Source: Deltaproteobacteria bacterium (lineage in GTDB: Bacteria; Desulfobacterota; Desulfobacteria; Desulfobacterales; Desulfatirhabdiaceae). Taken from it: 64,000 nt of DNA. The notes beneath the pieces were generated by a model, which did not search any database, was not told the origin of the DNA, and saw only the letters and a list, made by a program, of their open reading frames with translations. The position numbers were made by a program, and so were the translations under genes. The stretch covers positions 1,047-65,046 of the forward strand of contig JBAXVB010000001.1 of the NCBI GenBank assembly GCA_037129415.1, read 5' to 3'. Below are positions 1 through 64,000 of this stretch, piece by piece (the stretch's first letter is position 1; each line of letters begins with the position of its first letter).

Positions 1-286
1 TCCATGGAAAATTATCAATTTTTAAAATAGATTCCCATTTTTCATGAGCTTCAAGATTATCTAAGTAAATAGAACGCCATTCTTTGTACTTAGGTATTAA
101 TATTTTTGGATCAATCATAAAATCAATATTGCCAATATTCTCTGCTCTCCATGATCCTATCCATTTTTCAAGATCATTCTCACTTAAATCTTCCCAGAAT
201 GATAAAGGATATGTCTGCAATTCATCCCATAAAATGGGATCAAGCGATGCCAATTCTCGTGTTTGCTCCTCATAATTTCTGTCCAT
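1..286 (-). CDS. hypothetical protein, N-terminal part (runs off left edge)
   Basis: Open frame from ATG (comp. 284-286) to the window edge: MDRNYEEQTRELASLDPILWDELQTYPLSFWEDLSENDLEKWIGSWRAENIGNIDFMIDPK... It is absent from the ORF track because there is no stop inside the window. It overlaps ORF 184..444 in another frame. Confidence 0.35.
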   Translation of the reverse strand, partial: MDRNYEEQTRELASLDPILWDELQTYPLSFWEDLSENDLEKWIGSWRAENIGNIDFMIDPKILIPKYKEWRSIYLDNLEAHEKWESILKIDNFPW

Positions 287-444
287 ATTTGCAATGATAT
301 GGCGAGACGCATTCCATATGGTGATAACTTTACTTTATGTTCTTTATTATGAGGCAGGAGGCCCTTTTTTACATATTCAAATAGATCCATTTCAAGAATT
401 TTCCAGCGTTCCAGTAACTCTTTCCCTGAAAACCATCCATACAT
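184..444 (-). CDS. hypothetical small protein; its N-terminal ~35 aa look HTH-like and it may be the 5' part of a frameshifted gene continued by 1..286
   Basis: ORF-track 86 aa. 'GKELLERWKILEMDLFEYVKKGLLPH' looks like a DNA-binding helix pair. The C-terminal half looks non-protein-like and overlaps the better-looking frame of 1..286. Confidence 0.3.
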   Translation of the reverse strand: MYGWFSGKELLERWKILEMDLFEYVKKGLLPHNKEHKVKLSPYGMRLAISLQIWTEIMRSKHENWHRLIPFYGMNCRHILYHSGKI

Positions 445-615
445 ATTTCACCCCCCTATATCATTGCTTTTTTATTTGATCCATTGGTTATTGTTTGAAG
501 CATGCATATCCGCACGGTGATTTTATTCTATGCAATATTGGCTTTAATAACAAATAGTTAACCCTAAAATCTGATCAAAAATACTCATAACATACTGGAA
601 TACTTAACAAAAACG

Positions 616-641
616 AACATATTCAATTTATTGAATATGTT
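616..641. repeat. 26-bp palindrome (aacatattcaat tt attgaatatgtt)
   Basis: Perfect 12-bp arms read directly in the sequence. It lies in the intergenic region upstream of the minus-strand gene starting at 444. Confidence 0.7.
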
Positions 642-907
642 TAATTTCAGACAGTTATGTCGTAGAACAAAATCACCGTGTGCATATCCGGTTGACACAG
701 GTTGATAATTTGGGGTATCGTTATGATGGTGCGTATCACCCGAATAGAATCGGTAAGATAAATGTACCTTTCGAAGGCGCTCGGATACATACGGATTCTG
801 ATGAATCAGATACACCTATGTTAACATTGTTTCAAGAATATTTTATTATTTCAGGATGCAGATATTACTGGAAGGTTGGAAATAGGGTTGGAAATCATTT
901 TTAAGGA

Positions 908-943
908 ACGAAAAAAGGGTCACGTTTTTCAACGTAACCCTTT
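908..943 (-). terminator. rho-independent terminator that originally followed tRNA-Glu
   Basis: Minus strand reads AAAGGGTTACG-ttgaaaaa-CGTGACCCTTT followed by a U-run. It lies immediately 3' of the displaced tRNA-Glu 3' fragment (955-1000). Confidence 0.6.
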
Positions 944-954
944 GTTATCATTGG

Positions 955-1000
955 TGGTGGTCCCAGCGGGGATCGAACCCGCGTTTCCGGCGTGAGAGGC
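955..1000. repeat. distal att repeat: 46-bp copy of the tRNA-Glu 3' end
   Basis: tggtggtcccagcggggatcgaacccgcgtttccggcgtgagaggc is identical to 31997-32042. Identity stops inside the anticodon stem. Confidence 0.9.
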
Positions 1001-1050
1001 TGAGGCTGAGCGTATTCCACCTATATTTACCGCACATTAGAACCCTCGAA

Positions 1051-1088
1051 AGCCGTTTAGAGCCGTCAAAAGCCGTCTAAAAAGCCGT
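1051..1088 (+). promoter_or_regulatory. four phased AGCCGT(C/T) direct repeats, candidate arm-type recombinase/Xis binding sites
   Basis: agccgt occurs at 1051, 1061, 1071 and 1083 (10-12 bp phasing). The same motif occurs twice at the other island end (31931, 31943). Confidence 0.4.
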
Positions 1089-1223
1089 CAATCCACCCAT
1101 ACCAGGAGAGCATCCTGTCTCATTTCACACCCCCACCACATCCAGTGTTTTTCGATAAAAGACGAGGTCAGAATAGGGCAGTTTATAAAGGTTATGAACT
1201 GGAACAGTGTTCTCGCATAACAT

Positions 1224-1251
1224 ATATAATAGTATATATATACTATTATAT
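1224..1251. repeat. perfect 28-bp AT-only-rich palindrome
   Basis: atataatagtatat|atatactattatat read directly in the sequence. It lies ~230 bp inside the island end. Confidence 0.8.
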
Positions 1252-1628
1252 CGTTATCAGCATTGCTTAACTCAGTTTGCTGAAAATGCTGGTTTGAAAT
1301 TCTACGTAACTTTTCATTTTTTTCTCTGATCGGTGGTGACTTTGATTCAATAGATAAAAGACAACCAGATATTATAGTGATGCCTAAAAACTGCAATCGT
1401 TTTTTAACCATCTGATATTAATTGGTATAATTGAAAATCGGTGTTTGCTAAAAACACTAACCAACTGATATAATTGAATTAAACACAGCATTGCAGCTTT
1501 GAGGTGATTAATACAGCTTTTTACCAAAAATATGGGTTGAAATCTTGATAAGATTGATTTATAATAATTTGAGAAGTTTAATGTTTTTGAGTATTTTTAA
1601 ATCCTTGATAACCGAATTTTAATCGGAG

Positions 1629-3239
1629 GTGATATTGGGCATCCGCTATTTAGAGGGAAATAACAAGGACATTCTTATTATTGCCCCGCATGGTTCCTAT
1701 GAAACAAATGAAGGAATAATAAAATACCGAAACGATTTGCGGACAGGCATTATCGCCGAGGAAATACATAACATCCTAGACTGTTTCACCATTATCAACG
1801 ACGCTTACATCAGACCTGATGAGGATAATAACGAAACGGCGAGCCCCAAGGACAAAAGGCTTGACCTATTCAAGGTGAAACAAGCCAAAGAGGTTCCTGG
1901 TTATTTAAAAGCCATACAAGACGCTGTTGATAATCACGATGGTAAGACGCTTGTCATCTGGCTTCACGGAATTTTCGACAAAAACGCCGATAACGAGAAA
2001 ATTGAGCACGTCAAAGCCAAGTTGATGAAAAAGGGCGGCGGTGATTTACACGCGCTTATCGGATATGGTCAGGGGAAACCTTCTAGCTATACCGCCGAAC
2101 AAAAAACTGTTGAAAAAATCCGAGATGAATTAACAAAGCTGGGACTCAGAACGCTTATCACAAGGAAGGATGCTGGAAATTACTGTGGGTGGGACACGGA
2201 CAGGCTCAATCAATGGTTTCTCATCAACAAATATCCGCTTGATAAAGTCCAATCATTTCAGATTGAAATCCGTTATAAGGGCTTCCGTGAAGATGCTGAA
2301 CAATGCCAAAACACCGCCAGAATAATAGCAGGTGCCATTTCAGCGACACTGGAAATGAAGCCTATCGTAATGGAGGGAGCCGTGGAAACTCAACTTGTCG
2401 AGCCAACAATACCAGATGAAAACACGACCGAAGAAACAGTGGTAGCGTTGACCCTTTCCCAGGAAGAGGCGACGGCTTCAAAGGTACCAGCAGAAAACAC
2501 CGCCAAGAAAAGCTTGGACAAGAATGAAGATGATGAAGCAGTGGCAGAAACTGCCTACATATGGTTGACGGACCAGTTTAAAAAGCATATCACTAATTTT
2601 ATGCATGAAGCTGGAAAATATATCATAAAAAACTTTTACAACAACGACCCTATGCTTGCTTTCGCCAAGAACAAAATAAGCGAGCAACCGCCAAGTTTGA
2701 ACCTGCTGATTAAAAAAATACAGCAGTCTTCAAAAAATCCTTCTGAAAGTGCCCCATCCGTAAGCTGGTTCTACAAGGCAGTAAATCTGGCTGCTCACGA
2801 AGCAATTTGTAAACAGATGGGATTGTCAACGTTTACAATCCTCGGACATAGCCACAAACTTCAACTGCTCTATGTGCCAAAACTCAAATCGATTCAGGCA
2901 GATATGTTAGACAAATCCATCACTCCAGCCTTCCAAGAAAAAGAACGTCTTGCTATAATTGCCCATGAGAAGGGGTTCTCAGTTCGTGACTTCAAGAAAT
3001 ACATTGATGGTCAGTACCCAGAGGAAACAATCGATCTGACAGCATTACCGTCAATGGCTGATTTGCAGTCCCTTGGTCCGAAGAAGCTGGAACGCCTGCG
3101 GAAAACCACCCAGAAAAAGATTGAAGACAGCCAGAAGCTGATCGCTGCTTACACCGCCTCTTTAATGGATCTGGATGCCGTACTTGCTGAAATTCACTGC
3201 GCTGCCGCCGAGGGGAAAGATCAGAAAAAGAAGTGTTAA
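1629..3239 (+). CDS. two-domain protein: N-terminal N-formylglutamate-amidohydrolase/PghP(DUF867)-like hydrolase fold plus C-terminal ParB-HTH-like region
   Basis: 536-aa ORF with a GGAGG RBS at 1625-1629 (start GTG 1629 or TTG 1635). N-terminal motifs 'ILIIAPHGSYETNEG', 'LVIWLHG' and 'QIEIRY' are arranged as in FGase/PghP enzymes. An acidic linker follows. The C-terminal 'GHSHKLQLLYVPKL...EKGFSVRDFKKYI' resembles ParB HTH segments. Confidence 0.5.
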   Translation: MILGIRYLEGNNKDILIIAPHGSYETNEGIIKYRNDLRTGIIAEEIHNILDCFTIINDAYIRPDEDNNETASPKDKRLDLFKVKQAKEVPGYLKAIQDAVDNHDGKTLVIWLHGIFDKNADNEKIEHVKAKLMKKGGGDLHALIGYGQGKPSSYTAEQKTVEKIRDELTKLGLRTLITRKDAGNYCGWDTDRLNQWFLINKYPLDKVQSFQIEIRYKGFREDAEQCQNTARIIAGAISATLEMKPIVMEGAVETQLVEPTIPDENTTEETVVALTLSQEEATASKVPAENTAKKSLDKNEDDEAVAETAYIWLTDQFKKHITNFMHEAGKYIIKNFYNNDPMLAFAKNKISEQPPSLNLLIKKIQQSSKNPSESAPSVSWFYKAVNLAAHEAICKQMGLSTFTILGHSHKLQLLYVPKLKSIQADMLDKSITPAFQEKERLAIIAHEKGFSVRDFKKYIDGQYPEETIDLTALPSMADLQSLGPKKLERLRKTTQKKIEDSQKLIAAYTASLMDLDAVLAEIHCAAAEGKDQKKKC

Positions 3240-3777
3240 GCAGCCATTGACAAAGTGGAAGACGGACATGTTGAAAAAATGAAAGTCCACAAACAACTGG
3301 AATGGCACAAGGTTTTGAAATGTAAAATGCGTCCAATTTATGTGACAGATCAACGATAATCAGCGTTACAGCCAATAGTGTGTGTAACAAGCACCCGTAA
3401 ACTGTAACGGTACCGTGACAGTGTAATTACAGTTGACATGAAATTACACCTGAAAGTGTCACAAAATTGCTGATAGTATAATATAGTTATGATTACAGTA
3501 TGATAAAGCAATACATTTTTTCCGTAACAGGAAATCGTCTTTTCCAGTGATTCGGTATGCCGTCATCGAAATAAATTGCTCCAAACTCTTTGAAATGGTA
3601 ATAAATTACAGAAAAAAGGACTCGAAATAATGAACGTTTTATGATACTGGCACTATTATCTGTTCCTTTTTTCTGGTCTCATTTCAGTTTCACTGGTCAA
3701 TTTTGTACACCATCGCTTATAGATGCTCCGATAGCATATACTGTCCATTTCTTTTACTCTTCTTTGTTGTGGATTAA

Positions 3778-6700
3778 ATGACATATAACTCGAACACACT
3801 GAATTCTGTAACCGGCACTTGCAGTAATCCACAATGTAATGCCTCATACGATATAAATGAAGCCCAGGAACAGGTTATACAGAGGGGGCTGGCTCTGGCT
3901 TACTGTGATGATGTCGTATTCCAGGTCATCGAATGCCGTTATCCAGGATGCCGAGGCAAGGTCGTATTTCGCAGCGATACTGCCAGCCCTGCCCTCGACA
4001 TGCGGGGGCTGCTGCTCGTCCCGAATCCAATCATGCCTTGCAATGCGAGAGAGCAGGCGCAAATTTTGAGAAGCTACTATAATTGGCATGATTATCTGAA
4101 GTTCCAAATTGTTACCGCATGGGATGAATCCGCAGTTAGTATCAGCGAATTCATTGACGATAATTATGTTGCCCCATCAAAACTTTCATTCCCGCCCGAA
4201 AACGAATATATTGATGATATCGATGACTTCACGTACGAACCATTTACATTTACGGATTCGTCTATAGATTTTCACGAAGAATTCATATCTGAACCAGAAA
4301 TTCCAGATAACTCTCGGCGTATGTTAACAGAGTATATTTATGCATCTTTGTTTATGTCAGAAGAGAATTTTTATACTTCTTTGGACAAAGAAGAAACCAA
4401 TAGTACAATCATACTGCGACGACTGCTTCCAAACACACTGAAAAACAATAACTTGCTGACCTGTTTGGCACCAAGTAAAATCGACGAAATCTTCTCTCCA
4501 GATTATTCCAGTTCCAATTTATATGGCTGCGGCACCTGGAATTTAACGATAAAACCGAAGCTATGGAAATCCATTTTAGAAGAAGCCGAAGGAAAATCTT
4601 TCGAGGATGCCGTTGTTGAAAAACTCGTATCCATTGGGATCGAGCCTCCAAATCTGTTGGAAATTGCCAGTTCGGTTGGTCAGCAGCTATTGTCTAAATC
4701 ATCACACTCAAGAGATCAACTTTGGGATATAGTATTTGAAAAAGGTTTTGATGAGAACCTTGGGGAATTTTTTAAGAAGGTGTTTCGGTCAATATGTTAT
4801 CCAATATGCACGGAATTTGCCCTTGCAAATCAACGGAAAGAACTGTTGAATTGGGCAAATGAAGTGGAACAGGGCAAAGCCCTATTTGTCGATGCCCCAA
4901 TGGGGCTTGGGAAAACCCATGCAATCGTTGAAGTCCTGGCTCCTGATCCAAATCTGTCTGCGGTCATTTTCATGCCAACCAACATGTTGTGTCAGGAAAT
5001 AATAGAAAACCTTAAATCCAGGATTTGTTTACAATATAAGGACCCTACCCGGAACCTATGGCACGATAGGGAGCAAGTAATAGACAATAACGGCAACCCC
5101 GTATTTGAGGATGATGGCTCATACCTGTACAGATTTAAAAGGACCTTTCTCAATAAAGAAGTTTATTATGCCGATGGAATAAATCCAAAGGAATGCCCCT
5201 ATTTCGATGAATTCGTGAAGCGGTATAAATGTGGTCTGTTCACCAAAATTGATGTGTGCGGTGATTGTGAAAAGTTTTTGTTTGAAAAGACCGATAAAAT
5301 AGCCTGTCGGTTCAGAAGCCACCATTTGCTTGCACCCCTCTCTCGGATTGTGGTTACAACTCACCAGCAATACCGCAATTTCTCTAAACAGTCCTCAATT
5401 TGCAAATGGTTCAAAAATGGTGAAAAAGAAAAAGGTATCGATAGAAGCTTTTTCATTGTGGACGAAGATATTGTCTTTTCGCAGTGCTATGAGCCTACTT
5501 GCCTGGATAAAGAAGGACTAAAGAATTTTATTGCGACCATAACCGATTTCATGGCAAACCCTGAAAATCTTAAAGGCAATCCAGTTCCTGAAACTGCTAT
5601 CAATAACATAGACAGAATACTCGCACAATTTGAAAAATGTGACAAATCATCAGTGGTACCGGCAATCGATCCTGAATTTAAATTACCCAGTCAAATAAAA
5701 AATGTCTGGGAAGAAGTATTCAATACACAAAATGTGGAAGTGCCAGAAATACTTGCTTCACCAGAACCGATAGGAAACTATTTAGAAATTATTGAAAAAG
5801 CAATATGCAAAGGCTTTGCAGTTCAAAACTACGAAGCAAAATTTAACAATTCGGGCAAGATTGAAACCAGGCAGGTCAAAAAAGCATTTCTTCCAAATCC
5901 GAATACCTATGACCTTAAAGAATTGCCTCCGCATGTGTTCTTTGACGGTACGATGCTCAATGAAAAGTTTTTGGCGAACAAACTAAAAAATGTTGAATTC
6001 AAGAAAATCAAAATAACGATCAAACCGATTTGGAATATAAACGTTCGGCAAAACATATGGACTGACTTGCCGAAATACAAGATTTCCCATGACAGAAAAA
6101 ATGTTGAACAACTTATAAGCGATTTGTTTAGGCAGTTCGGAAACAAAGCTAAATATTTTATTGTGACAAAAAAGGGCATAAGAGAAGAGTATTTGGATGA
6201 GTTTCTGAAGTCAAAGTTTTACAATATAAATTATGTGATTAACCATTATGGCAATTTGCGTGGAGAAAACAGAGCCGAGGATTGTGACATAGGCATCATG
6301 CTCGGAAGCTATGCTCCATCAGATGCGGTTGAAATAACTATGGCTCTGGACTTTATTCAGGACAAACTAACGCCAAACAGAATCATTACCTCAAAAAATA
6401 ATTTATGGACTTTCAGCAATACCAATTTCCGTCGCGTATATAGCGATGACTTTGCGATAGTTGGCGAAATGGCTGATGCATACAGGCATTCAGAGCATCG
6501 CCAGGCATTAGCCAGGACACGATACCTCTTTCATGATGTAGATTTTTTCATCATCTCAAAGGACTTGGTTTCTGACTATGACCCATTTTTGCCCGAGCCG
6601 ATAGATTGCCAATATCGGACTGATTTGTTCGATGGACGATCCCAAAGACCAGAAGCCAAAGAAAAACTCGAAGAGGTTGTGGGAAAGGTCTTTGAGTGGC

Positions 6701-6879
6701 TGAAAACGCACGATACAGTCACGGCAGCGATGATTTTCGAAAAATACGCGATAAGAAGACAGACAGTCGGCAATAAGCTGAAAGAAATGTATGCCAATGG
6801 GCTATTAGAGTTGGAGAAAGGGAAAAAGACAACTTATAGGCTACCCGCTACGGATGGAAATGGACAGGATAGCCTATAG
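3778..6879 (+). CDS. Zn-ribbon + SF2 helicase of XPD/DinG (Rad3) type with Cys cluster + C-terminal winged helix
   Basis: 1033 aa. The N-terminus carries CxxC...CxxC (CSNPQC...CRYPGC). Walker A is 'FVDAPMGLGKTH' and motif Ia is 'FMPTNML'. Five Cys (CPYF, KCG, CGDC, ACRF) lie between Ia and II. 'IVVTTHQQY' is followed by 'FIVDEDI' (motif II). 'HRQALARTRY' is motif VI-like. The C-terminus 'RRQTVGNKLKEMYANGLLELEKGKKTTYRL' is wHTH-like. Confidence 0.65.
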   Translation: MTYNSNTLNSVTGTCSNPQCNASYDINEAQEQVIQRGLALAYCDDVVFQVIECRYPGCRGKVVFRSDTASPALDMRGLLLVPNPIMPCNAREQAQILRSYYNWHDYLKFQIVTAWDESAVSISEFIDDNYVAPSKLSFPPENEYIDDIDDFTYEPFTFTDSSIDFHEEFISEPEIPDNSRRMLTEYIYASLFMSEENFYTSLDKEETNSTIILRRLLPNTLKNNNLLTCLAPSKIDEIFSPDYSSSNLYGCGTWNLTIKPKLWKSILEEAEGKSFEDAVVEKLVSIGIEPPNLLEIASSVGQQLLSKSSHSRDQLWDIVFEKGFDENLGEFFKKVFRSICYPICTEFALANQRKELLNWANEVEQGKALFVDAPMGLGKTHAIVEVLAPDPNLSAVIFMPTNMLCQEIIENLKSRICLQYKDPTRNLWHDREQVIDNNGNPVFEDDGSYLYRFKRTFLNKEVYYADGINPKECPYFDEFVKRYKCGLFTKIDVCGDCEKFLFEKTDKIACRFRSHHLLAPLSRIVVTTHQQYRNFSKQSSICKWFKNGEKEKGIDRSFFIVDEDIVFSQCYEPTCLDKEGLKNFIATITDFMANPENLKGNPVPETAINNIDRILAQFEKCDKSSVVPAIDPEFKLPSQIKNVWEEVFNTQNVEVPEILASPEPIGNYLEIIEKAICKGFAVQNYEAKFNNSGKIETRQVKKAFLPNPNTYDLKELPPHVFFDGTMLNEKFLANKLKNVEFKKIKITIKPIWNINVRQNIWTDLPKYKISHDRKNVEQLISDLFRQFGNKAKYFIVTKKGIREEYLDEFLKSKFYNINYVINHYGNLRGENRAEDCDIGIMLGSYAPSDAVEITMALDFIQDKLTPNRIITSKNNLWTFSNTNFRRVYSDDFAIVGEMADAYRHSEHRQALARTRYLFHDVDFFIISKDLVSDYDPFLPEPIDCQYRTDLFDGRSQRPEAKEKLEEVVGKVFEWLKTHDTVTAAMIFEKYAIRRQTVGNKLKEMYANGLLELEKGKKTTYRLPATDGNGQDSL

Positions 6880-7102
6880 GGTGACTATATAGGGTATGGT
6901 GTCCATATTTATTTTTGGGCATCGGCAGAAATTGGAGATTACACTTTGAAAGCCATTTTATGTGGCATCAAACACAGTATCTGTCGCATGAAATAGCAGT
7001 AAAAGAGCTGTAATGACAACAAAAGACATCAAAAAGCCTGACCAGTAAAATGGTTGGACTTTTCTTTTTTCTGGTTGCTACAACTTCATACCGCACAGCA
7101 TT

Positions 7103-7231
7103 TCATCGAGATTTTTCCAGGACGAACTTGGCGACCTCTTTGTAAAACTCTTTGGAATGGTGTTTGTGTTTGATGTGAGCCAATTCGTGAACGATGATCT
7201 GGTTCCTGGTTGATACTTCGAATTCTTGGAC
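7103..7231 (-). pseudogene. remnant of a DUF45/YgjP-type (M48-like) metallohydrolase
   Basis: A stop-to-stop fragment with no start codon translates as VQEFEVSTRNQIIVHELAHIKHKHHSKEFYKEVAKFVLEKSR*. It contains the family's HELxH..H.HSxxF signature only. Confidence 0.5.
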
Positions 7232-7245
7232 TTAATCTGGATTTT

Positions 7246-7443
7246 TTATTTCGTTAGTTCCTTCAGTATCTTATGAATCCATGTAAAAACAGAGTCATCA
7301 GCAGCTTCAAATTCTGCTTCTAATTCTGGGTCCAGGATTATCATGCAGCTATCACAACAAACCCTGTCAACGTTGTTTTCTTCATCACGATCATAATTTA
7401 TTGCACCAGTAATTGTTTGCCTACATATATCGCACCTATCCAT
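7246..7443 (-). CDS. small Cys-rich acidic protein (zinc-ribbon-like)
   Basis: 65 aa with CDIC...CCDSC. It is the last gene of the minus-strand array and is preceded by repeat copy R1. Confidence 0.5.
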   Translation of the reverse strand: MDRCDICRQTITGAINYDRDEENNVDRVCCDSCMIILDPELEAEFEAADDSVFTWIHKILKELTK

Positions 7444-7531
7444 TCTGTTTCTCCTTTCATTTTGGTTGAAAGTTATAAATTGAATATTGTAAAAATAAAT
7501 TAATTTGATCTGCTGAGATTGAATGCCGCTT

Positions 7532-7628
7532 GAATTGACATTTGAGCAATGAACAAAAGTCGTATATGGCTTCTGCCTGATACGGTCTTTAAATGCTTCT
7601 CTACAAGGTTTTTTTCATCGGAATCTAA
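7532..7628. repeat. intergenic repeat element copy R1 (~100 bp)
   Basis: gaattgacatttgagcaatgaacaaaag...ggtctttaaatgcttctctacaaggtttttttcatcggaatctaa aligns along its length with R2 (9420-9525) and R3 (12895-12995). Confidence 0.85.
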
Positions 7629-9370
7629 CCCGCTGTCGCCGATGGTTCAGCAAGGGATATCTTTTCAATAGCTCCTGTTCGCGCTTGCCGTAGAACTCGT
7701 TCACCAATACCTCTTGCTCTTGAAAATATGGCAGTCATTCGGTCGAAGTTGATGTCAAGGCGTTTTAACTCCTTGCTGACTCCATGTATTCCCATCGTTA
7801 GTGTTTGTTCCATATTTGGAATTTGATTCAATGTTGCTGTTATTCTCAAAAATGGAGCTTTTGTTGTCAAGATAATATCTTCCAAATTAGCAAGGGCAGC
7901 TAGGTTATTAGCTAATTGTGTATGAGCTTCTTTGGAGGACGGCTGAAGTCCACTAACCCAATATTCAAGGCTTATCTCAAATCGTTTAAGCGTATTATCG
8001 CATTCCAAATTTGCTTCGGAAACTTTTTTGGCATAGTCAAATAGAAATTCAGCAAAAGTTCGACAAAATAATTGAAGCTTGCGAGCATCTGCAAGGGGAT
8101 TAGCGTAAATCTCCATTAATTTAGCGTTTTCCTCTGAACGCCTTGTACTGATCAATTCGATCCATTTAGTAAGTTGTTGTATAATTTCAGATAGTTTGGC
8201 AAAACCCTTATCCACTTCTACCTTGTGATCCAGCCACCCGAGTTCAGCGAGTTCTTTTGGACCATCTTCTACTTCTTTTTGGTCGCATAGTTGTTTTGTT
8301 AATGCGGGTTCCGTAAAATCTTTATTTACAAAAAGCATTGTCTTATCGATAGCTTCTGCCCGTACTTGCCGTAGAACTTGTTCACCAATACATCTTACTC
8401 TTGAATACATGACTAACGATTGATCGAAGTTGATAGCAAAGTGTCTTAGCGCTTTGCATGTTTCCAGTGTTGCGAGCGTTAGCTTTCGTTCTATTATTGG
8501 CATTTGTTCTAACGTCTCAATCAACCTTAAATTCGTAGCTTTTGCTGTCAATAAAGAATTTTCAACAACAGCAAGGGCAGCTAAGTTATTAGCTAACTTT
8601 GTACGTTGATCTTCGGAGGACGGCACTTGCCCATAAATATATTCAAGGCTTGGTCCTAATCGTTTTATCATTTTATCGTGCTCGAAATTTAATTCGGAAA
8701 CCTTTTTGGCATAGTCAGAATGAGATTCAGCAAAAGCTCGACAAAGCATCTGAGCCTTGCGAGCATCTACAGGATGATTAGCGTGAATCTCCAATAATTT
8801 AGCGTTTAGCTCTGAACATCTTGTACTGATCGAAATAGTCGATTCACTATGTTGTTTCATAATTTCAGTCAGTTTTGCTTGCCCATTATCAATTTCTACC
8901 TTGTGATCCCAAAACCCAAATTCAGTGTGTTCTTTTGTATCATCAGAAATTTCTTTTGGGTCACCTATATGTTTTGTTAATGCTGATTCCGTAAAATCTT
9001 TAATTGGGCTGCCTAACGGGATCTGATTTTTATAATCTGGTGTTGGTTCTGGTTCTGGTTCTTTATTTATCAATGTGCCGCAATGTGAACAGTATTTTGA
9101 TTCATCAGGAATCTGTTTTCCACAATTTGAACAGTACAATGTAGAATTTATTCCTTCCCTTTTATCAAGCTTTTTCCTCTCAGATGCTTCATCAGCGGCT
9201 TTAAACGCTTCATCTGCTTTTTGTTTTTCGTCAACCTCTCCTGAATTCTTATTTATGGAAAACATAATATCGCAATTCTTACATTTTACATAAGCTCCAG
9301 CTTCAGGAATTTTTTTGTCATCAACGTTGTCGGCAGTATTGCAATTCGGACAAAGAATTCTCATCTTCAT
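7625..9370 (-). CDS. MJ0042-type zinc-ribbon protein with second zinc ribbon and an internally duplicated ~220-aa all-alpha domain
   Basis: 581 aa. The N-terminus is 'MRILCPNCNTADNVDDKKIPEAGAYVKCKNCDIMFSI' and the second ribbon is 'CSNCGKQIPDESKYCSHCG'. Residues ~124-349 and ~350-569 are clear paralogous repeats (KDFTE(S/P)ALTK...LANNLAALA...INFD...). No TM segment is seen. Confidence 0.7.
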   Translation of the reverse strand: MKMRILCPNCNTADNVDDKKIPEAGAYVKCKNCDIMFSINKNSGEVDEKQKADEAFKAADEASERKKLDKREGINSTLYCSNCGKQIPDESKYCSHCGTLINKEPEPEPTPDYKNQIPLGSPIKDFTESALTKHIGDPKEISDDTKEHTEFGFWDHKVEIDNGQAKLTEIMKQHSESTISISTRCSELNAKLLEIHANHPVDARKAQMLCRAFAESHSDYAKKVSELNFEHDKMIKRLGPSLEYIYGQVPSSEDQRTKLANNLAALAVVENSLLTAKATNLRLIETLEQMPIIERKLTLATLETCKALRHFAINFDQSLVMYSRVRCIGEQVLRQVRAEAIDKTMLFVNKDFTEPALTKQLCDQKEVEDGPKELAELGWLDHKVEVDKGFAKLSEIIQQLTKWIELISTRRSEENAKLMEIYANPLADARKLQLFCRTFAEFLFDYAKKVSEANLECDNTLKRFEISLEYWVSGLQPSSKEAHTQLANNLAALANLEDIILTTKAPFLRITATLNQIPNMEQTLTMGIHGVSKELKRLDINFDRMTAIFSRARGIGERVLRQARTGAIEKISLAEPSATAG

Positions 9371-9419
9371 TTCCTTTGTAATTCGAGTAATGATCGAATA
9401 GATTAACAGAACACCGTTT

Positions 9420-9525
9420 GAATTGACATTTGGGCAATGAACAAAAAATCGTATGTTTTATATGGGTTCAGGCTGATATGGTCTTAAAACGTTTCTCTGC
9501 AAGGCTTCTGTTCATCAGAATCTAA
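9420..9525. repeat. intergenic repeat element copy R2
   Basis: gaattgacatttgggcaatgaacaaaaaatcg...gctgatatggtcttaaaacgtttctctgcaaggcttctgttcatcagaatctaa. The terminal imperfect inverted repeat is ATGAACA/TGTTCAT. Confidence 0.85.
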
Positions 9526-9573
9526 TCTGTTTCATAATCTCTAAGCAATTCTGATGCTTTTTCGAAAGGAAAA

Positions 9574-10524
9574 CTATTTCATTAAATTGCACTCATTTAA
9601 AGTATTTATTGCCTTTAAAAGCAAAATTGGCTTTGCTTTTTTATAATATTCTGAAGCTTGACTCAAATGATTTATGCCTGTCATAGCTCCCTTATCTCTA
9701 TCATTCCACATTTGTCTTAATGGGTTTTCAAGTAATTCTACTGAATCTTCAATAGCTTCATAATATAATTTTGAATTCCAGTTCAAATCATCATAATACC
9801 ATTTATCCCTTATGTTTTTATAAATGTTATAGACAAGTTCAAGTTTGGCTTTGTTTGGTGAATTGAGAAGATTTAAGTTATATTTTGCATCACGTAAGGT
9901 TTCGTCAAATACAAGAATTGTAACTCCTGTTTCCAGATAGGATTCAATTTTTTTCAAAGATTTCCATGCGGCAACATATTCCGCACTATATTTCTGAGAA
10001 ATAAAAAAGTGATATATGCCAAACAATAAACCGATTGATATGGTAACTGCTAACGCCGTATATTTTAAAGTCTTTTTGTTTTTATCAAGAATTTCCTCTG
10101 CCTTTTGTTTTCCATCAGCGGTATTTAATGATTCCTCAGCCTTCTTCAATGCTTCTTTTAGCCTCAATACTTCCTCAGCCTTTGATTCTTCATGAATCTT
10201 AGGTTCTTCTTCAGCCTTGAACTCTTCTACTGTTTTTGGTTCTTCCAGAATCTTTTTCTTTTTCAGATTCTCTTCATAAATTCTGTAATAAATCCCGCAA
10301 TATGGGCATTCTAAATCATTTGAATTCCTGTTACGGGAGCATTTAGGACATTTTTCTTCAGTCCTTAATTCATTGTGAATTATCGGCTTTTCCTCCGCTT
10401 CCAGAGTATCCTTTTTTATGAAAAATTTGGTTTCGCATTTGCATTTTATATTAGCTCCTGCATCAGGGATTTTTGAATCATCAACTTGATAAACTTTTTT
10501 ACAATCAGGACATTGGATTTTCAT
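9574..10524 (-). CDS. MJ0042-type double zinc-ribbon, single-pass membrane protein
   Basis: 316 aa. It has 'MKIQCPDCKKVYQVDDSKIPDAGANIKCKC', then 'CPKCSRNRNSNDLECPYCGIYYRIYEE', then an E/K-rich coiled coil, then a TM 'ALAVTISIGLLFGIYHFFI' and a C-terminal domain. Confidence 0.7.
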   Translation of the reverse strand: MKIQCPDCKKVYQVDDSKIPDAGANIKCKCETKFFIKKDTLEAEEKPIIHNELRTEEKCPKCSRNRNSNDLECPYCGIYYRIYEENLKKKKILEEPKTVEEFKAEEEPKIHEESKAEEVLRLKEALKKAEESLNTADGKQKAEEILDKNKKTLKYTALAVTISIGLLFGIYHFFISQKYSAEYVAAWKSLKKIESYLETGVTILVFDETLRDAKYNLNLLNSPNKAKLELVYNIYKNIRDKWYYDDLNWNSKLYYEAIEDSVELLENPLRQMWNDRDKGAMTGINHLSQASEYYKKAKPILLLKAINTLNECNLMK

Positions 10525-10677
10525 TTTCTTCCTTTGGAATCCGATTGAAATAGGAATTCAAATATTTGTTTACTGAATTATGTAGGTACAAGATCAATTG
10601 GTTTTGCTGGGATTGAACGCCGTTTGTAATGATGTTCTTGTCTGACTTGTTTGAGTTCATTTTCTTGATCTATGCAA

Positions 10678-11379
10678 TCACATTGAAATTCTGACTTTCT
10701 TGCGGGCATTGCCTACTCCCCATTCCTCAATCAACAAGATGCCATTTGACGAAGATTTTGCATCAAAAACAACATAAGTTTTAAGGGTGCTTCCAGGTTC
10801 AAATATTGTTGAACTATTATCATCATATCCAATCTGGTATTTTGCATAAACACTCATTGATGATTGCGGATACTGAGTACCATTTGATAAAATCGTCATC
10901 CTGCCATAGTATCTGGGTTTGTTTGAAATATTCTTCAATTGAAGCTCAACAACAATGAATGTGCCATCTGACGGCTTCTGAGGATTTGACTCGGAACCCA
11001 AGGAAGAAAATCTTCTTACATTAGTAATCTTCCATTCAAAACCATCATGATTGAATGTCTGATATTGACTAAGAATCTCTTCTTCAGCTTCTTTTATTCG
11101 CCTTTGATCTTCTTCTGCTGCATTTTTCTCTTCTGCAACTTTTGCTCTTTTCTCTTCATTCGCTTGAATTCGAGAATCTGATTCCTCCCGCATTGAATTT
11201 ATATACCCTGGTGATTCACTGAAGGAGTTGATTCTCTCTTTAAATTCACACTTTGCATCAGGAGGAGGGGAGTCAGTAAATATTGTTTTCCCGCTACTGG
11301 TTACGCATTTGTAATATTCAGCATCAGAAACAGTTGATAGGGATATAATAACGCAAAGTGTTAAAACTATTCGTTTCAT
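10678..11379 (-). CDS. secreted protein, DUF4124-like N-terminus + DUF4352-like beta-sandwich C-terminus
   Basis: 233 aa. The signal peptide is MKRIVLTLCVIISLSTVSDA. 'YYKCVTSSGKTIFTDSPPP' is a DUF4124-type motif. The C-terminus has 'FIVVELQLKNISNKP...' (DUF4352-like). Confidence 0.6.
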   Translation of the reverse strand: MKRIVLTLCVIISLSTVSDAEYYKCVTSSGKTIFTDSPPPDAKCEFKERINSFSESPGYINSMREESDSRIQANEEKRAKVAEEKNAAEEDQRRIKEAEEEILSQYQTFNHDGFEWKITNVRRFSSLGSESNPQKPSDGTFIVVELQLKNISNKPRYYGRMTILSNGTQYPQSSMSVYAKYQIGYDDNSSTIFEPGSTLKTYVVFDAKSSSNGILLIEEWGVGNARKKVRISM

Positions 11380-11577
11380 TATGGCTCCCGTATTATTGGT
11401 TTGGAAAATGAGTTCTGCTGGGATTGAATTGTTAGCGGAATGCTTTTGTAATTGTCGTTTGATTAATTCTATTCATTGTTATCAACTAAAACTACTCCGA
11501 CATAAATGATATTCCGTCCAGATTACGGTGATCATGTTTAACTCACGCTCCTGATGCTCTGGTGCAACTCCTGCCCT

Positions 11578-12729
11578 TCATTTCGATTGTTTATTTGTTA
11601 GTGCATTTATTGCTTTTAAATCATAAGCATTTTTCTCATCATCGGTCATTGGTGAAATTGTATTTTCGTCTCGATTATCCTGCTCTTTGGTACTTTTGAC
11701 AGTGTCAGTTTGCGGTTGATTGATTTCCCGAATCTCTTTTACGCTATTCAAATTGACGTTAAATTTACCGTCATTATTGGATATATGAATAACGTTATCC
11801 TGTTTCTGATAAGAAGTAGCAAACAATATCTTACCGCTGTTTAATACTATTTCATATTTATGAGGAAGATCGTTTGCCGTATTTTTCGGAATAGGATTTG
11901 GTTCAGTTTCATCTTGAATCGTATTTTGTGAATTATTATTGAGTGTAGATTTTTCATTATATTTTGAAAACAGTACAGTATTATCTGCTTTCAGAACATT
12001 GAAATCCGTTTTGATCTGGCATTCTATAATTCCTGATCTGGTATTAAATGTGTTGTAGTAACTGGGAATATCCATATAAATTGTTTGAGATGATTTATGA
12101 AGTTTTTTAATAAGTTTAGTAATTTGACTTCCCTTGATAGGTTTTGTTAGTGAACCGTTGTTCTCGTAAAGCGAACAATAACATGTAACTGACCATCCTT
12201 CCCAATGGATATTAGAATACAATATTGAAAAACTGAATGATTTATCCTTTTCGCTGGTTGTTGATAACTGAATCTGATCAACCCTTTTCAAATCACCTTT
12301 TTTCTGCATAATGCCAGAAAAATATTCTTCATTCCTATTACCAATGTGCTGCAAACCAGACACACTGAATTCGTAATTTGATGGTTCATTGCAAATTTTC
12401 AATCGTTTTGAAAAAGAATGCCTGTTGTTACTCTTGTAAGACGGCTCGATAATATTGATGTGTATTCTTTCTCGCCATAATTCATTATCTGAAAAACCGT
12501 GGAGATATATGATAATAGCAACATTTTCAAACGTAAATTGGGAATTATTGATAATTTCGCCATTCAGATAACAATCGCTATATTTTTGAATTGGCGGATA
12601 ATATGATAAATAACTGAAAGAGAAAATATCGTCAATTTTTGTGGTGAATGCTACGGCAGGGCTGCAAAAAAATATACAAAAGAAGGAAACAATAATTGAA
12701 AAAAGAACACTGATAAATATGGTTCTCAT
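11578..12729 (-). CDS. exported hypothetical protein (shares leader and signal peptide with 13859..15262)
   Basis: 383 aa. The N-terminus 'MRTIFISVLFSIIVSFFCIFFCSPAVA' is a signal peptide. No recognisable domain. Confidence 0.6.
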   Translation of the reverse strand: MRTIFISVLFSIIVSFFCIFFCSPAVAFTTKIDDIFSFSYLSYYPPIQKYSDCYLNGEIINNSQFTFENVAIIIYLHGFSDNELWRERIHINIIEPSYKSNNRHSFSKRLKICNEPSNYEFSVSGLQHIGNRNEEYFSGIMQKKGDLKRVDQIQLSTTSEKDKSFSFSILYSNIHWEGWSVTCYCSLYENNGSLTKPIKGSQITKLIKKLHKSSQTIYMDIPSYYNTFNTRSGIIECQIKTDFNVLKADNTVLFSKYNEKSTLNNNSQNTIQDETEPNPIPKNTANDLPHKYEIVLNSGKILFATSYQKQDNVIHISNNDGKFNVNLNSVKEIREINQPQTDTVKSTKEQDNRDENTISPMTDDEKNAYDLKAINALTNKQSK

Positions 12730-12894
12730 AAGAAATCCCTATTTGTTCACTTCATAAAGGACAAAATTCTGTATCGGATGATCAGCGTTTTGAGTTTAAA
12801 AATAATTTCTTTTCAAAAAGGACGGTTATTGTTGTCAATACAAAAATCAAAATTTCTTCAATTTTATCTGACTGGATCGATATAATGAATCCTG

Positions 12895-12995
12895 GAATTT
12901 GAACAATGAACAAAAAAGGTGACGGTTTTATATGGTTTCTGGCTGATATGGTCTTAAAACGCTTTTCTGCGAGGCTTCTTTTCATCAGAAGCTAA
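12895..12995. repeat. intergenic repeat element copy R3
   Basis: ggaatttgaacaatgaacaaaaaaggtgacggttttatatggtttctggctgatatggtcttaaaacgcttttctgcgaggcttcttttcatcagaagctaa. Confidence 0.85.
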
Positions 12996-13005
12996 TTTAT
13001 TGTGT

Positions 13006-13818
13006 CTATTTAATCGTATTTAAGACTTTTGCCGCCATCTCTTTGGCTTTTTCATCGTTATACGCATCAATTTTTTTCATGATAAAAAATAACTCAATTA
13101 AAGCTATAAAGCACGGAATGAAAGTCCAAATAAACAGGGCATAAATAACACCTAACCCAACCTTCCTCATGTAAAAATGATGTGCGCCGAACCCTCCAAG
13201 AAATAAATTAAGCAAAAACCCAGTGGTACGATTCAATCGAACTTTGTTCATCTCAGATTGAAACACCATCTTTTGAGAATCATTCATATCCCTCATCAAA
13301 ATGAGTTCAGTGTAATCCCTTTGTTTCGCTTTTTCACTTGCTTTTTCACTTGCTTTTTTTCGAATCTCATTATTCTCTTTAATATCCCTATTCGATTTTT
13401 CAATTGCTGCTTCCCATTTCGGCTTAAAATCCCCATACGCTTTTTCAATTGCTGGTTTCCATTTCAGCTTAAAATCCCTGTACACTTTTTCAATTGCTGC
13501 TTCCCATTTCATCTTAAAATCCCTATACTCTTTTTCATTTGTTGCTTCCCAATTAAAAGTTTCCTGAAATTTTGGTTCTTTTTCTTTTTTTGTATCAAGA
13601 TTATCTTTATATTTTTCGTAAATAATTCCACATTTTGAGCATTCTAAATCATTTGTTTTCCGATTATGTGAACACTTAGGACAAATCCCTGAACTCTTAT
13701 TTATTGAAAACAAAATATTGCAATTCGTACATTTTACAAAAATCCCAGCTTCAGGAATTTTAGAATCATCAAATTGATAAACTTTTTTGCATTCAGGATT
13801 CGGACATTGGGTTTTCAT
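13006..13818 (-). CDS. MJ0042-type double zinc-ribbon protein with C-terminal TM2 domain
   Basis: 270 aa. It has 'MKTQCPNPECKKVYQFDDSKIPEAGIFVKCTNCNILFSI' and 'CPKCSHNRKTNDLECSKCGIIYEKYKD'. W(E/K)(A/P)AIEK.Y.DFK repeats follow. TM2 signature: 'LFLGGFGAHHFYMRKVGLGVIYALFIW'. Confidence 0.75.
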   Translation of the reverse strand: MKTQCPNPECKKVYQFDDSKIPEAGIFVKCTNCNILFSINKSSGICPKCSHNRKTNDLECSKCGIIYEKYKDNLDTKKEKEPKFQETFNWEATNEKEYRDFKMKWEAAIEKVYRDFKLKWKPAIEKAYGDFKPKWEAAIEKSNRDIKENNEIRKKASEKASEKAKQRDYTELILMRDMNDSQKMVFQSEMNKVRLNRTTGFLLNLFLGGFGAHHFYMRKVGLGVIYALFIWTFIPCFIALIELFFIMKKIDAYNDEKAKEMAAKVLNTIK

Positions 13819-13858
13819 CTTTCATTTCCTTGGAAATCCGATTGAAAGAAATTCAAAA

Positions 13859-15262
13859 TTAAGCGGATTGGTCTTTGTTACAAAACCTGCAAATTTTAGC
13901 TTTTGCCTTTATTGTCTCAGCGCAATAAGGACATTTCTTTGTATCAGATAAATCAGGTGTCTCTATCTTTTGACTGGTGTTCTGCTCGTTTTTTATACGA
14001 TTTGAGATATTAAGTATAACTCCGATAAGCAGAATAATCCCTGAAGCAATGAGAAAATTTTGTTTCTCATTCATTAATCCAATGTTGTGGATTCGATTAC
14101 CGCTTAGAGAAGGTACGCTGGTACCCATAGAAAGGGATACAATCAAGGCAATTATACCTACTGCAATTAATATTCGATCTATTGTCCATCTACTGAAGGA
14201 ATAACTGCCATTCGGCTGCGCATTAAAAGGCTTTGGTTCCTCATCTTGTTTCGCTTTTTCTCTTGCTTTATTTCGCATCTCGTTATTCTCTTTAAAATCC
14301 CTATAAGCTTTTTCAATTGCTGGTTTCCATTTCTCCTTAAAATCCCTATACACTTTTTCACTTGCTGCTTCCCATAAATTTTTATATACGGGGAACATAA
14401 TACCGCAATTCTTGCATTTTACATAAGCTCCTCCACTTGGGATTATTTTTTCATCAATGTCAAAAATATTTTTGCAATTTGGACAAGAATTATCAGGATA
14501 AAAACTCTTTTGATTTGTTGAAGCCATTTTAAATTTAAGTGCAACAATCTTCAAATAGGATTTTATTTTTATGATTGTTATTAAATAATACTTTCGACAA
14601 ATGAAAAATACGATTGCAAGTCCTATTACGATTGCAAGTCCTATTATGATTGTAATGAGCTTTTTCACTATAAGCTCATTCTGCTTTTTCTTAATTTCTT
14701 CCTGTTTTTTATTTTTTTCTATCTCATTCTGTAATTTTAAATTTTCTTCTTTTTCTCTCCTAAGCTTTTCATCATACGTTTTCTGTATCCTTAATGTTTC
14801 TTCCTGCTTTTTAATACTATCTTTTTCTACCTCATTCTGTAATCTTATCGTTTCTTGTCGTTTTTTAAACCATTCCTTTTCATCATACATCTTCTGCAAT
14901 CTTAAAGTTTCTACCTTCTTTATAATTCTTTCCTCTTCCTCTTTTTGCAATCTTAAAGTTTCTTCATCCTGCTTTTTAATCTTTTCATCTTCCTCTTTTT
15001 TTAGTCTTAACTTTTTTTCTTGTTTTTCTTGGTTTTCTTTATTTTTTTTGGGTTCATGAGCATTCTTGACAGGTTCAGATTTTTCGATTGTATTATCTGG
15101 GATTGATTTCTGATTATTATTTTTTTGTTTTTCTATTTGGCGGTATTCAAATTCAGAAATAATATTCCCGTCAGCATTGTAATATGTTGTTTCTGCAACT
15201 GCAAAAGATACGCAAAGGAAGGAAACAATAATTGAAAGAACACTGATAAATATGGTTCTCAT
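13859..15262 (-). CDS. multi-pass membrane protein: signal/TM + coiled-coil repeats + internal MJ0042-type zinc ribbon + C-terminal zinc ribbon
   Basis: 467 aa. The N-terminus is 'MRTIFISVLSIIVSFLCVSFAVA', followed by ETLRLQK-type repeats and TM helices. The internal ribbon is 'CPNCKNIFDIDEKIIPSGGAYVKCKNCGIMFPV', then 'KVYRDFKEKWKPAIEKAYRDFK' as in 13006..13818. The C-terminal ribbon is 'CPYCAETIKAKAKICRFC'. Confidence 0.7.
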   Translation of the reverse strand: MRTIFISVLSIIVSFLCVSFAVAETTYYNADGNIISEFEYRQIEKQKNNNQKSIPDNTIEKSEPVKNAHEPKKNKENQEKQEKKLRLKKEEDEKIKKQDEETLRLQKEEEERIIKKVETLRLQKMYDEKEWFKKRQETIRLQNEVEKDSIKKQEETLRIQKTYDEKLRREKEENLKLQNEIEKNKKQEEIKKKQNELIVKKLITIIIGLAIVIGLAIVFFICRKYYLITIIKIKSYLKIVALKFKMASTNQKSFYPDNSCPNCKNIFDIDEKIIPSGGAYVKCKNCGIMFPVYKNLWEAASEKVYRDFKEKWKPAIEKAYRDFKENNEMRNKAREKAKQDEEPKPFNAQPNGSYSFSRWTIDRILIAVGIIALIVSLSMGTSVPSLSGNRIHNIGLMNEKQNFLIASGIILLIGVILNISNRIKNEQNTSQKIETPDLSDTKKCPYCAETIKAKAKICRFCNKDQSA

Positions 15263-15341
15263 AAGAAATCCCTATTTGTTCACTTCATGAAGGACAAAAT
15301 TCTTTTATCGGATGAATCGGCATTTTGAATCAATAAGAATT

Positions 15342-15380
15342 AATGAATCCTGGAATTTGAGCAACGAGCAAAAAAGTGAG
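15342..15380. repeat. partial copy (left ~40 bp) of the intergenic repeat element
   Basis: aatgaatcctggaatttgagcaacgagcaaaaaagtgag matches the left flank and start of R3. A still shorter trace lies at 16536-16555. Confidence 0.6.
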
Positions 15381-15415
15381 GGAATTAAGACAAAACTATA
15401 TTGTAACACATAACG

Positions 15416-16504
15416 CTATATCTGTTCAGGAGGTAAAACTTTCCTCAGGGCAATGAGGTTGTCAATTTCTGAAATTAAATTTACCCAGTCATCATCTTCG
15501 TTCACTACAAATAGTTTTACGCCATGGCTTTGAGCCAAATTTGCTTTGCGTAAATCCCGTTCAACAGTTTTTTGAAATACTTCTTCTCCACCAAAAAAAT
15601 CAACTGACATATAATGCTGTGATCCATGATATTCTATAGCAATATTCCAATGTGGGAGCCATATATCAAAGTGCTGTTTGCCCAACCAGATTGGCTGACC
15701 ATGCTGAATTACTTTGGTTTGATGAAATGTTGATTCAATGAGCCTGAACAACTTTGTTTCAGTTATCCAGCCTTCACCAATTCTGGGAAGTCCAAGAATA
15801 TCCCGGGTTAAGTTTTCTGCTTCTGTCGAAATAGTTCTGATTTTAGTTAGATTATCGGATACTTCTTCCTGAAAAGAAATGACTTCAAATGATAGTCTGG
15901 TTTCATGTACTGGAGCTCCTCCAAATAGACGATGAGGAAAGCGTCTAGATTTTTGCATTTGTTTTCCAAAGATTGATATCCATCCTCCCCGCGACTTAGT
16001 AATTTTTGCGAAATGTTTCATAATACAATCTTTGTATATAGCTTGATTTTCAATTAAGAGTCGATTTCTTCTGCTCCTAGCTATAAGAACAATATCAATT
16101 GGATATGGTTCGAGTCCAATGTGACTTTGAAGATTTAATCGGAGATCGGAATTATGGACTATTTCAAAAGGAGATTTAGGTTCGGTTTTTTCTAAATAAA
16201 TGTCAAATTTGTTCATTCCAAGTAGACAGTCGTAAGCCCAAGATATGCAATAGTTTGACAAATACGTTTCGTGCGAATAAATCTCTGAGATATGCATAAG
16301 AAATTCATACAAATTTTCGTAGCCAATTTTATTCATATTTGATAATATTTTGTATAAATAGAGAAAAACGTAACTGAAATTACCCTCTACATCGAGATAA
16401 TCCCCTTGATTGAGTGATTCAACAAGAGATTTATAGAACGCCCGTTGAGCTTTATTCATATTATTATGACAGGGAGGACAGCCGACAAAAGGTGGCACGT
16501 TCAT
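15416..16504 (-). CDS. TerB-N-like N-terminus fused to a Vsr/DUF559-like (restriction-endonuclease fold) C-terminus
   Basis: 362 aa. The N-terminus is 'NKAQRAFYKSLVESLNQGDYLDVEGNFSYVFLYLYKIL'. The C-terminus is 'IGEGWITETKLFRLIE...HFDIWLPHWNIAIEYHGSQHY...FFGGEEVFQKTVERDLRK...GVKLFVV' (D...IEY.G.QH...RD..K layout). Confidence 0.5.
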   Translation of the reverse strand: MNVPPFVGCPPCHNNMNKAQRAFYKSLVESLNQGDYLDVEGNFSYVFLYLYKILSNMNKIGYENLYEFLMHISEIYSHETYLSNYCISWAYDCLLGMNKFDIYLEKTEPKSPFEIVHNSDLRLNLQSHIGLEPYPIDIVLIARSRRNRLLIENQAIYKDCIMKHFAKITKSRGGWISIFGKQMQKSRRFPHRLFGGAPVHETRLSFEVISFQEEVSDNLTKIRTISTEAENLTRDILGLPRIGEGWITETKLFRLIESTFHQTKVIQHGQPIWLGKQHFDIWLPHWNIAIEYHGSQHYMSVDFFGGEEVFQKTVERDLRKANLAQSHGVKLFVVNEDDDWVNLISEIDNLIALRKVLPPEQI

Positions 16505-17104
16505 GGGAACTCCTAAAAAGCTGAACTTATCGCATATAATGAATCCTGTAATTCCACAAATAAAAACTGATTATAACGGATTTGGGAGATTTTAACACGT
16601 TATTTGGAAAAATAATTTGAAATATATTATTCAAGTACTATTATTTTTGCTATAAATACAACGGGTTATTATTATCATGTAAACATTGCGCAATAAATCG
16701 GTAATACGTATAACCTATTGAAAATACAATCAACCCCCGAATCCATTATAATCAGAATAAAAAATAATGATGTTTTCCCCTAGTGCTGGTGATCTTCAGG
16801 ATGCCTGCCCGCCAGATTCATATTTTGGAGTTTTTAATCGGCTTCAAATTCTAACCAAAATGGGACATTGAAATTCTTGAAAACAGACAGAATGAAATGC
16901 TGAACAAATTAACAAAAGCCTCATAGTCCTTAAGCCTCGATCTGACCAGGAGGTGTGAATAGAGCAAATGCATAGGAACATTTTCTTCGATGCTAAGATA
17001 TGATGTTGGACTTGCCGCTGATCAACAACCAGAGCAAGACGGTACTCTGTCACTAATATATTTGCCACATGTCACGCATTTAATGAATGCCATAACTCTC
17101 TCGA

Positions 17105-17503
17105 CTATGAATTTTCATAGTCTTGCTTAGTCCCGTCCGTGAAAATTACTGACTTGGTAACAAATTCAACTTTCATGTCCTTCAAAGGAAGGTTATTTAA
17201 CTTGACCTGATCTTGGATGAAGTAGTTGTATTCAATGCCTCCCTCCCAGTTATACGTGCCATTGGCTCGGATTGGGTCCTGCACTTTCATGGAAATTGTA
17301 AAGACCAATTCGTCAAAGAGATCTTTGACCAACAAATTTCCAGCAAAGGCTCGTATGTCCTTCTTGTAGGAGTTGGCGAAGCGAAACTTGAAATCTATTC
17401 GATGCTTTACATCTGTTCCTTGAAACGATGGTTCATGATGGGTCTTTTTCAAGCATTTAGCCTTGATTAACTCTTTTCGCTTCTCTCTTGGAAATGTATC
17501 CAC
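17105..17503 (-). CDS. hypothetical protein (beta-rich)
   Basis: 132-aa ORF lying 15 bp downstream of 17519..18070 on the same strand. No recognisable motif. Confidence 0.5.
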   Translation of the reverse strand: MDTFPREKRKELIKAKCLKKTHHEPSFQGTDVKHRIDFKFRFANSYKKDIRAFAGNLLVKDLFDELVFTISMKVQDPIRANGTYNWEGGIEYNYFIQDQVKLNNLPLKDMKVEFVTKSVIFTDGTKQDYENS

Positions 17504-17518
17504 CTGTGTTGAGCTGTC

Positions 17519-18040
17519 CTAGGGCAACAAAGGATATGCTTGAGGGGCGACCTTAGGAAATTCATCTTTTATGTTTTGATCAATAGTTGAATCACTCGGA
17601 AATACTAGTCCGTATTTTGCTACGAGTTGCTGCTGTCTGAGAGTTGCGAGTGTGTGCTCGCAGGTTGCTATAGTTGTGAGCCATGTAGCATGGATGAGTC
17701 CACCGACATATTTGGAAGCTTCAGCTTTCGCTTTCTTGATGAGCGTTGATTGGGATTGGATATCGCTTCCTAATAGTGTTGCACGATCATGGTCTGGGGT
17801 TGCTGCTTGAGCAACAATGCTAAATGGAACTCCGAACTCAAGCGAACAAATGCGTTGCTCCAAGAGTGCACGAGTTATCTGAATGATTTGTAGCCGGACG
17901 GTGATGAGTGACTTGACGAGTCCGCCTGTGTACTGAGCGTCTTCTACCTTTGCAATTTCAATTTCTTGGTTAATGCGAGTTAATTCAGTTCTGAGTGCAG
18001 AAATTGTTTGAGAGTCACTTGCAGTAGTGGTTGGTTCCAT
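17519..18040 (-). CDS. hypothetical protein with two internal Y.GGL...helical repeats
   Basis: The ORF track gives 17519..18070. The ATG at 18040 is preceded by GGGAGG. 'AQYTGGLVKSLITVRLQIIQITRALLEQR' and 'ASKYVGGLIHATWLTTIATCEHTLATLRQQQ' are repeats. Confidence 0.5.
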   Translation of the reverse strand: MEPTTTASDSQTISALRTELTRINQEIEIAKVEDAQYTGGLVKSLITVRLQIIQITRALLEQRICSLEFGVPFSIVAQAATPDHDRATLLGSDIQSQSTLIKKAKAEASKYVGGLIHATWLTTIATCEHTLATLRQQQLVAKYGLVFPSDSTIDQNIKDEFPKVAPQAYPLLP

Positions 18041-18371
18041 GTGTCCTCCCTTGTTCTTGGTATAGTTCATTCTTGCCCAACGAATAAGGATATAGTGTGA
18101 GAGCGAAGTGAACCACGATCTTATCCGTTGGTTGAACGATTCCGATAACTTTGGAAAATCTTTTTTGGACAGTGTTGTCCAAGATTTATAAACACCCTAC
18201 CATCATGGTCGAGCCATAAAGTCAGCCCGTATTCATAGCGATAGGGTCCCTGTATATGAGACAGGGTGGTAATCGCATACGGCGTTTTATACCCCCATTT
18301 CCATCGTCCTTATCGTCAGTACAACAACTAAATAGAAAGGAGATTCACGATGAACCCCGCATTCACGACCT

Positions 18372-18749
18372 CTACCGGTTCATATATTTATCTTCCATGT
18401 AGCGGAGCAGATCCCATGGATTAACTCCACGGTTACCTCTCTTCATATTACATTCTGGGTGCGCTATTCTCACGTTGGATGATTCATTACCTCCTCCATA
18501 GCTAAATGGAATTATGTGGTCTATGTGCCATGGGGGCGATACTTGTTCTGAACAAAGAGAGCATTTACCATCTTGTTTTTCGTATATTTCATATATTACC
18601 TTCATCAACCAAGGACGGCGAACGTTGGGGGCAATTTCTCGCAAAATAGTGCTACATTCAGTCACTTGTGTCCAGAAATCTCTCCAAGAAGCATTTTCGA
18701 CAGCGGTTGCATTCGCCAATATATCGTCTATGATTTTTGTCATTATCAC
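18372..18749 (-). CDS. HNH endonuclease
   Basis: 125 aa. 'CSLCSEQVSPPWHIDHIIPFSYGGGNESSNVRIAHPECNMKRGN' is the HNH/His-Me finger signature. Confidence 0.85.
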   Translation of the reverse strand: MIMTKIIDDILANATAVENASWRDFWTQVTECSTILREIAPNVRRPWLMKVIYEIYEKQDGKCSLCSEQVSPPWHIDHIIPFSYGGGNESSNVRIAHPECNMKRGNRGVNPWDLLRYMEDKYMNR

Positions 18750-19054
18750 GCCGCCAAAGCCTTTCGAGCATTTCCTGCCCTTGTTCGGTTGTTCCTCAGT
18801 TTAGTTAAAAGCTCTTCCGCTCTTATTTGTCCACCAATGTTTTGTAATGTGGTAACGAGTTTTTCTACTATATCAAGAACTTTGTTCAAATCATCTATGA
18901 TTTCATCCAGATCTTGCATATTCTTATGTTTATATCTGCCCATACGAGATACTAAACGTTCCAATCTTTCCTCGAGTGAAGGTTCACGGGATTCGATTTC
19001 CTCAAGTTGTTGTTCAGGTTTTAACCTAATGATATTTTTGAACCACGAAAGCAT
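18746..19054 (-). CDS. coiled-coil hypothetical protein, translationally coupled to the HNH gene
   Basis: 102 aa. Its stop overlaps the HNH start by 4 nt (ATGA). Confidence 0.55.
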   Translation of the reverse strand: MLSWFKNIIRLKPEQQLEEIESREPSLEERLERLVSRMGRYKHKNMQDLDEIIDDLNKVLDIVEKLVTTLQNIGGQIRAEELLTKLRNNRTRAGNARKALAA

Positions 19055-19087
19055 ATAAAAATCTCCTTTATCTTGTTATGTTTAATG

Positions 19088-19252
19088 CTAACTACAGTAC
19101 CCATTACTCGGGGCTGGTAAATTACAGCCTGCAAATTCAACCATTGCACAATACACGCATCTGAATTCACAAGTACCCGCATATGCAACAGCAGACAGAA
19201 ATAAAATTAATCCGATAATAATCGCACGGTACTTTGTTGAATCAATTTTCAT
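19088..19252 (-). CDS. small secreted Cys-rich peptide (54 aa, below ORF-track cutoff)
   Basis: GGGGGGGAG RBS lies 5 nt upstream of the ATG. Translation: MKIDSTKYRAIIIGLILFLSAVAYA|GTCEFRCVYCAMVEFAGCNLPAPSNGYCS*. This is a signal peptide plus a 29-aa mature part with 5 Cys. Confidence 0.5.
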   Translation of the reverse strand: MKIDSTKYRAIIIGLILFLSAVAYAGTCEFRCVYCAMVEFAGCNLPAPSNGYCS

Positions 19253-19449
19253 CTTTTCTCCCCCCCTAAATTATCAAGATTTACAGCAGTTTAATACAGA
19301 CATACATTAAAAGCAAATAGATAAAGTGTAAAGTACGAAATCACAGGATACTGTCCCGATAACGGAACAGTATCCATTTAATCAACCGAAGGCAGTTGCT
19401 GGCATTTTCGCTGGTGGCTGCCTTTTTTGCGTTTTTAAGGAGGCTTATA

Positions 19450-19986
19450 ATGAAACAGACATCAATTCGAACTTCACAACAAGGACTTTTTAGTACTCCG
19501 TCAGACCAATTCGCCAGCGTTTCTGTATATCGGGTATGCCTGGTCAAAGATGCAACGGTATCCTTCGGGAAAGCATGCATCCGCAGTTCCCAAAAGGCTC
19601 ATGCTGTGATTCAGAAACTTATCCTTACGCGTTCACAGCCGGATAGAGAGTCTTTCGTCGTGGCAATGTTGAATGCCAAGAATGACTTGATAGGGCTAAA
19701 TGTCGTCTCGATGGGAATCCTCTCCTCTACACTCGTTCACCCGCGAGAGGTTCTAAAACCCGCTATCCTCGCCAACGCTGCTGCGATGATACTCTGTCAC
19801 AATCATCCATCAGGTGATTTGAATCCATCTACTGATGATTTGGAAATTACCAGGAAAATCATCAAAGCGTCACACATCGTGGATATTCAGGTTCACGAAC
19901 ACCTCATTATCAACATGGAAAATGAGAAATATTTCAGTTTTGCTGATGAGGGAATTATTCGGCGTTTTTATGAAGAAATAACCTGA
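19450..19986 (+). CDS. radC: RadC-like JAB/MPN domain protein
   Basis: AGGAGG RBS then ATG at 19450. The JAMM motif is 'MILCHNHPSGDLNPSTDDLEITRKI'. Confidence 0.85.
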   Translation: MKQTSIRTSQQGLFSTPSDQFASVSVYRVCLVKDATVSFGKACIRSSQKAHAVIQKLILTRSQPDRESFVVAMLNAKNDLIGLNVVSMGILSSTLVHPREVLKPAILANAAAMILCHNHPSGDLNPSTDDLEITRKIIKASHIVDIQVHEHLIINMENEKYFSFADEGIIRRFYEEIT

Positions 19987-20190
19987 TCGGCATCCTTCAT
20001 AACCCCCATTTCCAATAAATATCCCATCCAATTCCTTCTACAGCACCATTTGATCGTCCTATCAATCCTATAAGTCAATTTTTTCCACCCGCGAAAGTTT
20101 TTTATTTCCCCAAAGGAGCAGCACCACTTTTAATCAAGGACTGGTCGGTTTCGATTAGTTCTATTTTTGTTTATTGAAAAGGAAAAACAC

Positions 20191-21054
20191 ATGAACAGAG
20201 AAATTCTTGAAAAACACTTTGGCTTGGAGCAGATCAAGCAGCGCGAAGGAAACTTCGGCAAGATGCTTGATTACATTGAAGGTCACTCAGTAATTCAAAG
20301 GTTAAATGATGCCTTCGATGGAGATTGGAGTTTCACCATCGTTCGATACGATATTTTCAAAGAAACCGATGAAGTACTCGTTCAAGGCGAACTGAAAGCT
20401 GGAAATGTGGTCAAAATGCAATTCGGTTCGAGCAAAATTACTCATGCCAGGAAAAATGGCGACATTATCTCTCTTGGAGATGATCTCAAAGCTGCTGCCA
20501 CTGACGCATTGAAAAAGGCTGCCACGCTATTTGGCGTGGGATTACATCTTTATCGCAACGATGGGCAGCAGCAGGGTTCCCAGCATAACGGTAGCAGCGG
20601 TAACCGTTCGGGTGCCAACGGTGGAAATGGTAACGGTTCGGGTGCCAATGGCAGCTACGGTTCAGGTTCCAATGGTGGAAATGGTAACGGTTCAGGTGCC
20701 AACGGTGGAAATGGTAACGGTTCGGGTGCCAATGGTGGAAACGGTAATGGGAGCAGTTCCCATCCTCCTGTAAATGGAAGTGGCAATGGGAATGGTGGAA
20801 ATGGAAACGGTGCCAATGGCGGCAGCGATTCGGGTTCCAATGGAAACGGAAATGGCGGTAGCAACGGCAATGGAAACGGAGATAACAATGGAAATGGGAG
20901 GCTCTCGGCAAAGCAATACCAATACATTCAGCGTCTCACTAAAGAAAACAATGCTGACTTAAATAAGAGATGTCAGGAAATGTTCGGAACCGTCGCACAG
21001 CATCTCTCTAAAATTAATGCATCAAGAATGATAGAGTTTTTGATGGCTCAGTAG
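20191..21054 (+). CDS. Rad52/Rad22-family single-strand annealing protein with long Gly/Asn/Ser-rich linker
   Basis: 'YIEGHSVIQRLNDAFDGDWSFTIV...VQGELK...LGDDLKAAATDALKKAATLFGVGLHLY' is a Rad52-type SSAP core. It is followed by ~100 aa of a GNG/GSGA repeat. Confidence 0.7.
   Translation: MNREILEKHFGLEQIKQREGNFGKMLDYIEGHSVIQRLNDAFDGDWSFTIVRYDIFKETDEVLVQGELKAGNVVKMQFGSSKITHARKNGDIISLGDDLKAAATDALKKAATLFGVGLHLYRNDGQQQGSQHNGSSGNRSGANGGNGNGSGANGSYGSGSNGGNGNGSGANGGNGNGSGANGGNGNGSSSHPPVNGSGNGNGGNGNGANGGSDSGSNGNGNGGSNGNGNGDNNGNGRLSAKQYQYIQRLTKENNADLNKRCQEMFGTVAQHLSKINASRMIEFLMAQ
20587..20900 (+). repeat. in-frame tandem repeat (30-bp unit ggtgccaacggtggaaatggtaacggttcg and variants) encoding the G/N/S low-complexity linker
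   Basis: Identical 30-mers lie at 20611-20640 and 20695-20724, with variants between and after them. Confidence 0.8.
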
Positions 21055-21117
21055 TCAGTATTCCGATCATACGAAAAACAGTATTTCGATTTTCCGAGCG
21101 CACGGAAAGTTAATAAC

Positions 21118-21155
21118 GGGGGAAGGTCCAATATCGGATTTTCCCCTTTTTTTTT
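21118..21155 (+). terminator. hairpin + T-run after the annealase gene
   Basis: GGGGGAA-ggtccaatatcgga-TTTTCCCC followed by ttttttttt. Confidence 0.5.
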
Positions 21156-21189
21156 GCATTCCAACAACCAATCAATAAGGAGATTCGTT

Positions 21190-22020
21190 ATGTCAACATT
21201 GCAATCGTTTAACCAGGAACTGCACATCAGTCATAGTCAAATTTTCACCTATCAAAATTGTTCGCTGAAATATAAATTTCAGTACATTCAGGGTAAGAAA
21301 ATGGAAAGAATCTCGATCGCACTCCCCTTCGGCTCAGCCATTCATACAGCAATCGAGATGTATTATCGATCCCTGAAAAATCACGGAAGCACCGAGTCCC
21401 TGGAATCACTCTCTGAAAGGTTTGAAACTTGCCTGGAGCTGGATTTGGAGAATTCTGAGATTCCCATAATCTTTAAAAAGGAACTGCCTAATCATGAAGG
21501 TGCGGTAAAAATGGGCAATGCCATGCTCAAGGTTTTCCACGAATCCATTCCTCAAACTCTCCAGAACGTTCAAGAAATAATTGGTGTGGAGTTGCCGTTG
21601 ACTGCAAAGCTTTATACCGAAGACGGTCAAAAAACTGATTTTTTATTGGTAGGAATAATCGACCTCATTATTAGAGACAAGAACGGTTTTGTGATCGTGG
21701 TCGATAATAAGACGGCTGCAAAACCTATGGCACAATCCACCTGTGACGAAAGTGGGCAGATGACCGCTTACGCATATTTGCTCGCAGCAAACAAATATGT
21801 TCTGCCAACTAGCAAAGTTCAATGTGAATTTCACATACTCCGCAAATTAGTAACGCCGAAAATAGAGCATGTTCAAACCGTCCGTACAGCCCAGGATCGA
21901 AAACGCTTCGCCAAGATCGCTAACGCGGTACTCGCAAGTATAGATGCCAGCATCTATATACCTCAACAGAGTTGGATGTGCAGCGATTGTGCTTATTCAA
22001 ACGCCTGTAAATCGTGGTGA
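21190..22020 (+). CDS. PD-(D/E)XK nuclease of Cas4/RecB-exonuclease type
   Basis: AAGGAG RBS then ATG at 21190. It has 'GIIDLIIRDKNGFVIVVDNKTA', 'QMTAYAYLL' and a C-terminal Cys cluster 'CSDCAYSNAC'. It is the usual partner of an SSAP. Confidence 0.7.
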   Translation: MSTLQSFNQELHISHSQIFTYQNCSLKYKFQYIQGKKMERISIALPFGSAIHTAIEMYYRSLKNHGSTESLESLSERFETCLELDLENSEIPIIFKKELPNHEGAVKMGNAMLKVFHESIPQTLQNVQEIIGVELPLTAKLYTEDGQKTDFLLVGIIDLIIRDKNGFVIVVDNKTAAKPMAQSTCDESGQMTAYAYLLAANKYVLPTSKVQCEFHILRKLVTPKIEHVQTVRTAQDRKRFAKIANAVLASIDASIYIPQQSWMCSDCAYSNACKSW

Positions 22021-22123
22021 AGAAAGAAGATAGAGCAGGGTAAGCCGACACAATAGCAATGAACGCCTCTCTGATGAGCTCTCAAGCTCTCTGATGGGCG
22101 TTTCTGTTTAGAAAGGAAACGCA

Positions 22124-22306
22124 ATGTTTATCAAACGTGTTTGTGCCTGGTGCAGCCGTTATCTGGGCTCCAAGGAGTGCAAATATATGTCCAATCAACC
22201 CCTCGAAGAACTGGTCAGCCATAGCATCTGTACCGAGTGCCTTGAGAAAGCCTTGGCAGAGATTGAATCAGTCCCCTCCGTAATCAACAAAACCAACAAC
22301 AAGTAA
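22124..22306 (+). CDS. small Cys4 protein
   Basis: 60 aa with 'CAWCSRY...CTEC'. Confidence 0.45.
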   Translation: MFIKRVCAWCSRYLGSKECKYMSNQPLEELVSHSICTECLEKALAEIESVPSVINKTNNK

Positions 22307-22324
22307 ACAAAAAGGAGAATTATC

Positions 22325-23263
22325 ATGACAAATACAGCAACGCTGGAAAACGTGATCAATGTCGTTCATCAAAAATCTCAATTCTGTTTTGATGAACTCG
22401 TGCCGGTAAATGAAATGGAGTTCGACAGCCTGACTGAAATGTGGGTGTCGGGCAAACAAGTCACAGTTCTGCCCAGTGCTCAACGTCTTTTGGCTAATAG
22501 ATTGAGGGTCCCGCATTCTTACCTGTCCAGGTGCCCTGCTGAGCTTCAAGCCAGGAATTTGAATTATTGGATTGAACAGGAACGCAGCCAGCGGGAAACC
22601 TTCTTTTGTCGTTTCGACGCAAATCAACTGCGTGCGGTATTTACCGAGCGATATACCGCTATCGACAATATGGAAGTGCTGACAAAAATGCTCGAATATG
22701 GATTTGACCCAGACGGTGAAATCCAATTCGCCTTGGACGATGAAATGATGCTTCTGAAAATGCCTGAATATGACCGAGCCTTTTATCTGGTCGGTGACGA
22801 CAAAATTATCCCAGGTATTTCTATAAGCAATTCGGAAGTGGGCATTCTCGCACTGTCCATCGAGGCATTCTATTACCGCTTGGTCTGTAGCAATGGTCTC
22901 ATTGCCAAAACCGCCGTTGATGCCCGCTACAAGCATATTTCACGCAAGGTTATCAACGAGTTCCCAAGCATCCTGCAAGGTGTTATCAGCCAGTCCCGCC
23001 AGGGGAATGATCGTTTCCGTATTTCGACCCAGACGCACGTGAGCAATCCTGAAAGCACTATCGACACCTTTGCCAGACAGTTTCAAATCCCCCAGGAAGA
23101 GGCTCAAATCATCAAGGCTGCTTTCTTTTTGGAGCAGGGGGCAACAATGTTCCACGTCATCAATGCTTTTACCCGTGCAGCTCAAGATGGACGTCTTTCT
23201 GCACCAAGTGCATATCGGCTTGAGAAAGCGGGCGGTGCCATACTGGGTATGGTGAAATCTTAA
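22325..23263 (+). CDS. DUF932-family protein
   Basis: 312 aa. 'GISISNSEVGILALSIEAFYYRLVCSNGLI' is the DUF932 core motif. The family is common on plasmids and ICEs. Confidence 0.7.
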   Translation: MTNTATLENVINVVHQKSQFCFDELVPVNEMEFDSLTEMWVSGKQVTVLPSAQRLLANRLRVPHSYLSRCPAELQARNLNYWIEQERSQRETFFCRFDANQLRAVFTERYTAIDNMEVLTKMLEYGFDPDGEIQFALDDEMMLLKMPEYDRAFYLVGDDKIIPGISISNSEVGILALSIEAFYYRLVCSNGLIAKTAVDARYKHISRKVINEFPSILQGVISQSRQGNDRFRISTQTHVSNPESTIDTFARQFQIPQEEAQIIKAAFFLEQGATMFHVINAFTRAAQDGRLSAPSAYRLEKAGGAILGMVKS

Positions 23264-23345
23264 ACGACTGAATCAAATAACTTGTTTTTTAATGAGCCCT
23301 GCTGGATTTCGATCCGGTAGGGCTTTCTTTATTTTGGAGGTATCC

Positions 23346-23813
23346 ATGGAAAATATTGGAATAATCGGAGCCCGGAAATACAAGGATAAAAAATCTGTCA
23401 TCGAGCTGGTCGAGTCCCTTCCTAGGAATTCAACAGTTATCACGAGCTCCTGTCAAGGGGTTTGTGCATGGGTCAGAGAAACTGCCAGTTCGGAAGGTCT
23501 TCAAGTTCGCATCTTTTCCCCAGACCTATCAGGAATCGGAAGTCGAGTGGAGATGGTTGAGCGTTATTACCAGCGGAATCGGGAGTTAATATCGGCTTGT
23601 CAGGTGGTTCACGCTTTCATAAGCCATGAAGGATTGACCGGAGGAACAAAATATGAGGTTTTTTACGCCAAACGCCTGAAAAAGGAATTATTCCTGCATT
23701 GGGAAAACGGGAAGATTCAGCGGCACTTCCAGCAGCAATCCATGCTTTTACACGATACGGAAAAAGACTCTGGAGCAGGATGGTTGTCCTTCTTTTCGGA
23801 GGCTTTGGCTTAA
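23346..23813 (+). CDS. SLOG/DUF2493-like protein
   Basis: GGAGG RBS then ATG at 23346. 'IGIIGARKY...VITSSCQGVCAWVRETA...YQRNRELISACQVVHAF...GGTKYEVFYAKR' matches the DUF2493 layout. Confidence 0.5.
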   Translation: MENIGIIGARKYKDKKSVIELVESLPRNSTVITSSCQGVCAWVRETASSEGLQVRIFSPDLSGIGSRVEMVERYYQRNRELISACQVVHAFISHEGLTGGTKYEVFYAKRLKKELFLHWENGKIQRHFQQQSMLLHDTEKDSGAGWLSFFSEALA

Positions 23814-23978
23814 TTGAGGGAGAATGCGTTACTCACCAGAGTTACGATGGTTGTTTCCTGCAAACCTATGAGTGAATCGGAGATGAGGTGTGTAGAAATG
23901 ACATCCTTTATATCTACCAAAATTGCTTTGCAATAGATTTTCGAGATTGCATCAGCACCCACATTTCACTGTTTTGAC

Positions 23979-24013
23979 CTGACCGGAAGATTGTTCCGGT
24001 CAGCAGTTTTCTT
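23979..24013 (+). terminator. rho-independent terminator of the + strand recombination operon
   Basis: ctgaccggaa-gattg-ttccggtcag (10-bp stem) followed by cagttttcttg. Confidence 0.65.
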
Positions 24014-24014
24014 G

Positions 24015-24476
24015 TCACTGATCCAGGATTTGGTTAACTTCATCCCTTTGTTTGAGAGCCAGTTCCTTCATTTCAAGTTCCTTCATTTCAAGTTCATTCA
24101 TTTCAAGTTCATTCGCATACTGACGCAGAGCTTCGGGGAGTGACATCGGGACGAGAGAGTAAGAGCCGGTTTCTTGGATAGAAGGTAAAACTTCATCAGT
24201 CACCCAATCTTGAAATTTCCCCGCTTCCGGAAGTTCTGAACGCATAATTAATCTATAAACATCTGACTCAGGGATGATATTTAGCTCCCTTCCTGTAGCA
24301 GGGTAATTGAATTTATTGATATTTCTGCAATGTAGATTGATCGCATTATTAGGTTTTTCATACCCAAGAGCTTTGGCAACGTCATTGGCTACAAACCAAA
24401 GAGTGCCTTCAATATCAGTGATTCTTATTTCACCAAACACTTCATGTTCAAAATTGCTTAAAACTAAATTTTTCAA
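24015..24476 (-). CDS. BRO-N domain protein (prophage antirepressor type)
   Basis: 153 aa. 'FGEIRITDIEGTLWFVANDVAKALGY...IIPESDVYRLIMRSELPEAGKFQDWVTDEVLPSIQETGSY'. The C-terminus has a NELEMKELEMKEL repeat. Confidence 0.85.
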   Translation of the reverse strand: MKNLVLSNFEHEVFGEIRITDIEGTLWFVANDVAKALGYEKPNNAINLHCRNINKFNYPATGRELNIIPESDVYRLIMRSELPEAGKFQDWVTDEVLPSIQETGSYSLVPMSLPEALRQYANELEMNELEMKELEMKELALKQRDEVNQILDQ

Positions 24477-24754
24477 AATTAACCCCCTTTTTTATTAATC
24501 TCCTAAAATATATAAATTAATTTCCATTTACAATAGCAAAAGTCAAAAATCATCTGTTCTGAGTGCGATTATTAGCAGACAAAGGAAAAAAGAACAATGA
24601 CATCGAAAGACGGCATAAGACAAGTCGTGAGACGAATTGTATGGTCGCATATGAAGATTTCTGACTGAACAAATACAATCTATCAAATAGACATGAAGGG
24701 CGTCTAAAATGGCTGTAGAAGCCCAAGAGACGCCCTTTGTCATTGGAGGTGCAT

Positions 24755-24952
24755 ATGAATATGGCGGAAGCAAAACATGATTTATTGTTGTGCGGGTGGG
24801 TGCAGTTTGAGCCACATCGGAACGGGTGGATCACATACTGTAGAAAATACAGAGCGGCATCTACATTCTCTGACCCTGAATATCACTATTCAACACTTTT
24901 CAAAAATGGGCGGGTCGCAAGGGGGATAATCCGTCCGAGAAAAAGGAGGTGA
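24755..24952 (+). CDS. small basic hypothetical protein
   Basis: GGAGG lies 5 nt upstream of the ATG at 24755. 65 aa, ending ...GIIRPRKRR. Its stop lies 3 nt before the next start. Confidence 0.45.
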   Translation: MNMAEAKHDLLLCGWVQFEPHRNGWITYCRKYRAASTFSDPEYHYSTLFKNGRVARGIIRPRKRR

Positions 24953-24955
24953 AAT

Positions 24956-25123
24956 ATGTGGGATGATCTCATAGATTGGGGAGACTGGGCGATTATCGGT
25001 CCATTATCAGAAGATATGGCAGCGGAGAATGAGGAAAGGGATAAAGTATATGAGGGTATATTCGGGGAGGATTATTTAGAGGAGGAATCTGACGCAGATA
25101 TAAATAACGACTTTGAAACCTGA
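24956..25123 (+). CDS. very acidic 55-aa protein (below ORF-track cutoff)
   Basis: AAAAGGAGGTG RBS then ATG at 24956. Translation: MWDDLIDWGDWAIIGPLSEDMAAENEERDKVYEGIFGEDYLEEESDADINNDFET*. It has 20 D/E against 2 K/R. Confidence 0.55.
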   Translation: MWDDLIDWGDWAIIGPLSEDMAAENEERDKVYEGIFGEDYLEEESDADINNDFET

Positions 25124-25744
25124 AACCAATTGATAGGATTATCGTCCGGATCGTCCGATCGTCTGTTGCTGGACGGTTGGGCGGTCTGGACGATGTTCCA
25201 GAAACACGGGAATCTGGATACCTGTGCTGAGGTAAAGAAGATGGATGTGGTTGGATTCTGGACACCATACCTTAATATAATATAGTAGGATACCCTGTCC
25301 GTTTTATCTGCCAAACCAATCTTTAATGCGTTTTCCTAAAAATATCCACTGCCTTCTTTCTTTGCATTTCAATTCCCTTGGGGGTCCACATTTTGTTCGA
25401 GAATTCAAATAGGAAAATGAAAAAGTTCTGTTTCTGGGGCTTTGTAAACCAGGTGTATGCTGCTTTTGCGATTTCAAAAAAGGGTGTTGTGGAGATTTCT
25501 GGGTCAGTTGTGGGTACGATACTGCTTCTGCGATCTAAAAAAGGGTGTTTTTGCTGGTTGTTTTAGTTCCAGCCGAAATTTCAAACCTACCTTCGGTTGT
25601 GGCAATGCCAGTAATTAACTAACCTCGTATAAGTAGAGGATAACATTTTTCGTCAACTCGTACTGCTGATGGGAATTAACTAACCTCTCATATACAGAGA
25701 GTGGTTTTTTTTCTCTCAAATAAAAATTCATGGAGGTAACAATT

Positions 25745-26020
25745 ATGGAGAATGACAGTAAATTGACTTTCAGTATTGGAGATGCGTCTAAAATCTCGGG
25801 TGTGCCGCAAAAACAGATCAGGAATTGGGAAGAAAAGGGATATATCCCCAAAGCTGAGAGGTTGGTGTCTGGTGTAAGGGCATATCGAAGATTTTCACCT
25901 TCCCAAGTTAAAAATCTGCACAAAATTAAGGAATTTTTGGATGAAGGATTCACCCTTTCTTCGGCTGTAAACAAGACTGCTGGTAAGAATTCAATAAAGG
26001 AGGACTCTGACAATGAATAA
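25745..26020 (+). CDS. MerR-family HTH regulator
   Basis: GGAGG RBS then ATG at 25745. 'FSIGDASKISGVPQKQIRNWEEKGYIPKAERLVSGVRAYRRFSPSQVKNLHKIKEFLDEG'. Confidence 0.8.
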   Translation: MENDSKLTFSIGDASKISGVPQKQIRNWEEKGYIPKAERLVSGVRAYRRFSPSQVKNLHKIKEFLDEGFTLSSAVNKTAGKNSIKEDSDNE

Positions 26021-26249
26021 AAATGAAGGCAAACACTGCCCACTCACCAACCAACTGTGTCTCATCGATCAATGCGTGTTTCATAACCGTATTCTGGACG
26101 GTTGTGAAATCGGAATTATGAATTACAATCTTTATCAGCTTAAAAAAAGTATTAACGAGTTGTTAGGTAAATTCGAAGTGAAATCTAGTGACCCGACAAT
26201 TGATCCCGCAGGGCCCGTGAGTCCCAATTTCCCTCGACCAACTCAGTAA
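26013..26249 (+). CDS. hypothetical protein, start overlaps the merR-like stop
   Basis: 78 aa with an 8-nt overlap (ATGAATAA). It has Cys residues (CPL..C..C..C). Confidence 0.5.
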   Translation: MNKNEGKHCPLTNQLCLIDQCVFHNRILDGCEIGIMNYNLYQLKKSINELLGKFEVKSSDPTIDPAGPVSPNFPRPTQ

Positions 26250-26417
26250 AAGCTGCAATGGTGTGGGTGGGTCGGAACTTATGAACCCGACCCCCACATC
26301 TGAAACAATGCAGTAATATGGACAGTCTGCCCGAATATGACTGTCCTCAAACACAATCCCCGCATTAACATTCATAATATAATATAAAATTGTGTATATT
26401 TATTTAACGTGTTAATC

Positions 26418-26445
26418 TTGACAAACACAAGTTAAGGCTTATATT
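26418..26445 (+). promoter_or_regulatory. sigma70-like promoter
   Basis: TTGACA (26418-26423), 16-nt spacer, TATATT (26440-26445), upstream of the 26492 gene. Confidence 0.4.
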
Positions 26446-26491
26446 CGTTGTGTGGAGAGTATTTCAACTTAAATTGAAAGGATCATGGAAG

Positions 26492-26839
26492 ATGAAAAAG
26501 GAAGAAAAGGTTATTAAACCATATCAGGTGATTTTGGATGAGCAGGTACACCAAAATTTGAAAAAGACGGCCAAGAAGCTCGATATGACGAAGGGGGATT
26601 TCATTCAGAATTTGTATGCTTCATTGGAATATCGGCTTACAAAATACAGGAATAAAATTGGGTTTTCAGAATCAGCAAGAAGCGATGAGTTAGATGTTAG
26701 ATTAATGAAATTTATAATATTTAAAGATAAGGGGTCGTTATCACCAGTGGAGATTGAGACGAAATTAGAAAAAATTAAGAGAGATTATGAGTATTTGAGC
26801 AATCGACCAGAAATTACCGTTGAAGACGAGGACGTGTAA
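26492..26839 (+). CDS. hypothetical protein
   Basis: The ORF track gives 26450..26839. An internal ATG at 26492 (MKKEEKVIKPYQ...) is the likelier start. Confidence 0.5.
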   Translation: MKKEEKVIKPYQVILDEQVHQNLKKTAKKLDMTKGDFIQNLYASLEYRLTKYRNKIGFSESARSDELDVRLMKFIIFKDKGSLSPVEIETKLEKIKRDYEYLSNRPEITVEDEDV

Positions 26840-26964
26840 CAATTTACGCCTGCAGAAAAAAAAAACGCGGGCAAGGAGGTGATGAAAGATGTTTCAACCA
26901 TTTTGCAGTAAGTTAGCCGAAGTTACTTTTGAGAATGATAATTGATGGAAAAAAGGGGGATACA

Positions 26965-27276
26965 ATGAAAAAGAACATGACTTGGGAGTTGGATGATAGA
27001 GTTTTTCACGCAAAGTGCCAGGTAGCCGTTATGCGTGCTGTTTATGAACGAGTGAAGGAATTGAGGAAAGTTATTAAAGATGCTGAAAAAGCTGAGGATG
27101 AAATAGAAGCAATGAGCGCATTCTGCTCAGATGAGTTCCTTTTTAATTACATAGGAGAAACTATGGACGATGTAAGTGTTTTAGAGCAAGATGCGGTGGC
27201 AGCTCAATACCATATATGGAAGGTACTAAATGACGATGTTTGTGCTGATTATAAGGAGTTAATCGGTGATAGTTAA
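26965..27276 (+). CDS. hypothetical acidic protein
   Basis: AAGGGGGA RBS lies before the ATG at 26965 (MKKNMTWELDD...). Confidence 0.5.
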   Translation: MKKNMTWELDDRVFHAKCQVAVMRAVYERVKELRKVIKDAEKAEDEIEAMSAFCSDEFLFNYIGETMDDVSVLEQDAVAAQYHIWKVLNDDVCADYKELIGDS

Positions 27277-27389
27277 GTAAAGTTAATAATTAATAAAAGG
27301 AGATAATCAGTAAACAGTGCAGGTGACCTGCTGTTTCGGTGGTCACCTGCCAAATAAAGAAAAATAAAAGAACGAAGGGGAGGCCAACG

Positions 27390-27713
27390 ATGAATAAAAG
27401 TACTTTTTCACCAATTCAAACCAAACTGGCTGGAGTTTCTTACGGAGATTGCCAAGCGGCCATTCGCAAGTGGGGGTACCGCGACATTGGCTATTTCAGT
27501 CTGGAGCGTGAACACGACAATCCCTACGATCACAATGCTGTCGGCGTCTGGTTCCTTAATGACCGATTGGGCTATCTGCAAAAGCCTGTTGCAGAAAAGC
27601 TCGCCCAGGTTATGGATGCTGGGAGAACATTTTCGGCGGAGTTCGTCTGTCGCAATGAATATGCACCTTATGAAAATGTAGGTTTGACAGTCAGGATCGT
27701 GGAAACTCAATAA
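27390..27713 (+). CDS. stand-alone HIRAN domain protein
   Basis: GGGGAGG RBS then ATG at 27390. 'TKLAGVSYGDCQAAI...FSLEREHDNPYDHNAVGVWFLNDRLGYLQKPVAEKLAQVMDAG' is the HIRAN signature. Confidence 0.75.
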   Translation: MNKSTFSPIQTKLAGVSYGDCQAAIRKWGYRDIGYFSLEREHDNPYDHNAVGVWFLNDRLGYLQKPVAEKLAQVMDAGRTFSAEFVCRNEYAPYENVGLTVRIVETQ

Positions 27714-27790
27714 CCATAGTGCCCCCGCTTCATCCTGTGGCGGGGCACAAGTGTGTCAGAGAGCGCCGATAAAATAGGAGATGAAAGGAG

Positions 27791-28285
27791 ATGAAAAAAG
27801 AAGAAAAAGGACCCAGTCACTTACGAATATATAATCAAATTTTACGGTCAAAGGAGTTCGGACAATTTATACTCGCCAAAGAAGCTGCTGTTTGGTTCCA
27901 CCTATGTGGATGGGTTATCAGGGGGAAAATGAACAGTTGTGGATTAGCGAAGAAACTATATGAAGATTATTATTTAGGGCAGCGAAAATTAGTTGCCAGA
28001 TGGGACCAGGACATGATTGCAGAGCACATTGGACTATCAAAAAAAAGTAAAGGGTACGTTTCAACTCTGCTTACAAAATTGGAAAAAGATTGGAATGCCA
28101 TTAAAATAATAAAAATACCATCATACAAAAGCCACTATATCAACGTTTATGAGTTGGGTTACATTGATGAGAATGAGCATGAGGTACTCTATTTGATGGG
28201 TGAATTAAGTAAAAGAAATGCGGATGAGATGTTGGTTGATATGGGGGTGCAATCATCTAATGCTGATAATTTTTATACCTTATAA
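27791..28285 (+). CDS. winged-helix-like DNA-binding protein, possible iteron-binding initiator/regulator
   Basis: 164 aa. 'DMIAEHIGLSKKSKGYVSTLLTKLEKD' is HTH-like. It lies immediately upstream of the iteron region. Confidence 0.4.
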   Translation: MKKEEKGPSHLRIYNQILRSKEFGQFILAKEAAVWFHLCGWVIRGKMNSCGLAKKLYEDYYLGQRKLVARWDQDMIAEHIGLSKKSKGYVSTLLTKLEKDWNAIKIIKIPSYKSHYINVYELGYIDENEHEVLYLMGELSKRNADEMLVDMGVQSSNADNFYTL

Positions 28286-28316
28286 ATCATATAGTTATAT
28301 AATTACTGGCTGGTAT

Positions 28317-28359
28317 GGAACGTGCCGTAGTTTCCGTATTGGAAACCGCCGTAGTTTCT
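28317..28359. repeat. alternating GGAAC/GTTTCC/GGAAAC/GTTTC inverted repeats with two CCGTAGTTTC copies
   Basis: ggaacgtgccgtagtttccgtattggaaaccgccgtagtttct. A related copy lies at 28979-29008. Confidence 0.75.
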
Positions 28360-28438
28360 GTATAAGATACTTAGAATAGACAACATCCTTTAGAATAAAC
28401 AAAAAAATATACTTACTGCTACGCAGTTGAATAACTTT

Positions 28439-28470
28439 ACAAACACTACAAACACTACAAACTGCAAAAC
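28439..28470 (+). repeat. 9-bp tandem repeat acaaacact x ~3
   Basis: acaaacact acaaacact acaaactgc aaaac. Confidence 0.7.
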
Positions 28471-28482
28471 GGTATATCAGTA

Positions 28483-28605
28483 CCAGTGTCCCACTACCAG
28501 TGTTACGCTGTACAGTGCCTGTGTCCCGCTGTACAGTGTGATAGTAGTCCCGGTGTACAAGTGTAGTGTCCCGCTGTACAAGTGTCTGTGTCCCGCCGTA
28601 CAGTG
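28483..28605 (+). repeat. five iteron-like direct repeats (G)TGTCCCGCTGTACA(A)GTG
   Basis: Cores start at 28486, 28521, 28545, 28566 and 28587. The last three are spaced 21 bp apart. Confidence 0.8.
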
Positions 28606-28741
28606 TCAGTAATCAGTATTTCTTGCTAATGCGCTTTAACATGATAATTTGGAGTACTGGATATGTCGAATGAAAGACATTGCTGGAAATCGGAAAGAAG
28701 ACGCAAGTAAAATGGTATTCTTACAGAAGTTAATCAGCTCA

Positions 28742-28965
28742 TTGATAAAGAATCTTTTGCAAACAATTGGTAATCAGAATTCAGAATTTCCGTTATCCAC
28801 GGTCAGTGTTCCGACATATCATATACTTGATACAGTCAATCTTGATAAAGACTCTTTTACAAATATTGGTTAGGCGGCATTCAGAATTCCGTTCTCCCAC
28901 CGGATACCTTTTGATATAACCCATACTGATAAAGCTTCTTTTGCAAATGATTATGAAGTTAGGAG
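28742..28965 (+). repeat. ~85-100-bp tandem repeat x ~2.4, each unit starting TGATAAAGnnTCTTTTGCAAA
   Basis: Units start at 28742, 28842 and 28927. Each core contains a short dyad AAAGA-n-TCTTT. Confidence 0.75.
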
Positions 28966-28978
28966 TTTCCTTAAAAAA

Positions 28979-29008
28979 GAAACCACCGTAGTTTCTAATA
29001 CGGAAACC
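28979..29008. repeat. GAAACC..CCGTAGTTTC..GGAAACC inverted-repeat box (right-hand copy)
   Basis: gaaaccaccgtagtttctaatacggaaacc. Confidence 0.7.
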
Positions 29009-29135
29009 ATGGCACGATGCTCTGTTATCGCCAGGCGAGCACTATCTCGTAAAACTGCCTGAGTTAAACACCTTTGTCTTGGTCGGGACTCGGGCAGAAC
29101 GAGACTGTATCACATAAATTTTTCGAGGTAAAGAA

Positions 29136-30476
29136 ATGCCACATAAAATTATTCGGATAGACGACAAGATCGAAAAACAGACCCAACGAGTCCCCCTCTC
29201 AAGAATTGTATTCGAGGAAAGGTTCTACCCGCGAAAATCTGTTGATCATATTTTAGTCCAGCAATATGCAGACTGTCTGGAAGAAATCGAAGCTCTCGGA
29301 AATTATATCATAATTGACCAAAATGGATACCTGTTGGATGGAAGACACCGCCACCTGGCTTACCAGAAACATTATGACGGTAAAGATCACAGCATTCCTG
29401 TCTATATTTATGAAATTGAGAAAGATGCAGATCGTTTTTCTGTTGCTGTCAAACTCAACAGCACACACGGAAAGCAGTTAAATGAAAAAGATAAGGAACG
29501 CTGTGCAATTTCCCTTTGGAAAGACCATCGGTACACATTGGAACAAATTGCAAAATTGCTTTCGGTTCGCAAACAAACAATCTCAGATTGGACTAGCAAA
29601 ATTCGCCAAGCAGAAAGACAGTTACTTGTTGAAACAGTATTTGATCGCTGGCTTGCTTGTTTTACTTCTGAGCAGATTGCAATTGCAACCAATACCCCGG
29701 AGGGGACAATCAAGCGAATTATTTCCGAAGAAGGGTTCAAAAAGTTCCCAGGAACGAAACGAGCTAGGTTTTCTCGGTTTGAGGATTACGATGATAAGGA
29801 CGGAACGCGCCCGTTATACAATGACTGGAGATTTACCCGGAATGAAAATGGATCAACGCATTTTGGCAATACTGATCCTCGTATTCTTGAATGGTTGCTG
29901 TATCTATACACGGAGCCCTGCGACATCGTTTTGGACGTCTTTGCAGGTGGAGGCACAAGTATTGACGTGTGCAAAGAACGCCTCCGCCGTTACTGGGTAT
30001 CCGACCGGAAGCCTATACCAGAAAGACCAAATGAAATCCGTCTGCTGGACATCGTTCAGGAAACGCCTCCATTAAATAATCGGTGGTCTGATGTACGGCT
30101 TACCTTCCTGGACCCTCCTTACTGGAAGCAAGCCGAAGGAAAATATTCAGATTCACCGGAAGATTTGGGAAATATGGACTTGGAAAATTTTCATGATAAT
30201 TTGGCGTCGATCATCAACAAAATTGCTCAACATCAGTCCAGTGGTTTTATCGCCCTTCTGATACAGCCCACACAGTGGCATTCTCCGGAGAAACAATTCG
30301 TCGATCATGCGTTTGAAATGATGCGGCGTGCGGACGGAAAGCGATTGCGGCTGGAAAATAGAATTTCCTGCCCTCTTGGCACACAGCAGTGTACACCTCC
30401 GATGGTAGAATGGGCGAAAAAAAACCGAAAACTGCTGGTACTCAATCGTGAATTAATTGTTTGGGCAATCGTATAG
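29136..30476 (+). CDS. ParB/Srx-like N-terminal domain fused to an N6A/N4C-type DNA methyltransferase
   Basis: 446 aa. The ParB part is 'VPLSRIVFEERFYPRK...YLLDGRHRHLAY'. An HTH follows: 'YTLEQIAKLLSVRKQTISDW'. The MTase has motif I 'VLDVFAGGGTS' followed ~50 aa later by motif IV 'FLDPPYW'. Confidence 0.8.
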   Translation: MPHKIIRIDDKIEKQTQRVPLSRIVFEERFYPRKSVDHILVQQYADCLEEIEALGNYIIIDQNGYLLDGRHRHLAYQKHYDGKDHSIPVYIYEIEKDADRFSVAVKLNSTHGKQLNEKDKERCAISLWKDHRYTLEQIAKLLSVRKQTISDWTSKIRQAERQLLVETVFDRWLACFTSEQIAIATNTPEGTIKRIISEEGFKKFPGTKRARFSRFEDYDDKDGTRPLYNDWRFTRNENGSTHFGNTDPRILEWLLYLYTEPCDIVLDVFAGGGTSIDVCKERLRRYWVSDRKPIPERPNEIRLLDIVQETPPLNNRWSDVRLTFLDPPYWKQAEGKYSDSPEDLGNMDLENFHDNLASIINKIAQHQSSGFIALLIQPTQWHSPEKQFVDHAFEMMRRADGKRLRLENRISCPLGTQQCTPPMVEWAKKNRKLLVLNRELIVWAIV

Positions 30477-30661
30477 CCCAAGCCTTTGTAGAAACCGAGC
30501 ACCATCTCGTAAAACTGGACGGAACAGGAGTCGGGAAACAAAACCCCCGGCTCCACAAGGTCGCAAATATAAAGCGTCTGGGCACGCCATGGACAACATA
30601 AAGCTGTCTTCTGGAACAAACCAGCCAGGGTCTGTCATATCAGAATTGGAGGTAAAGATGA

Positions 30662-31006
30662 TTGAATATATTGGAAAAGGATTTAGGAAAAGCGTTGTGT
30701 TCCCAAGAGGTGGCAGTCTATTTCGGTCTTGACGTCAAGACCGTGAGGAAATATTATCGCGATTTAGGTGGAATACGCTTGGGACGCCATTACAGGTTCT
30801 TTGAAAAGGAGATTTACAATGCCATACAAAAGAGGACAACAATGGATTGCTCAAGTGAGGAAGGAAGGGAAGAGGCAGAACAAGGTATTTCCAACGAAAA
30901 AGGAAGCTATAGAGTGGGAAACGAGGATGCAGCGAAAACCCGCAGAAGATTGGGTGGAGAAGATCGCCACAATATCTTTGGGGGATTGGGCTCAAAAATA
31001 TCTTGA
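30662..31006 (+). CDS. excisionase/AlpA-like HTH protein (Xis candidate); 3' part overlaps int
   Basis: TTG start lies 9 nt after GGAGG. 'CSQEVAVYFGLDVKTVRKYYRDLGGIRLGRHYRFFEKEI' is an Xis-type HTH. The frame stays open for 188 nt into int in another frame, so the true C-terminus is uncertain. Confidence 0.5.
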   Translation: MNILEKDLGKALCSQEVAVYFGLDVKTVRKYYRDLGGIRLGRHYRFFEKEIYNAIQKRTTMDCSSEEGREEAEQGISNEKGSYRVGNEDAAKTRRRLGGEDRHNIFGGLGSKIS

Positions 31007-31904
31007 TTATTCGCAATCAAAATTTGTCGCCCAGGTGTATCAGGAAAAATGTTTCGCATTCCGACTTTTCTTCAAGGAAATAGACGAGGCTTTGCCCGTG
31101 GATAAATTAAAACCCGCTCATGTAATGAACTACGTGATCAAACAAAAGGAGGAAAGAAGTGGATATGCAGCCAACAAGGACCGAAAGAACCTTGTGGCTG
31201 GCTGGCACTGGGGCATGAAATACTTGGACCCGCCATTGCCAGGACCCAACCCTTGTCTAGTAGAAAGGATGCCCGAAATTCGGCATCCCCGTTATGTACC
31301 GCCCGAAGAGGATTTCTGGAAAATTTATGCTGTCGCAGAAGGACAAGATAAAGTAATGTTGCTGACGTTTCTCCACTTGGCTGCTCGCCGCAGTGAAATT
31401 TTCCGTTTGACCTGGCAGGATATTGATTTCATCAATGACAGAATACGACTGGGGACCCGAAAGCGTCAGGATGGAACTTTTGAATACGACTGGCTGCCAA
31501 TGACAAAGGAGCTACATAAATCATTGCGGTGGTGGTGGGAAAACAGACCGATAAAAACCGAGCCCCATGTATTTTTGTGTCTTGACGATACGGCATTTAC
31601 CCAAGAGTATTACGGAAAGCCATTCAAAGTAAGGGGTCATTTTATGTCAAAGTTATGCGAGAAGGGCGAAGTGACACCGTTTGGTTTCCATGCTGTCCGA
31701 CACCTTTCGGCATCCATTTTATTCAACGATGGGCATGACCTTGGCGTAATACAAGCCATTCTCCGACATCACAGCCCCAGTACGACAGAACGGTATTTGA
31801 AGAGTATTGGGGTAGAGCGTGTGCGAAGTGCACTGGAAAGTCTTCCGTCAAAACCAGCAGATGTCATATCAATTGACCAAATTCACAAACAGATGTTTGG
31901 ATAA
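30819..31904 (+). CDS. int: tyrosine recombinase (island integrase)
   Basis: AAGGAG RBS lies 7 nt before the ATG at 30819. The N-terminus 'MPYKRGQQWIAQVRKEGKRQNKVFPTKKEAIEWE' is an arm-binding type. The C-terminus has 'LAARRSE...HAVRHLSAS...ILRHHSPSTTERYL' (R..HxxR..Y). Confidence 0.9.
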   Translation: MPYKRGQQWIAQVRKEGKRQNKVFPTKKEAIEWETRMQRKPAEDWVEKIATISLGDWAQKYLDYSQSKFVAQVYQEKCFAFRLFFKEIDEALPVDKLKPAHVMNYVIKQKEERSGYAANKDRKNLVAGWHWGMKYLDPPLPGPNPCLVERMPEIRHPRYVPPEEDFWKIYAVAEGQDKVMLLTFLHLAARRSEIFRLTWQDIDFINDRIRLGTRKRQDGTFEYDWLPMTKELHKSLRWWWENRPIKTEPHVFLCLDDTAFTQEYYGKPFKVRGHFMSKLCEKGEVTPFGFHAVRHLSASILFNDGHDLGVIQAILRHHSPSTTERYLKSIGVERVRSALESLPSKPADVISIDQIHKQMFG

Positions 31905-31930
31905 TGAAATGTGGGTCCATAAAAGCAAAA

Positions 31931-31948
31931 AGCCGTCTGGGGAGCCGT
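31931..31948 (+). promoter_or_regulatory. two AGCCGTC repeats at the int-proximal arm
   Basis: agccgtc at 31931 and 31943, same orientation and motif as 1051-1088. Confidence 0.35.
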
Positions 31949-31996
31949 CATCTCCACAGGCGGCATTTTGAAATAATGATAACTATTTGATATAAT

Positions 31997-32071
31997 TGGT
32001 GGTCCCAGCGGGGATCGAACCCGCGTTTCCGGCGTGAGAGGCCAGCGTCCTAACCGCTAGACGATAGGACC
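31997..32071 (-). tRNA. tRNA-Glu (anticodon CUC), CCA encoded
   Basis: Folded by hand: GGTCCTA/TGGGACC acceptor, GTCT/GGAC D stem, anticodon loop CTCTCAC, T arm GCGGG-TTCGATC-CCCGC. 75 nt. Confidence 0.9.
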
Positions 32072-32085
32072 AAACTACCCTTGCA

Positions 32086-32114
32086 TCTCTATTAAAAATG
32101 ATTGAGATTGTCAA
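32086..32114 (-). promoter_or_regulatory. sigma70-like promoter of tRNA-Glu
   Basis: Minus strand reads TTGACA, 17 nt, TAGAGA, ending 14 nt before the tRNA 5' end. Confidence 0.4.
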
Positions 32115-32362
32115 GTGGTTTCCATACCGCACAGTGAAAAAATGACATTCTTGATTTCCGTGTTGACACTTTCTGTGTCCATCCTGTTATATTTTGGAGT
32201 TTTCGAAAAATAGAGATGAACATGGTTTAAATGTTGTGATAAACAACAAAAAATTTCGACCTGTTCGGCTATGAATCGGGCATCTATCCTGGCTATCGGA
32301 ATGATTATGCGGCGAGCTTGAATTCGAGTTCCCTTTTTTGAAACCAAATCACAAATGACAGC

Positions 32363-34642
32363 CTATCCTTTACGAAAAATATCAGCAAACGGATTGTTGA
32401 ATGGAACCGGTTTTTCCTTTAAAGGCTTTCGGGATCCTTTTTTCAATTCGGTTTTCTGCTCGGATACTGAGTGATGCGATTGGGGTGAAGATGCCATTTC
32501 CGGCGCTGATTTCATGGAAAGCGATATCCGCTTGCGGTCCAGATCCACATCAAGAACCGTTACTTGCACTTTCTGGTTGACCTTGACCACATCCTGGGGG
32601 TTCTTGACAAACCGGTCGGACAGTTCGCTAACGTGAACCAGACCGTCCTGATGCACTCCGATATCTACAAAAGCCCCGAAGGCGGTAACATTGGTGACAA
32701 TTCCGGGAAGTTTCATGCCGATGCAAAGGTCTTCCATTTTTTCGACACCGCTGGTAAAGCCCATTTCGAAAGGCTCTCTGGGGTCCCGCCCGGGCTTGGC
32801 CAGCTCATTCAGAATGTCTTTAAGGGTCGGCAGTCCCACTGATTCTGTGACATACCGGGAAATATCAATCTGGCTGCGAAGCTCGGCTGTTTTCAACAGA
32901 TCAGTCACCGTGCCGCCTATATCTTTTGCCATGGCATCCACGATCGGGTAGCTCTCCGGATGAACAGCGCTGGCATCCAGGGGATTGATTCCCTCCCGGA
33001 TTCTTAGAAATCCCGCAGCCTGTTCAAAGGCTTTTGGTCCCAGGCGTTTGACTTTTTTAAGAGCCTGACGCGAGTCAAACGGGCCGTTTTCATTGCGATG
33101 CTGGACAATGTTTCGGGCAAGCTGCGGCCCCAGCCCGGATATATATGTCAAGAGCTGGGCGCTGGCCTGATTGACATCCACGCCAACGCGATTAACGCAA
33201 CTAAGAACCACATCATCCAGGGATTGTTTCAGGGCGGATTGATCCACGTCATGCTGATACTGGCCGACACCGATGGATTTGGGATCGATTTTCACCAGCT
33301 CCGAGAGCGGATCCATCAATCGTCTGGCAATGGATACCGCGCCGCGAACCGTCAAGTCAAGATCGGGAAATTCTTCCCTGGCGACTTCCGAAGCCGAATA
33401 GATCGAAGCTCCGCTTTCATTCACCATGATCACGGATAGAGTATCTTTTGTCTGCGTGGGAAGCACAGCGGTTTTCAGAAATGCTTCAGTCTCCCGGCCG
33501 GCCGTACCGTTACCAACGGCGATGGCTTCGATTTGAAAGCGGCTGCATATCTCTGTTACCTTCTCTGCCGCCTGACGGGTTTGCGACTCTGACAAATGCG
33601 GGTAAATGGTGTCATGGTAGAGCAGCTTTCCCTGGCGGTCCAGGCACACAAGCTTGCAGCCGGTTCTAAAACCCGGATCCAATCCCATAACCTGTTTTGC
33701 ACCGAGGGGCGGCGCCAGAAGCAATTGCTTCAGGTTGTCTGCAAAAATACGGATGGCCTCTACATCGGCCCGCTCCTTGGTTGAAACGCGAACCTCGGTT
33801 TCCATGGACCGGGAAAGAAGCCGCTTGTACCCGTCAATAATCGCCAGACGCACCTGGCTGGCGTCATCGCCGCCGCCTTTTACAAAAATGTTTTCCAGAA
33901 TCGAAATGGCATCTGCTTCGGACGGCAATACGGACAGATTCAAGATATCTTCATTTTCCCCCCGGCGCATGGCCAGGATTCGATGGGACGGAGCCTGGGA
34001 AACCGGCTCTTTCCAGTCGAAATAATCCTTGTATTTAGCGCCTTCTGCCTCCTTTCCTGCTGAAACCAGGCAGACAAACATCCCTTTTTCAGCGAACAAT
34101 TGGCGAATGTGCGCCCTTGCCCCGGAATCTTCCGCGATTCTTTCCGCAAGTATATCCCTGGCTCCGGAAAGCGCCTCTTCAGGACTGTCCACACCTTTTT
34201 CGGTATTCACATACAAAGTCGCCTCCCGAACTGGATCAATTCCGGTTTGCTCCAGAAGCAGAAGAGCAAGTGGCTCAAGCCCTTTTTCCCTGGCAATGGT
34301 GGCGCGGGTCCGGCGTTTGGGGCGAAATGGAAGATATATGTCCTCCAGCTCGGAAAGGGTCGGCGCAACCATGACGCTCTGGCTCAGTTCATCGGTCAAA
34401 TGGCCATGCTGCTCCAAAGAGTGCAGAATGGCTGATCTTCGCGAATCCAGATCATGAAGCTGACCGAGCCGGTCCCGGATGGCGGCGATTGAAACCTCAT
34501 CCAGGCTTCCGGTCGCCTCTTTACGGTATCTTGCAATAAATGGAATGCTGGCATCCTCTTCCAGAAGCAAAGCAACTGCCTGCACCTGCTGGATAGTCAG
34601 GTGCAGTTCATCGGTAATAAGTGAAACGTGGGATAAATTCAT
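32363..34642 (-). CDS. tex: Tex-like transcription accessory protein (YqgF/HhH/S1 domains)
   Basis: 'IARYRKEATGSLDEV', 'VMGLDPGFRTGCKL', and a C-terminal S1 'GIVTNVTAFGAFVDIGVHQDGLVHVSEL'. The start at M14 of the track ORF avoids overlap with aroQ. Confidence 0.9.
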   Translation of the reverse strand: MNLSHVSLITDELHLTIQQVQAVALLLEEDASIPFIARYRKEATGSLDEVSIAAIRDRLGQLHDLDSRRSAILHSLEQHGHLTDELSQSVMVAPTLSELEDIYLPFRPKRRTRATIAREKGLEPLALLLLEQTGIDPVREATLYVNTEKGVDSPEEALSGARDILAERIAEDSGARAHIRQLFAEKGMFVCLVSAGKEAEGAKYKDYFDWKEPVSQAPSHRILAMRRGENEDILNLSVLPSEADAISILENIFVKGGGDDASQVRLAIIDGYKRLLSRSMETEVRVSTKERADVEAIRIFADNLKQLLLAPPLGAKQVMGLDPGFRTGCKLVCLDRQGKLLYHDTIYPHLSESQTRQAAEKVTEICSRFQIEAIAVGNGTAGRETEAFLKTAVLPTQTKDTLSVIMVNESGASIYSASEVAREEFPDLDLTVRGAVSIARRLMDPLSELVKIDPKSIGVGQYQHDVDQSALKQSLDDVVLSCVNRVGVDVNQASAQLLTYISGLGPQLARNIVQHRNENGPFDSRQALKKVKRLGPKAFEQAAGFLRIREGINPLDASAVHPESYPIVDAMAKDIGGTVTDLLKTAELRSQIDISRYVTESVGLPTLKDILNELAKPGRDPREPFEMGFTSGVEKMEDLCIGMKLPGIVTNVTAFGAFVDIGVHQDGLVHVSELSDRFVKNPQDVVKVNQKVQVTVLDVDLDRKRISLSMKSAPEMASSPQSHHSVSEQKTELKKGSRKPLKEKPVPFNNPFADIFRKG

Positions 34643-34656
34643 GAAACCTCTTCTGT

Positions 34657-35124
34657 TTAATTGTGAACGACGGCTCGACATTGCCGTGCGATATATTCCA
34701 GCGCCAGAATGTAGCCATCGCCGCCCAGTCCGGAAATCTGCCCGGTTGCAACGCCTGCAATCATCGAATGGTGGCGGAAGGTCTCCCGCTTGTAGATATT
34801 GGAAAGATGAACCTCAACCACCGGAAAACTTAGAAGCAGCAGGGCGTCATGTATAGCCACGCTGGTATGCGTATAAGCGCCGGGATTAATGATCAGGCCA
34901 TGATGAGAGTTCATTATTTCCTGAATCTTATCCACAATGACCCCTTCATGGTTGGATTGAAATATCTCGACGCACACGCCAAGATGGTTTCCGGTTTCTT
35001 TAAGGGCGGTGTTGATATCATCAAGAGTTGCCTTTCCATAAACTTCAGGCTCTCTTTTGCCCAGCATGTTCAAGTTGGGACCGTGAATCACCAGAATTAT
35101 TTTGTTCTCAGGCATAGGTTCCAT
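34657..35124 (-). CDS. aroQ: type II 3-dehydroquinate dehydratase
   Basis: '[19 protein letters not shown]', 'FQSNHEG', '[18 protein letters not shown]', '[16 protein letters not shown]'. Confidence 0.95.
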
Positions 35125-35133
35125 CCGATCACC

Positions 35134-35805
35134 TCATTTATCTGCAGTATCCCTGCTGATTATCTGTTTAAGTGCGGAGATTGTTTTTCCGTAGTCCTGG
35201 CTGCCGAAAATGGCTGAGCCGGCCACAAAGACATCAGCACCGGCTTCGGAGATTTCCAGGATGGTGGTTTCATTCACTCCGCCATCAATCTCAATCAAAG
35301 TGGGCAGGTTTTTGCTCTGAATCCATCTTCGCATATGCCTTGTTTTCTGAAGGGCGCTTTGGATAAACTTCTGTCCCCCGAAGCCCGGATTCACGCTCAT
35401 GATAAGGACAAAATCCAGATATTCCAGAATCCATTCCAGAGCCGATGCCGGGGTGGTCGGATTCAGTACGGCGCCGGGCCTGCAGCCGCATTCCCGGATA
35501 AGGTGAATCGTCCGGTGCAGATGCGTACAGGTTTCAACCTGAACGGAAATCAGGGAGGCACCTGCCTTGGCGAAATCCTGAATAAACCGGTCCGGATTTT
35601 CAATCATCAAATGGACATCTATGGGAAGGCTGGTCACCTTTCGGACCGCTTTCACAACCATCGGACCAATCGTGATGTTGGGAACAAAATGACCATCCAT
35701 TACATCCACATGGATCCAGTCTGCGCCGGCCGCTTCAACCGCCTTGATTTCTTCCCCCAACCGGGAAAAATCCGCCGATAATATGGAAGGGGCAATGTAT
35801 TTCAT
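35134..35805 (-). CDS. rpe: ribulose-phosphate 3-epimerase
   Basis: 'IAPSILSADFSRLGEEI...GADWIHVDVMDGHFVPNITIGP', 'MSVNPGFGGQKF'. Confidence 0.95.
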   Translation of the reverse strand: MKYIAPSILSADFSRLGEEIKAVEAAGADWIHVDVMDGHFVPNITIGPMVVKAVRKVTSLPIDVHLMIENPDRFIQDFAKAGASLISVQVETCTHLHRTIHLIRECGCRPGAVLNPTTPASALEWILEYLDFVLIMSVNPGFGGQKFIQSALQKTRHMRRWIQSKNLPTLIEIDGGVNETTILEISEAGADVFVAGSAIFGSQDYGKTISALKQIISRDTADK

Positions 35806-35861
35806 TCATCTCTCCTGTTTTGTAAACGCCTCAAAATTTAATGCTTTTCAACCGGATTTTT

Positions 35862-37046
35862 TTAGTAGATATCAAACTTCAGCAGTCGCCCATCAAGACC
35901 ACCGTTCTTTAGTGGAAGCTTCAGGGATGGCTTCAGGCCGATATGGGGTATCAGATCACGATTTCCAGCATAGACATAAGCATGGGAATTCAGACATCTT
36001 TGCTTCAGAAAATCGCCAAAATTTTTATACCACAACTCAAGCTCGACGGGATTGTCCAGACGGATGCCGTAGGGCGGATTGCAGATGATGAGCCTGTTTT
36101 CAAGTCTTGATATCTGCTGAAAATCTTTGACAATCACCGCAATGTGTTCACCGTGGGGAAGCTCTCGAAGGTTTGCACGGGTTGCAGCGACAGCCTTTTC
36201 CGAAATATCGCTGGCCGCGATCAGCCCGTCCGGAAGTTTGCGTATGCGCCGATCCGCCGTGGCCTTGACCTGTTTCCAGCTTTTTCTGTCGTAATCGGGA
36301 AGAAACTCAAATCCGAACCGTTTTCGGAGAATTCCGGCTGGAATGCGGCAATAGTGCATTAGGGCTTCTGTGACCAGGGTCCCGGAACCGCACATTGGAT
36401 CATACAGGGGGCGCTCGCCGTTCCATGCAGAAAGATGAATGATAGCCGCTGCCAGCGTTTCCTGGATCGGGGCCTTGACAGTTTGTTTCCGGTATCCCCT
36501 GCGGTGGAGTGATCCGCCTGAAGTATCGATTCCGATAACTGCCTGGTTGTTTTCAATATGAAGATTGATCCAGATGTCGGGATTGATCTTTTCAACCGTT
36601 GGTCGGCTTCCGGACAGGTTTCTGAAATAGTCAACAATGGCGTCTTTCAGGCGAAGCGCGGCAAACTCCGAATGATTGATGGCTGTGCTGTTCGAGACAC
36701 TGGCAAAGACGGCGAAAGTGTGATCCGCAGAGAAAAAATCGCGCCACTCGATGTCCGAGCCTTTCCGGTAGAGATGATCGGCGTTTCGGCATGAGAAAAT
36801 GCTGAGCGGCGCAATCACCCGCGTGATGAACCGGGTTTCGTAATTGACACGATACATCACATCCCGGCTGGCGTTAAAATAGACGCCACGATATGCCGGT
36901 CTGATATTTTCCGCTCCCAGCTTCAACAGCTCTTCACATCCGATATTCAGAATGTCGTCTGCGATCTGGGCAAAGTATTCTTGATTCAGTTGATAGTCAT
37001 ACATGGTTTCTTCAGATAGCCATTCCGGGTGAACGAACGGGGCCAT
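35862..37046 (-). CDS. THUMP-domain class I SAM-dependent RNA methyltransferase (COG0116, RlmL/YpsC-like)
   Basis: 'LHRRGYR', 'DPMCGSGT', 'ICNPPYG'. Confidence 0.8.
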   Translation of the reverse strand: MAPFVHPEWLSEETMYDYQLNQEYFAQIADDILNIGCEELLKLGAENIRPAYRGVYFNASRDVMYRVNYETRFITRVIAPLSIFSCRNADHLYRKGSDIEWRDFFSADHTFAVFASVSNSTAINHSEFAALRLKDAIVDYFRNLSGSRPTVEKINPDIWINLHIENNQAVIGIDTSGGSLHRRGYRKQTVKAPIQETLAAAIIHLSAWNGERPLYDPMCGSGTLVTEALMHYCRIPAGILRKRFGFEFLPDYDRKSWKQVKATADRRIRKLPDGLIAASDISEKAVAATRANLRELPHGEHIAVIVKDFQQISRLENRLIICNPPYGIRLDNPVELELWYKNFGDFLKQRCLNSHAYVYAGNRDLIPHIGLKPSLKLPLKNGGLDGRLLKFDIY

Positions 37047-37202
37047 GAGCTTACAGGTTTATTGTAAACGGGCGACAGACTCCTTCAGATGCAAAGGTAA
37101 CCAATTACCGTATTCTTGTGCTGATGGCCTTTTTTATTTCCGTTATCATGCGGTTTTTTCATAAAAACCGCAACCAAAAATATATGTTCAGTCAAATAAT
37201 CA

Positions 37203-37231
37203 TTGACATGAGTACAATTATTGGTTATTTA
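37203..37231 (+). promoter_or_regulatory. sigma70-like promoter of tRNA-Ala
   Basis: TTGACA (37203-37208), 17 nt, TATTTA (37226-37231). Confidence 0.4.
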
Positions 37232-37248
37232 TTCAGCATAAGATTTGT

Positions 37249-37324
37249 GGGGCTGTAGCTCAGCTGGGAGAGCGCATGACTGGCAGTCATGAGGCCAACG
37301 GTTCGATCCCGTTCAGCTCCACCA
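37249..37324 (+). tRNA. tRNA-Ala (anticodon GGC), CCA encoded
   Basis: GGGGCTG/CAGCTCC acceptor with the G3:U70 pair. Anticodon loop is CTGGCAG. Confidence 0.9.
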
Positions 37325-37336
37325 AAATAATAAGTC

Positions 37337-37376
37337 AAAGGTTTATGGAAATTTCCATAAACCTTTTTTTGTTTTT
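37337..37376 (+). terminator. rho-independent terminator
   Basis: aaaggtttatggaaa/tttccataaaccttt perfect dyad followed by ttttgttttt. Confidence 0.8.
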
Positions 37377-37633
37377 GTCCCAGTTCGTACAAGGATATTG
37401 CGTGTGGGCATAAACTGCACTTTTCAATTCACCGCACAGAAGACAACGCTCTTGTGGCGACTAATTCCGTTGAATATTTTCTTTGTGTCCTTTGCGCATT
37501 TGAGGTGAACGCTCTTGTGGCGGCTAAAAACTCAGTCATTGACCGCTCAAAGTTTCCTGTTAAACTTGGTAACCGGCGCAAGCAATTAATAAACAGAAAA
37601 TGCATGACTTCTAATCGTTATCGGGGAGGCTAT

Positions 37634-40282
37634 ATGAGAACGCTGAAGGATAAATTGTCGCATCTGACCTACCAGCAGGCCACAAAACTGCTCGGCGCTC
37701 AGGGAAAAGAGTTGCTGATGGCGGGCGGGAAATTCGATATTGATGTTTTCGAACAGGTGACACTCGACGACGAGAGCTTTCAATTGAAACTTGAAGGCTC
37801 GATCGTTGACATCAGGCTGGATTCGCTGAAGCATCAGCGAATCCAGATGACTTGCAGCACTTGCCCTGTGATCTGCGATCATCAGGGCGCAGCCCTTTCA
37901 TTGATTCTGGAGGAGAAAATGGCCTTGGGGTTGGCGGCGCCTCCACCCGAGAGAGTTCCCGTTGAGAGCCTGAGCGAAGCCGAATTGATTGATCAGGCCA
38001 TGTCAGATCGAAAAGAACGGGCGCTAACGGAAAAGATGCGATTGGTGTCCATGAACCCGCATGAATTGTGGACCGATTATGTCATCACAAGTCAAGTTTC
38101 CGGAAAAAGTTACCGGATTGCGCTACGCGGCTGGAAGCCGGGCGAATCCTATTGCTCTTGTCCGGATTTTCGCAAAAATACACTCGGTACATGCAAACAC
38201 ATTATGTTTTCTCTGGAAATCGTTCGAAAAAAATTCAATAAACAGATGCGGGAGACCCCTGCTGAAATCAAGGAAATCTGTTTTTACCTTCAATACGGAG
38301 AAGAGACGCAACTGAAAATGTTGATGCCGGAAATCCTCGGTTCAGTTGTTTTGAAACGTCTGCTACCGCTGAAAGGAAAACCCATTGAAAACATGAAGGA
38401 CCTGATCAGCCGCATCCGTCATGTCGAAAATGCGGGGATTTCGGTCACTGTCTATCCGGATGCCGAAGAGTATATCAACCGGAGGCTGTTTCAGGACCGT
38501 ATGGCAGATGAGGTTGCCGATATCCGCAAGGATCCGGCGAATCACCCGCTGCGAAAGACCCTTTTAAAAACCGAATTGCTCCCGTATCAGTTGGATGGCA
38601 TTGCTTTTGCTGCCGGGGCCGGCCGCGCGGTTCTGGCTGACGACATGGGACTTGGAAAAACCATCCAGGGGATCGGGCTTGCCGAATTACTATCACGCCA
38701 AGCCTCAATTACCAAGGTGCTGATTATTTGCCCTGCATCCTTGAAAGCCCAGTGGCGAATTGAGATCAAGCGTTTCAGCCATCGCAGCTCCTGCCTCATC
38801 CTTGGGGCCGTGAAAGACCGGCAGGCCCAGTATGTGAACGACAGTTTTTTTACTATATGCAATTACGAGCAGGTGATGCGGGATTTTTTATCCATAGAAA
38901 AGGTGTCTTGGGATCTGATCATACTGGATGAGGGACAGCGGATCAAAAATTGGGAAGCCAAAACGAGCAGGGTGATAAAGTCGTTGCGATCCCGGTTCGC
39001 CCTCGTACTCTCCGGCACACCCCTTGAAAACCGGATTGATGATCTTTTTTCGGTAGTGGAATTTATTGACGACAGGCGTCTGGGGCCGGCATTTAAATTC
39101 TTTAATCGGCACAGGATGGTCGATGAAAAAGGAAAACTTCTGGGATACAAAAATCTCGACGAGCTGCGCGAGCGGTTAAAACCCATTTTGCTGCGTCGCA
39201 CACGGGCATCCGTCATCAAGGATCTGCCGCCCCGGACCACTCAGGTGATCCGCATCACGCCCACCGACGAGCAGCTCGGAGTGGAAATCGCCCACCGCAA
39301 GATTATTCAAATTATCCTTCAAAAGAAATTCATTTCAGAGATGGATCTCCTGCGGCTTCAAAAAGCTCTTTTAATGTGCCGGTTGTGCGCCAACAGTACG
39401 TTTCTGGTGGATAAACAGACACCGGGTTACTCAAGCAAGCTAAAAGAACTTGATTCGCTCCTGGAGCAACTATTCGCCGAGGATGATCGCAAGATCGTTC
39501 TTTTCTCCGAATGGACGGGGATGCTCGATATGATCGAGCCGTTGCTGGAGGCCCAAAAGCTGAACTACGTCCGGTTGGACGGCTCTGTACCGCAGAAGTT
39601 GCGTCAGGGCTTGGTGCAACAGTTTCAGGGAAATCCCGAATGCAAGCTTTTTATCACCACCAATGCTGGATCTACAGGATTGAATCTTCAGGCCGCCAAC
39701 ACCGTTATCAACGTCGATCTGCCATGGAATCCGGCTGTATTGGAGCAGCGTATTGGCCGCGCCCATCGCATGGGCCAGAAGCGTCCGGTGCAGGTGTTTT
39801 TGCTGGTTACAGTAGATACACTGGAGGAAAGTTTGCTCACGACCCTTTCGACCAAGCATGAACTCGCGCTGGCGGTGCTTGATCCGGATGCGGATATTAC
39901 CCAGGTCAACATGACAACGGGCATTGAGGAGCTGAAGCGAAGACTGGAGATTCTGCTGGGGGCCAAGCCCGAGGCCGCCGAAGACGAGAGCATGAAGGCG
40001 CAGGTGGAAAGGCAGGCTACTGTCCTGGTGAAAAAGGAGAAAGTGGCGACTGCAGGCGGACAATTGGTGGGCGCGGCCTTTGCCTTTATTGGCGAGATGT
40101 TCTCAAGCGCCGATGAAACCGAAAAAATTGTCTCCCTTACCGAAGCCTTCAGATCAAAGCTAAATGAGTGCATGGAAAAAAATGACGACGGCAGCCTCAG
40201 CATGACGATTCGCATGCCTGATGACACCTTTGTCCAGAATATGGCAAGGTCTCTTGCACAGATGGTTGCGGGTGGACAATAG
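37634..40282 (+). CDS. SWIM zinc-finger SNF2-family helicase
   Basis: GGGGAGG RBS then ATG at 37634. SWIM motif is 'CSCPDFRKNTLGTCKHIMF'. SNF2 motifs are 'LLPYQLDGIAF...DDMGLGKTIQ' and 'DEGQRIKN'. The helicase C part is 'STGLNLQAANTVINVDLPWNPAVLEQRIGRAHRMGQ'. Confidence 0.9.
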   Translation: MRTLKDKLSHLTYQQATKLLGAQGKELLMAGGKFDIDVFEQVTLDDESFQLKLEGSIVDIRLDSLKHQRIQMTCSTCPVICDHQGAALSLILEEKMALGLAAPPPERVPVESLSEAELIDQAMSDRKERALTEKMRLVSMNPHELWTDYVITSQVSGKSYRIALRGWKPGESYCSCPDFRKNTLGTCKHIMFSLEIVRKKFNKQMRETPAEIKEICFYLQYGEETQLKMLMPEILGSVVLKRLLPLKGKPIENMKDLISRIRHVENAGISVTVYPDAEEYINRRLFQDRMADEVADIRKDPANHPLRKTLLKTELLPYQLDGIAFAAGAGRAVLADDMGLGKTIQGIGLAELLSRQASITKVLIICPASLKAQWRIEIKRFSHRSSCLILGAVKDRQAQYVNDSFFTICNYEQVMRDFLSIEKVSWDLIILDEGQRIKNWEAKTSRVIKSLRSRFALVLSGTPLENRIDDLFSVVEFIDDRRLGPAFKFFNRHRMVDEKGKLLGYKNLDELRERLKPILLRRTRASVIKDLPPRTTQVIRITPTDEQLGVEIAHRKIIQIILQKKFISEMDLLRLQKALLMCRLCANSTFLVDKQTPGYSSKLKELDSLLEQLFAEDDRKIVLFSEWTGMLDMIEPLLEAQKLNYVRLDGSVPQKLRQGLVQQFQGNPECKLFITTNAGSTGLNLQAANTVINVDLPWNPAVLEQRIGRAHRMGQKRPVQVFLLVTVDTLEESLLTTLSTKHELALAVLDPDADITQVNMTTGIEELKRRLEILLGAKPEAAEDESMKAQVERQATVLVKKEKVATAGGQLVGAAFAFIGEMFSSADETEKIVSLTEAFRSKLNECMEKNDDGSLSMTIRMPDDTFVQNMARSLAQMVAGGQ

Positions 40283-40491
40283 GCGTTGTGGCGGAATGGA
40301 GCTGACGAAAAACAAGATTTTTTTGTCTTCGTGTGAGACTTTTCCAAAAAGTCTTTAGATGGTTCTTGCATAATTTGCAACACGAATGCACATCATCTAC
40401 ATGCGGAAGCATGTCTTCCGAATACACGATCCATGTCGAATTTTTTTCGCAGACAAATGATTAACGGGCGTATCCTTGGGAGGACCCATTG

Positions 40492-42045
40492 ATGGCGAAA
40501 CCATTACCGATCGGCATTCAGTCTTATGGAGATTTGATTACCGGCGGATTTTTATATGTGGATAAGACCAAATGGATATATGAAATGGTGAGATATCCAA
40601 AAGGGGTTTATTTCCTGTCCCGCCCCCGCCGGTTTGGAAAAAGCCTGCTTCTATCCGCCCTGGAGGCGATTTTTCTGGGACGGCGGGAGCTGTTCAAGGA
40701 GTTGTGGATTGATGGCAGTGATTATGCTTGGAATCCCCATCCGGTCATTCGCATTGATTTCAGCCAGTTTCGGGTGACATCAGCGGTGGATTTGCGGCAG
40801 AAGCTGGAAGAACAGATTACAGAACTGGCAAAGATCAACAATGTGGTCTGTGATACCGGAGACTACCAGAAGCGGTTCCGGGATTTGATCATCCAGTTGT
40901 CCCGTCAGGGTAAAGTGGTTGTTCTGGTGGATGAATACGACAAACCGATCATAGATAACATCGAGTACATTGATGAGACAAAGCATATTCGGGATGTCCT
41001 TAAAGGCTTTTACGAGGTTTTAAAGGGACTGGACGATTATCTGCGGTTCGTGATGCTGACAGGAGTCAGCAAGTTCAGCAAAGTGGGCGTGTTTTCCGGG
41101 CTTAACCATCTGAAAGACATCACCATGGACAACCGCTTTGGCGCGCTGTTGGGGATGACCCATGAGGAGATGGAAACCAGTTTTGCAGACTATATCCAGA
41201 CTTTTGCAATTAATTCCGGCATTCATGCGCCGGATTTGGTGGCGGAAATCCGCCGTTGGTATAACGGATTTTGTTTCTCGAAAGCTTGTGTTCCTGTTTA
41301 TAACCCATTTTCCCTGCTTCTGCTTATGGATATGCAGGATTTTCGCAATTACTGGTTTGAAACGGGAACCCCCACATTCCTGATCCGGCTTCTGAAAACC
41401 CGAAATTATGATATTCAGGAACTGGAAAATATGCGGGTGGATGAGCTGGCTTTCAGCAGTTACGAGGTGGATGATCTCAAACCTGTCGCCCTTTTGTTTC
41501 AGACCGGGTATCTGACGATCAAGGATTATGATCCGGTATCCCGGCTGTTCCGGCTGTCCTATCCCAACTTTGAGGTGAAGAACGCCTTCATGCGGTATCT
41601 ATTGGGCGCTTTCAGCACGGCTGATACCGCCATGACCGGCGGATATCTGTGGGAGTTGGTGACAGCTTTGCGGGTCGGAGACATGTCAAAATTTTTTGAC
41701 GTGCTTCAGATTTTCTTTGCCGGGATTCCCTACGACATTCAGATCAAGCAGGAACGGTATTATCAGACCATCTTTTATCTGATTTTCAAGCTAATTGGTC
41801 TTCAGGTAGGGGTCGAGGTGCGAACCAGCCGTGGCCGGATCAATGCGGTGGCGGAGCTGGAAGAAGGCGTTTTTGTGTTTGAATTCAAATTGGGCGGCAA
41901 TGCAAAACGCGCCCTGGCGCAGATCCATGACAGGGGTTACGCAAAACCATATACAGGAGAAACCCGCCCGGTTTATCTGATTGGTGCAGTGTTTGGCGCC
42001 AAAGGCCAGGGCGTGGTGGACTGGAAAATGGAAATGCTGAAATAA
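40492..42045 (+). CDS. AAA-ATPase-like (PF09820-type) + PD-(D/E)XK (PDDEXK_9-type) protein
   Basis: 'LPIGIQSYGDLITGGFLYVDKT...FLSRPRRFGKSLLLSALEAIF' is a typical N-terminus of this family. The C-terminus has 'VEVRTSRGRINAVAE...VFEFK'. Confidence 0.75.
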   Translation: MAKPLPIGIQSYGDLITGGFLYVDKTKWIYEMVRYPKGVYFLSRPRRFGKSLLLSALEAIFLGRRELFKELWIDGSDYAWNPHPVIRIDFSQFRVTSAVDLRQKLEEQITELAKINNVVCDTGDYQKRFRDLIIQLSRQGKVVVLVDEYDKPIIDNIEYIDETKHIRDVLKGFYEVLKGLDDYLRFVMLTGVSKFSKVGVFSGLNHLKDITMDNRFGALLGMTHEEMETSFADYIQTFAINSGIHAPDLVAEIRRWYNGFCFSKACVPVYNPFSLLLLMDMQDFRNYWFETGTPTFLIRLLKTRNYDIQELENMRVDELAFSSYEVDDLKPVALLFQTGYLTIKDYDPVSRLFRLSYPNFEVKNAFMRYLLGAFSTADTAMTGGYLWELVTALRVGDMSKFFDVLQIFFAGIPYDIQIKQERYYQTIFYLIFKLIGLQVGVEVRTSRGRINAVAELEEGVFVFEFKLGGNAKRALAQIHDRGYAKPYTGETRPVYLIGAVFGAKGQGVVDWKMEMLK

Positions 42046-42257
42046 CAATCAAAACATTTCCAGATTGTTAGTAGACTGATTCTGGAGGCAACTCACACGA
42101 AAAATCCATCTTTGTTCAGCTCTTCGATACGGGTGCCAAAATCCGGTTTATTACAGTCAAAACTTTGTGCCAGTAATGGAAACGCCAGAATGAAAAAACC
42201 CATAATGAAACACATTTTTTTCAGCATTTTGATTCCTTTCTTGTTGTGAGAATGGTT

Positions 42258-42431
42258 TTAGGTTAAATCATAATGCAGATCAAGGTGCTGGGGAAAAACG
42301 TTCTTGATCCCATGTTCGCTGATTTTGGCCTTGAGTATCTCCAGCATACCAGGGGAAGAATCGGCGGCGACAGTGTCAAATAAGAGCTTGTGATCGTTGA
42401 GGTAATGAAATAAATCGATAAAATGAAACAT
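42258..42431 (-). pseudogene. possible fragment of a class I SAM methyltransferase (56 aa)
   Basis: MFHFIDLFHYLNDHKLLFDTVAADSSPGMLEILKAKISEHGIKNVFPQHLDLHYDLT* resembles only the motif II-III region of a methyltransferase. Confidence 0.25.
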
Positions 42432-42528
42432 TATATTGATTTATTAATTTAAACTCCTATAATGCCGCGATTAATATACTTCCGTTAGAGATTTTGTAAC
42501 TGCAATAAAACAAAGGGGAATATTTACC

Positions 42529-43311
42529 GTGTCAATTACACTTGATGATAAGGCTGTAAATGTTTTTAAGTCATACGATGAAATGGCCATTGCCTGTTCT
42601 AAAGACATTGAAGATTATAAGACGCTTCTAAAAGCTATTGAGGCTATGATAGCGCAGAAGCAAAGAAATCTCCAGAACATTAAGGATAAAACCGTTGGTT
42701 TGGTAAAAACACCTCTTGAGATTATACCAACCGAGGAGATACCAGTGAATCAACCGGTTGAGAATTTCGATTATACCGGTCTTGACATGGTGGAAGCTTT
42801 AACTCCAGAGAAGGAAATTGAAGCAGAAGAAGCATTTGAGGAGCAATCTTCGGCGATAACCCCACCCAGAAAAGCGCAAATGCAAAAGCCCAGACCCGCT
42901 AACCGCAGGAAAACTGCTGGAAAAGGCAAGGTGCAGAGAGCTGACAATTCTAAAGAATCTGCCAAACAATCCCAAAATATCACAGTTATAAAATGTCTGC
43001 ACCACCATGGATCCCCAGTATTAGATCAGGCCAGACAATTATGTTCTTCATGTAGATGGAAACTTATCAATAATGGTCTGTTAAAATTTGATAAAGAACC
43101 TGAAGTGATTGCATTTTTAAAGGGAGAGATTAAAAATATCCCTGATATGGGTCAACCAATGTGTCCGATTCACCAGTCAGTTCCATCATACAACCAGAAA
43201 ACCGGTTTATGTAAAGCCTGCCAAAACAAAGCCAAGTCGATTGGGGTGACGGATCGTCATCTTACGAAAAAAGAGCTGACGATGTTGGAGAGTTTTTCTT
43301 ATTCCAGTTAA
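42529..43311 (+). CDS. hypothetical protein with two C..H/C..CxxC modules
   Basis: 260 aa, GTG start. 'CLHHHGSPVLDQARQLCSSCRW' and 'CPIHQSVPSYNQKTGLCKACQ'. Confidence 0.5.
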   Translation: MSITLDDKAVNVFKSYDEMAIACSKDIEDYKTLLKAIEAMIAQKQRNLQNIKDKTVGLVKTPLEIIPTEEIPVNQPVENFDYTGLDMVEALTPEKEIEAEEAFEEQSSAITPPRKAQMQKPRPANRRKTAGKGKVQRADNSKESAKQSQNITVIKCLHHHGSPVLDQARQLCSSCRWKLINNGLLKFDKEPEVIAFLKGEIKNIPDMGQPMCPIHQSVPSYNQKTGLCKACQNKAKSIGVTDRHLTKKELTMLESFSYSS

Positions 43312-43369
43312 TGCGCCCGTTAGTTTGCGTTGCATGAGGCCCTGTTTAACAACCGATATGTCGTTAACT

Positions 43370-46012
43370 TTACGAATCTTCGGTATGGATGCCGGTGTTC
43401 GAAGCCACAACGGCAGAAGCCGTCATCTTGCGAATGAGCTGTGCTGGGACCCTGGAAAAACCGCTGATGATCGCCATTATTACCGTGGCCGAATAGGGAA
43501 TTGACTGGACAAGAAGTACCATGAGCCACATGAATACATCAGGGGTATCCGAGCCCTGCCGTACCGTAACGGTAAATATGGCGATCCAGAGGGCCAGTGC
43601 GAGCAATCCCTCTTCGCGGGCCGACTGCAATGCTTGAAACATGGCATGGGCGCGAGCCAGTTTTGGAGTTCGGAAAAAAGGTATGGTTTGGGTGAAAATT
43701 CCAAGCAGAATGGCCTTGGAAATGGTGTGAGAAAGAGACAGTCCGGCCAGGGCCGAAACAAATGTTTGGGTAACATTGGCGCCAACTCTGCTGCGATAAA
43801 GATAGATCATCTTCGCAATTTTGAAGATGAAAAGCGACATCGGCATCACCGACAGGATCACCAGAGGCGGGTCGAATTTCAAGGGCAGCAGGCACATGGC
43901 CACTGACCAGAACAGCGCGGATATTGTAAACAGCAGGTTGACACTGTCCGCTATCCAGGGCAGCCAGCCGGCGATGAAATGGTAACGCTGGCCGTATGTT
44001 AGATTGGATTGCCCGGGCCGAAGCAACCTGCCGGCGTGTCGGCGCAGAATCTGCATAGCACCATAAGCCCAGCGGAACCGTTGTTTTTTAAAGTCGATGA
44101 AGGTGTCGGGCATAACCCCCTGTCCATAACTTGTGGCGGTGTAGGCGGCTTCGTATCCTTTTTCGAAGATTTTAAGACCTAACTCGGCATCTTCGGTGAT
44201 GCACCATTCCGCCCAGCCGTTCACTTCCACCAGCGTTGATTTTCGTACCATCGTCATGGTGCCGTGCTGAATAATGGCGTTGCGTTCATTGCGGGTCACC
44301 ATTCCAATATGGAAAAAACCCCTGTACTCGGCGTAGCACATGGCCTTGAACATGTTCTCGCCATCATCGCGGTAATCCTGGGGTGCCTGAACAATGGCAA
44401 TTGAGGGTTTAACAAACTGGCTTGCCAGGTCCCGCAGCCAATTGGGTTCAACAATGTAGTCGCTGTCGATGACAGCGACCACGACAGCATCCGGAGCAGT
44501 CTTGGCAAGGGCAAAGTTCAGTGCGCCTGCTTTGAAGCCTGCCAGCGGATTCACATGAAAAAATCGGAATCGGTCTCCGAGTTCAATACAGTAGGCTTCT
44601 ATCGGCTGCCAGACTGACGGATCCTTGGTGTTGTTGTCAATGATCAAGACCTCGAAACACGGGTAGTCCAGTTGCGCCAGAGCGTTTAAGGTTTCCATCA
44701 GCATTTCAGGCGGCTCATTGTAAGCTGGTATGTGCACTGAAACCATGGGCAAGTCTTTGTCGGGGACTGAGACTGGCGTGAATGGCCTTCGTCTATCCGC
44801 CCACGATGCTTCCGCCCATTCATGGGCTTCGGTGAGAAGGACCACAACGATGCCGATCATGCCAATAATCATCAACAGGCCAACCAGTCCCGTAGTAACC
44901 GTAATATACTGCCGGGTGTAGCTGTAAACGATCCATACGCCGGCGGTTGCGGCTGAAAAAGCAATGATCCCCAGAAAACTTCTGCCGCGTTTGCGAAGAG
45001 TCCTGCTGTCGATCAGAAGCAGTGCAAAGGTGATAACTGCGATCGTTACCGAGATTGCTGCCAGGGTGCGCCATTCCGGAATTTCAATGATGGGCGAGGT
45101 CAGGGGAAATTTGGGTTGCCGCTTTACATCAAAGACTCCCCAATAGGCGCCGACCGCTCCCTCTGTGACCGATTTCCATGGCTGATCAAAAGCTTCCATC
45201 ACATAATAGATGTATTTCTCCTGTTCCGCCCGTGCAATAAAACGCCGCAGAAAAGTGGCCTGGTTCGCCGTCGAAGCAACGGCCGATTTACGGGTTCTGC
45301 CGTTACTGGGCCAACCGACCTCGGTGATGACAACAGGTTTGTTCGGAAAGGTATTCTTAAGCAGATTTACATGATCAATGATGTAGTCCACAGCCATATC
45401 CAACTGAATGCCTTCCCAGTAGGGGAGCATGTGCGTTGCAATATAGTCAACATGTTCGGCAAGCTCAGGATGCTTGAGCCAGACATGCCATGGCTCTGCC
45501 GTACTGACAGGCACATGGCTGCCTGCCTCACGAATGCCAGTTCGCACCCGATCTATGTAGTCTGCAATCTGTTCACTGGTGACTTCCTCACGAAGCAGGG
45601 ATTCGTTACCGACCACAATCCGCACCACGTTACGCCAATTTTCAAGTGTCAACTGAATCGCCGTTGCGATCTCCGCCTCGTTCCTCTTAAGGTCCGCACT
45701 GATCCATGCCCCCAGAGCAACGTTCAGCTTATGCTTACGGGCCATTGTAGGGATATCGGCCTGAACGCCCTGTACTGTGTAAGTTCGGATGGCGTTGGTC
45801 TTATCTGACAGCAAGGCCAGGTCGGAATTGATTTCAGCTTCGGAAGGCATAATGCCATCAATGGCGCTTTGCCCTTGTTGAAACGGAGAAAAAGAAAACC
45901 CCTGAATTCGGGAGGGCCAAGGCGGTTCTTGCCCCGGCCGGTTCAACAGCGCCCAAAAACCGACGCAAATGATTGCAATGGCCGTACATATCAGAAAATT
46001 GACTCTCGACAT
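43370..46012 (-). CDS. membrane GH17-like glucanase/transglycosylase fused to a GT2 processive glycosyltransferase (NdvB-like beta-1,3-glucan synthase candidate)
   Basis: The GH17 part has 'IRTYTV', 'VVGNESL' and 'VVITEVGWPSNG'. The GT2 part has 'VHIPAYNEPPEM...LIIDNNT', 'IDSDY', 'TEDAELG' and 'QRFRWAYG'. There are multiple TM helices. The start is taken at the ATG at 46012 (MSRVNFLICTAIAI...). Confidence 0.8.
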   Translation of the reverse strand: MSRVNFLICTAIAIICVGFWALLNRPGQEPPWPSRIQGFSFSPFQQGQSAIDGIMPSEAEINSDLALLSDKTNAIRTYTVQGVQADIPTMARKHKLNVALGAWISADLKRNEAEIATAIQLTLENWRNVVRIVVGNESLLREEVTSEQIADYIDRVRTGIREAGSHVPVSTAEPWHVWLKHPELAEHVDYIATHMLPYWEGIQLDMAVDYIIDHVNLLKNTFPNKPVVITEVGWPSNGRTRKSAVASTANQATFLRRFIARAEQEKYIYYVMEAFDQPWKSVTEGAVGAYWGVFDVKRQPKFPLTSPIIEIPEWRTLAAISVTIAVITFALLLIDSRTLRKRGRSFLGIIAFSAATAGVWIVYSYTRQYITVTTGLVGLLMIIGMIGIVVVLLTEAHEWAEASWADRRRPFTPVSVPDKDLPMVSVHIPAYNEPPEMLMETLNALAQLDYPCFEVLIIDNNTKDPSVWQPIEAYCIELGDRFRFFHVNPLAGFKAGALNFALAKTAPDAVVVAVIDSDYIVEPNWLRDLASQFVKPSIAIVQAPQDYRDDGENMFKAMCYAEYRGFFHIGMVTRNERNAIIQHGTMTMVRKSTLVEVNGWAEWCITEDAELGLKIFEKGYEAAYTATSYGQGVMPDTFIDFKKQRFRWAYGAMQILRRHAGRLLRPGQSNLTYGQRYHFIAGWLPWIADSVNLLFTISALFWSVAMCLLPLKFDPPLVILSVMPMSLFIFKIAKMIYLYRSRVGANVTQTFVSALAGLSLSHTISKAILLGIFTQTIPFFRTPKLARAHAMFQALQSAREEGLLALALWIAIFTVTVRQGSDTPDVFMWLMVLLVQSIPYSATVIMAIISGFSRVPAQLIRKMTASAVVASNTGIHTEDS

Positions 46013-46312
46013 GGGATTATCCTGAATCAAGCAGATGTAAAAATATCCTTGTTGGAAATCACCTAACTGCAACACAATGAACCTATAACCAAGAACTGTC
46101 AAGTTTGGATAAGCAATGAAGCGGAATTTCAAACGGATACAGGTAATCAAGTGTAATGGAAGGAGATGCTTGAAGGATGATTTTTATCACTCGGAATTTG
46201 GACTGTTTCAGAAGATTATAGAGAAAAAACCAAAATGCAAAAAAATATTTTATTTTTGTTGATTTCTGTTTTTTGTGATGTTAGAAGAGGGAGATAAGAA
46301 AATGATGGACAG

Positions 46313-46385
46313 GCCAGCGTAGCTCAGTTGGAAGAGCTACTGATTTGTAATCAGTGGGTCGGGGGTTCGAGTCCCTTCGCTGGCT
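46313..46385 (+). tRNA. tRNA-Thr (anticodon UGU)
   Basis: GCCAGCG/CGCTGGC acceptor. Anticodon loop is TTTGTAA. CCA is not encoded. Confidence 0.85.
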
Positions 46386-46419
46386 TCATCAGGTAAGTTT
46401 GGTGCCTGAATAAAAAAGA

Positions 46420-46504
46420 GGTGGGGTTCCCGAGTGGCCAAAGGGAACAGACTGTAAATCTGTCGGCGAAGCCTTCGGAGGTTCGAATCCTCCCCCCACC
46501 ACCA
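46420..46504 (+). tRNA. tRNA-Tyr (anticodon GUA), long variable arm
   Basis: GGTGGGG/CCCCACC acceptor. Anticodon loop is CTGTAAA. 85 nt with CCA. Confidence 0.9.
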
Positions 46505-46669
46505 GCCTCAATTAATGTCGTATGTAGGAGATTTTGCTGGCAAGATCAAGCGAAATCATTATTGAACTACATAGCTTCATCTGCATCATGTACAATTTCT
46601 TGAGGAAACAGGATTGTTCCCGCACAGAAGTCGGGGAGGGTCTGTATGGCATAATAAGGATGCCTGTTG

Positions 46670-46744
<75 letters not shown>

Positions 46745-46791
46745 TAATTTCAACAGTGCGGTATCCTCGGATTACCCCAAATTGCCTTATT

Positions 46792-46868
46792 GCCCACGTA
46801 GCTCAGTTGGTAGAGCGCTTCCTTGGTAAGGAAGAGGTTCATCGGTTCGACTCCGATCGTGGGCTCCA
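46792..46868 (+). tRNA. tRNA-Thr (anticodon GGU)
   Basis: GCCCACG/CGTGGGC acceptor. Anticodon loop is TTGGTAA. The Thr-Tyr-Gly-Thr-tuf order matches the E. coli thrU-tyrU-glyT-thrT-tufB operon. Confidence 0.9.
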
Positions 46869-47017
46869 ATACAGTGAATCAATATCTCAAGATAGTGACC
46901 ATGAGATTTTGACCATGATACATTGCTGGGATCGTACAGACGGAAACTATCGTAAAAAGACGAATGGTTAAGCCTGAGCATACGTTTTAATCATTATTTG
47001 GTAGGGAGGGCAGTGAA

Positions 47018-48211
<1,194 letters not shown>

Positions 48212-48226
48212 TAAAGGAGCCTTGTC

Positions 48227-48376
48227 GTGAGAGTGATTGTTACCCTTGCATGTACAGAATGCAAAAGAAGAAACTACACTACAACCAAAAATAAGCGGAC
48301 AACGCCGGACAAGCTGGAATTCAGCAAATACTGTCGATTCTGCAAAAAACATATTTCACACAAAGAAACCAAATAG
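48227..48376 (+). CDS. rpmG: 50S ribosomal protein L33 (49 aa, below ORF-track cutoff)
   Basis: AAAGGAG RBS, GTG start. [49 protein letters not shown]. Confidence 0.9.
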
Positions 48377-48436
48377 CCGAGTCTCGGAATCCATTTATCA
48401 GCAATGCAGATGGATTGCTTTGTGAAAGGATTAAAC

Positions 48437-48512
48437 AGGCCAGTAGCTCTAACGGTAGAGCGTCGGACTCCAAATCCGAGTGCTGGGGGTTCGAATCCCT
48501 CCTGGCCTGCCA
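48437..48512 (+). tRNA. tRNA-Trp (anticodon CCA)
   Basis: AGGCCAG/CTGGCCT acceptor. Anticodon loop is CTCCAAA. Confidence 0.9.
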
Positions 48513-48602
48513 TATCATTTGATGAGTAAAGCTCAAAGAAGGTCACAGGTGGATACCTGCTGACATCGTCCACTTTGAGCTTTCACTTTTTTTAGGAGAA
48601 CA

Positions 48603-48995
48603 ATGGGACGGTTACTCAAAAAAAAAGAACCAAGCCTGAAAAAGAAAAACAAGAGTGATGAAAAAAAATCCGCTGAATCCGAAACTGAAACAGCCAGATT
48701 GAACTTCACAAATCAAACGACTGCCGGAACTGTAAAAGAAAATCAGCAGAAAATTGCTCTTGTAAAAAAAGCAATTGCCGGCGGTGCTATGTATAAAATC
48801 AATAATAAATATGTTGACCAGGCGCTGCAATTTCTCAGAGAAGTCAAGGTTGAATTAAAAAAAGTCGCCTGGCCTTCCCGAAAACAGGCAATGGGTTCTA
48901 CCATTGTGGTTGTCATGCTGGTGCTGCTGGTGTCATTTTTCTTGGGCATCGTAGATATCGGGTTGTCCAGCCTGATCAAAGCGGTTCTGAGCTAG
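48603..48995 (+). CDS. secE: preprotein translocase subunit SecE with Lys-rich N-terminal extension
   Basis: The C-terminus 'FLREVKVELKKVAWPSRKQAMGSTIVVVMLVLLVSFFLGIVD' is the SecE core. It sits in the usual position before nusG. Confidence 0.9.
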   Translation: MGRLLKKKEPSLKKKNKSDEKKSAESETETARLNFTNQTTAGTVKENQQKIALVKKAIAGGAMYKINNKYVDQALQFLREVKVELKKVAWPSRKQAMGSTIVVVMLVLLVSFFLGIVDIGLSSLIKAVLS

Positions 48996-49006
48996 GAGAA
49001 AAGCAA

Positions 49007-49537
49007 TTGTCTCTTAAGTGGTATATCGTCCATGTCTATTCTGGATTTGAAAATAAAGTTAAGCTGGCATTGGATGAACGCATAGCAACTTCGCCACACC
49101 CTGAGAAATTTGGTGAAGTGCTTGTGCCAACTGAACAGGTTGTGGAACTGGTTAAAGGGAAACGGAAGGAATCTTCCCGCAAATTTTATCCCGGCTATAT
49201 TTTGGTCAGAGTGGATATAGACGATGAAACCTGGCATATTGTCAATGATACGGCAAAGGTAACGGGATTTCTGGGAGGAAAAGAAAAACCAACACCACTT
49301 TCAGATGAAGAAGCTACCCAGATATTGAATCGTATGGAGGCCGGGAAACAGAAACCCAAACCCAAATTTTATTTTGAACCCGGCGATGAAATCCGTGTCG
49401 TAGATGGACCTTTTTCAAATTTTAATGGAACAGTTGATGAAGTTAACCCGGAAAAGGGAAAAATCAGGGTTCTGGTAAGTATTTTTGGGAGAGCCACGCC
49501 GGTTGAATTGGAATTTGTCCAAGTCATCAAGTTATAA
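49007..49537 (+). CDS. nusG: transcription termination/antitermination factor NusG
   Basis: '[15 protein letters not shown]' and the KOW '[21 protein letters not shown]'. Confidence 0.97.
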
Positions 49538-49633
49538 CACAGGGTGCAAAAGGGGCAAGTATCAGGGGCAGGTAGAGAAACCATGCGACCTGCACCTGCT
49601 TCCAGCTACCTTTATCAGGAGTATTGAAATACA

Positions 49634-50056
49634 ATGGCCAAAAAGGTGATTGCACAGATCAAGTTGCAGGTAACGGCTGGAAAAGCCAACCCTTCACCCC
49701 CGATCGGTCCGGCGTTGGGCCAGCACGGGGTCAATATCATGGAATTTTGTAAGGCGTTTAACGCCAGGACCGCCAATGACGAAGGCATGATCATACCGGC
49801 TGTCATCACGGTGTACCAGGACAGGTCCTTTACTTTTATCACAAAGACGCCTCCTGCATCTGTTCTCCTAAAGAAAGCAGCCAAAATCGCCAAAGGCGCC
49901 GGGGACCCCAAACGTGACAAAGTCGCTAAATTGACAATGGATCAGATTACAGAAATCGCCAGGCTGAAAATGGTTGATTTAAATGCGAATGATATGGATG
50001 CAGCATGTAAAATTATCATGGGTACAGCCAGAAGTATGGGGATTGAAGTTGGTTAA
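49634..50056 (+). CDS. rplK: 50S ribosomal protein L11
   Basis: '[35 protein letters not shown]'. Confidence 0.98.
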
Positions 50057-50079
50057 AGTAAAAAGGAGTTAAAGGGATT

Positions 50080-50784
50080 ATGCCGAAGCGGGGGAAAAAA
50101 TACTTAGAATCACAGAAGAAAATTGACATAACTAAACGGCATGCCTTGACCGAAGCAGTCCAGGTAGCTCTCGAGTCGTCTTTTGTCAAATTTGATGAAA
50201 CAGTTGATGTGGCTGTTCGTCTGGGTGTTGATCCAAGACACGCAGATCAAATGGTTCGAGGAACAGTCGTGCTGCCCAATGGATTGGGCAAGGAAGTGAA
50301 GATTCTTGTGTTTGCCAAAGGCGAAAAGGAAAAAGAAGCGCTTGACGCAGGGGCTGATTTTGTTGGCAATGATGAGCTAATAGAGAAAATTAAGGCAGGC
50401 TGGACAGGGTTTGACAAGGCTGTGGCGACTCCAGACATGATGGGTACGGTTGGTAAAATCGGAAAAATATTGGGGCCCAGGGGACTGATGCCCAATGCCA
50501 AAACTGGAACCGTGACATTTGATGTAGCAAGGGCGGTAAATGAGCTTAAGGCCGGAAAAATTGATTTTCGGGTTGAGAAGGCGGGAATTGTTCATGTTCC
50601 GGTTGGAAAAGTGTCCTTCGGAGTGGAAAAGCTTGTTCAGAATGTTACAGCCTTTCTTGAAACCATTATCCGCATAAAGCCTTCCACAAGCAAGGGCACA
50701 TATATGAAAGGATTGGCTATTTCTACGACGATGGGGCCGGGTATCAAGGTGGATGCTGCATCATTGAAAGATGTGATCCGGTAG
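50080..50784 (+). CDS. rplA: 50S ribosomal protein L1
   Basis: '[31 protein letters not shown]'. Confidence 0.98.
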
Positions 50785-51019
50785 TGTGATCCTGCCTTAA
50801 TCGGTCAATTTTATCATAAATCATGCATCTGTACTATCCTGTCCGAGACCGTAGGTACACACTTTTGGTGTTTAATCGGCACTGCTGGCCTACCGAGATG
50901 GGTTTTAACGAATTGAAAGAAGATGGCGGATGGTTCTGTCTTTTCAATCCTGTCCAAAAACCTTGAATCGTAATTACCTCCGGTGGATAACAGTTGAAGA
51001 AAGGAGGTGTAATTAATCT
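50785..51019 (+). promoter_or_regulatory. rplJ leader region (candidate L10 autoregulatory leader)
   Basis: A 235-nt untranslated gap before rplJ with stem potential (GTAGG...CCTAC). The function is assumed by analogy with known L10 leaders. Confidence 0.35.
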
Positions 51020-51550
51020 GTGAAATTAGAGAAAAAAAAGCAGATCGTTGAAGAACTTGAAGAGAAATTCGCAAGATCTAAAATCGTCATTCTGACAAAT
51101 TTTAATGGACTCAATGTGGCGACCATGAGTTCTTTGCGCAGGCAGCTCAGAGAAGCCAAGGTCGAATACAGAGTTGTTAAAAACTCTTTGCTTGCACGTG
51201 CTTCCGAAAACAACACGGTTGCATTGATCAAAGATAAATTGAAAGAAGCTAGCGCGGTTGCGTACAGCTTTGATGACCCTGTGGCTCCAGCAAAAGTACT
51301 AATTGCTTTTGCAAAGGAAAATGAAAAGTTTAAGGTCAAGGCAGGTGTCATGCAGGGCAAAGTGTTGAATGCAGACGCTATTCTTGCTCTATCGGTGCTG
51401 CCATCCCGCGAAGTGTTGTTGGGACAGTTACTATCTGTCATGGTCGGTGTACCGACAGCGATGGTGCGAGCGTTGAACAATATTCCCCAAAAATTGCTGT
51501 ATGTATTAACCGCCCTAAAAGATCAAAAAGAACAGGCGATTACAGAATAA
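51020..51550 (+). CDS. rplJ: 50S ribosomal protein L10
   Basis: 176 aa, GTG start. 'NGLNVATMSSLRRQLREAKVEYRVVKNSL'. Confidence 0.95.
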   Translation: MKLEKKKQIVEELEEKFARSKIVILTNFNGLNVATMSSLRRQLREAKVEYRVVKNSLLARASENNTVALIKDKLKEASAVAYSFDDPVAPAKVLIAFAKENEKFKVKAGVMQGKVLNADAILALSVLPSREVLLGQLLSVMVGVPTAMVRALNNIPQKLLYVLTALKDQKEQAITE

Positions 51551-51589
51551 GTTATTTGATGTTGGAGTGTAAACTGGAGGAAACTAACA

Positions 51590-51970
51590 ATGGCTGATAT
51601 TACAAAAGCAGATGTTATTGAATTTATAGCAAATATGACAGTTTTGGATCTTTCTGAACTGGTTAAGGAAATGGAAGAAAAATTTGGTGTTTCTGCAGCA
51701 GCGCCTGTTTCAATGGTTGCGGCCGCCAGCGCTGCTGTGGCGGCTCCGGTTGAGGAACAAACCGAATTTACGGCGATGCTTATAAGTTTTGGAGATAAAA
51801 AGATCCAGGTCATAAAAGAAGTCAGAGCATTAACCGGTCTGGGATTGAAAGAAGCCAAGGATCTGGTTGATGGGGTGCCAAAACCCGTCAAAGAAGGTGT
51901 ATCCAAGGATGAGGCTGAAAAAATTAAAGCCGTAATCGAAGAAGCTGGCGGCCAGGTTGAAATAAAATAG
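51590..51970 (+). CDS. rplL: 50S ribosomal protein L7/L12
   Basis: '[41 protein letters not shown]'. Confidence 0.98.
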
Positions 51971-52002
51971 CGTAAAGCAAGTTTTCAGGGATTACAAACG
52001 AA

Positions 52003-52047
52003 GATGGGATGAAAGGACTCAGGCCTTAAATCCCATTTCCGCTTTTT
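52003..52047 (+). terminator. hairpin + T-run between rplL and rpoB (attenuator candidate)
   Basis: gatgggat...atcccat followed by ttccgcttttt. A partial terminator is known at this position in E. coli. Confidence 0.4.
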
Positions 52048-52071
52048 CGAAACCTTTAATTTGGAGCTGCC

Positions 52072-55000
52072 ATGACGGAACGCCCTTTGGCATCGAAGCG
52101 TATCAGAAAAAACTTTGGCAAGATTAGTAAAATTGTTGAAATTCCCGATCTTATTGGTATGCAGCGGGAGTCATTTCGGCGGTTTTTGCAAATGGATATC
52201 CCAGCGGATAAACGCAAGGATATCGGGCTGCAGACAGTTTTTAATTCCGTATTTCCGATTAAGGATTTTACGGGGAGCGCCTCTCTTGAGTTCGTTGATT
52301 ATCGTTTTGCAGAGATCAAACACGGTGTTGAAGAATGTATTCACAGGGGTATGAGCTATGAAATTCCTGTGAGAATTACGGTCCGCCTAGTTGTTTACGA
52401 TACGGATAAAGATACCGGTTCATCCAATATCAGGGATATCAAGGAACAGGAGATTTATTTCGGAACCATTCCTTTGATGACGGAAAAAGGGACTTTTATC
52501 ATAAACGGTACTGAGCGGGTTGTGGTCAGCCAACTACATCGATCATCCGGCGTGTTTTTCGACCACGACAAAGGAAAAACACACACTAGCGGCAAGGTGA
52601 TTTACACCTCTCGTATCATCCCTGTTCGCGGGTCATGGATTGATATGGAAATTGATCCTAAGGATATTGTGTATATCCGGATTGATCGTCGCAGAAAATT
52701 TCCGGTCACATTGCTTTTCAAGGCATTTGGCTATACGCCAGAAGACCTTCTGTCATATTTTTATGAATCTGAAAAGATTATTATAAAAAGAGATCATTTG
52801 GTCAGCCGCTATTTCAAAGCGTTTAATGAAGAATTTCTGAAAGGTTCCCGGGCGACCCAGGATGTGATAGATCCCAATACCGGAGAGGTCGTTGTCAAAA
52901 AAGGAAGGGTGTTTACCCAGCGGATACTCAAACGAATGAAGGTCGATAAGCTGGATGCCATTCCCATTACCCTTGAAGAGCTTCATGACAAAGTTATAGC
53001 TACGTCCATTCTGCATCCTGTTACAATTGAGGTGGTTGCAAGGGCCAATGAAACAGTCAGTGAGGACTTGCTGAGTCGATTAACTAATGCTGGTATTACA
53101 GAGTTTGAAATCCTGTTCATTGATGGAACGACAATAAGCGATTCGATCCGAAAGACGCTGATTCTGGACAAGGTACAGTCCAAAAAAGAAGCTCTTCTCG
53201 AAATCTACCGAAGACTTAGGCCAGGTAACCCGGCAACGCCTGAAGTTGCACAGGATTTTGTGGATCACCTCTTTTTTAAATCCGCGTTTTATGATCTTTC
53301 CGGTGTGGGCAGACTTAAAATCAATCAGAGCCTGGGAATAGACAGCAATATCGATTTGAGAATTCTGCGTAAAGAAGACATTCTGTTAACCGCCAAAACC
53401 CTTATCAGACTACGCGATACTCAGGGAGTTGTGGATGATATTGACCATCTTGGCAATCGTCGGGTGCGGGCTGTTGGTGAATTGCTGGAGAACCAGTACC
53501 GAATCGGACTTGTCCGTATGGAGCGGGCCATCAAGGAGAGGATGAGCCTTCAGGAAGTTGATGCCCTGATGCCGCACGATCTGGTGAATCCCAAGCCTGT
53601 GTCCGCCGTGGTTAAGGAATTTTTTGGAACGAGTCAGCTTAGTCAGTTCATGGATCAAACCAATCCGCTCTCTGAAACAACGCACAAACGCCGTCTCAGC
53701 GCACTGGGCCCTGGTGGGCTCACCCGTGAGCGTGCCGGATTTGAGGTTCGGGATGTTCATCCCTCTCATTATGGCCGCATTTGCCCGATTGAAACGCCCG
53801 AAGGACCAAATATAGGGCTGATCGTCTCGCTGAGTACATATGCCCAGGTGAATGAATATGGATTTATCGAAACTCCATACCGGGTGGTGTCTGATGCTGC
53901 GGTCACCAGTGATGTGCGGTTTCTAAGCGCCTTTGATGAAAAGTCTCATGCCATAGCGCAGGCCAATGCAGCCATGGACAGAAATGGGAGTTTTACCGAG
54001 ACGGAAATTAACTCCCGGGTTGCCGGTGAATTTACGATGGCCAAACGTGACGATATTAAGTTGATGGATGTCTCACCCAACCAACTCGTCAGCGTTTCTG
54101 CATCGCTGATTCCGTTTCTGGAAAATGATGATGCCAACCGCGCGCTTATGGGCTCCAATATGCAGAGGCAGGCCGTACCGCTTCTGGTTAGTCAGGCGCC
54201 TCTGGTCGGGACAGGCATTGAAGGGGTAGTGGCCAAGGATTCTGGCGTGGCGGTCGTTGCCAAGCGGGATGGGGTTGTCGAGGATGTTGAAGCGGACCGC
54301 ATTGTTGTTCGGCACGACGAGATGGTTCAGGATGCTGGTTCGGAGATATTTTGGCCGGTTACCATCTATAATCTGTCTAAATTCATCCGATCCAATCAGA
54401 ATACTTGTTTCAATCATCGCCCAATTGTCAAAAAGGGTCAGCGCGTCAAGGCGGGTGAAGTTATAGCTGATGGGCCCGCCACGGACAAGGGCGAGTTGGC
54501 GCTGGGCAAGAACGTAACGGTGGCTTTTATGCCTTGGGGTGGGTACAATTTCGAGGATTCCATTCTCGTTGGCGAACGTCTGGTCCGGGAAGGTGTTTAT
54601 ACATCCATTCATATTGAAGAGTTTGAATTGGTTTCCAGGGATACCAAGCTGGGCAAAGAGGAAATTACCCGTGATATTCCAAATGTCGGGGAAGATGCCC
54701 TGAGAAATCTGGATGAGAGCGGAATTATTATGCTGGGGGCGGAGGTCGTGCCAGGCGATATTCTTGTTGGCAAAATCACACCCAAGGGCGAAACTCAGCT
54801 TTCTCCAGAAGAAAAACTTCTTCGGGCCATTTTTGGTGAAAAGGCGGGAGATGTCAAGGATACTTCCTTGAGGGTTCCGCCCGGGATTCAGGGAATTGTG
54901 ATTGATGCCAAGATATTTTCCCGAAGAGGTGTGGATAAAGATGATCGGACACGGAACATTGAAGACAGCGAGATAGCTTTTTTGGAACGCGACATGAAAG

Positions 55001-56202
55001 ACGAGCTTCTGGTGATCAGTGAAGTTGTTCAGTCAAGGGTGTTCAGCCTGATCAAGGGCCAGGTTTGCAGCATGCCATTTAGAAAAGGCAAGAGGGTGCT
55101 GATTCCAAAAGGAGTGCCGATTGATGATGAGATCATCGCGGATATCTCCGTAGATCAGCTTGAGGGTATTGTGCTGAACAGTCCGGAAATATCAGAGCAG
55201 GTTAACCAGATATTGGTGCAATACCGAGAACAGTGCGCTCATTGCAGGAATAATTTTGAAAGACAGGCCACCCGTTTTGAAAAAGGAGATGACCTGGCCC
55301 CTGGTGTCATCAAAATGGTTAAAGTTTATGTAGCCATGAAGCGCAAACTCTCCGTAGGGGATAAAATGGCTGGCCGCCATGGGAATAAAGGTGTTGTTTC
55401 CCGAATTCTGCCTCAGGAAGATTTGCCCTATTTTGCCGATGGAACCCCAGTGGATATGGTATTGAACCCACTTGGAGTGCCTTCTCGAATGAATGTGGGG
55501 CAGGTACTTGAGATTCACTTGGGCTTTGCTGCAAAAGGTCTGGGTGATCAGATCAACTGCTTGGTTGAGCAAAAGAAGTTGAGTGATCTTCGGGATAAAT
55601 TCGATAGAATATTTTCATCACCGATGCAGGAAGATTCCGAAGTTCGAAATCGGGTCGCCGACATGTCAGATGATGAACTGCTTGCTTTTGCTGCACAATT
55701 CAAGCAGGGTGTTCCCATGGCGACTCCGGTTTTTGACGGCGCCAAGGAAAAGGAAATCAAGGATTTGCTTCAGGAGGCTGGACTGGACAGGTCCGCGCAA
55801 AGTACGCTGTATGACGGGCGGACAGGGGAGCCTTTTAAGGAAAAGATCACGGTTGGAACCATGTATATGCTGAAGCTCCATCACCTGGTTGACGATAAAA
55901 TCCATGCAAGGTCCATTGGTCCGTATTCACTGGTCACACAGCAGCCATTGGGCGGTAAAGCTCAGTTCGGAGGCCAGCGTCTGGGTGAAATGGAAGTGTG
56001 GGCAATGGAGGCGTATGGAGCTTCCCATGCACTTCAGGAATTTTTAACTGTGAAATCCGATGACATGGCGGGAAGAACCCGAATGTATGAAAAAATCGTA
56101 AAAGGTCAGAATTCGCTTGAACCCGGTATTCCAGAATCATTCAAAGTTCTGACCAACGAATTGATGAGTCTGGGATTGGACGTTACGCTGCTCGAAGATT
56201 GA
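52072..56202 (+). CDS. rpoB: DNA-directed RNA polymerase subunit beta
   Basis: 1376 aa with canonical motifs (e.g. '[10 protein letters not shown]', '[14 protein letters not shown]'-type). Confidence 0.99.
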
Positions 56203-56353
56203 TGACTGCGTAAGAGCCTGTCCGCTGCGTTATCGCCAAACCTTTTCTAAATGACACCTGGCGATAACTTCAAGGTCTTTCTGCTGCGAATGGCATGGAG
56301 ATTCGGATTCTGACGTTATACGGTTTCAGATAGAACAATAAGGAGAGATTTTT

Positions 56354-59300
56354 TTGGAAACGCTATATGATTTTTTCGCTAAACCCATGGATCCCAAACG
56401 GTACACAGGTGTACGAATTGCCCTGGCATCTCCGGAGCAGATACTTAAATGGTCGCACGGTGAGATAAAGAAGCCTGAAACCATTAATTATCGAACATTT
56501 AAGCCCGAACGCGATGGGTTGTTCTGCGCAAAAATATTTGGCCCTACAAAAGACTACGAATGCAATTGCGGAAAATACAAACGAATGAAACACAGAGGTG
56601 TCATTTGTGAAAAATGCGGTGTGGAGGTCATACAGTCCAAAGTTCGCCGAGAACGCATGGCGCATATTGAGCTGGCCTGCCCCGTTGCGCATATCTGGTT
56701 TCTCAAAAGTCTTCCCAGCAAAATCGGTAATTTGCTGGATCTGACGCTCAAAAACCTTGAGAAGGTTCTGTATTTTGATAGTTATATTGTTATTGATCCG
56801 AAAGAGACTCCCTTAGTGCGTGGTCAGCTTCTTTCGGATGATAAATACCGTGACGCCCTGGAAGCATTTGGTCCCAAATTTGAAGCAGGTATCGGTGCAG
56901 AGGCCATAAAAACTCTGCTGGATGACATTGACCTCCAGACCATTTACCAGGAACTTCGTGTCGAAATCCGAACAAGCAATTCATCCGCCAAACGCCAAAA
57001 AATGGCTAAACGGCTGAAAATCGTGGATGCCTTCAGGCGATCCGGCATTGATCCAACATGGATGATTATGGATGTCATTCCTGTATTGCCTCCCGACCTG
57101 CGGCCTCTGGTTCCTCTTGAAGGCGGCCGCTTCGCAACTTCCGATCTCAACGATCTATATCGACGGGTCATCAATCGGAACAACCGGCTGAAACGCCTGA
57201 TCGAACTGCGGGCCCCGGATATCATCATTCGAAATGAAAAGCGCATGCTGCAGGAGGCTGTAGATGTACTTTTTGACAATGGTCGGCATGGAAGGGTGAT
57301 AACCGGAACAAATAAACGTCCGTTGAAATCGCTTAGCGACACGCTGAAGGGAAAACAAGGTCGTTTTCGCCAGAATCTGTTGGGGAAACGCGTGGACTAT
57401 TCCGGCAGAACAGTTATTACCGTGGGTCCCAATCTCCGGCTTCATCAGTGTGGTCTTCCCAAAAAGATGGCGCTTGAGCTTTTTAAGCCCTTTGTCTATT
57501 ACCGCCTGGAACAAAAGGGGCTGGTGCAAACGGTCAAAAGCGCCAAAAAAATGGTTGAAAGTGAAGATCCCCAGGTTTGGGATACCCTTGATGAAGTGGT
57601 GCGCGAATATCCGGTTATGTTGAACCGTGCGCCCACGCTCCACCGGCTGGGAATTCAGGCTTTTGAACCGATTTTAATTGAGGGAAAAGCGATTCAGTTG
57701 CATCCGCTTGTGTGTACGGCATTCAACGCCGATTTTGATGGCGACCAGATGGCGGTACACATCCCTCTTTCCGTTGAGTCTCAAATTGAAGCCCGCATAC
57801 TCATGCTCTCCAGCAACAATATTCTTTCACCTGCAAACGGGAGTCCCATCATTGTTCCCAGCCAGGACATTGTTCTGGGTATTTACTATATGACTCGCGA
57901 GGTCTCGGGGGCCAGGGGCGAGGGTATGTTGTTTGCGGGTCCCGAAGAAGTGCGTTCGGCTTATGACGCAGGAATTGCCGCCCTTCATGCCGGGATAACG
58001 GTGCGTATTCATGGAAAACGTCTGAAGACAACCGTTGGCAGAATGCTTCTTTGGGAAATCATGCCCAAGGATACGGTGATGGTGCTTCGTCGCATCATGA
58101 CGGATACACATGAAGAAGCCCTGCAGGTAAAGCAAGAACTCGGTGGCGACGCTTCATTTGTGGCATTGGTCCAAAAGTATTCTCAGCATCCGGACAAAGC
58201 ACATAAGGGACTAATAGGCCGACTTAGAAGCGAGGAGTTCAAACGGGTATTTCCGGCAACCGAAGAGGAGGTTGACGTGTTGTTTTCGCTGAGCCCCGGC
58301 GACACCAGCGAGATTATGAGCTTTGATGAAGCCTACCATATTTTTGAAGTAGTTGACCGTATGCCGGAAATTCCATTTGATGTGATTAACAATGTGATGG
58401 ATAAAAAGTCACTCCGCGATTTGGTGGACTATGCATACCGAAACTTGGGGCCGAAATCCACCGTCATTCTGGCGGATCGGATTAAAGACATTGGCTACCG
58501 GTATTCGACAGAGGCCGGTCTTTCCATTTCAATTGATGCCATGATTATTCCGGATGCAAAAGCAAAAATTCTAAAACATGCTGAAGAACGGGTCAAGGAA
58601 ATCGAAAAACAATACACGGAAGGTTTGATTACGCCGGGTGAGAAGTATAACAAGGTTGTCGATATCTGGGCTAAAGCCACGGATGATGTAGCCAACGAAA
58701 TGATGGAAGCCATGAAAATGGAAAAAGTCGATAAAGATGGCAAATCCGTTTTTCAGGAAAGCATGAACCCCATCTACATGATGGCTGATTCGGGAGCCAG
58801 GGGCAGCAAGGATCAGATGCGCCAGCTTGCTGGAATGCGCGGGCTGATGGCCAAGCCTTCCGGCGAAATCATTGAAACACCGATTACGGCGAATTTTCGT
58901 GAAGGCCTCTCGGTGCTTCAGTACTTCATCTCAACGCATGGCGCTCGCAAAGGTCTTGCCGACACGGCATTGAAAACCGCCAACTCAGGATACCTCACTC
59001 GGCGACTTGCGGATGTGGCTCAGGATTGCGTGGTCAGCGACGATGATTGCGGGACGCTGATGGGGGTAGATGTGGAGCCTTTGACAGAAGGCGGGGAAGT
59101 GATTCAACGGCTAGGAGACCGTATTTTGGGACGCGTGGCATGTGAAGACATTTTGGATCCCTATACCGATGAAGTCCTTATCACGACGGGAACCGAACTG
59201 GATGAAGTTGCTGTCAAGATCATTGAAGATGCTGGCCTGAAAAAAGTCCGGATTCGAAGCGTTCTGACCTGCAAATCCGATCATGGTGTTTGCGCCAAGT

Positions 59301-60766
59301 GTTATGGGCGCGACCTGGCGCATGGGCGCACTGTCGAAATCGGACAGGCTATTGGTATTCTTGCGGCCCAGTCCATTGGGGAGCCTGGAACACAGTTGAC
59401 TATGCGCACCTTTCACATCGGTGGAACAGCCAACCGCCGCGTGGAACAGGCGGATATTCGGGCGAGGGTGGACGGAACAGTAAAATTTCAAGACCTGGTT
59501 GTCGAGGCAAATTCTGAAGAACATGAAATTGTCATGAACCGAAAAGGTGGGGAATTTGCTATCATTGGTGAAACTGGGCGAAAACTGGAACAGTTTTCTG
59601 TGATATTTGGCGCCAATGTACATGTGAAAGACGATCAGAAAGTAAAGGTTGGAGATTTGCTGGCAACCTGGGATCCCTTTACCACCCCGATTATTTCGGA
59701 AGTCAGGGGCGTTGTAAAATTCGGTGATATTACACAGAACAAAACCATGCAGGAAAAGGTGGATCCAGTTACCCTGAAATCGAGCCGCACCATTGTAGAG
59801 TCCAAAAATATCGACGAACGGCCCAGAATTTCGATAAAGGATGACGACGGAAAAACCGCCAAGCTGCCAAGGTCCAGCGGATGGGCCAGGTATATGCTGC
59901 CAGTGGATGCCATCTTGCTGGTTGAGGAAGGGGACGAAGTTAAGGCAGGTGATGTGGTTGCCAAGCTGCCCCGGGCGACGACCAAGACAAAAGACATTAC
60001 CGGTGGTCTTCCGCGTGTGGCCGAACTGTTTGAAGTCCGAAAACCGAAGGACATTGCTGTGCTGAGTGAAATCGATGGCTATGTAGCGATTGCAAAGAGC
60101 AGCAAGAAGGGAAAGCAGAAGGTGACCGTCACGCCGGTTGATGTTGGCGAGAAGAAAGAGTACCTTATTCCCCGTGGAAAACATATCAATGTGATTGAAG
60201 GGGATTATATTCGCGCCGGGGAGCCGCTTATCGGTGGATCCAAAATTCCTCAGGATATTTTAAATATCAAGGGTGAAATCGAACTTGCGCGATATTTGGT
60301 GAATGAAGTCCAGGAGGTTTACCGGCTTCAGGGTGTACGCATCAACGATAAGCATATTGAGGTCATTGTTCGTCAGATGATGCGCAGGGTGAAGATTACG
60401 CAGGTCGGAGACACTGATTTTATTCAGGATGAGCAGATCGACAAGCTTCGTTTCCAGGAAATCAATGCGGCAATTGTCGATAGAATTTTCGAAGAAGAAG
60501 ACAGTGCCGGCAAAATTGTCGCCAGACATGGAGTTCCGGCAAAGGCGGAGCCGCTTATCTTGGGCATCACCAAAGCATCGCTGAGTACCGAAAGTTTTAT
60601 TTCAGCAGCATCTTTTCAGGAAACCACAAAAGTTTTAACGGATGCAAGCATTGCCGGCGCCGTGGACTGCCTTCGCGGTCTGAAAGAAAATGTGATCATG
60701 GGAAGAACCATTCCCGCAGGAACAGGATTTCCGGCGTATCGCGAAATCAGAATAGATGCATCCTGA
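56354..60766 (+). CDS. rpoC: DNA-directed RNA polymerase subunit beta-prime, with an extra ~95-aa parvulin-like insertion
   Basis: 1470 aa, TTG start. It has '[12 protein letters not shown]' and the trigger loop with an SI3-like insert. The extra segment at residues ~574-670 is described in the findings. Confidence 0.99.
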
Positions 60767-60895
60767 TTCTGGTTCGGACTCAATAAGACTGCCTTTGTCA
60801 GCTTCTCTGTGCTGCAACTTGGCGTAATCAAGTACGTCACATAGTTGCCTGCTTTCGTGGTATCATCTTGAATGAGCCGTGAAGAGACAAAAGAC

Positions 60896-60922
60896 TTGAC
60901 AAATTGAACGAATCTATATAAA
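60896..60922 (+). promoter_or_regulatory. sigma70-like promoter upstream of rpsL
   Basis: TTGACA (60896-60901), 15 nt, TATAAA (60917-60922). The spacing is short, so confidence is low. Confidence 0.3.
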
Positions 60923-60986
60923 AGTACTAATTTTACTTTATGCAAGTTCTAATTATGTTTCAATTGAAGCGATCGAAGGGGAGAAA

Positions 60987-61358
60987 ATGCCTACAATTAA
61001 CCAGTTGGTAAGAAAGGGAAGAGATCGGATCAAGAAGAAGACCAATACGCCTGCGCTGAAAGGGGCGCCTCAGAAAAGGGGGGTTTGCACTCGGGTTTAC
61101 ACTTCAACACCCAAAAAACCGAACTCTGCGCTCAGGAAAGTGGCTAGGGTAAGGCTGACGACAGGTATTGAAATCACGGCGTACATTCCGGGCATCGGAC
61201 ATAACCTTCAGGAGCACTCGGTTGTTCTGGTTCGCGGGGGCCGCGTGAAAGATCTTCCCGGCGTAAGATATCACATCATCAGAGGAACATTGGATACGTT
61301 AGGTGTGGATGACCGGAAACAGAGCCGATCAAAATACGGAGCCAAGAAACCCAAATAA
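60987..61358 (+). CDS. rpsL: 30S ribosomal protein S12
   Basis: '[12 protein letters not shown]...[16 protein letters not shown]'. Confidence 0.98.
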
Positions 61359-61418
61359 ATTAAGATATCGATCGCTTAAGGGTTAACAAGTAACTTTTTA
61401 GAGAAAATGGTGTAGGAT

Positions 61419-61889
61419 ATGCCCAGACGAAGAGAAATCGCTGAAAGAGTAATCATTGCAGATGCAAAATACGACAGCAAGCTTGTGGCTAAATTTATCA
61501 AATCAATCATGCGGGATGGGAAGAAGAGTATCGCAGAATCAATTCTCTACAATGCTTTCGGTATTATCGAAAAAAAGACGAGCGAAGCACCGCTAAAAAC
61601 ATTTGAGCAGGCAGTTGACAATGTCAGGCCGATAATTGAGGTAAAATCCAGGCGCGTAGGTGGATCTACTTATCAGGTGCCTACGGAGATACGGCAGTCG
61701 CGGCGGACGGCATTGGGGATTCGATGGCTCATCGGCTTTGCAAGGAAAAGATCCGAGAAAAGCATGGCCGAAAAACTGGCTGCTGAGATAATGGATGCCG
61801 CTAACAACAAAGGGTCTTCTGCAAAGAAAAAAGAGGACACTCATAAAATGGCTGAAGCCAATAAAGCCTTTGCGCATTACCGGTGGTAG
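61419..61889 (+). CDS. rpsG: 30S ribosomal protein S7
   Basis: 'MPRRREI...[26 protein letters not shown]'. Confidence 0.98.
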
Positions 61890-61949
61890 TCTCTGACCGC
61901 TGGCAGCATGAAAGAAACGGATTGACCGCAAAAAAAGGAGGACAGTGAA

Positions 61950-63143
<1,194 letters not shown>

Positions 63144-63160
63144 GAAAAGAGACGAAAACC

Positions 63161-63472
63161 ATGATTATGAATAGTAAAATCCGAATCAGACTTAAGGCAT
63201 ACGACCATAAACTGCTGGATCAATCAGCGTCAGATATTGTGGATACTGCCAACAAAACTGGGGCGAAAGTCATTGGTCCGATTCCGCTGCCGACCACGAT
63301 CAATAAAATATGTGTACTTCGCTCTCCACACGTTGACAAAAAGTCTCGTGAACAATTTGAGATGCGAACCCACAAACGACTGGTTGATATTCTGGAGCCA
63401 ACGCAGCAGACGGTTGATGCGCTAATGAAGCTTGATCTTTCTCCAGGCGTCGATGTAGAAATTAAACTGTAG
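63161..63472 (+). CDS. rpsJ: 30S ribosomal protein S10
   Basis: '[40 protein letters not shown]'. Confidence 0.98.
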
Positions 63473-63487
63473 GGGAACAAAAACACG

Positions 63488-64000
63488 ATGTGCAAAGGAA
63501 TGATTGGAAAAAAACTGGGGATGACGGGTGTTTTCTCTCCTGATGGTCGGCATATACCGGTGACAGTTCTTCAAGTGGGGCCTTGCGTTGTGACGCAGAT
63601 TAAAACTGTGGCGACGGATGGTTATAATTCATTGCAATTGGCCTTTGGCTCCAAAAAGAAAAAGCGTGTGAACAAGCCTATGATGGGCCATTTTGGCAAA
63701 TCCGGCAGTGAAGTGTATGCACATGTTATGGAGTTTCCAGTGGATAATCCTTCGGAATATACTCTGGGCCAGGCGATTCCATTAGAAATGTTTGCTATCG
63801 GGGATCTGGTCGATGTTTCTGGAGTAAGCATCGGAAGAGGCTTTTCCGGCGTTATTCGACGTCATGGGTTCAGCGGCGGCAGAAATACGCATGGCAGCCA
63901 CTGCCTCAGAATTCCCGGATCTATTGGATGCAGTGCTTGGCCTTCACGTGTTGTCAAAGGAAAGAAACTGCCCGGCCAGTTTGGAAATGTAAATAAAACA
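63488..64000 (+). CDS. rplC: 50S ribosomal protein L3 (3' end beyond window)
   Basis: Open frame to the window edge: [35 protein letters not shown]... It is absent from the ORF track because there is no stop. The start is ATG 63488 or 63500. Confidence 0.9.

Follow-up and report, generated by a model that had tools for sequence, protein, structure and literature searches.

A mobile-element metal-hydrolase-fold protein and a neighbouring XPD/DinG-like helicase as candidate separate parts of a replication or DNA-processing module

Two neighbouring genes were analysed in a window of 64,000 nt from a Desulfobacterales-type MAG which hosts a mobile element integrated at a tRNA-Glu gene. They encode a protein with a metal-hydrolase fold (gene 1) and an SF2 helicase with an XPD/DinG-like fold (gene 2), and the original prediction had regarded them as a candidate two-gene defence cargo. 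The genes are distributed independently of each other, and we see an about even chance that they are separate modular parts of the replication or DNA-processing module of the element and not an immune system. Both predicted open reading frames exist with the coordinates and lengths given here, and all motifs originally quoted are found in their translations.

The element is delimited by an exact direct repeat of 46 nt (955-1000 and 31997-32042), which is identical to the 3′ part of tRNA-Glu(ctc). The copy at 955-1000 represents the distal att site and the left end of an island of about 31 kb, and the tRNA-Glu gene itself (31997-32071, minus strand) is adjoined by a tyrosine integrase gene (30768-31904, plus strand; Pfam Phage_integrase, E 3e-18). 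Genes 1 and 2 come first in this island, which bears out the predicted location at its distal tip. A small ORF of 107 aa (1088-1411, minus strand) lies between the att site and gene 1. It has no Pfam match, is kept in a sister element (L013) and clusters with ORFs at L013 8850-9131 and L014 150-431; the surrounding region (952-1570) shows 88% nucleotide identity to L013 8682-9292. The PDDEXK protein and the Rad52 C-terminus share 89% and 93% amino acid identity, respectively, between window and sister element.

Gene 1 (1629-3239, plus strand; 536 aa) consists of an N-terminal hydrolase domain, a disordered linker and an all-alpha C-terminal domain with a terminal long helix. Its true start is probably the TTG at 1635 rather than the GTG at 1629, as judged from the alignment and from a GGAGG located 6 nt upstream of the TTG. 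The gene has 44 homologues. In the AF2 model (pLDDT 83), residues 247-298 are disordered. The N-terminal domain (aa 1-245; 1629-2363, plus strand) shows the fold of N-formylglutamate amidohydrolase (FGase), M14 and amidase_3-like Zn hydrolases. Foldseek returned the N-formylglutamate amidohydrolase 2q7s as the top match for residues 1-245 (E 9e-7), followed by 2odf, 4oko, 4b6z and 7rag, with REP34/M14 and CwlD coming after the FGase structures. The residues H21, D36, T39, H113, G114, Q211 and E213, of which all but D36 and T39 fall in the motifs IIAPHGSYE (aa 17-25), WLHG (aa 111-114) and QIEIRY (aa 211-216), are invariant in the alignment and include the His/Asp/His plus Glu set of this fold. 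The metal-hydrolase fold claimed in the original prediction is thus well founded. H21, D36 and H113 are likely metal ligands and E213 is a likely base. Gene 1 differs from FGase and PghP proteins in that the Pfam models of these families fail to match it even at E <= 1, and its hydrolase domain is joined to a probably DNA-associated helical domain and is found next to helicases and primases or in fusion with them. This combination makes a small-molecule catabolic role unlikely.

The C-terminal domain (aa 298-536; 2520-3236, plus strand) is an unclassified all-alpha helical domain for which neither a Pfam match nor, with the domain profile, a PDB sequence match was found, and the ParB helix-turn-helix proposed for it found no support. 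Its stretch LGHSHKLxLLxVPKLK presumably recalls the ParB pattern GxSRSxVxNxLRLLxLP, but gene 1 and 32 relatives lack any ParB, KorB or HTH_ParB Pfam match, and gene 1 lacks the ParB/Srx N-terminal domain. According to the coverage map, the domain occurs without the hydrolase domain in some relatives. A Pfam survey of the 32 relatives revealed fusions of the C-terminal domain to Radical_SAM (19) or DUF1848 (4), i.e. in 23 of 32, as well as to SPL (4), DUF488 (1) and, in one relative, a clamp-loader-like AAA+ domain (DNA_pol3_delta2/AAA). Relative to the sister element the N-terminal domain of gene 1 is swapped, and the gene is therefore mosaic.

Gene 2 (3778-6879, plus strand; 1033 aa) is annotated by NCBI merely as 'DEAD/DEAH box helicase'. 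It comprises a Zn ribbon, a helical N-region, an SF2 helicase core of XPD/DinG fold that contains a 4Fe-4S-type Cys cluster as well as an arch-like insertion, and, at the C-terminus, a winged helix (AF2 model: pLDDT 81, pTM 0.73); all features given below are on the plus strand, and conservation was taken from an alignment of 33 homologues. The ribbon (aa 13-80; 3814-4017) is beta-rich in the model and carries C15 and C20, conserved in at least 90%, and the invariant C53 and C58. An N-terminal ribbon had been predicted correctly, but its spacing is Cx4C...Cx4C and not CxxC..CxxC. Motif I (Walker A, DAPMGLGKT, aa 372-380, within DAPMGLGKTH, aa 372-381; 4891-4917) contains the invariant residues G376, G378 and K379, and Pfam DEAD matches aa 361-417 (E 5.6e-6). 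Between motif Ia (aa 397-401) and motif II lie the five Cys residues of the original prediction (C473 in CPYF, C485 in KCG, C494 and C497 in CGDC, C510 in ACRF). C473, C494, C497 and C510 (5194-5307) are invariant in 33/33 homologues but C485 is variable, so the cluster has four ligand cysteines and not five. The motif VVTTHQQY (aa 525-532) is followed by motif II (Walker B, FIVDEDI, aa 559-565; 5452-5472) with F559, D562 and E563 invariant. The predicted C-terminal winged helix (aa 958-1025; 6649-6852) appears in the model as three helices and a wing and is supported by weak profile matches to Pfam TrmB (E 0.022) and to Z-alpha and MarR-type chains (E 0.003-0.3).

The best solved-structure matches of gene 2 are DinG, CasDinG and XPD/Rad3 (Foldseek E 1e-13 to 1e-8), represented by E. 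coli DinG (6fws), F. magna DinG (9kqh) and archaeal XPD (3crw/2vl7), and together with the four invariant cysteines they substantiate the predicted XPD/DinG-like layout. The order of parts is shared, from Walker A, motif Ia, the four-Cys cluster and the DExx motif II through a long arch-position insertion to FDGT, which resembles motif III, and a motif VI containing Q and R. Differences are found in the sequence, which is too remote for Pfam DEAD_2 and Helicase_C_2 to match, in motif II (DEDI instead of DEAH), in an additional N-region of about 350 aa with the ribbon, in the C-terminal winged helix, and in the location on mobile elements rather than as a housekeeping repair gene. The gene-2 family profile reaches 264 of 1.84 billion representatives, with canonical DinG/XPD not among them, and the architecture falls into none of the subgroups of a 2025 DinG review. 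CasDinG of type IV-A (8rfj_K; Foldseek E 4.7e-9) is likewise a DinG-fold helicase of mobile elements. However, the window harbors no Csf genes and, as originally predicted, no CRISPR array, the PADLOC typeIV_DinG match to gene 2 reaches merely E 0.018, and the four cysteines are invariant in the gene-2 family whereas the FeS domain of CasDinG is described as vestigial and without a cluster (PMC10450177).

Comparison with the sister element showed that gene 2 occupies a swappable cassette (3681-6931, plus strand; bounded by the homology breakpoints between window and L013) in which the sister element carries a 668-aa Zn-ribbon/P-loop helicase between the same flanks. The left border belongs to a block of 96% nucleotide identity (2208-3680, L013 9980-11451), of which the intergenic part, taken by itself, reaches 96.8% identity to L013 11011-11451. 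In this non-coding left flank (3240-3680), TTACAG / TGTAATTACA motifs recur at about 3368-3500, and a hairpin with a T-run lies at 3609-3675 (-17.2 kcal/mol). A segment extending from the flank into the cassette (3477-3784) is 86% identical to L001 9699-10007, and AATTACAG is found upstream of gene-2 homologues in 7/19 regions versus 1/19 downstream. The right flank (6932-7066) is 90% identical to L013 13675-13813 and ends in a terminator-like hairpin (7038-7057). It is followed by the last approximately 41 codons of a YgjP-like gene (7081-7198, minus strand; tblastn of aa 191-231 of the L005 YgjP-like protein; 81% identity by blastn), of which the intact form in L005/L006 accompanies a type I restriction-modification (R-M) system. 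With conserved flanks and a decayed neighbour, gene 2 has the cargo character ascribed to it.

A terminator-like palindrome of 47 nt, ATGGACAGGATAGCCTATAG...TATAGGGTATGGTGTCCAT (6860-6906), overlaps the stop codon of gene 2 and is followed by a T-run. Its RNA fold reaches -23.7 kcal/mol (z -3.4), and besides the structure also the sequence is conserved across the gene-2 family, with 14 matches versus 1.8 in shuffles. The palindrome lies at most 30 nt from the stop codon in the window and in L001, L002, L009, L019, L020, L022 and L033, with a variant in L017, and L008, L026 and L020 carry copies upstream. Comparison with L001, L008 and L020 also revealed a degenerate upstream copy in the window (3705-3750), which ends 27 nt before the ATG and shows no stable fold there.

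Both gene families are most strongly associated with DnaG-type primases, primase-associated helicases, HU and radical-SAM domains. The 668-aa protein of the sister element belongs to PF27228. Of its 120 listed homologues, more than 60 carry fused DnaG-type primase domains (PF01807, PF08275, PF13155), one carries AEP primase domains and three are fused to Radical_SAM or DUF1848. PF27228 proteins resemble gene 2 in the N-terminal Zn ribbon, the NTPase motor, the wHTH-like C-terminal end and, at the family level, the DnaG-primase and radical-SAM fusions. They show no sequence or profile similarity to it (hhalign probability 0.3%), and their ring-forming P-loop motor differs from the SF2 XPD-fold motor of gene 2, which is expected to be monomeric; nor does gene 2 in the window contain a primase domain. 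Within the gene-2 family, P0169 combines a DnaG primase with a gene-2-type helicase and wHTH (hhalign probability 100%, E 3.8e-42), retains the Cys pattern, and has a primase domain related to those of the PF27228 fusions, and P0120, P0126 and P0133 end in a Radical_SAM domain. For gene 1, a DnaG-like primase directly precedes relatives in L004 and L012, HU directly follows them in L004, L005/6 and L012, and the protein P0297 joins a gene-1-type hydrolase domain to a PF27228 helicase (hhalign 99.6%, E 7e-24). We take T7 gp4 and P4 alpha to be analogues of such primase-helicase replication proteins of mobile elements.

An obligate two-gene system, be it for defence or otherwise, was the core of the original prediction and is now very improbable, being largely refuted by missing co-occurrence, which the original prediction itself had listed among its refuting outcomes. 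Besides the window, the sole locus in which the two genes lie side by side in the same orientation is L016, a near-identical copy of the window island. However, gene 1 adjoins gene 2 in 0/17 independent gene-2 loci (each counted with at least 1.9 kb of upstream sequence), and gene 2 adjoins gene 1 in 0/5 independent gene-1 loci; relatives at 70% (gene 1) and 54% (gene 2) identity already have different neighbours, and one contig carries both families 8.3 kb apart. The gap of 539 nt with a terminator-like hairpin between the two genes and the mosaic structure of gene 1 also argue against such a system. P0297 demonstrates that a partnership of hydrolase and helicase exists in this network, albeit with a helicase of a different family, and lends support to a looser link in which a gene-1-type hydrolase would work with whichever helicase fills the next slot. 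Gene 2 could also act alone as defence or exclusion cargo, in the form of a DNA-sensing XPD-like helicase directed against incoming phage or plasmid DNA, with gene 1 unrelated to it. We regard this as unlikely, yet as the most serious alternative. Its presence or absence between sister elements in a conserved slot, the YgjP-like remnant 200 nt downstream and the involvement of DinG-like helicases in immunity (CasDinG, in the 2025 review) are in line with it, as are the neighbours of gene-2 homologues: a type I R-M system directly downstream in L008, an adjoining DUF4011/AAA_11/REase (helicase-REase) protein in L021, an adjoining NERD-UvrD protein in L025, PIN, NOV_C, Mrr_N and EVE in L002, and AbiE, Fic, TIR and TOTE in L015. 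These neighbours may, however, simply reflect cargo-rich regions of mobile elements. In agreement with the original statement that no named defence system fits, PADLOC yielded no convincing match to a defence model, the best being HamB1 (E 3.5e-6), confined to the Walker A region. Gene 2 has no nuclease or other effector domain and no conserved partner gene in the 17 loci, and the DnaG primase fusion and the alternation with a primase-associated helicase point away from immunity; a defence role is not indicated.

Another possibility, which we consider rather improbable, is that the role of both proteins lies not in replication but in repair, in damage tolerance or in establishing the transferred element DNA (anti-defence), with gene 2 as an XPD/DinG-like repair helicase acting alongside the hydrolase, SPL-like radical-SAM proteins and Rad52/PD-(D/E)XK recombination genes. 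The fold of gene 2 would suit this role, the radical-SAM domains fused to gene-1 relatives score against spore-photoproduct-lyase models, and such elements carry Rad52, PDDEXK, RadC and DUF932, in L015 additionally SRAP, NucS and a DnaQ-like exonuclease. On the other hand, lesion-recognition partners are missing, the primase fusions and the shared slot point to priming or replication, and no member of either family turned up in the PLSDB plasmids, in which leading-region anti-defence genes are common.

The replication or DNA-processing reading also has to accommodate several observations that count against it. Among the island ORFs scanned, gene 2 is the sole helicase/NTPase and no other candidate replication protein was detected, which together with the PADLOC result counts in its favour. 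The lack of a primase in the island counts against it. Among 179 gene-2 family sequences, one representative alone carries the primase fusion, and the radical-SAM domains of this family show no relation by BLAST to those on gene 1 or PF27228 proteins. Gene 2 has no fixed place among the backbone genes, lying integrase-distal in the window but, in L031, at a distance of 2.5 kb from the recombinase, and defence genes are frequent near its homologues. An iteron-like array, a candidate for the real origin, lies elsewhere in the window (28506-28607). To our knowledge, no XPD/DinG-type helicase acts as a replicative or initiator helicase. The subgroups listed in the 2025 review include no replicative or initiator type either. 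A Toprim_3/DUF3987 primase-helicase at 0.9 kb from the gene-2 homologue in L011/L012 is a further point in favour of the reading. Both L003 and L011/L012, however, encode a complete primase-helicase in addition to gene 2, so gene 2 is not the sole replicative helicase there, and the close sister element without gene 2 indicates that it is dispensable for this element type.

As part of a replication or DNA-processing module, gene 2 would be an ATP-driven translocase on single-stranded DNA, probably of 5′-to-3′ polarity, in which a 4Fe-4S cluster bound by C473, C494, C497 and C510 and the arch-like insertion may form the strand-separating pore. The zinc ribbon and helical N-region would recruit partners or DNA, and the winged helix would anchor the helicase to duplex DNA. 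Since its slot is normally held by primase-associated (initiator-type) helicases, gene 2 presumably acts on the DNA of the element itself and may unwind it after excision so that it can be primed, replicated or recombined. Gene 1, a putative metal-dependent amidohydrolase, would be an exchangeable accessory of this helicase/primase module. As part of this reading, and with the same about even chance, gene 2 may found a small and isolated clade of XPD-like helicases.

Two long open reading frames on the same strand were confirmed at exactly the originally predicted positions, namely gene 1 (1629-3239, 536 aa, probably starting with TTG at 1635) and gene 2 (3778-6879, 1033 aa), and every motif that had been quoted for their products was found in the translations. 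As proposed, they are the first sizeable genes within a mobile island. Positions 955-1000 and 31997-32042 form an exact direct repeat of 46 nt that represents the 3' part of tRNA-Glu(ctc), and a tyrosine integrase gene (30768-31904) is located at the island end. The G+C content is 0.32-0.46 within the island and mostly 0.44-0.52 outside, in a Desulfobacterales-type MAG labelled 'Deltaproteobacteria bacterium'.

Further cargo of the island comprises genes for RadC, Rad52, a PD-(D/E)XK nuclease, DUF932, Bro-N, an HNH nuclease and an HTH-methylase as well as a block of paralogous zinc-ribbon proteins. In this block (7246-16504, minus strand), an MJ0042-type zinc-ribbon N-terminus is encoded by at least five ORFs (65-581 aa), one of them with a TM2 domain; 7625-9370 contains a large internal duplication. 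Upstream and 5' sequences of these ORFs are near-identical, for instance 12702-12770 and 15235-15303 at 99%. In the Rad52-like protein (20167-21054), the C-terminal half includes a low-complexity region rich in Gly, Asn and Ser that is encoded by degenerate 30-nt tandem repeats (20557-20897). Near the integrase end, a non-coding, iteron-like array of 4.7 copies of a unit of about 21 nt (CGCTGTACAGTGTCTGTGTCC; 28506-28607) is a candidate origin or regulator-binding site. The same GTGTCC array was also considered as the cognate site of the gene 2 winged helix, an idea that was dropped, with no GTGTCC clusters present at other gene-2 loci.

The product of gene 2 is annotated by NCBI as 'DEAD/DEAH box helicase' only. 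Searches of both genes against Pfam, NCBIfam, PHROGs and PADLOC gave weak partial matches only; for gene 2, these included the Pfam families DEAD (E 5.6e-6; aa 361-417, the Walker A region), ResIII (E 0.009) and a TrmB-like winged helix-turn-helix (wHTH; E 0.022), and there was no match in NCBIfam. Sequence and profile comparison with PDB chains revealed a match of the Walker A region to the reverse gyrase helicase domain together with wHTH matches, and nothing else. The core motifs of SF2 helicases are nevertheless recognizable (I, GLGKT; Ia, FMPT; II, DEDI; FDGT at aa 722-725; VI with Q909, R913 and R915), and in an alignment of 33 homologues K379, D562/E563, Q909 and the arginines of motif VI are invariant. 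The five cysteines predicted between motifs Ia and II (aa 401 to 559) are all present, but only four of them (C473, C494, C497 and C510) are conserved in this alignment. The AlphaFold model (pLDDT 81) matches best to DinG, S. aureus DinG, CasDinG, yeast Rad3 and archaeal XPD (E 1e-13 to 1e-8), with other SF2 helicases at least four orders of magnitude weaker. Its two RecA-like domains match those of DinG/XPD, a mixed alpha/beta insertion of about 150 aa (aa 566-716) lies between motifs II and III at the position of the XPD/DinG arch, and whole-chain alignments to DinG/XPD span 660-880 columns. Because the motifs and the four cysteines are invariant and the best structural matches are DinG and XPD, gene 2 is, as modelled, an XPD/DinG-fold helicase. 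The four cysteines and the structural matches also bear out the proposed 4Fe-4S-type layout, and gene 2 probably carries such a cluster. It shares the SF2 motifs and the four-Cys insertion with XPD/Rad3/DinG helicases, whereas the Pfam models of that family, DEAD_2 and Helicase_C_2, do not match it at E <= 1. The extra parts are an N-terminal region of about 350 aa and a C-terminal winged helix, the latter in agreement with the original prediction and with the weak wHTH profile matches, including the TrmB-like one. The N-terminal zinc ribbon exists as well, with invariant C53 and C58 among the 33 homologues, but its spacing is Cx4C...Cx4C and not CxxC..CxxC.

A search of 1.84 billion representative proteins with a profile of the gene-2 family yielded 264 at E <= 1e-3 and 101, including many fragments, at 1e-30; canonical DinG/XPD proteins were not reached. 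Judged by these searches, the family is a small, isolated clade of XPD/DinG-like, putatively Fe-S-containing helicases with the window gene as its founding member. None of the DinG-like subgroups in a 2025 review has a zinc ribbon or a wHTH. So far, the clade is known only from integrative elements in genomes of the Desulfobacterota type and from metagenome contigs of environmental origin. Neither gene 1 nor gene 2 had homologues in PLSDB plasmids, INPHARED phages or IMG/VR, apart from one uncultured jumbo phage with a weak match to the N-domain.

Gene 1 has no match at all in Pfam (E <= 1), NCBIfam, PHROGs, PADLOC or among PDB chains. Its model (pLDDT 83) shows an N-domain predicted with confidence (aa 1-245), which a disordered linker (aa 247-298) connects to an all-alpha C-domain. 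In Foldseek searches, the N-domain matched N-formylglutamate amidohydrolases (2q7s, E 9e-7, target TM 0.55; 2odf), followed by M14 carboxypeptidases and then amidase_3 enzymes. H21, D36, H113 and E213 are invariant across gene-1 relatives and presumably represent the metal-binding His/acid/His set and the catalytic Glu, so the N-domain is likely an active metallo-amidohydrolase. The predicted FGase/PghP-like hydrolase fold is therefore upheld by structure and invariant residues, although the Pfam families FGase (PF05013) and PghP (PF05908) gave no match at E <= 1. The C-domain had been likened to a ParB HTH. No ParB-related Pfam family (ParB/Srx N-terminal domain, ParB-type HTH) matched gene 1 or 32 relatives, a C-domain profile found nothing among PDB sequences at E <= 10, and a BFVD structure search with the C-domain returned N-domain matches only; the resemblance may serve as a lead. 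In the 32 relatives, the C-domain is fused to Radical_SAM (19), DUF1848 (4), DUF488 (1) or a clamp-loader-like AAA+ domain (1).

The original prediction combined both genes into a novel two-gene defence or anti-MGE system. Gene-2 loci were collected by exact look-up and by scanning genomes and metagenomes, and 17 independent ones with at least 1.9 kb of upstream sequence could be evaluated together with five independent gene-1 loci. A gene-1 homologue adjoins gene 2 in none of the 17, and gene 2 adjoins gene 1 in none of the five. The pair is kept only in L016, a copy of the same island (98%/95% identical), and on one contig (L011/L012) both genes occur 8.3 kb apart. In the window they are separated by 539 nt including a terminator-like hairpin. 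A conserved two-gene system is thus contradicted. ORF clustering over 30 loci found no regular partner gene of gene 2 either; a small ORF downstream of it in L001, L017 and L019 is absent from the window.

The statement that no named defence system is matched stands: PADLOC-DB 2.0 gave no match for gene 1 and no full-length match for gene 2 (HamB1, E 3.5e-6 over aa 311-416 only; others E >= 1e-3). Likewise, no CRISPR array was found in the 64 kb window, whereas a type IV system with CasDinG would be expected to have an array and Csf/Cas7-like effector genes; the PADLOC typeIV_DinG model reached E 0.018 only, and the 149 neighbours contained no Cas families except PD-(D/E)XK 'Cas4-like' recombination nucleases. 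With neither co-occurrence nor a full-length PADLOC match, the reading as a two-gene defence system is unsupported. Position at an island tip and an odd domain pairing do not make a defence system, and co-occurrence needs testing.

Comparison with a sister element (L013/L014), which has its own tRNA-fragment att site at about 8682-8733, revealed an exchange at the position of gene 2. The two elements share an att-proximal region (88% nt identity), gene 1 from about residue 194 onwards with 441 nt of downstream non-coding sequence (96% over the block, 96.8% for the intergenic part alone), a 135-nt block after gene 2 (90%) and the Rad52/PD-(D/E)XK region (87-92%). Since the segment 3681-6931 with gene 2 is replaced between shared flanks, gene 2 occupies an exchangeable slot. 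The sister element encodes there a 668-aa protein that has a CxxC...CxxC ribbon at the N-terminus, a GKSSSGKS P-loop and a C-terminus resembling a wHTH; this protein has no homology to gene 2 (hhalign probability 0.3%). The hydrolase domain of gene 1 is also exchanged for a diverged allele: the first 190 or so codons (1629-2207) are unalignable as DNA with L013 and the C-terminal two-thirds are about 96% identical, which indicates recombination within gene 1. In L013, a further block of genes from a mobile element (1-8680, with a Zn_Ribbon_Prim protein and an HTH_24 protein) is set apart from the sister island by the tRNA 3'-fragment (8682-8733), an arrangement suggesting two tandem islands at a single tRNA site.

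The non-coding stretch between the genes contains TTACAG / CTGTAAC / TGTAATTACA repeats (3368-3500 and 3606) and is 97% conserved in the sister element despite the different downstream gene; no Rfam family was found in this conserved flank. Such motifs are enriched upstream of gene-2 homologues, with similar ones in L001, L008, L015 and L020, but are not gene-2-specific because they are also kept before the alternative helicase. A second element is a palindrome of about 45 nt, TGGACA(C)...TATAG...TATGGTGTCCA(T), followed by a T-run, which overlaps or follows the gene 2 stop codon. In its conserved sequence (TGGACAC...TATGGTGTCCAT) it brackets gene-2 homologues in many genomes. Copies are located at 6860-6906 and 3705-3750 in the window and, in comparison loci, at 12966 (L001), 12841 (L002), 9927 and 22403 (L008), 3241 (L009), 2582 (L019) and 2998 and 6334 (L020). 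It lies at most 30 nt from the stop codon in eight loci (the window, L001, L002, L009, L019, L020, L022 and L033; a variant form in L017) and also closely precedes the start codon in L008, L026 and L020; in the window and L001, this upstream copy is degenerate. The search gave 14 hits compared with 1.8 in shuffled sequence. The palindrome folds as a terminator-like hairpin, and not just this structure but also the sequence is preserved among homologues whose proteins share 35-50% identity. Its candidate functions are those of an ordinary terminator passed on together with the cassette, a wHTH operator, or a recombination or cassette boundary.

The 668-aa protein belongs to PF27228, and more than 60 of its best 120 relatives are fusions with DnaG-type primases (CHC2 zinc finger, DNAG_N, Toprim), besides one AEP primase fusion and three Radical_SAM or DUF1848 fusions. 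A single relative of gene 2, P0169, combines a DnaG primase related to those of the PF27228 fusions with a gene-2-type helicase (hhalign probability 100%, E 3.8e-42, Cys pattern kept) and two wHTH domains, and three others (P0120, P0126 and P0133) carry C-terminal Radical_SAM domains. In P0297, a gene-1-type hydrolase domain is fused to a PF27228 helicase (hhalign 99.6%, E 7e-24). Gene-1 relatives immediately follow DnaG-like primases in L004 and L012 and immediately precede HU genes in L004, L005/6 and L012, where stop and start codons overlap, and in L011/L012 a Toprim_3/DUF3987 gene lies 0.9 kb from the gene-2 homologue. As a separate observation, Radical-SAM (SPL-like)/DUF1848 fusions recur in three otherwise unrelated components of mobile-element helicase modules (P0120, P0126 and P0133 for gene 2; P0271, P0280 and P0293 for PF27228; 23 of 32 gene-1 relatives), and the radical-SAM domains of the gene-2 fusions show no BLAST similarity to those of the gene-1 and PF27228 fusions.

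Based on the slot shared with PF27228, the primase and radical-SAM fusions and the neighbours of gene-1 relatives, the most economical reading is that genes 1 and 2 would be modular parts of the replication or DNA-processing module of the element, with gene 2 as the functional counterpart of a primase-associated helicase. By analogy, P0169 and L011/L012 support that gene 2 works like primase-helicase replication proteins, not that it is one of them. The fusions and the shared slot suggest coupling to a primase, a role that would be novel for the XPD/DinG fold. We propose only tentatively that this Fe-S SF2 helicase may serve a family of integrative elements as primase-coupled or initiator helicase. 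Such a primase-helicase would be of a new kind, with a probably monomeric motor of the repair type in place of the usual ring helicase, and an exchangeable amidohydrolase/radical-SAM accessory would process DNA or a protein partner at the origin.

Several points count against the replication or DNA-processing reading, however. Primase-helicase proteins of mobile elements would be expected to have the primase domain in the protein or in an adjacent gene, whereas gene 2 of the window has no such domain, and no primase was found in its island. The primase fusion of the family is one representative, P0169; L003 and L011/12 contain a complete primase-helicase besides gene 2, the position of gene 2 within the elements varies, and no XPD-type helicase is known to act in replication. 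Because of these points and of defence-like neighbours, gene 2 alone as a single-gene defence or exclusion factor is kept as the main rival, albeit a rather unlikely one; a function in repair or establishment seems improbable. The genes around gene-2 homologues differ from locus to locus and in many cases resemble defence genes, including type I R-M (L008), a DUF4011 helicase-REase (L021), NERD-UvrD (L025), AbiE, Fic, TIR and TOTE (L015) and CapH/CapP-like regulators. In the window, the last 41 or so codons of a YgjP-like (DUF45) gene remain about 200 nt downstream of gene 2 (7081-7198, minus strand), and the intact gene adjoins a type I R-M operon in L005/L006, which suggests that an R-M system was formerly in this slot. 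In L026, an unusual pairing for a mobile element was observed directly downstream of the gene-2 homologue (6670-9668), namely an IrrE/M78-like peptidase and an AAA_18 kinase-like/adenylosuccinate-synthetase-like fusion.

If the replication or DNA-processing reading is true, a repair-type Fe-S helicase has been recruited for replication or DNA processing by mobile elements in anaerobic sulfate-reducer lineages, which would offer a new setting for studying the role of the Fe-S cluster in helicases. The comparison also exposes an uncharacterised domain network around mobile-element helicases, comprising an FGase-like hydrolase, a new helical domain, SPL-like radical SAM, DUF1848 and HU. Because the motor of every well-studied primase-helicase is, to our knowledge, a ring-forming SF3, SF4 or SF6 helicase, the fusion of a DnaG primase with an XPD-like helicase in P0169 would widen the known range of replication machines.

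Follow-up and report, generated by a model that had tools for sequence, protein, structure and literature searches.

The window analysed here, to which all coordinates refer, is a stretch of 64,000 nt of contig JBAXVB010000001.1 (GCA_037129415.1), from an uncultured sulfate-reducer-type bacterium of the Deltaproteobacteria. It holds a complete integrated mobile element of 31 kb, the ends of which are set by a perfect 46-nt tRNA-Glu direct repeat. A tyrosine integrase gene lies by the tRNA gene, and the element is flanked by repeats of the tRNA 3′ end, as in other integrative elements that target tRNA genes. An earlier sequence-only reading had put the gene array described below on a mobile island, and the att repeats, the integrase and the tRNA-Glu gene do delimit one. 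The main features of the element are as follows.

955..1000, no strand: left att repeat, a copy of the tRNA-Glu 3′ end; perfect 46-nt repeat of 31997-32042
3778..6879, plus strand: helicase-like backbone gene of 1033 aa, bounding the cargo slot on the left; PF00270 at threshold
7071..19100, no strand: variable cargo slot; the backbone alignment with L013 and L014, two sister elements, is lost at ~7070 and picks up again at ~19094-19250
30768..31904, plus strand: element tyrosine integrase (PF00589, E = 3e-18)
31997..32071, minus strand: tRNA-Glu(ctc), found by ARAGORN and Rfam; its 3′ 46 nt (31997-32042) are the right att repeat

In both sister elements the backbone is 97% identical to that of the window, with 97-98% identity in the 1033-aa helicase-like gene. 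The similarity ends at window position ~7070, and the genes between there and ~19100 are unrelated. Since unrelated genes are present at the same position in the two sisters, the array fills a variable cargo slot; replacement of the whole block in this way also bears out the suspicion that it is not housekeeping. In the window the slot contains eight genes, termed g1-g8, together with 132-aa, 183-aa and HNH open reading frames, all on the minus strand.

Base composition sets the array apart. It is AT-rich, as had been noted, with a GC content of 34% versus 40-43% in the element backbone and 48% in the core, and third-position GC (GC3) is 0.27-0.30 in g1-g8 versus 0.41-0.47 in the backbone and 0.49 in the core. 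The sequence-only reading had closed the block at 15262. This end is too early, as g8 groups with g1-g7 by its GC3 (0.287) and by an upstream repeat, at 16534-16583, that it has in common with them. Thus, the variable slot of a tRNA-Glu element holds one AT-rich cargo block of uniform composition, g1-g8. Another copy of the island, L003, is 99.9% identical, and therefore carries no signal for selection analysis; the array is known from this one population only.

Prophage genes (capsid, terminase, portal, tail, lysis) were not found when open reading frames, except some of less than 120 aa, were scanned against Pfam and PHROGs, and no virion or conjugation genes are recognisable in the carrier element. 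The left arm of the element found no match in the plasmid collection, nor did the helicase-like gene in a scan of viral contigs. Defence, anti-defence or moron genes are found in the hotspot regions of integrative elements and prophages. The slot resembles these hotspots in that a single position in a conserved backbone is taken by alternative AT-rich gene sets unrelated to one another, but it differs in that g1-g7 match no catalogued defence protein.

The eight genes of the cargo block

The seven minus-strand open reading frames of the sequence-only reading are all present. With g8 they make eight intact frames, and Shine-Dalgarno-like sequences precede all the array genes.

7246..7443, minus strand: g1, acidic Cys-rich protein of 65 aa (C4, C7, C29, C30, C33), no transmembrane (TM) segment
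7625..9370, minus strand: g2, soluble protein of 581 aa; MJ0042 finger at aa 3-36, Zn_Ribbon_1 at aa 79-99, two tandem four-helix bundles
8318-9016 and 7628-8317, minus strand: g2 bundles, repeats 1 and 2 respectively; long four-helix bundles
9574..10524, minus strand: g3, MJ0042 finger, CPKC ribbon, charged linker, TM segment at aa 157-175, extracytoplasmic domain of ~140 aa
10678..11379, minus strand: g4, signal peptide, DUF4124, charged linker, DUF4352; phrog_806, E = 2e-10
11578..12729, minus strand: g5, secreted beta-rich protein of 383 aa, no family assignment
13006..13818, minus strand: g6, MJ0042 finger, CPKC ribbon, 3.5 copies of a 15-aa repeat, TM2 domain
13859..15262, minus strand: g7, g5-type signal peptide, coiled coil of 18-aa repeats, TM segment, internal MJ0042 finger
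15416..16504, minus strand: g8, 362 aa; N-terminus weakly similar to SngA, C-terminus nuclease-like and common in phages

Pfam, NCBIfam and PADLOC reveal no enzyme domain in g1-g7, in agreement with the sequence-only reading. PADLOC-DB v2 has no match to g1-g4, g6 or g7; g5 matches only Cas4b (E = 0.0076), and no stretch of it passes by itself. PDB sequence searches with g4, g7 and g8 returned nothing. A lysis cassette, with TM2 as holin and the secreted proteins as spanins, was considered and rejected, as no endolysin was found.

The g1 protein matches no family in Pfam, NCBIfam or PHROGs. It was considered as a conserved partner of the g2 helical domain, but open reading frames downstream of relatives of that domain (L002, L078, L079) are unrelated to it. 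Hydropathy shows no TM segment in g2. For the C-terminal domain of g3 no homologue was found, in a search so insensitive that it missed even the g3 protein itself.

The g4 protein had been described as a secreted DUF4124 plus DUF4352 protein. Both domains exceed their cut-offs (DUF4124, 27.2 versus 22 bits; DUF4352, 28.0 versus 25.9 bits), and the hydrophobic N-terminal leader is recognised by eye. DUF4352 has been tied to membrane-level phage resistance and occurs in temperate phages, and Mpr of Mycobacterium smegmatis, a DUF4352 protein, gives non-abortive phage resistance (PMC12596739). Like Mpr and the DUF4352 proteins of mycobacteriophages, g4 is an envelope-located DUF4352 protein from a mobile element. 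Mpr, by its description, has an N-terminal exonuclease region and a TM segment; g4 has neither, but displays a leader and DUF4124 instead.

An AlphaFold2 (AF2) model of g5, from an alignment of three sequences, has a pLDDT of 40, too low for use. There is one diverged relative (72% identity), found alone in L010, and dN/dS for the pair is 0.43 over 337 codons at 67% identity, which indicates that g5 is a real protein.

The TM2 domain that had been assigned to one gene is that of g6 (PF05154, aa 196-244, 43.0 bits versus a cut-off of 27.9). Its second helix is found by hydropathy (threshold 1.6), and the first, which is Gly-rich and spans ~aa 198-217, by eye. TM2 domains define the small 'NINE' membrane proteins that are common in phages; the C-terminal half of g6 is like these, but shares its chain with a double zinc ribbon and a linker of 15-aa repeats. 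In g7 the finger is followed by two 15-aa repeats, two TM segments and a C-terminal ribbon. Phage-encoded families (PHROGs) match such output modules: the C-terminal half of g6 matches phrog_10680 (E = 1.7e-20), and g7 aa 363-464 match phrog_8032 (E = 5e-24). The g8 gene shows a weak PADLOC match to SngA (E = 1.7e-6), hits PHROG nuclease and homing-endonuclease families and has tblastn matches in 181 phage records.

Repeats and duplicated cassettes

The sequence-only reading had pointed to a KVYRDFK repeat common to genes, an identical signal peptide and intergenic repeats as marks of growth by serial duplication and shuffling. All three are recovered.

7540..7558, minus strand: copy 1 of the upstream motif TTTTGTTCATTGCTCAAAT, a 19-nt core, before g1
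12702..12770, minus strand: 69-nt repeat comprising 5′ UTR and first 9 codons, common to g5 and g7; 99% identical to 15235-15303
12925..13001, minus strand: 77-nt intergenic repeat with hairpin; also at 7559-7635 and 9455-9531
13320..13551, minus strand: 45-nt tandem repeats in g6, encoding (K/E)xYRDFKxKWxxAIE; related pair in g7 at 14233-14375

The 45-nt (15-aa) repeat of g6 and g7 shows 82-88% nucleotide identity, and the similarity between g5 and g7 takes in both the 5′ ends of the genes and the 41 nt upstream (99% over the 69 nt). Further copies of TTTTGTTCATTGCTCAAAT, all on the minus strand, lie at 9428-9446 (g2), 12897-12915 (g5) and 15355-15373 (g7). The core is thus seen four times versus 0.16 expected by chance, and is present only upstream of g1, g2, g5 and g7. 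A scan for sigma-70 promoters and terminators gave no enrichment over shuffled sequences, and the promoter claim is accordingly limited to the repeated motif. A 67-aa open reading frame within the 77-nt intergenic repeat is not regarded as a gene because, by eye, it is not kept in the other two copies.

Within g2, positions 7660-8260 and 8341-8938 are an internal duplication with 71-77% nucleotide identity. The two g2 repeats give a dN/dS of 0.84, an almost neutral divergence, and other modules give 0.43-0.55. A chimeric gene, with a g3-type finger and a g2-type linker, is present in another MAG. With the duplicated coding and intergenic modules, this gene, as independent evidence, upholds the earlier view of serial duplication and shuffling. 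The unit of growth was a cassette that consists of a promoter-like motif, a 5′ UTR and, after these, either a signal peptide or a finger head of the MJ0042 type. Whole cassettes were duplicated within one narrow lineage to give the block, and the duplicated heads were then recombined with different 3′ bodies.

Finger heads and the g2 bundles

Four genes had been credited with MJ0042-type fingers, and profile scores agree. The finger is N-terminal in g2, g3 and g6 and internal in g7 (aa 259-290). Zn_ribbon_4 (PF13717) scores are 39.3 bits for g2, 45.7 for g3, 39.2 for g6 and 31.5 for g7, with a curated cut-off of 30.3, and TIGR02098 scores span 24.8-32.6 bits versus a cut-off of 20.9. Each finger has two Cys pairs ~20 residues apart: 7/10/30/33 in g2, 5/8/28/30 in g3 (the second pair is CxC), 5/10/30/33 in g6 and 260/263/283/286 in g7. 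The second ribbon, CPKC..N..NDLEC..CGI.Y..Y, is common to g3 and g6, while g2 has a different one, Zn_Ribbon_1. Hydropathy places all the ribbons at the cytoplasmic side.

In the sole cross-genome comparison of fingers, g3 versus a relative in L011, dN/dS is 0.03. The finger thus appears to be strongly constrained, and the bodies fast-evolving (dN/dS 0.3-0.84). Elsewhere, finger heads are fused to Mrr_cat plus ParA, DUF4041 plus T5orf172, ParA, or DUF2628, a pattern that marks the MJ0042 finger as a promiscuous head with varied outputs.

Two characterised fingers are protein-docking heads, that of ZitP, which binds PopZ (PMC5182065), and that of GltJ, which binds MglB (PMC11135422). ZitP of Caulobacter and GltJ/AgmX of Myxococcus are bitopic proteins with an N-terminal finger of the MJ0042/zinc_ribbon_5 type. 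They resemble g3 in that this cytoplasmic, ~35-aa, four-Cys finger is followed by a flexible, charged linker, then by a TM segment and a domain outside the cytoplasm, and g6 and g7 share this layout in part. ZitP has DUF3426 after the finger and TM segment, and GltJ has GYF after the finger, whereas the four array proteins have neither (no match to DUF3426 or GYF at E <= 0.1 in g2, g3, g6 and g7). Moreover, ZitP and GltJ are encoded by conserved chromosomal genes, whereas here four paralogues, one of them (g2) soluble, are carried by a mobile element in its cargo slot.

The duplicated helical domain of g2, put at ~220 aa by the sequence-only reading, is ~226 aa long. An AF2 model shows four helices of ~45 aa each (pLDDT 92). 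The domain had been thought novel; instead it is a member of a sizeable, TIR/NDT-associated family. Profile search detects at least 264 clusters of this family, with E values for relatives down to 1e-67, and both g2 repeats match the family profile. Among 100 members scanned, 77 have Nuc_deoxyrib_tr (PF05014), 24 TIR_2 and seven ThsB_TIR, and the PADLOC TIR effector model is matched by 77. The only finger-headed member among the 100 is g2, which has no PF05014 or TIR match; Zn_ribbon_4 and Zn_Ribbon_1 occupy the N-terminal position instead. Thus, g2 is like the stand-alone TIR/NDT-like plus bundle proteins in that its repeats belong to their C-terminal bundle family, and unlike them in having two ribbons for the TIR/NDT domain and tandem bundles. 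Its closest bundle relative, P0002, is a full NDT-bundle protein with 53% identity. No PADLOC system model matches the TIR/NDT-like plus bundle family as a whole and our searches found no experimental characterisation; Swarozyc/DUF4062-type single-chain TIR-like sensors offer an analogy.

Fold searches against PDB and BFVD retrieved only generic long bundles (E >= 0.07, TM score <= 0.5), and resemblance to a ClyA-type pore-forming toxin, CorA or ExbB was not significant. A PDB sequence search and viral-contig scans with the helical domain gave nothing. A tyrosine kept by nearly all family members is missing from the g2 bundles, and a g2-like relative in L011, found alone, is truncated. The near-neutral divergence, the loss of the tyrosine and the truncation are compatible with relaxed constraint or decay.

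Distribution and proposed role

When ~186,000 species genomes and 241 million metagenome records were scanned by sequence pattern, no second array came to light. One component pair occurs outside the array: in L016, a g4-like fragment with signal peptide and DUF4124 lies 2 kb away from a finger gene. Related fingers elsewhere are found one per contig. The sequence-only reading had taken the seven genes as an envelope-associated module; with no second array and with single relatives, a conserved functional module is not supported. It had also named paralogues scattered singly through core regions as evidence against its case. The result comes close to this, as the copies are single and unlinked, but the lone relatives sit in accessory, AT-rich settings, not in core regions. 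No relatives of the helical domain, the fingers, g6 or g7 were found on the IMG/VR or INPHARED phage sequences searched, including viral-contig scans with the fingers and g7 and tblastn of g6 against INPHARED phages.

The array is lineage-specific, rapidly shuffled mobile-element cargo, and is probably related to conflict or exclusion. The surface, exclusion or sensing role suggested by the sequence-only reading may apply, with indirect support from the domain associations and from the DUF4352 precedent (PMC12596739). We propose that the finger serves, like those of ZitP and GltJ, as a portable head that docks proteins in the cytoplasm, and that it would set four outputs under the control of, or beside, one common putative cytoplasmic partner. 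These outputs would be a tandem four-helix bundle (g2), a bitopic protein with a domain in the periplasm (g3), a TM2 membrane protein (g6) and a polytopic coiled-coil protein (g7), with the secreted beta-rich g4 and g5 acting at the periplasmic side. The likeliest role would be an accessory conflict function at the cell envelope that benefits the element: it could exclude competing phages or elements, defend against them, or act in counter-defence. Housekeeping is an unlikely role, and the proposal does not require that the genes work as a single obligate complex. This account of shuffled cassette cargo with an envelope conflict role has, taken whole, about an even chance of being right. A stronger form seems quite improbable: the finger head would dock the membrane outputs (TM2, 2TM-ribbon and a bitopic protein with DUF4124-DUF4352 and g5 as periplasmic partners) and a borrowed TIR/NDT-type bundle sensor to one cytoplasmic hub, forming an envelope immunity or exclusion system in which the bundles sense an invader and signal to membrane effectors rather than act through an NADase.

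Perhaps the block has no joint or selected function and is the transient product of runaway duplication in a recombination-prone hotspot, with its genes decaying. The dN/dS values of the g2 repeats (0.84) and of the other modules (0.43-0.55), the absence from the g2 bundles of residues conserved in the family, the truncated relative in L011, the confinement to one population (with L003 at 99.9% identity) and the orphan status of g1 and the g3 C-terminal domain all point this way. Set against them are eight intact open reading frames with ribosome-binding sites, Cys ligands kept in all four fingers, the dN/dS of 0.03 for the g3 and L011 fingers, that of 0.43 over 337 codons for the g5 pair, and domain scores above curated cut-offs; decay is a minor possibility. 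At the other extreme, finger proteins, periplasmic proteins and g1 might all be needed together as one coherent envelope-spanning machine, a surface, exclusion or sensing system. The single strand, tight spacing, common upstream motif and uniform composition fit a machine, as do predicted locations that complement one another (cytoplasm, membrane, periplasm) and the presence or absence of the block as a unit among three sister elements. It is nonetheless rather unlikely, given that neither the array nor any component pair recurs except the L016 fragment 2 kb from a finger gene, that g5 and g2-like relatives are found alone, and that paralogy from recent duplication suffices to explain clustering without functional interdependence.

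There are two further proposals. The g2 protein, with two copies of the sensor or oligomerisation bundle of TIR/NDT-type immune proteins and no effector domain, could be a counter-defence decoy that co-assembles with a host TIR/NDT-bundle protein, or titrates its trigger, and so protects the element. Its bundle family is overwhelmingly effector-linked, its closest relative (P0002) is a full NDT-bundle protein, and g2 itself is encoded on a mobile element and is the sole finger-headed member scanned, without a TIR/NDT domain; yet the window has no host TIR/NDT-bundle gene, and a decoy accounts for g2 only, not for the membrane and secreted paralogues. We regard it as very doubtful. Highly improbable is a set of ZitP/GltJ-like polarity, pilus or motility adaptors that lie on the island by chance. 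Such adaptors are suggested by the ZitP layout of g3, finger-linker-TM-periplasmic domain (PMC5182065), and by a weak NCBIfam match to GltJ (E = 0.08, finger only), but DUF3426 and GYF are absent, as are pilus or motility genes nearby, and the genes occupy a swappable cargo slot and are foreign in composition.

If the block of shuffled cassettes is functional, it would show how a single portable zinc-finger head lets a mobile element assemble an envelope system with several outputs. In that case it would also open a way into three large, uncharacterised domain groups: TM2, Gram-negative DUF4124/DUF4352 and the TIR/NDT-associated bundle. If it is only a transient duplication product, it is still a clean case of cassette-level domain shuffling under way. 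Two by-products hold regardless, the sizeable family of stand-alone TIR/NDT-like plus four-helix-bundle proteins and a defined cargo hotspot in a Desulfobacterales integrative-element family that can be mined for accessory genes. One of the alternative cargoes of this slot includes a T5orf172/PDC-S57-like gene.

Genes of the array and their setting

The array is a recent, cassette-duplicated and domain-shuffled cargo of a mobile element, and is confined to one population. The seven minus-strand open reading frames described in the sequence-only reading are all present, each is preceded by a Shine-Dalgarno-like sequence, and the genes are real.

Genes of the array (window coordinates)
g1, 7246–7443, minus strand: 65-aa acidic, Cys-rich protein
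g2, 7625–9370, minus strand: N-terminal MJ0042/Zn_ribbon_4 finger, then Zn_Ribbon_1; soluble by hydropathy
g3, 9574–10524, minus strand: N-terminal MJ0042/Zn_ribbon_4 finger and CPKC ribbon; one TM segment by hydropathy
g4, 10678–11379, minus strand: leader peptide, then DUF4124 and DUF4352
g5, 11578–12729, minus strand: secreted protein, no family assigned
g6, 13006–13818, minus strand: N-terminal MJ0042/Zn_ribbon_4 finger and CPKC ribbon; TM2 domain at the end
g7, 13859–15262, minus strand: internal finger at residues 259–290; leader and three TM segments by hydropathy

The domain content read from the sequence alone also holds. All four MJ0042/Zn_ribbon_4 fingers score above the curated cut-offs of Pfam and NCBIfam, and the second ribbon expected in three finger genes is found, as CPKC...C..CGI.Y..Y common to g3 and g6 and as Zn_Ribbon_1 in g2. 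The predicted TM2 and DUF4124+DUF4352-like proteins are represented by the g6 C-terminus and by g4, and no enzyme domain is recognized in g1–g7 with Pfam or NCBIfam models, as had been stated. None of g1–g7 matches a PADLOC defence model. Hydropathy predicts that all zinc ribbons are on the cytoplasmic side. At a hydropathy threshold of 1.6 only the second helix of the g6 TM2 domain is detected, and its first helix was recognized by eye.

The window comes from a MAG of an uncultured, Desulfobacterales-type bacterium; its RpoB belongs to a cluster at ≥90% identity in which one entry is from Desulfatirhabdiaceae. Core chromosome, with tRNAs, tuf and rpoBC, makes up the right half of the window. 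The left part, which is AT-rich, consists of one complete integrated element. The mobile-island setting proposed earlier is borne out by two perfect 46-nt copies, in direct orientation, of the 3′ end of tRNA-Glu (955–1000 and 31997–32042) and by a tyrosine integrase gene (30768–31904). Backbone genes encode a 1033-aa helicase-like protein, RadC, Rad52, a Cas4-like PD-(D/E)XK nuclease, DUF932, Bro-N, HIRAN and a ParB-like methylase. Genes for virion, lysis or conjugation functions were not recognized in the element.

In two sister elements (L013 and L014), found in other metagenomes, identity to the window is 97% as far as ~7070, directly after the helicase gene, and similarity returns from ~19100–19250, just before RadC. 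Between these break points their genes are entirely different and mostly ORFans. Because 97% identical flanks enclose an unrelated interior, the ~7070–19100 region is a swappable cargo slot, and this comparison is judged decisive. The slot in elements of this type is a hotspot worth mining. The alternative cargos (L013:5852–13893 and L014:6150–11014) encode an 839-aa protein, a Peptidase_C39_2-like protein and one T5orf172/PDC-S57-like protein.

The neighbouring open reading frame g8 (15416–16504) weakly resembles SngA at its N-terminus, and its C-terminus is nuclease-like and of a kind common in phages. GC3 is 0.27–0.30 in g1–g8, compared with 0.41–0.47 in the backbone and 0.49 in rpoB, and the upstream repeat of g8 is common to g5 and g7. 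Thus, the block extends past 15262, where the sequence-only reading had placed its right-hand boundary.

Cassette duplication and domain shuffling

Statistical support for the shared modules is solid. The four finger proteins are mutually related (pairwise BLASTP, E from 1e-8 to 2e-26). At the DNA level, g2 contains a ~680-nt internal duplication (71–77% identity), and g6 and g7 have in common a 45-nt repeat encoding (K/E)xYRDFKxKWxxAIE (82–88% identity). A 69-nt stretch of 99% identity in g5 and g7 comprises 41 nt of 5′ UTR and the first nine codons. Intergenic repeats form three families. A 19-nt core, TTTTGTTCATTGCTCAAAT, is present in four copies in the 64-kb window versus 0.16 expected, all on the minus strand and 58–168 nt upstream of g1, g2, g5 or g7. 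As both modules and upstream repeats are shared, the duplicated unit was a cassette of upstream element, 5′ UTR and N-terminal head, to which different bodies were joined later.

A single open reading frame in a Lac Pavin Deltaproteobacteria MAG (L011) combines a g3-type finger with the linker and second ribbon of the g2 type, and ends where the helical domain would begin. Its finger is 89% identical in amino acid sequence to that of g3 (dN/dS 0.03), and this chimera is an independent witness of shuffling. Paralogue BLASTP, DNA repeats and the chimera agree with the growth by duplication and shuffling claimed at the outset.

A 77-nt intergenic repeat (7559–7635, 9455–9531 and 12925–13001) is located between the preceding gene's stop codon and the 19-nt motif. 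Its conserved hairpin reads GCTTCTGATGAAAAGAAGC on the minus strand, and the repeat could be a terminator or regulatory RNA element.

Relatives of the array proteins

The ~226-aa helical unit, present twice in g2, had been taken for a novel domain; it is no orphan, and a profile search reveals a large family. Full-length g2 finds only itself and one relative (P0002) in a word-indexed search; P0002 carries one helical unit (53% identity) and a nucleoside-deoxyribosyltransferase (NDT)-like domain. At E ≤ 1e-3, a profile of these three helical copies retrieves 264 clusters out of 1.84 billion representatives, and 128 of these also pass E ≤ 1e-10, so that the family has at least 264 clusters, clustered at 50% identity. 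Members are typically 340–390 aa with the helical unit C-terminal. Among 100 members, PF05014 matches 77, TIR_2 24, ThsB_TIR seven and Pycsar TIR four; the PADLOC TIR "Effector" model matches 77/100. An AlphaFold2 model from the family alignment shows four ~45-residue helices (pLDDT 92, pTM 0.81), for which Foldseek against PDB and BFVD gave no significant match. Elsewhere the domain is found together with immune-type TIR/NDT domains, so g2 is an effector-less, finger-headed tandem form of it.

Proteins P0040–P0188, found with window 7628–9016, begin with a TIR or NDT-like domain and end in a four-helix bundle of ~200 aa. No conserved neighbours of the family genes were seen, and the genes look stand-alone; no PADLOC system model covers the whole TIR/NDT-bundle protein. 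The family is a candidate single-gene immune sensor-effector.

The sole diverged relative of g5 (L010; 66–72% identity, dN/dS 0.43) stands alone among ordinary genes on a 176-kb contig, and tblastn detected no other array protein in the 21 kb examined around it. Paralogues scattered singly through core regions had been named as evidence against a linked module; single occurrence is indeed seen here, but the core setting is not, as the homologue (9857–10900) is an accessory islet of 36% GC where the contig has 50%. The called gene start (10001) apparently lies downstream of the true one, since the match with g5, leader peptide included, begins at 9857. No relatives were detectable for g1 or for the g3 C-terminal domain, the latter a weak negative.

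A finger pattern scan gave two loci in ~186,000 species genomes and 63 in 241 million metagenome records. Almost every locus has a single finger gene; the array is present at none of them, nor are the g2 bundle, g5, the C-terminal module of g7 or the C-terminal domain of g3. Some heads have no body and are 87-aa double ribbons.

Finger heads joined to other bodies
L015:539–1906: finger (61% identical to that of g3), Mrr_cat nuclease and ParA-like ATPase
L016:1119–2882: same finger subtype, 2TM, DUF4041 and T5orf172
L045:1681–2628: same finger subtype and ParA/MinD ATPase
L024: finger and DUF2628, with a pilin-like region by eye

The finger is a generic, portable head. In the two studied cases, the ZitP finger docks a membrane protein to its cytoplasmic partner PopZ (PMC5182065), and the GltJ finger docks to MglB or to GltJ's own linker (PMC11135422). 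Array-type heads on varied bodies agree with such a docking role.

Possible function and further observations

With about even confidence, we infer that the block has an accessory, conflict-type role at the envelope, in which the fingers would be common docking heads. This follows from the cargo-slot position, from the TIR/NDT association of the g2 bundle together with the nuclease fusions of the closest finger relatives, and from phage-family matches of the TM2, 2TM-ribbon, DUF4352 and g8 modules. There is also a precedent in Mpr, the one characterized DUF4352 protein, which provides membrane-level phage resistance (PMC12596739).

That the array consists of functionless, decaying duplicates seems rather unlikely; the g2 bundle copies have diverged at dN/dS 0.84. 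A single obligate envelope machine formed by all the genes is considered unlikely as well. It is quite improbable that g2 is an anti-defence decoy, and there is very little probability that the finger proteins are polarity adaptors like ZitP and GltJ. Every recognizable domain is already known, as are cargo hotspots as such. What is new is the array of finger-headed paralogues, the tandem TIR-partner bundle without an effector, and the TIR/NDT-bundle family, for which no catalogued system model gives a match.

Elsewhere in the element, three iteron-like direct repeats (CGCTGTACA...GTGTCCCGCTGTACA) at 28506–28602, upstream of the ParB-like/N6_N4 methylase gene (29136–30476), are a possible parS or origin-like site. 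The Rad52-like gene has six 24–30-nt tandem repeats (20557–20775), judged by eye to encode a Gly/Asn/Ser-rich low-complexity tract, and the Bro-N domain gene (24015–24476) has 15-nt tandem repeats at 24061–24114.

The adjoining core region encodes a SNF2/SWIM helicase (37454–40282) and an AAA-ATPase_like + PDDEXK_9 protein (40489–42045), possibly defence-type genes just outside the island. Two tuf copies (47018–48211 and 61950–63143) are 99.2% identical. The second directly follows rpsL-rpsG and precedes an rpsJ-like open reading frame, so that the str operon lacks fusA at the usual position.

Follow-up and report, generated by a model that had tools for sequence, protein, structure and literature searches.

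In RNA polymerase (RNAP), lineage-specific inserts are known to regulate initiation and pausing as well as the access of factors. Parvulins, for their part, occur as inserted domains in PrsA, SurA, and PpiD, and of these SurA P1 and the parvulin domain of PpiD are without PPIase activity; the reference tetrads of the family are H59-C113-T152-H157 in Pin1 and H42-D74-T118-H123 in Par14. In published surveys, the inserts of the RNAP β′ subunit are SBHM/HABAS, BEAN, or sLC domains and parvulins are unmentioned (PMC11515920, PMC2939025), which bears out the remark of a first-pass annotation of the present locus that a PPIase fold would be unusual for a β′ insert. Seven locations of β′ are known to take up inserts, and the bacteria-specific element β′-bD4 is one of them (Alvarez-Carreño et al. 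2024, PMC11515920, with its domain table); neither the text nor two supplementary files of this survey mention parvulin, PPIase, or Desulfobacterales. Nor did the searchable full-text literature yield any description of an RpoC that contains a parvulin or PPIase. Within the searchable literature, a parvulin fold is unreported among RNAP inserts, while lineage-specific RNAP inserts are already known as a class. Here, we describe such a predicted fold within the β′ subunit encoded by the window, the whole 64,000-nucleotide stretch of DNA that was analyzed, which comes from a lineage of sulfate reducers, the Desulfobacterales.

A 99-residue domain insertion in β′

The rpoC gene of the window (56354-60766, + strand) starts with TTG and encodes a β′ subunit of 1470 aa, as identified from the open reading frame list, its translation, TIGR02386, and Pfam. 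The product is a full-length equivalog match to TIGR02386 (1744.8 bits; cut-off, 963.5), matches all of the Pfam Rpb1 domains 1-5, and contains the NADFDGD active site, and the gene lies in the operon rplK-rplA-rplJ-rplL-rpoB-rpoC-rpsL-rpsG-tuf-rpsJ. Upon pairwise alignment with E. coli RpoC (MAFFT), a single 99-residue gap opened between G586 and L587 of the E. coli protein, opposite aa 574-672 of the window protein, and the extra length was again 99 aa against RpoC fragments of Syntrophobacteraceae and Desulfarculus. The in-frame insertion of a 99-residue domain is genuine, and it occupies 58073-58369 (+ strand), an assignment that draws on the gap to E. coli, PF00639, a PDB profile search, AlphaFold, Foldseek, and dN/dS. 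The first-pass annotation had placed ~95 extra residues at 58073-58363: the insert itself stands, and the 97 residues quoted for it are an exact translation of that interval, but the size is 99 aa and the 3′ end lies 6 nt further on, at 58369.

The host sub-domain on the 5′ side of the insert is β′-bD4 in the pore-1 domain (57899-58072, + strand; Pfam RNA_pol_Rpb1_3), which ends in LLWEIMPKD and whose residues L565, L566, W567, and E568, just before the insert, are invariant in 81/81 insert-bearing sequences. At aa 574, profile position 82 of 162, the insert interrupts the Rpb1_3 match, and the pore-1 domain resumes at 58370-58408 (+ strand) with 13 residues that align with E. coli aa 587-599. 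More precisely, the insert is attached where bD4 ends on its C-terminal side, ~14 residues further downstream than the bD4 hairpin. Extra residues of E. coli and of one further sequence, P0084, sit at the hairpin itself. The linkers that join the parvulin fold to β′ comprise only 3-4 residues, and a model of a 260-aa segment (insert plus flanks) gave a pLDDT of 84-94 in the host sub-domain upstream of the insert, 86 over the N-terminal junction, and 83 over the C-terminal junction; the modeled arrangement suggests that the insert is tightly tethered to β′. Among the cyanobacterial models, those of γ (rpoC1) reach as far as window aa 555, and those of rpoC2 begin at aa 675-678, right behind the insert; by these alignments, the insertion point coincides with the position where the cyanobacterial and plastid β′ chain is split, or lies no more than a few residues from it.

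Sequence profiles and predicted structure both identify the insert as a parvulin/rotamase-fold domain. On its own, the insert matched PF00639 (Rotamase) at 35.6 bits (E = 1.9e-8; gathering cut-off, 21.7), and within the whole RpoC the match was still above this cut-off, at 29.5 bits. A single insert sequence searched against PDB sequences matched PrsA at 3e-4, and a profile of 20 insert sequences did so at 3.4e-11; in the profile search, 58 chains of parvulins fell below 0.01. The resemblance to parvulins far exceeds chance. The AlphaFold model of the insert (pLDDT, 93.1; pTM, 0.85) displays the predicted topology β1-α1-α2-α3-β2-α-α4-β3-β4 (E-H-H-H-E-H-H-E-E), i.e., the parvulin order, and in a Foldseek search with this model the 50 best listed matches were all parvulins (query TM, 0.60-0.81), while the 260-aa model recovered only insert-less β′ chains (query TM, ~0.43). 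The annotation's proposal of a parvulin/PpiC-like domain is thereby upheld: similarity to rotamases was found by both profile and structure, and no previously described insert of another fold appeared in the segment. Throughout 58073-58369, we obtained only Rotamase and parvulin matches, and an SBHM-type insert was ruled out from the lack of any such match in the segment (Pfam, Foldseek). The window RpoC does have SBHM-like matches, but these span aa 1088-1210 (SI3 and β′-bD6 region), away from the insert.

Residues at the catalytic site and the flap

At the four tetrad positions, the window insert reads R580-H612-F657-H662. Arginine 580 (58091-58093, + strand; codon checked) stands at the first catalytic His position in the parvulin alignments (Pin1 H59; the His of "SHILV" in PrsA), H612 (58187-58189, + strand) at the Cys/Asp position (Pin1 C113; the Asp of "YSTD" in PrsA), and F657 (58322-58324, + strand) at the Thr position (Pin1 T152, Par14 T118). 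The second His, H662 (58337-58339, + strand; Pin1 H157), is retained within a YHIF strand that aligns with the YHII of PrsA and Par10. The annotation had read the first His as replaced (RRIM) and the second as kept (YHIF), which the alignments and the codon check confirm, and the degeneration that it noted goes further than it had stated, with His at the Cys/Asp site and Phe at the Thr site as well.

Across 81 orthologous inserts, the canonical His-Cys/Asp-Thr/Ser-His tetrad was found in none, the nearest approach being one H-D-A-H. Position 580 holds His in 48 sequences, Arg in 20, and Gln in 13; position 612 holds Ser (33), Gly (23), His (16), Ala (6), Asp (1), or Asn (1) and never Cys; position 657 holds mostly Ala (35), Phe (18), or Ser (16), with Val in 3 and Thr and Met in 2 each. 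The second His, in contrast to these, is kept in 79/81. The combination R-H-F-H is fixed in the window clade, down to ~67% insert identity, and because the first His is kept in most relatives (48/81), its replacement by Arg is a trait of the window's sub-clade. Two inserts have eroded further: one (P0014) carries a 13-aa deletion and misses the second His, and another (P0018) has lost both His positions.

The segment between β2 and α4 carries a 10-residue motif of charged and aromatic residues that is conserved in the clade (58223-58252, + strand). Among the 81 sequences, E628 occurs in 80, F629 in 79, and R631 in 80, and position 633 is Phe in 65 and Tyr in 14; this clade-specific charged flap motif can be written [LF]R x [DE]EF[KR]R[IV]F and was used as a search pattern in the form [FL]Rx[DE]EF[KR]R[VIM]F. 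Residues F629 and F633 are the equivalents of Pin1 M130 and F134, located in the segment that in Pin1 makes up the flap over the substrate and the proline pocket, and a hydrophobic pocket triplet [ILV]-F-[FY] is present in 77/81 inserts. These conserved pocket residues and the second His could reflect fold stability alone, and we infer the orientation of the conserved residues (toward solvent, RNAP, or the core) only by homology to Pin1 and PrsA. The Pin1-type basic β1-α1 loop of 17 residues, which binds phosphate (K63, R68, R69), is absent from all RpoC inserts aligned. The insert is acidic, with a median net charge of -7 and a pI of 4.9, which argues against nucleic-acid binding.

Distribution, selection, and origin

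The insert was confirmed in at least 255 species-level genomes. We inspected 80 insert-bearing genomes, almost all of them Desulfobacterales metagenome-assembled genomes (MAGs), and all were colinear with the insert at the same site; it was also found in ~20 metagenomic protein clusters. Syntrophic partners of alkane-oxidizing archaea, such as Eth-SRB1, belong to this group, and the insert is absent from the RpoC fragments or sequences of Syntrophobacteraceae, Desulfarculus, and E. coli that were compared. The homologue search used the 260-aa segment as query and returned RpoC matches as fragments of ≤450 aa, whereas a word-index search with a 117-aa insert query alone gave no matches; the query of the locus scan was an alignment of the closer insert sequences plus flanks. 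The locus thus shows what characterizes the general class of lineage-specific RNAP inserts: one clade, a fixed site, an in-frame and conserved domain, and absence in sister lineages. These data support a single gain in an ancestor within the Desulfobacterales, as judged from sequence comparison.

The insert is under purifying selection. Its median dN/dS was 0.128, compared to 0.037 in the flanks (a ratio of ~3.5 times), amino acid identity was 50% in the insert and 78% in the flanks, and no stop codon occurred among the 78 gap-free loci translated. In Desulfatirhabdiaceae, a nested insertion of 26-27 aa lies within the insert.

Relative to other parvulins, the inserts of RpoC stand apart as a group of their own: complete inserts scored ≥94 bits, whereas any stand-alone parvulin scored ≤66 bits. 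The closest stand-alone parvulins have Ser or Ala at the Cys/Asp site, some have Gln at the first His position, and one carries the annotation peptidylprolyl isomerase; since they are already noncanonical, some of the "degeneration" may be older than the insertion. The nearest ones include a parvulin of a deltaproteobacterial MAG, a weak hint on origin. Searched against a representative library, the insert profile returned RpoC fragments, followed by multi-parvulin SurA/PpiD-like proteins. A second, independent RNAP-parvulin fusion was not found, and ten proteins that we checked, the longest matches included, were without RNAP domains; this library is clustered at 50% identity, which hides full-length RpoC, and the absence of other fusions is thus unproven.

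Candidate roles and comparison with known systems

We put the probability at roughly 55% that the insert arose as a single-origin, lineage-specific insertion, is kept by selection, and is displayed on the surface of RNAP as a parvulin module that is noncatalytic or has weak activity at most. The parvulin fold is spliced into the loop at the end of β′-bD4 in the pore-1 domain, and its old substrate groove and flap may have been reused to make contacts, be it with a protein or peptide partner or, through docking, with RNAP itself. The module would then act as a contact or structural element rather than as an efficient prolyl isomerase, and would behave like the noncatalytic parvulin domains in SurA (P1) and PpiD.

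An artifact, be it an assembly chimera, a frameshift, or an intein or mobile element outside the mature β′, is scarcely conceivable. Eighty genomes that were assembled independently of each other, and ~20 metagenomic protein clusters besides, carry this in-frame insert at one common site, and stop codons are lacking, which rules out an assembly artifact; an intein or mobile element is ruled out because the segment contains no such motifs or families, matching Rotamase families only, with no intein or transposase family, and because its boundaries are without the Cys/Ser...His-Asn signature of inteins. A working prolyl isomerase with a noncanonical site is a reading that we consider unlikely. 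Such an enzyme, tethered to RNAP, could target RNAP itself, σ or elongation factors, or nascent proteins in coupled transcription-translation. The intact fold (AlphaFold, Foldseek), the conserved second His, and the conserved proline-pocket positions would suit it, and the Ser/Ala of the nearest stand-alone relatives, one of them annotated as an isomerase, means that the sub-family may have a working noncanonical site. Yet the His-Cys/Asp-Thr-His network is found in none of the 81 inserts, whose Cys/Asp site is mostly Ser, Gly, His, or Ala, and the C113A and C113S mutants of Pin1 are strongly impaired; the window clade has in addition lost the first His and the Thr-site residue, the Pin1-type phosphate loop is missing, and variants without both His exist (P0018). 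Ties between RNAP and PPIases in E. coli speak on the enzyme's side: β and β′ aggregate in cells lacking all six cytoplasmic PPIases, and both co-purify with PpiB (PMC7353009).

The other alternative, to which we give similarly little credence, is a neutral passenger, which a permissive surface loop would have picked up by accident and which would persist only because it is seldom lost cleanly and, if unfolded, would damage an enzyme that the cell needs. The site is indeed permissive, because it lies at or adjoins the natural cyanobacterial split, and the faster evolution of the insert relative to its flanks, the tolerated nested insertion and 13-aa deletion, and the eroded catalytic site are what a passenger would be expected to show. 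A dN/dS of 0.13 is, however, clearly under neutrality, and at every locus examined, in several families, the insert is full length and free of frameshifts and stops. Moreover, E628, R631, D614/K615, and R579 are near-invariant, charged loop residues that are not obviously needed for the fold. The erosion seen in P0014 and P0018 fits a dispensable passenger as well as a binding module. A more specific proposal, namely that the insert is a built-in peptide-binding or prolyl-isomerase module that acts in cis on σ or elongation factors, secondary-channel factors, β′ folding and assembly, or nascent polypeptides during coupled transcription-translation, is a candidate that we hold to be quite improbable.

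The insert is a concrete example of how a fold known from folding catalysts has been taken up by the core enzyme of transcription. If it binds a partner or retains activity, it would constitute a regulatory input to bacterial RNAP not seen before, and if it acts in cis as a functional module, it would be to bacteria, in covalently fused form, what the Ess1/Pin1 relationship with RNA polymerase II is to eukaryotes. Even if inert, the insert marks the clade cleanly in phylogenetic terms, as a rare genomic change, and is a natural guide for engineering domain insertions into β′. It also points to a second permissive site of β′, located where the cyanobacterial chain is split.

Like Thermus β′i2, the E. 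coli and cyanobacterial β′i6/SI3, and the HABAS/SBHM, BEAN, and sLC inserts, the Desulfobacterales insert is an in-frame, self-folding domain in a surface loop, confined to one lineage and under selection. Unlike the SBHM/HABAS, BEAN, and sLC inserts of β′, it is a predicted parvulin α/β rotamase, and the fixation of this fold in β′ across a sulfate-reducer order of environmental importance departs from the small set used so far (SBHM/HABAS, BEAN/BBM2, sLC). The best matches in sequence and structure are PrsA, SurA P1/P2, and PpiD, where the parvulin is also inserted with adjacent termini; those hosts, however, are extracytoplasmic folding chaperones, whereas the host here is the catalytic subunit of a cytoplasmic RNAP. 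The eukaryotic Pin1/Ess1 system offers a parallel in that a parvulin-fold protein is functionally linked to the largest subunit of an RNAP of the multisubunit type (PMC7994582, PMC4350670). Pin1/Ess1, though, is a protein of its own that has a WW domain, the full tetrad, and a basic phosphate loop, and it isomerizes the CTD of RNA polymerase II, whereas the RpoC insert is fused in cis, without basic loop or tetrad, to a bacterial β′ without CTD repeats. Finally, the cyanobacterial and plastid rpoC1-rpoC2 arrangement concerns the same β′ region: there, the chain is broken, and here, it has gained an extra folded domain.

A parvulin domain within the β′ subunit

Between 49.6 and 63.5 kb, the window holds a classical ribosomal-protein/RNA polymerase cluster (rplK-rplA-rplJ-rplL-rpoB-rpoC-rpsL-rpsG-tuf-rpsJ), in which rpoC (56354-60766, forward strand) encodes 1470 amino acids. 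By its sequence, the product is unambiguously β′: It scores 1744.8 bits against TIGR02386 (cut-off 963.5), matches all Pfam Rpb1 domains 1-5, and outside the insert is similar to E. coli β′, including an SI3-type barrel-sandwich region at aa ~1088-1210. The longest rpoC reading frame at 56354 opens with TTG, and its N-terminus aligns to that of E. coli β′, whose coding sequence itself begins with a GTG translated as Val, so that a non-ATG start is plausible. Downstream, at 60987-63472, tuf (a 397-aa EF-Tu) and rpsJ come immediately after rpsL and rpsG; fusA (EF-G) is absent between rpsG and tuf, which differs from the classical str operon.

The insert (nt 58073-58369, forward strand; aa 574-672) corresponds to the sole 99-residue gap in the aligned E. 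coli RpoC, at G586/L587, and β′ fragments from Syntrophobacteraceae and Desulfarculus are likewise 99 residues shorter across this interval. The first-pass annotation had quoted a peptide that translation of 58073-58363 reproduces exactly; its extra segment relative to E. coli is real, while the length is 99 residues and not ~95.

Three independent lines, namely sequence, predicted structure, and fold comparison, identify the insert as a parvulin, as had been proposed. Pfam Rotamase (PF00639) matches the insert alone at 35.6 bits (E = 1.9e-8; gathering cut-off 21.7) and remains significant when the whole RpoC is the query. NCBIfam also gives weak PrsA, NifM, and SurA matches. A profile of 20 orthologous inserts retrieved the B. 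subtilis PrsA parvulin domain from the PDB at 3.4e-11, with 58 parvulin chains below 0.01. The AlphaFold2 model built from the same alignment (pLDDT 93.1, pTM 0.85) displays the parvulin strand/helix order, and the best 50 Foldseek matches listed against the PDB are all parvulin domains (probability 1.00, query TM 0.60-0.81), among them YacD, PrsA, SurA, PpiD, Par14, Par10, and Pin1. No SBHM, BEAN, or intein signal was found in the segment, and it does not coincide with a described insert of another fold.

Insertion site and distribution

The Pfam pore-1 match (RNA_pol_Rpb1_3) is broken at aa 574, and the 58 residues before the insert correspond to the bacteria-specific element, embedded in β′-uD3, that Alvarez-Carreño et al. 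2024 (PMC11515920) name β′-bD4. The alignment to models of cyanobacterial γ (rpoC1) ends at aa 555 and that to rpoC2 models begins at aa 675-678, which places the insert at or adjoining the natural cyanobacterial/plastid split point, a junction that is therefore demonstrably permissive and presumably surface-exposed. In an AlphaFold model of a 260-aa segment (pLDDT 82, pTM 0.63), bD4 and the parvulin are each confident, the linkers span 3-4 residues, and the junction blocks, with means of 86 and 83, are not of low confidence. The Foldseek matches listed for this model comprise only insert-less β′ chains (query TM ~0.43) and none that covers the insert, so no solved RNAP was seen among them with a domain at this site. 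The residues of E. coli ppGpp site 1 (K615, I619, D622, and Y626) fall 29-40 residues downstream of the insertion point in the E. coli sequence, which suggests that the insert may lie on the ω/secondary-channel face. In P0084, a metagenomic RpoC fragment with no parvulin, the β′-bD4 hairpin holds a different insertion, ~60 aa long, that aligns upstream of window aa ~553-558 and contains a lipoyl/SBHM-like motif (…VIVQPGEEVRAGQVLAEEF…); the same spot in E. coli has 13 additional residues. Together with the parvulin insert, this gives bD4 two distinct insertion hot spots ~14 residues apart.

When GTDB was scanned by pattern, with each species represented by one genome, at least 255 genomes were confirmed to hold a relative that spans the whole insert and its flanks; 80 loci were retained. 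The phylogenetic spread that the first-pass annotation had left to alignment is narrow: Nearly all retained loci come from Desulfobacterales or 'Desulfobacteraceae' MAGs, including Eth-SRB1, Ca. Desulfatibia, Ca. Desulfaltia, Desulfatirhabdium/Desulfatirhabdiaceae, and Desulfococcaceae. In 80/80 the insert occupies the identical site, colinear over aa 480-760, which argues for a single acquisition. An artefact is excluded by the number of genomes and by the identical in-frame site. The window's closest relatives among the retained loci, 93-95% identical over this segment, are MAGs that seem to come from lake water, judging by their isolate names (Umea1, AlinenLipids, LacPavin, and Loc090721-6m). 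One insert-bearing locus (L055, CAXMTB010000006.1) is labelled 'uncultured Nitrospinaceae bacterium'; because all others are labelled Desulfobacterales, deltaproteobacterial, or generic Proteobacteria/Pseudomonadota, a binning error or a wrong taxonomic label is the probable explanation, rather than horizontal transfer. Protein searches listed insert-bearing RpoC solely as fragments of at most 450 aa, including one from Desulfatitalea that begins within the insert, and no full-length protein, so their counts understate the family; in the representative-library search, this is presumably because 50%-identity clustering merges full-length proteins with insert-less β′.

A non-canonical active site and a possible role for the domain

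We mapped the insert onto Pin1, Par10, and PrsA and took a residue census over 81 sequences (the window and the 80 loci). The canonical tetrad (Pin1 H59-C113-T152-H157) occurs in none of them, in agreement with the degenerate site read earlier, where the first His was replaced and the second kept. The first His position is R580 in the window (nt 58091-58093; H 48, R 20, Q 13), the Cys/Asp position is H612 (58187-58189; S 33, G 23, H 16, A 6, D 1, N 1), the Thr position is F657 (58322-58324; A 35, F 18, S 16, V 3, T 2, M 2), and the second His, H662, is retained in 79 of 81. The commonest patterns are H-G-A-H (18), R-H-F-H (16), and Q-S-S-H (9). R-H-F-H is carried by exactly the window and L001-L015, a sub-clade in which the three replacements always co-occur (16/16). 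Random decay seems a poorer description of this pattern than a concerted rebuilding of the former site, in which a His has moved to the neighbouring position. The donor family may already have contributed some of the non-canonical features, since several of the closest stand-alone parvulins (scoring at most 66 bits, versus at least 94 for complete RpoC inserts), one of which is from a deltaproteobacterial MAG, have Gln at the first His and, at the Cys/Asp site, Ser or Ala ('YSESPD').

The Pin1 proline-pocket equivalents (L122, M130, and F134) are [ILV]-F-[FY] in 77/81 inserts, surrounded by a clade-specific charged motif, [LF]R x [DE]EF[KR]R[IV]F (E628 in 80/81, F629 in 79/81, and R631 in 80/81). 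The basic phosphate loop of Pin1 is absent from the aligned inserts. The domain is acidic (median net charge -7, pI 4.9), in contrast to the basic or neutral Par10 and PrsA.

These data show what the domain is, how it folds, where it is inserted, that it is confined to one lineage and under purifying selection, and that its canonical catalytic network has been lost. We infer that this parvulin module is non-catalytic, or only weakly active; through its kept groove and conserved charged flap it would contact a partner, either a protein or a peptide, or dock on RNAP itself. Alternatively, the insert might be an active PPIase with a non-canonical site, working on RNAP or its factors. In E. coli lacking six PPIases, β and β′ aggregate, and both co-purify with PpiB (PMC7353009). 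The active site of the insert is probably not catalytic.

The insert could also be a functionless passenger, maintained by selection. It evolves faster than the flanking core, with a median dN/dS (Nei-Gojobori, 16 closest sequences) of 0.128 against 0.037 and a mean amino-acid identity over 78 sequences of 50% against 78%. These values, and the lack of stop codons in the 78 sequences, indicate that the insert is constrained, though less so than the core enzyme. Consistent with a passenger, Desulfatirhabdiaceae tolerate a nested, helical-looking segment of 26-27 aa between α1 and α2, ahead of window aa 597, an insert inside an insert; it is seen at L035 (6001-6453), L065 (6001-6462), and L080 (6001-6453), two of which are labelled Desulfatirhabdium or Desulfatirhabdiaceae. 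Eroded variants point the same way: In one metagenomic RpoC fragment (P0014), 13 residues are missing, those of helix α3 and of the YS…G loop, along with the second His, and another (P0018) lacks both His (DC… and FNIF), so the domain can degenerate further in some lineages.

Comparison with known inserts

That β and β′ carry lineage-specific inserts is well known. The published catalogues consulted assign them to SBHM/HABAS, BEAN/BBM2, or sLC domains (PMC2939025; PMC11515920), against which a PPIase fold is as unusual as first supposed. The 2024 survey (PMC11515920, text and two supplementary files) makes no mention of parvulin, PPIase, or Desulfobacterales, and no account of an RpoC parvulin came up in the full-text literature searched, which does not extend to Lane & Darst 2010 or Iyer et al. 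2004. Automatic annotation (precomputed Pfam) already marks PF00639 in insert-bearing RpoC proteins; the architecture is thus visible in databases, even if undiscussed. As part of the architecture of an essential enzyme, the insert is robust and widespread, and it appears to be undescribed. It is a lineage-specific RNAP insert like those already known and differs from them in its parvulin fold, for which no earlier description among such inserts was found in the literature searched; in this sense it is not categorically new. SurA (P1) and PpiD contain inactive parvulin domains that are themselves inserted in chaperones, and they provide a precedent for a non-catalytic parvulin insert in β′.
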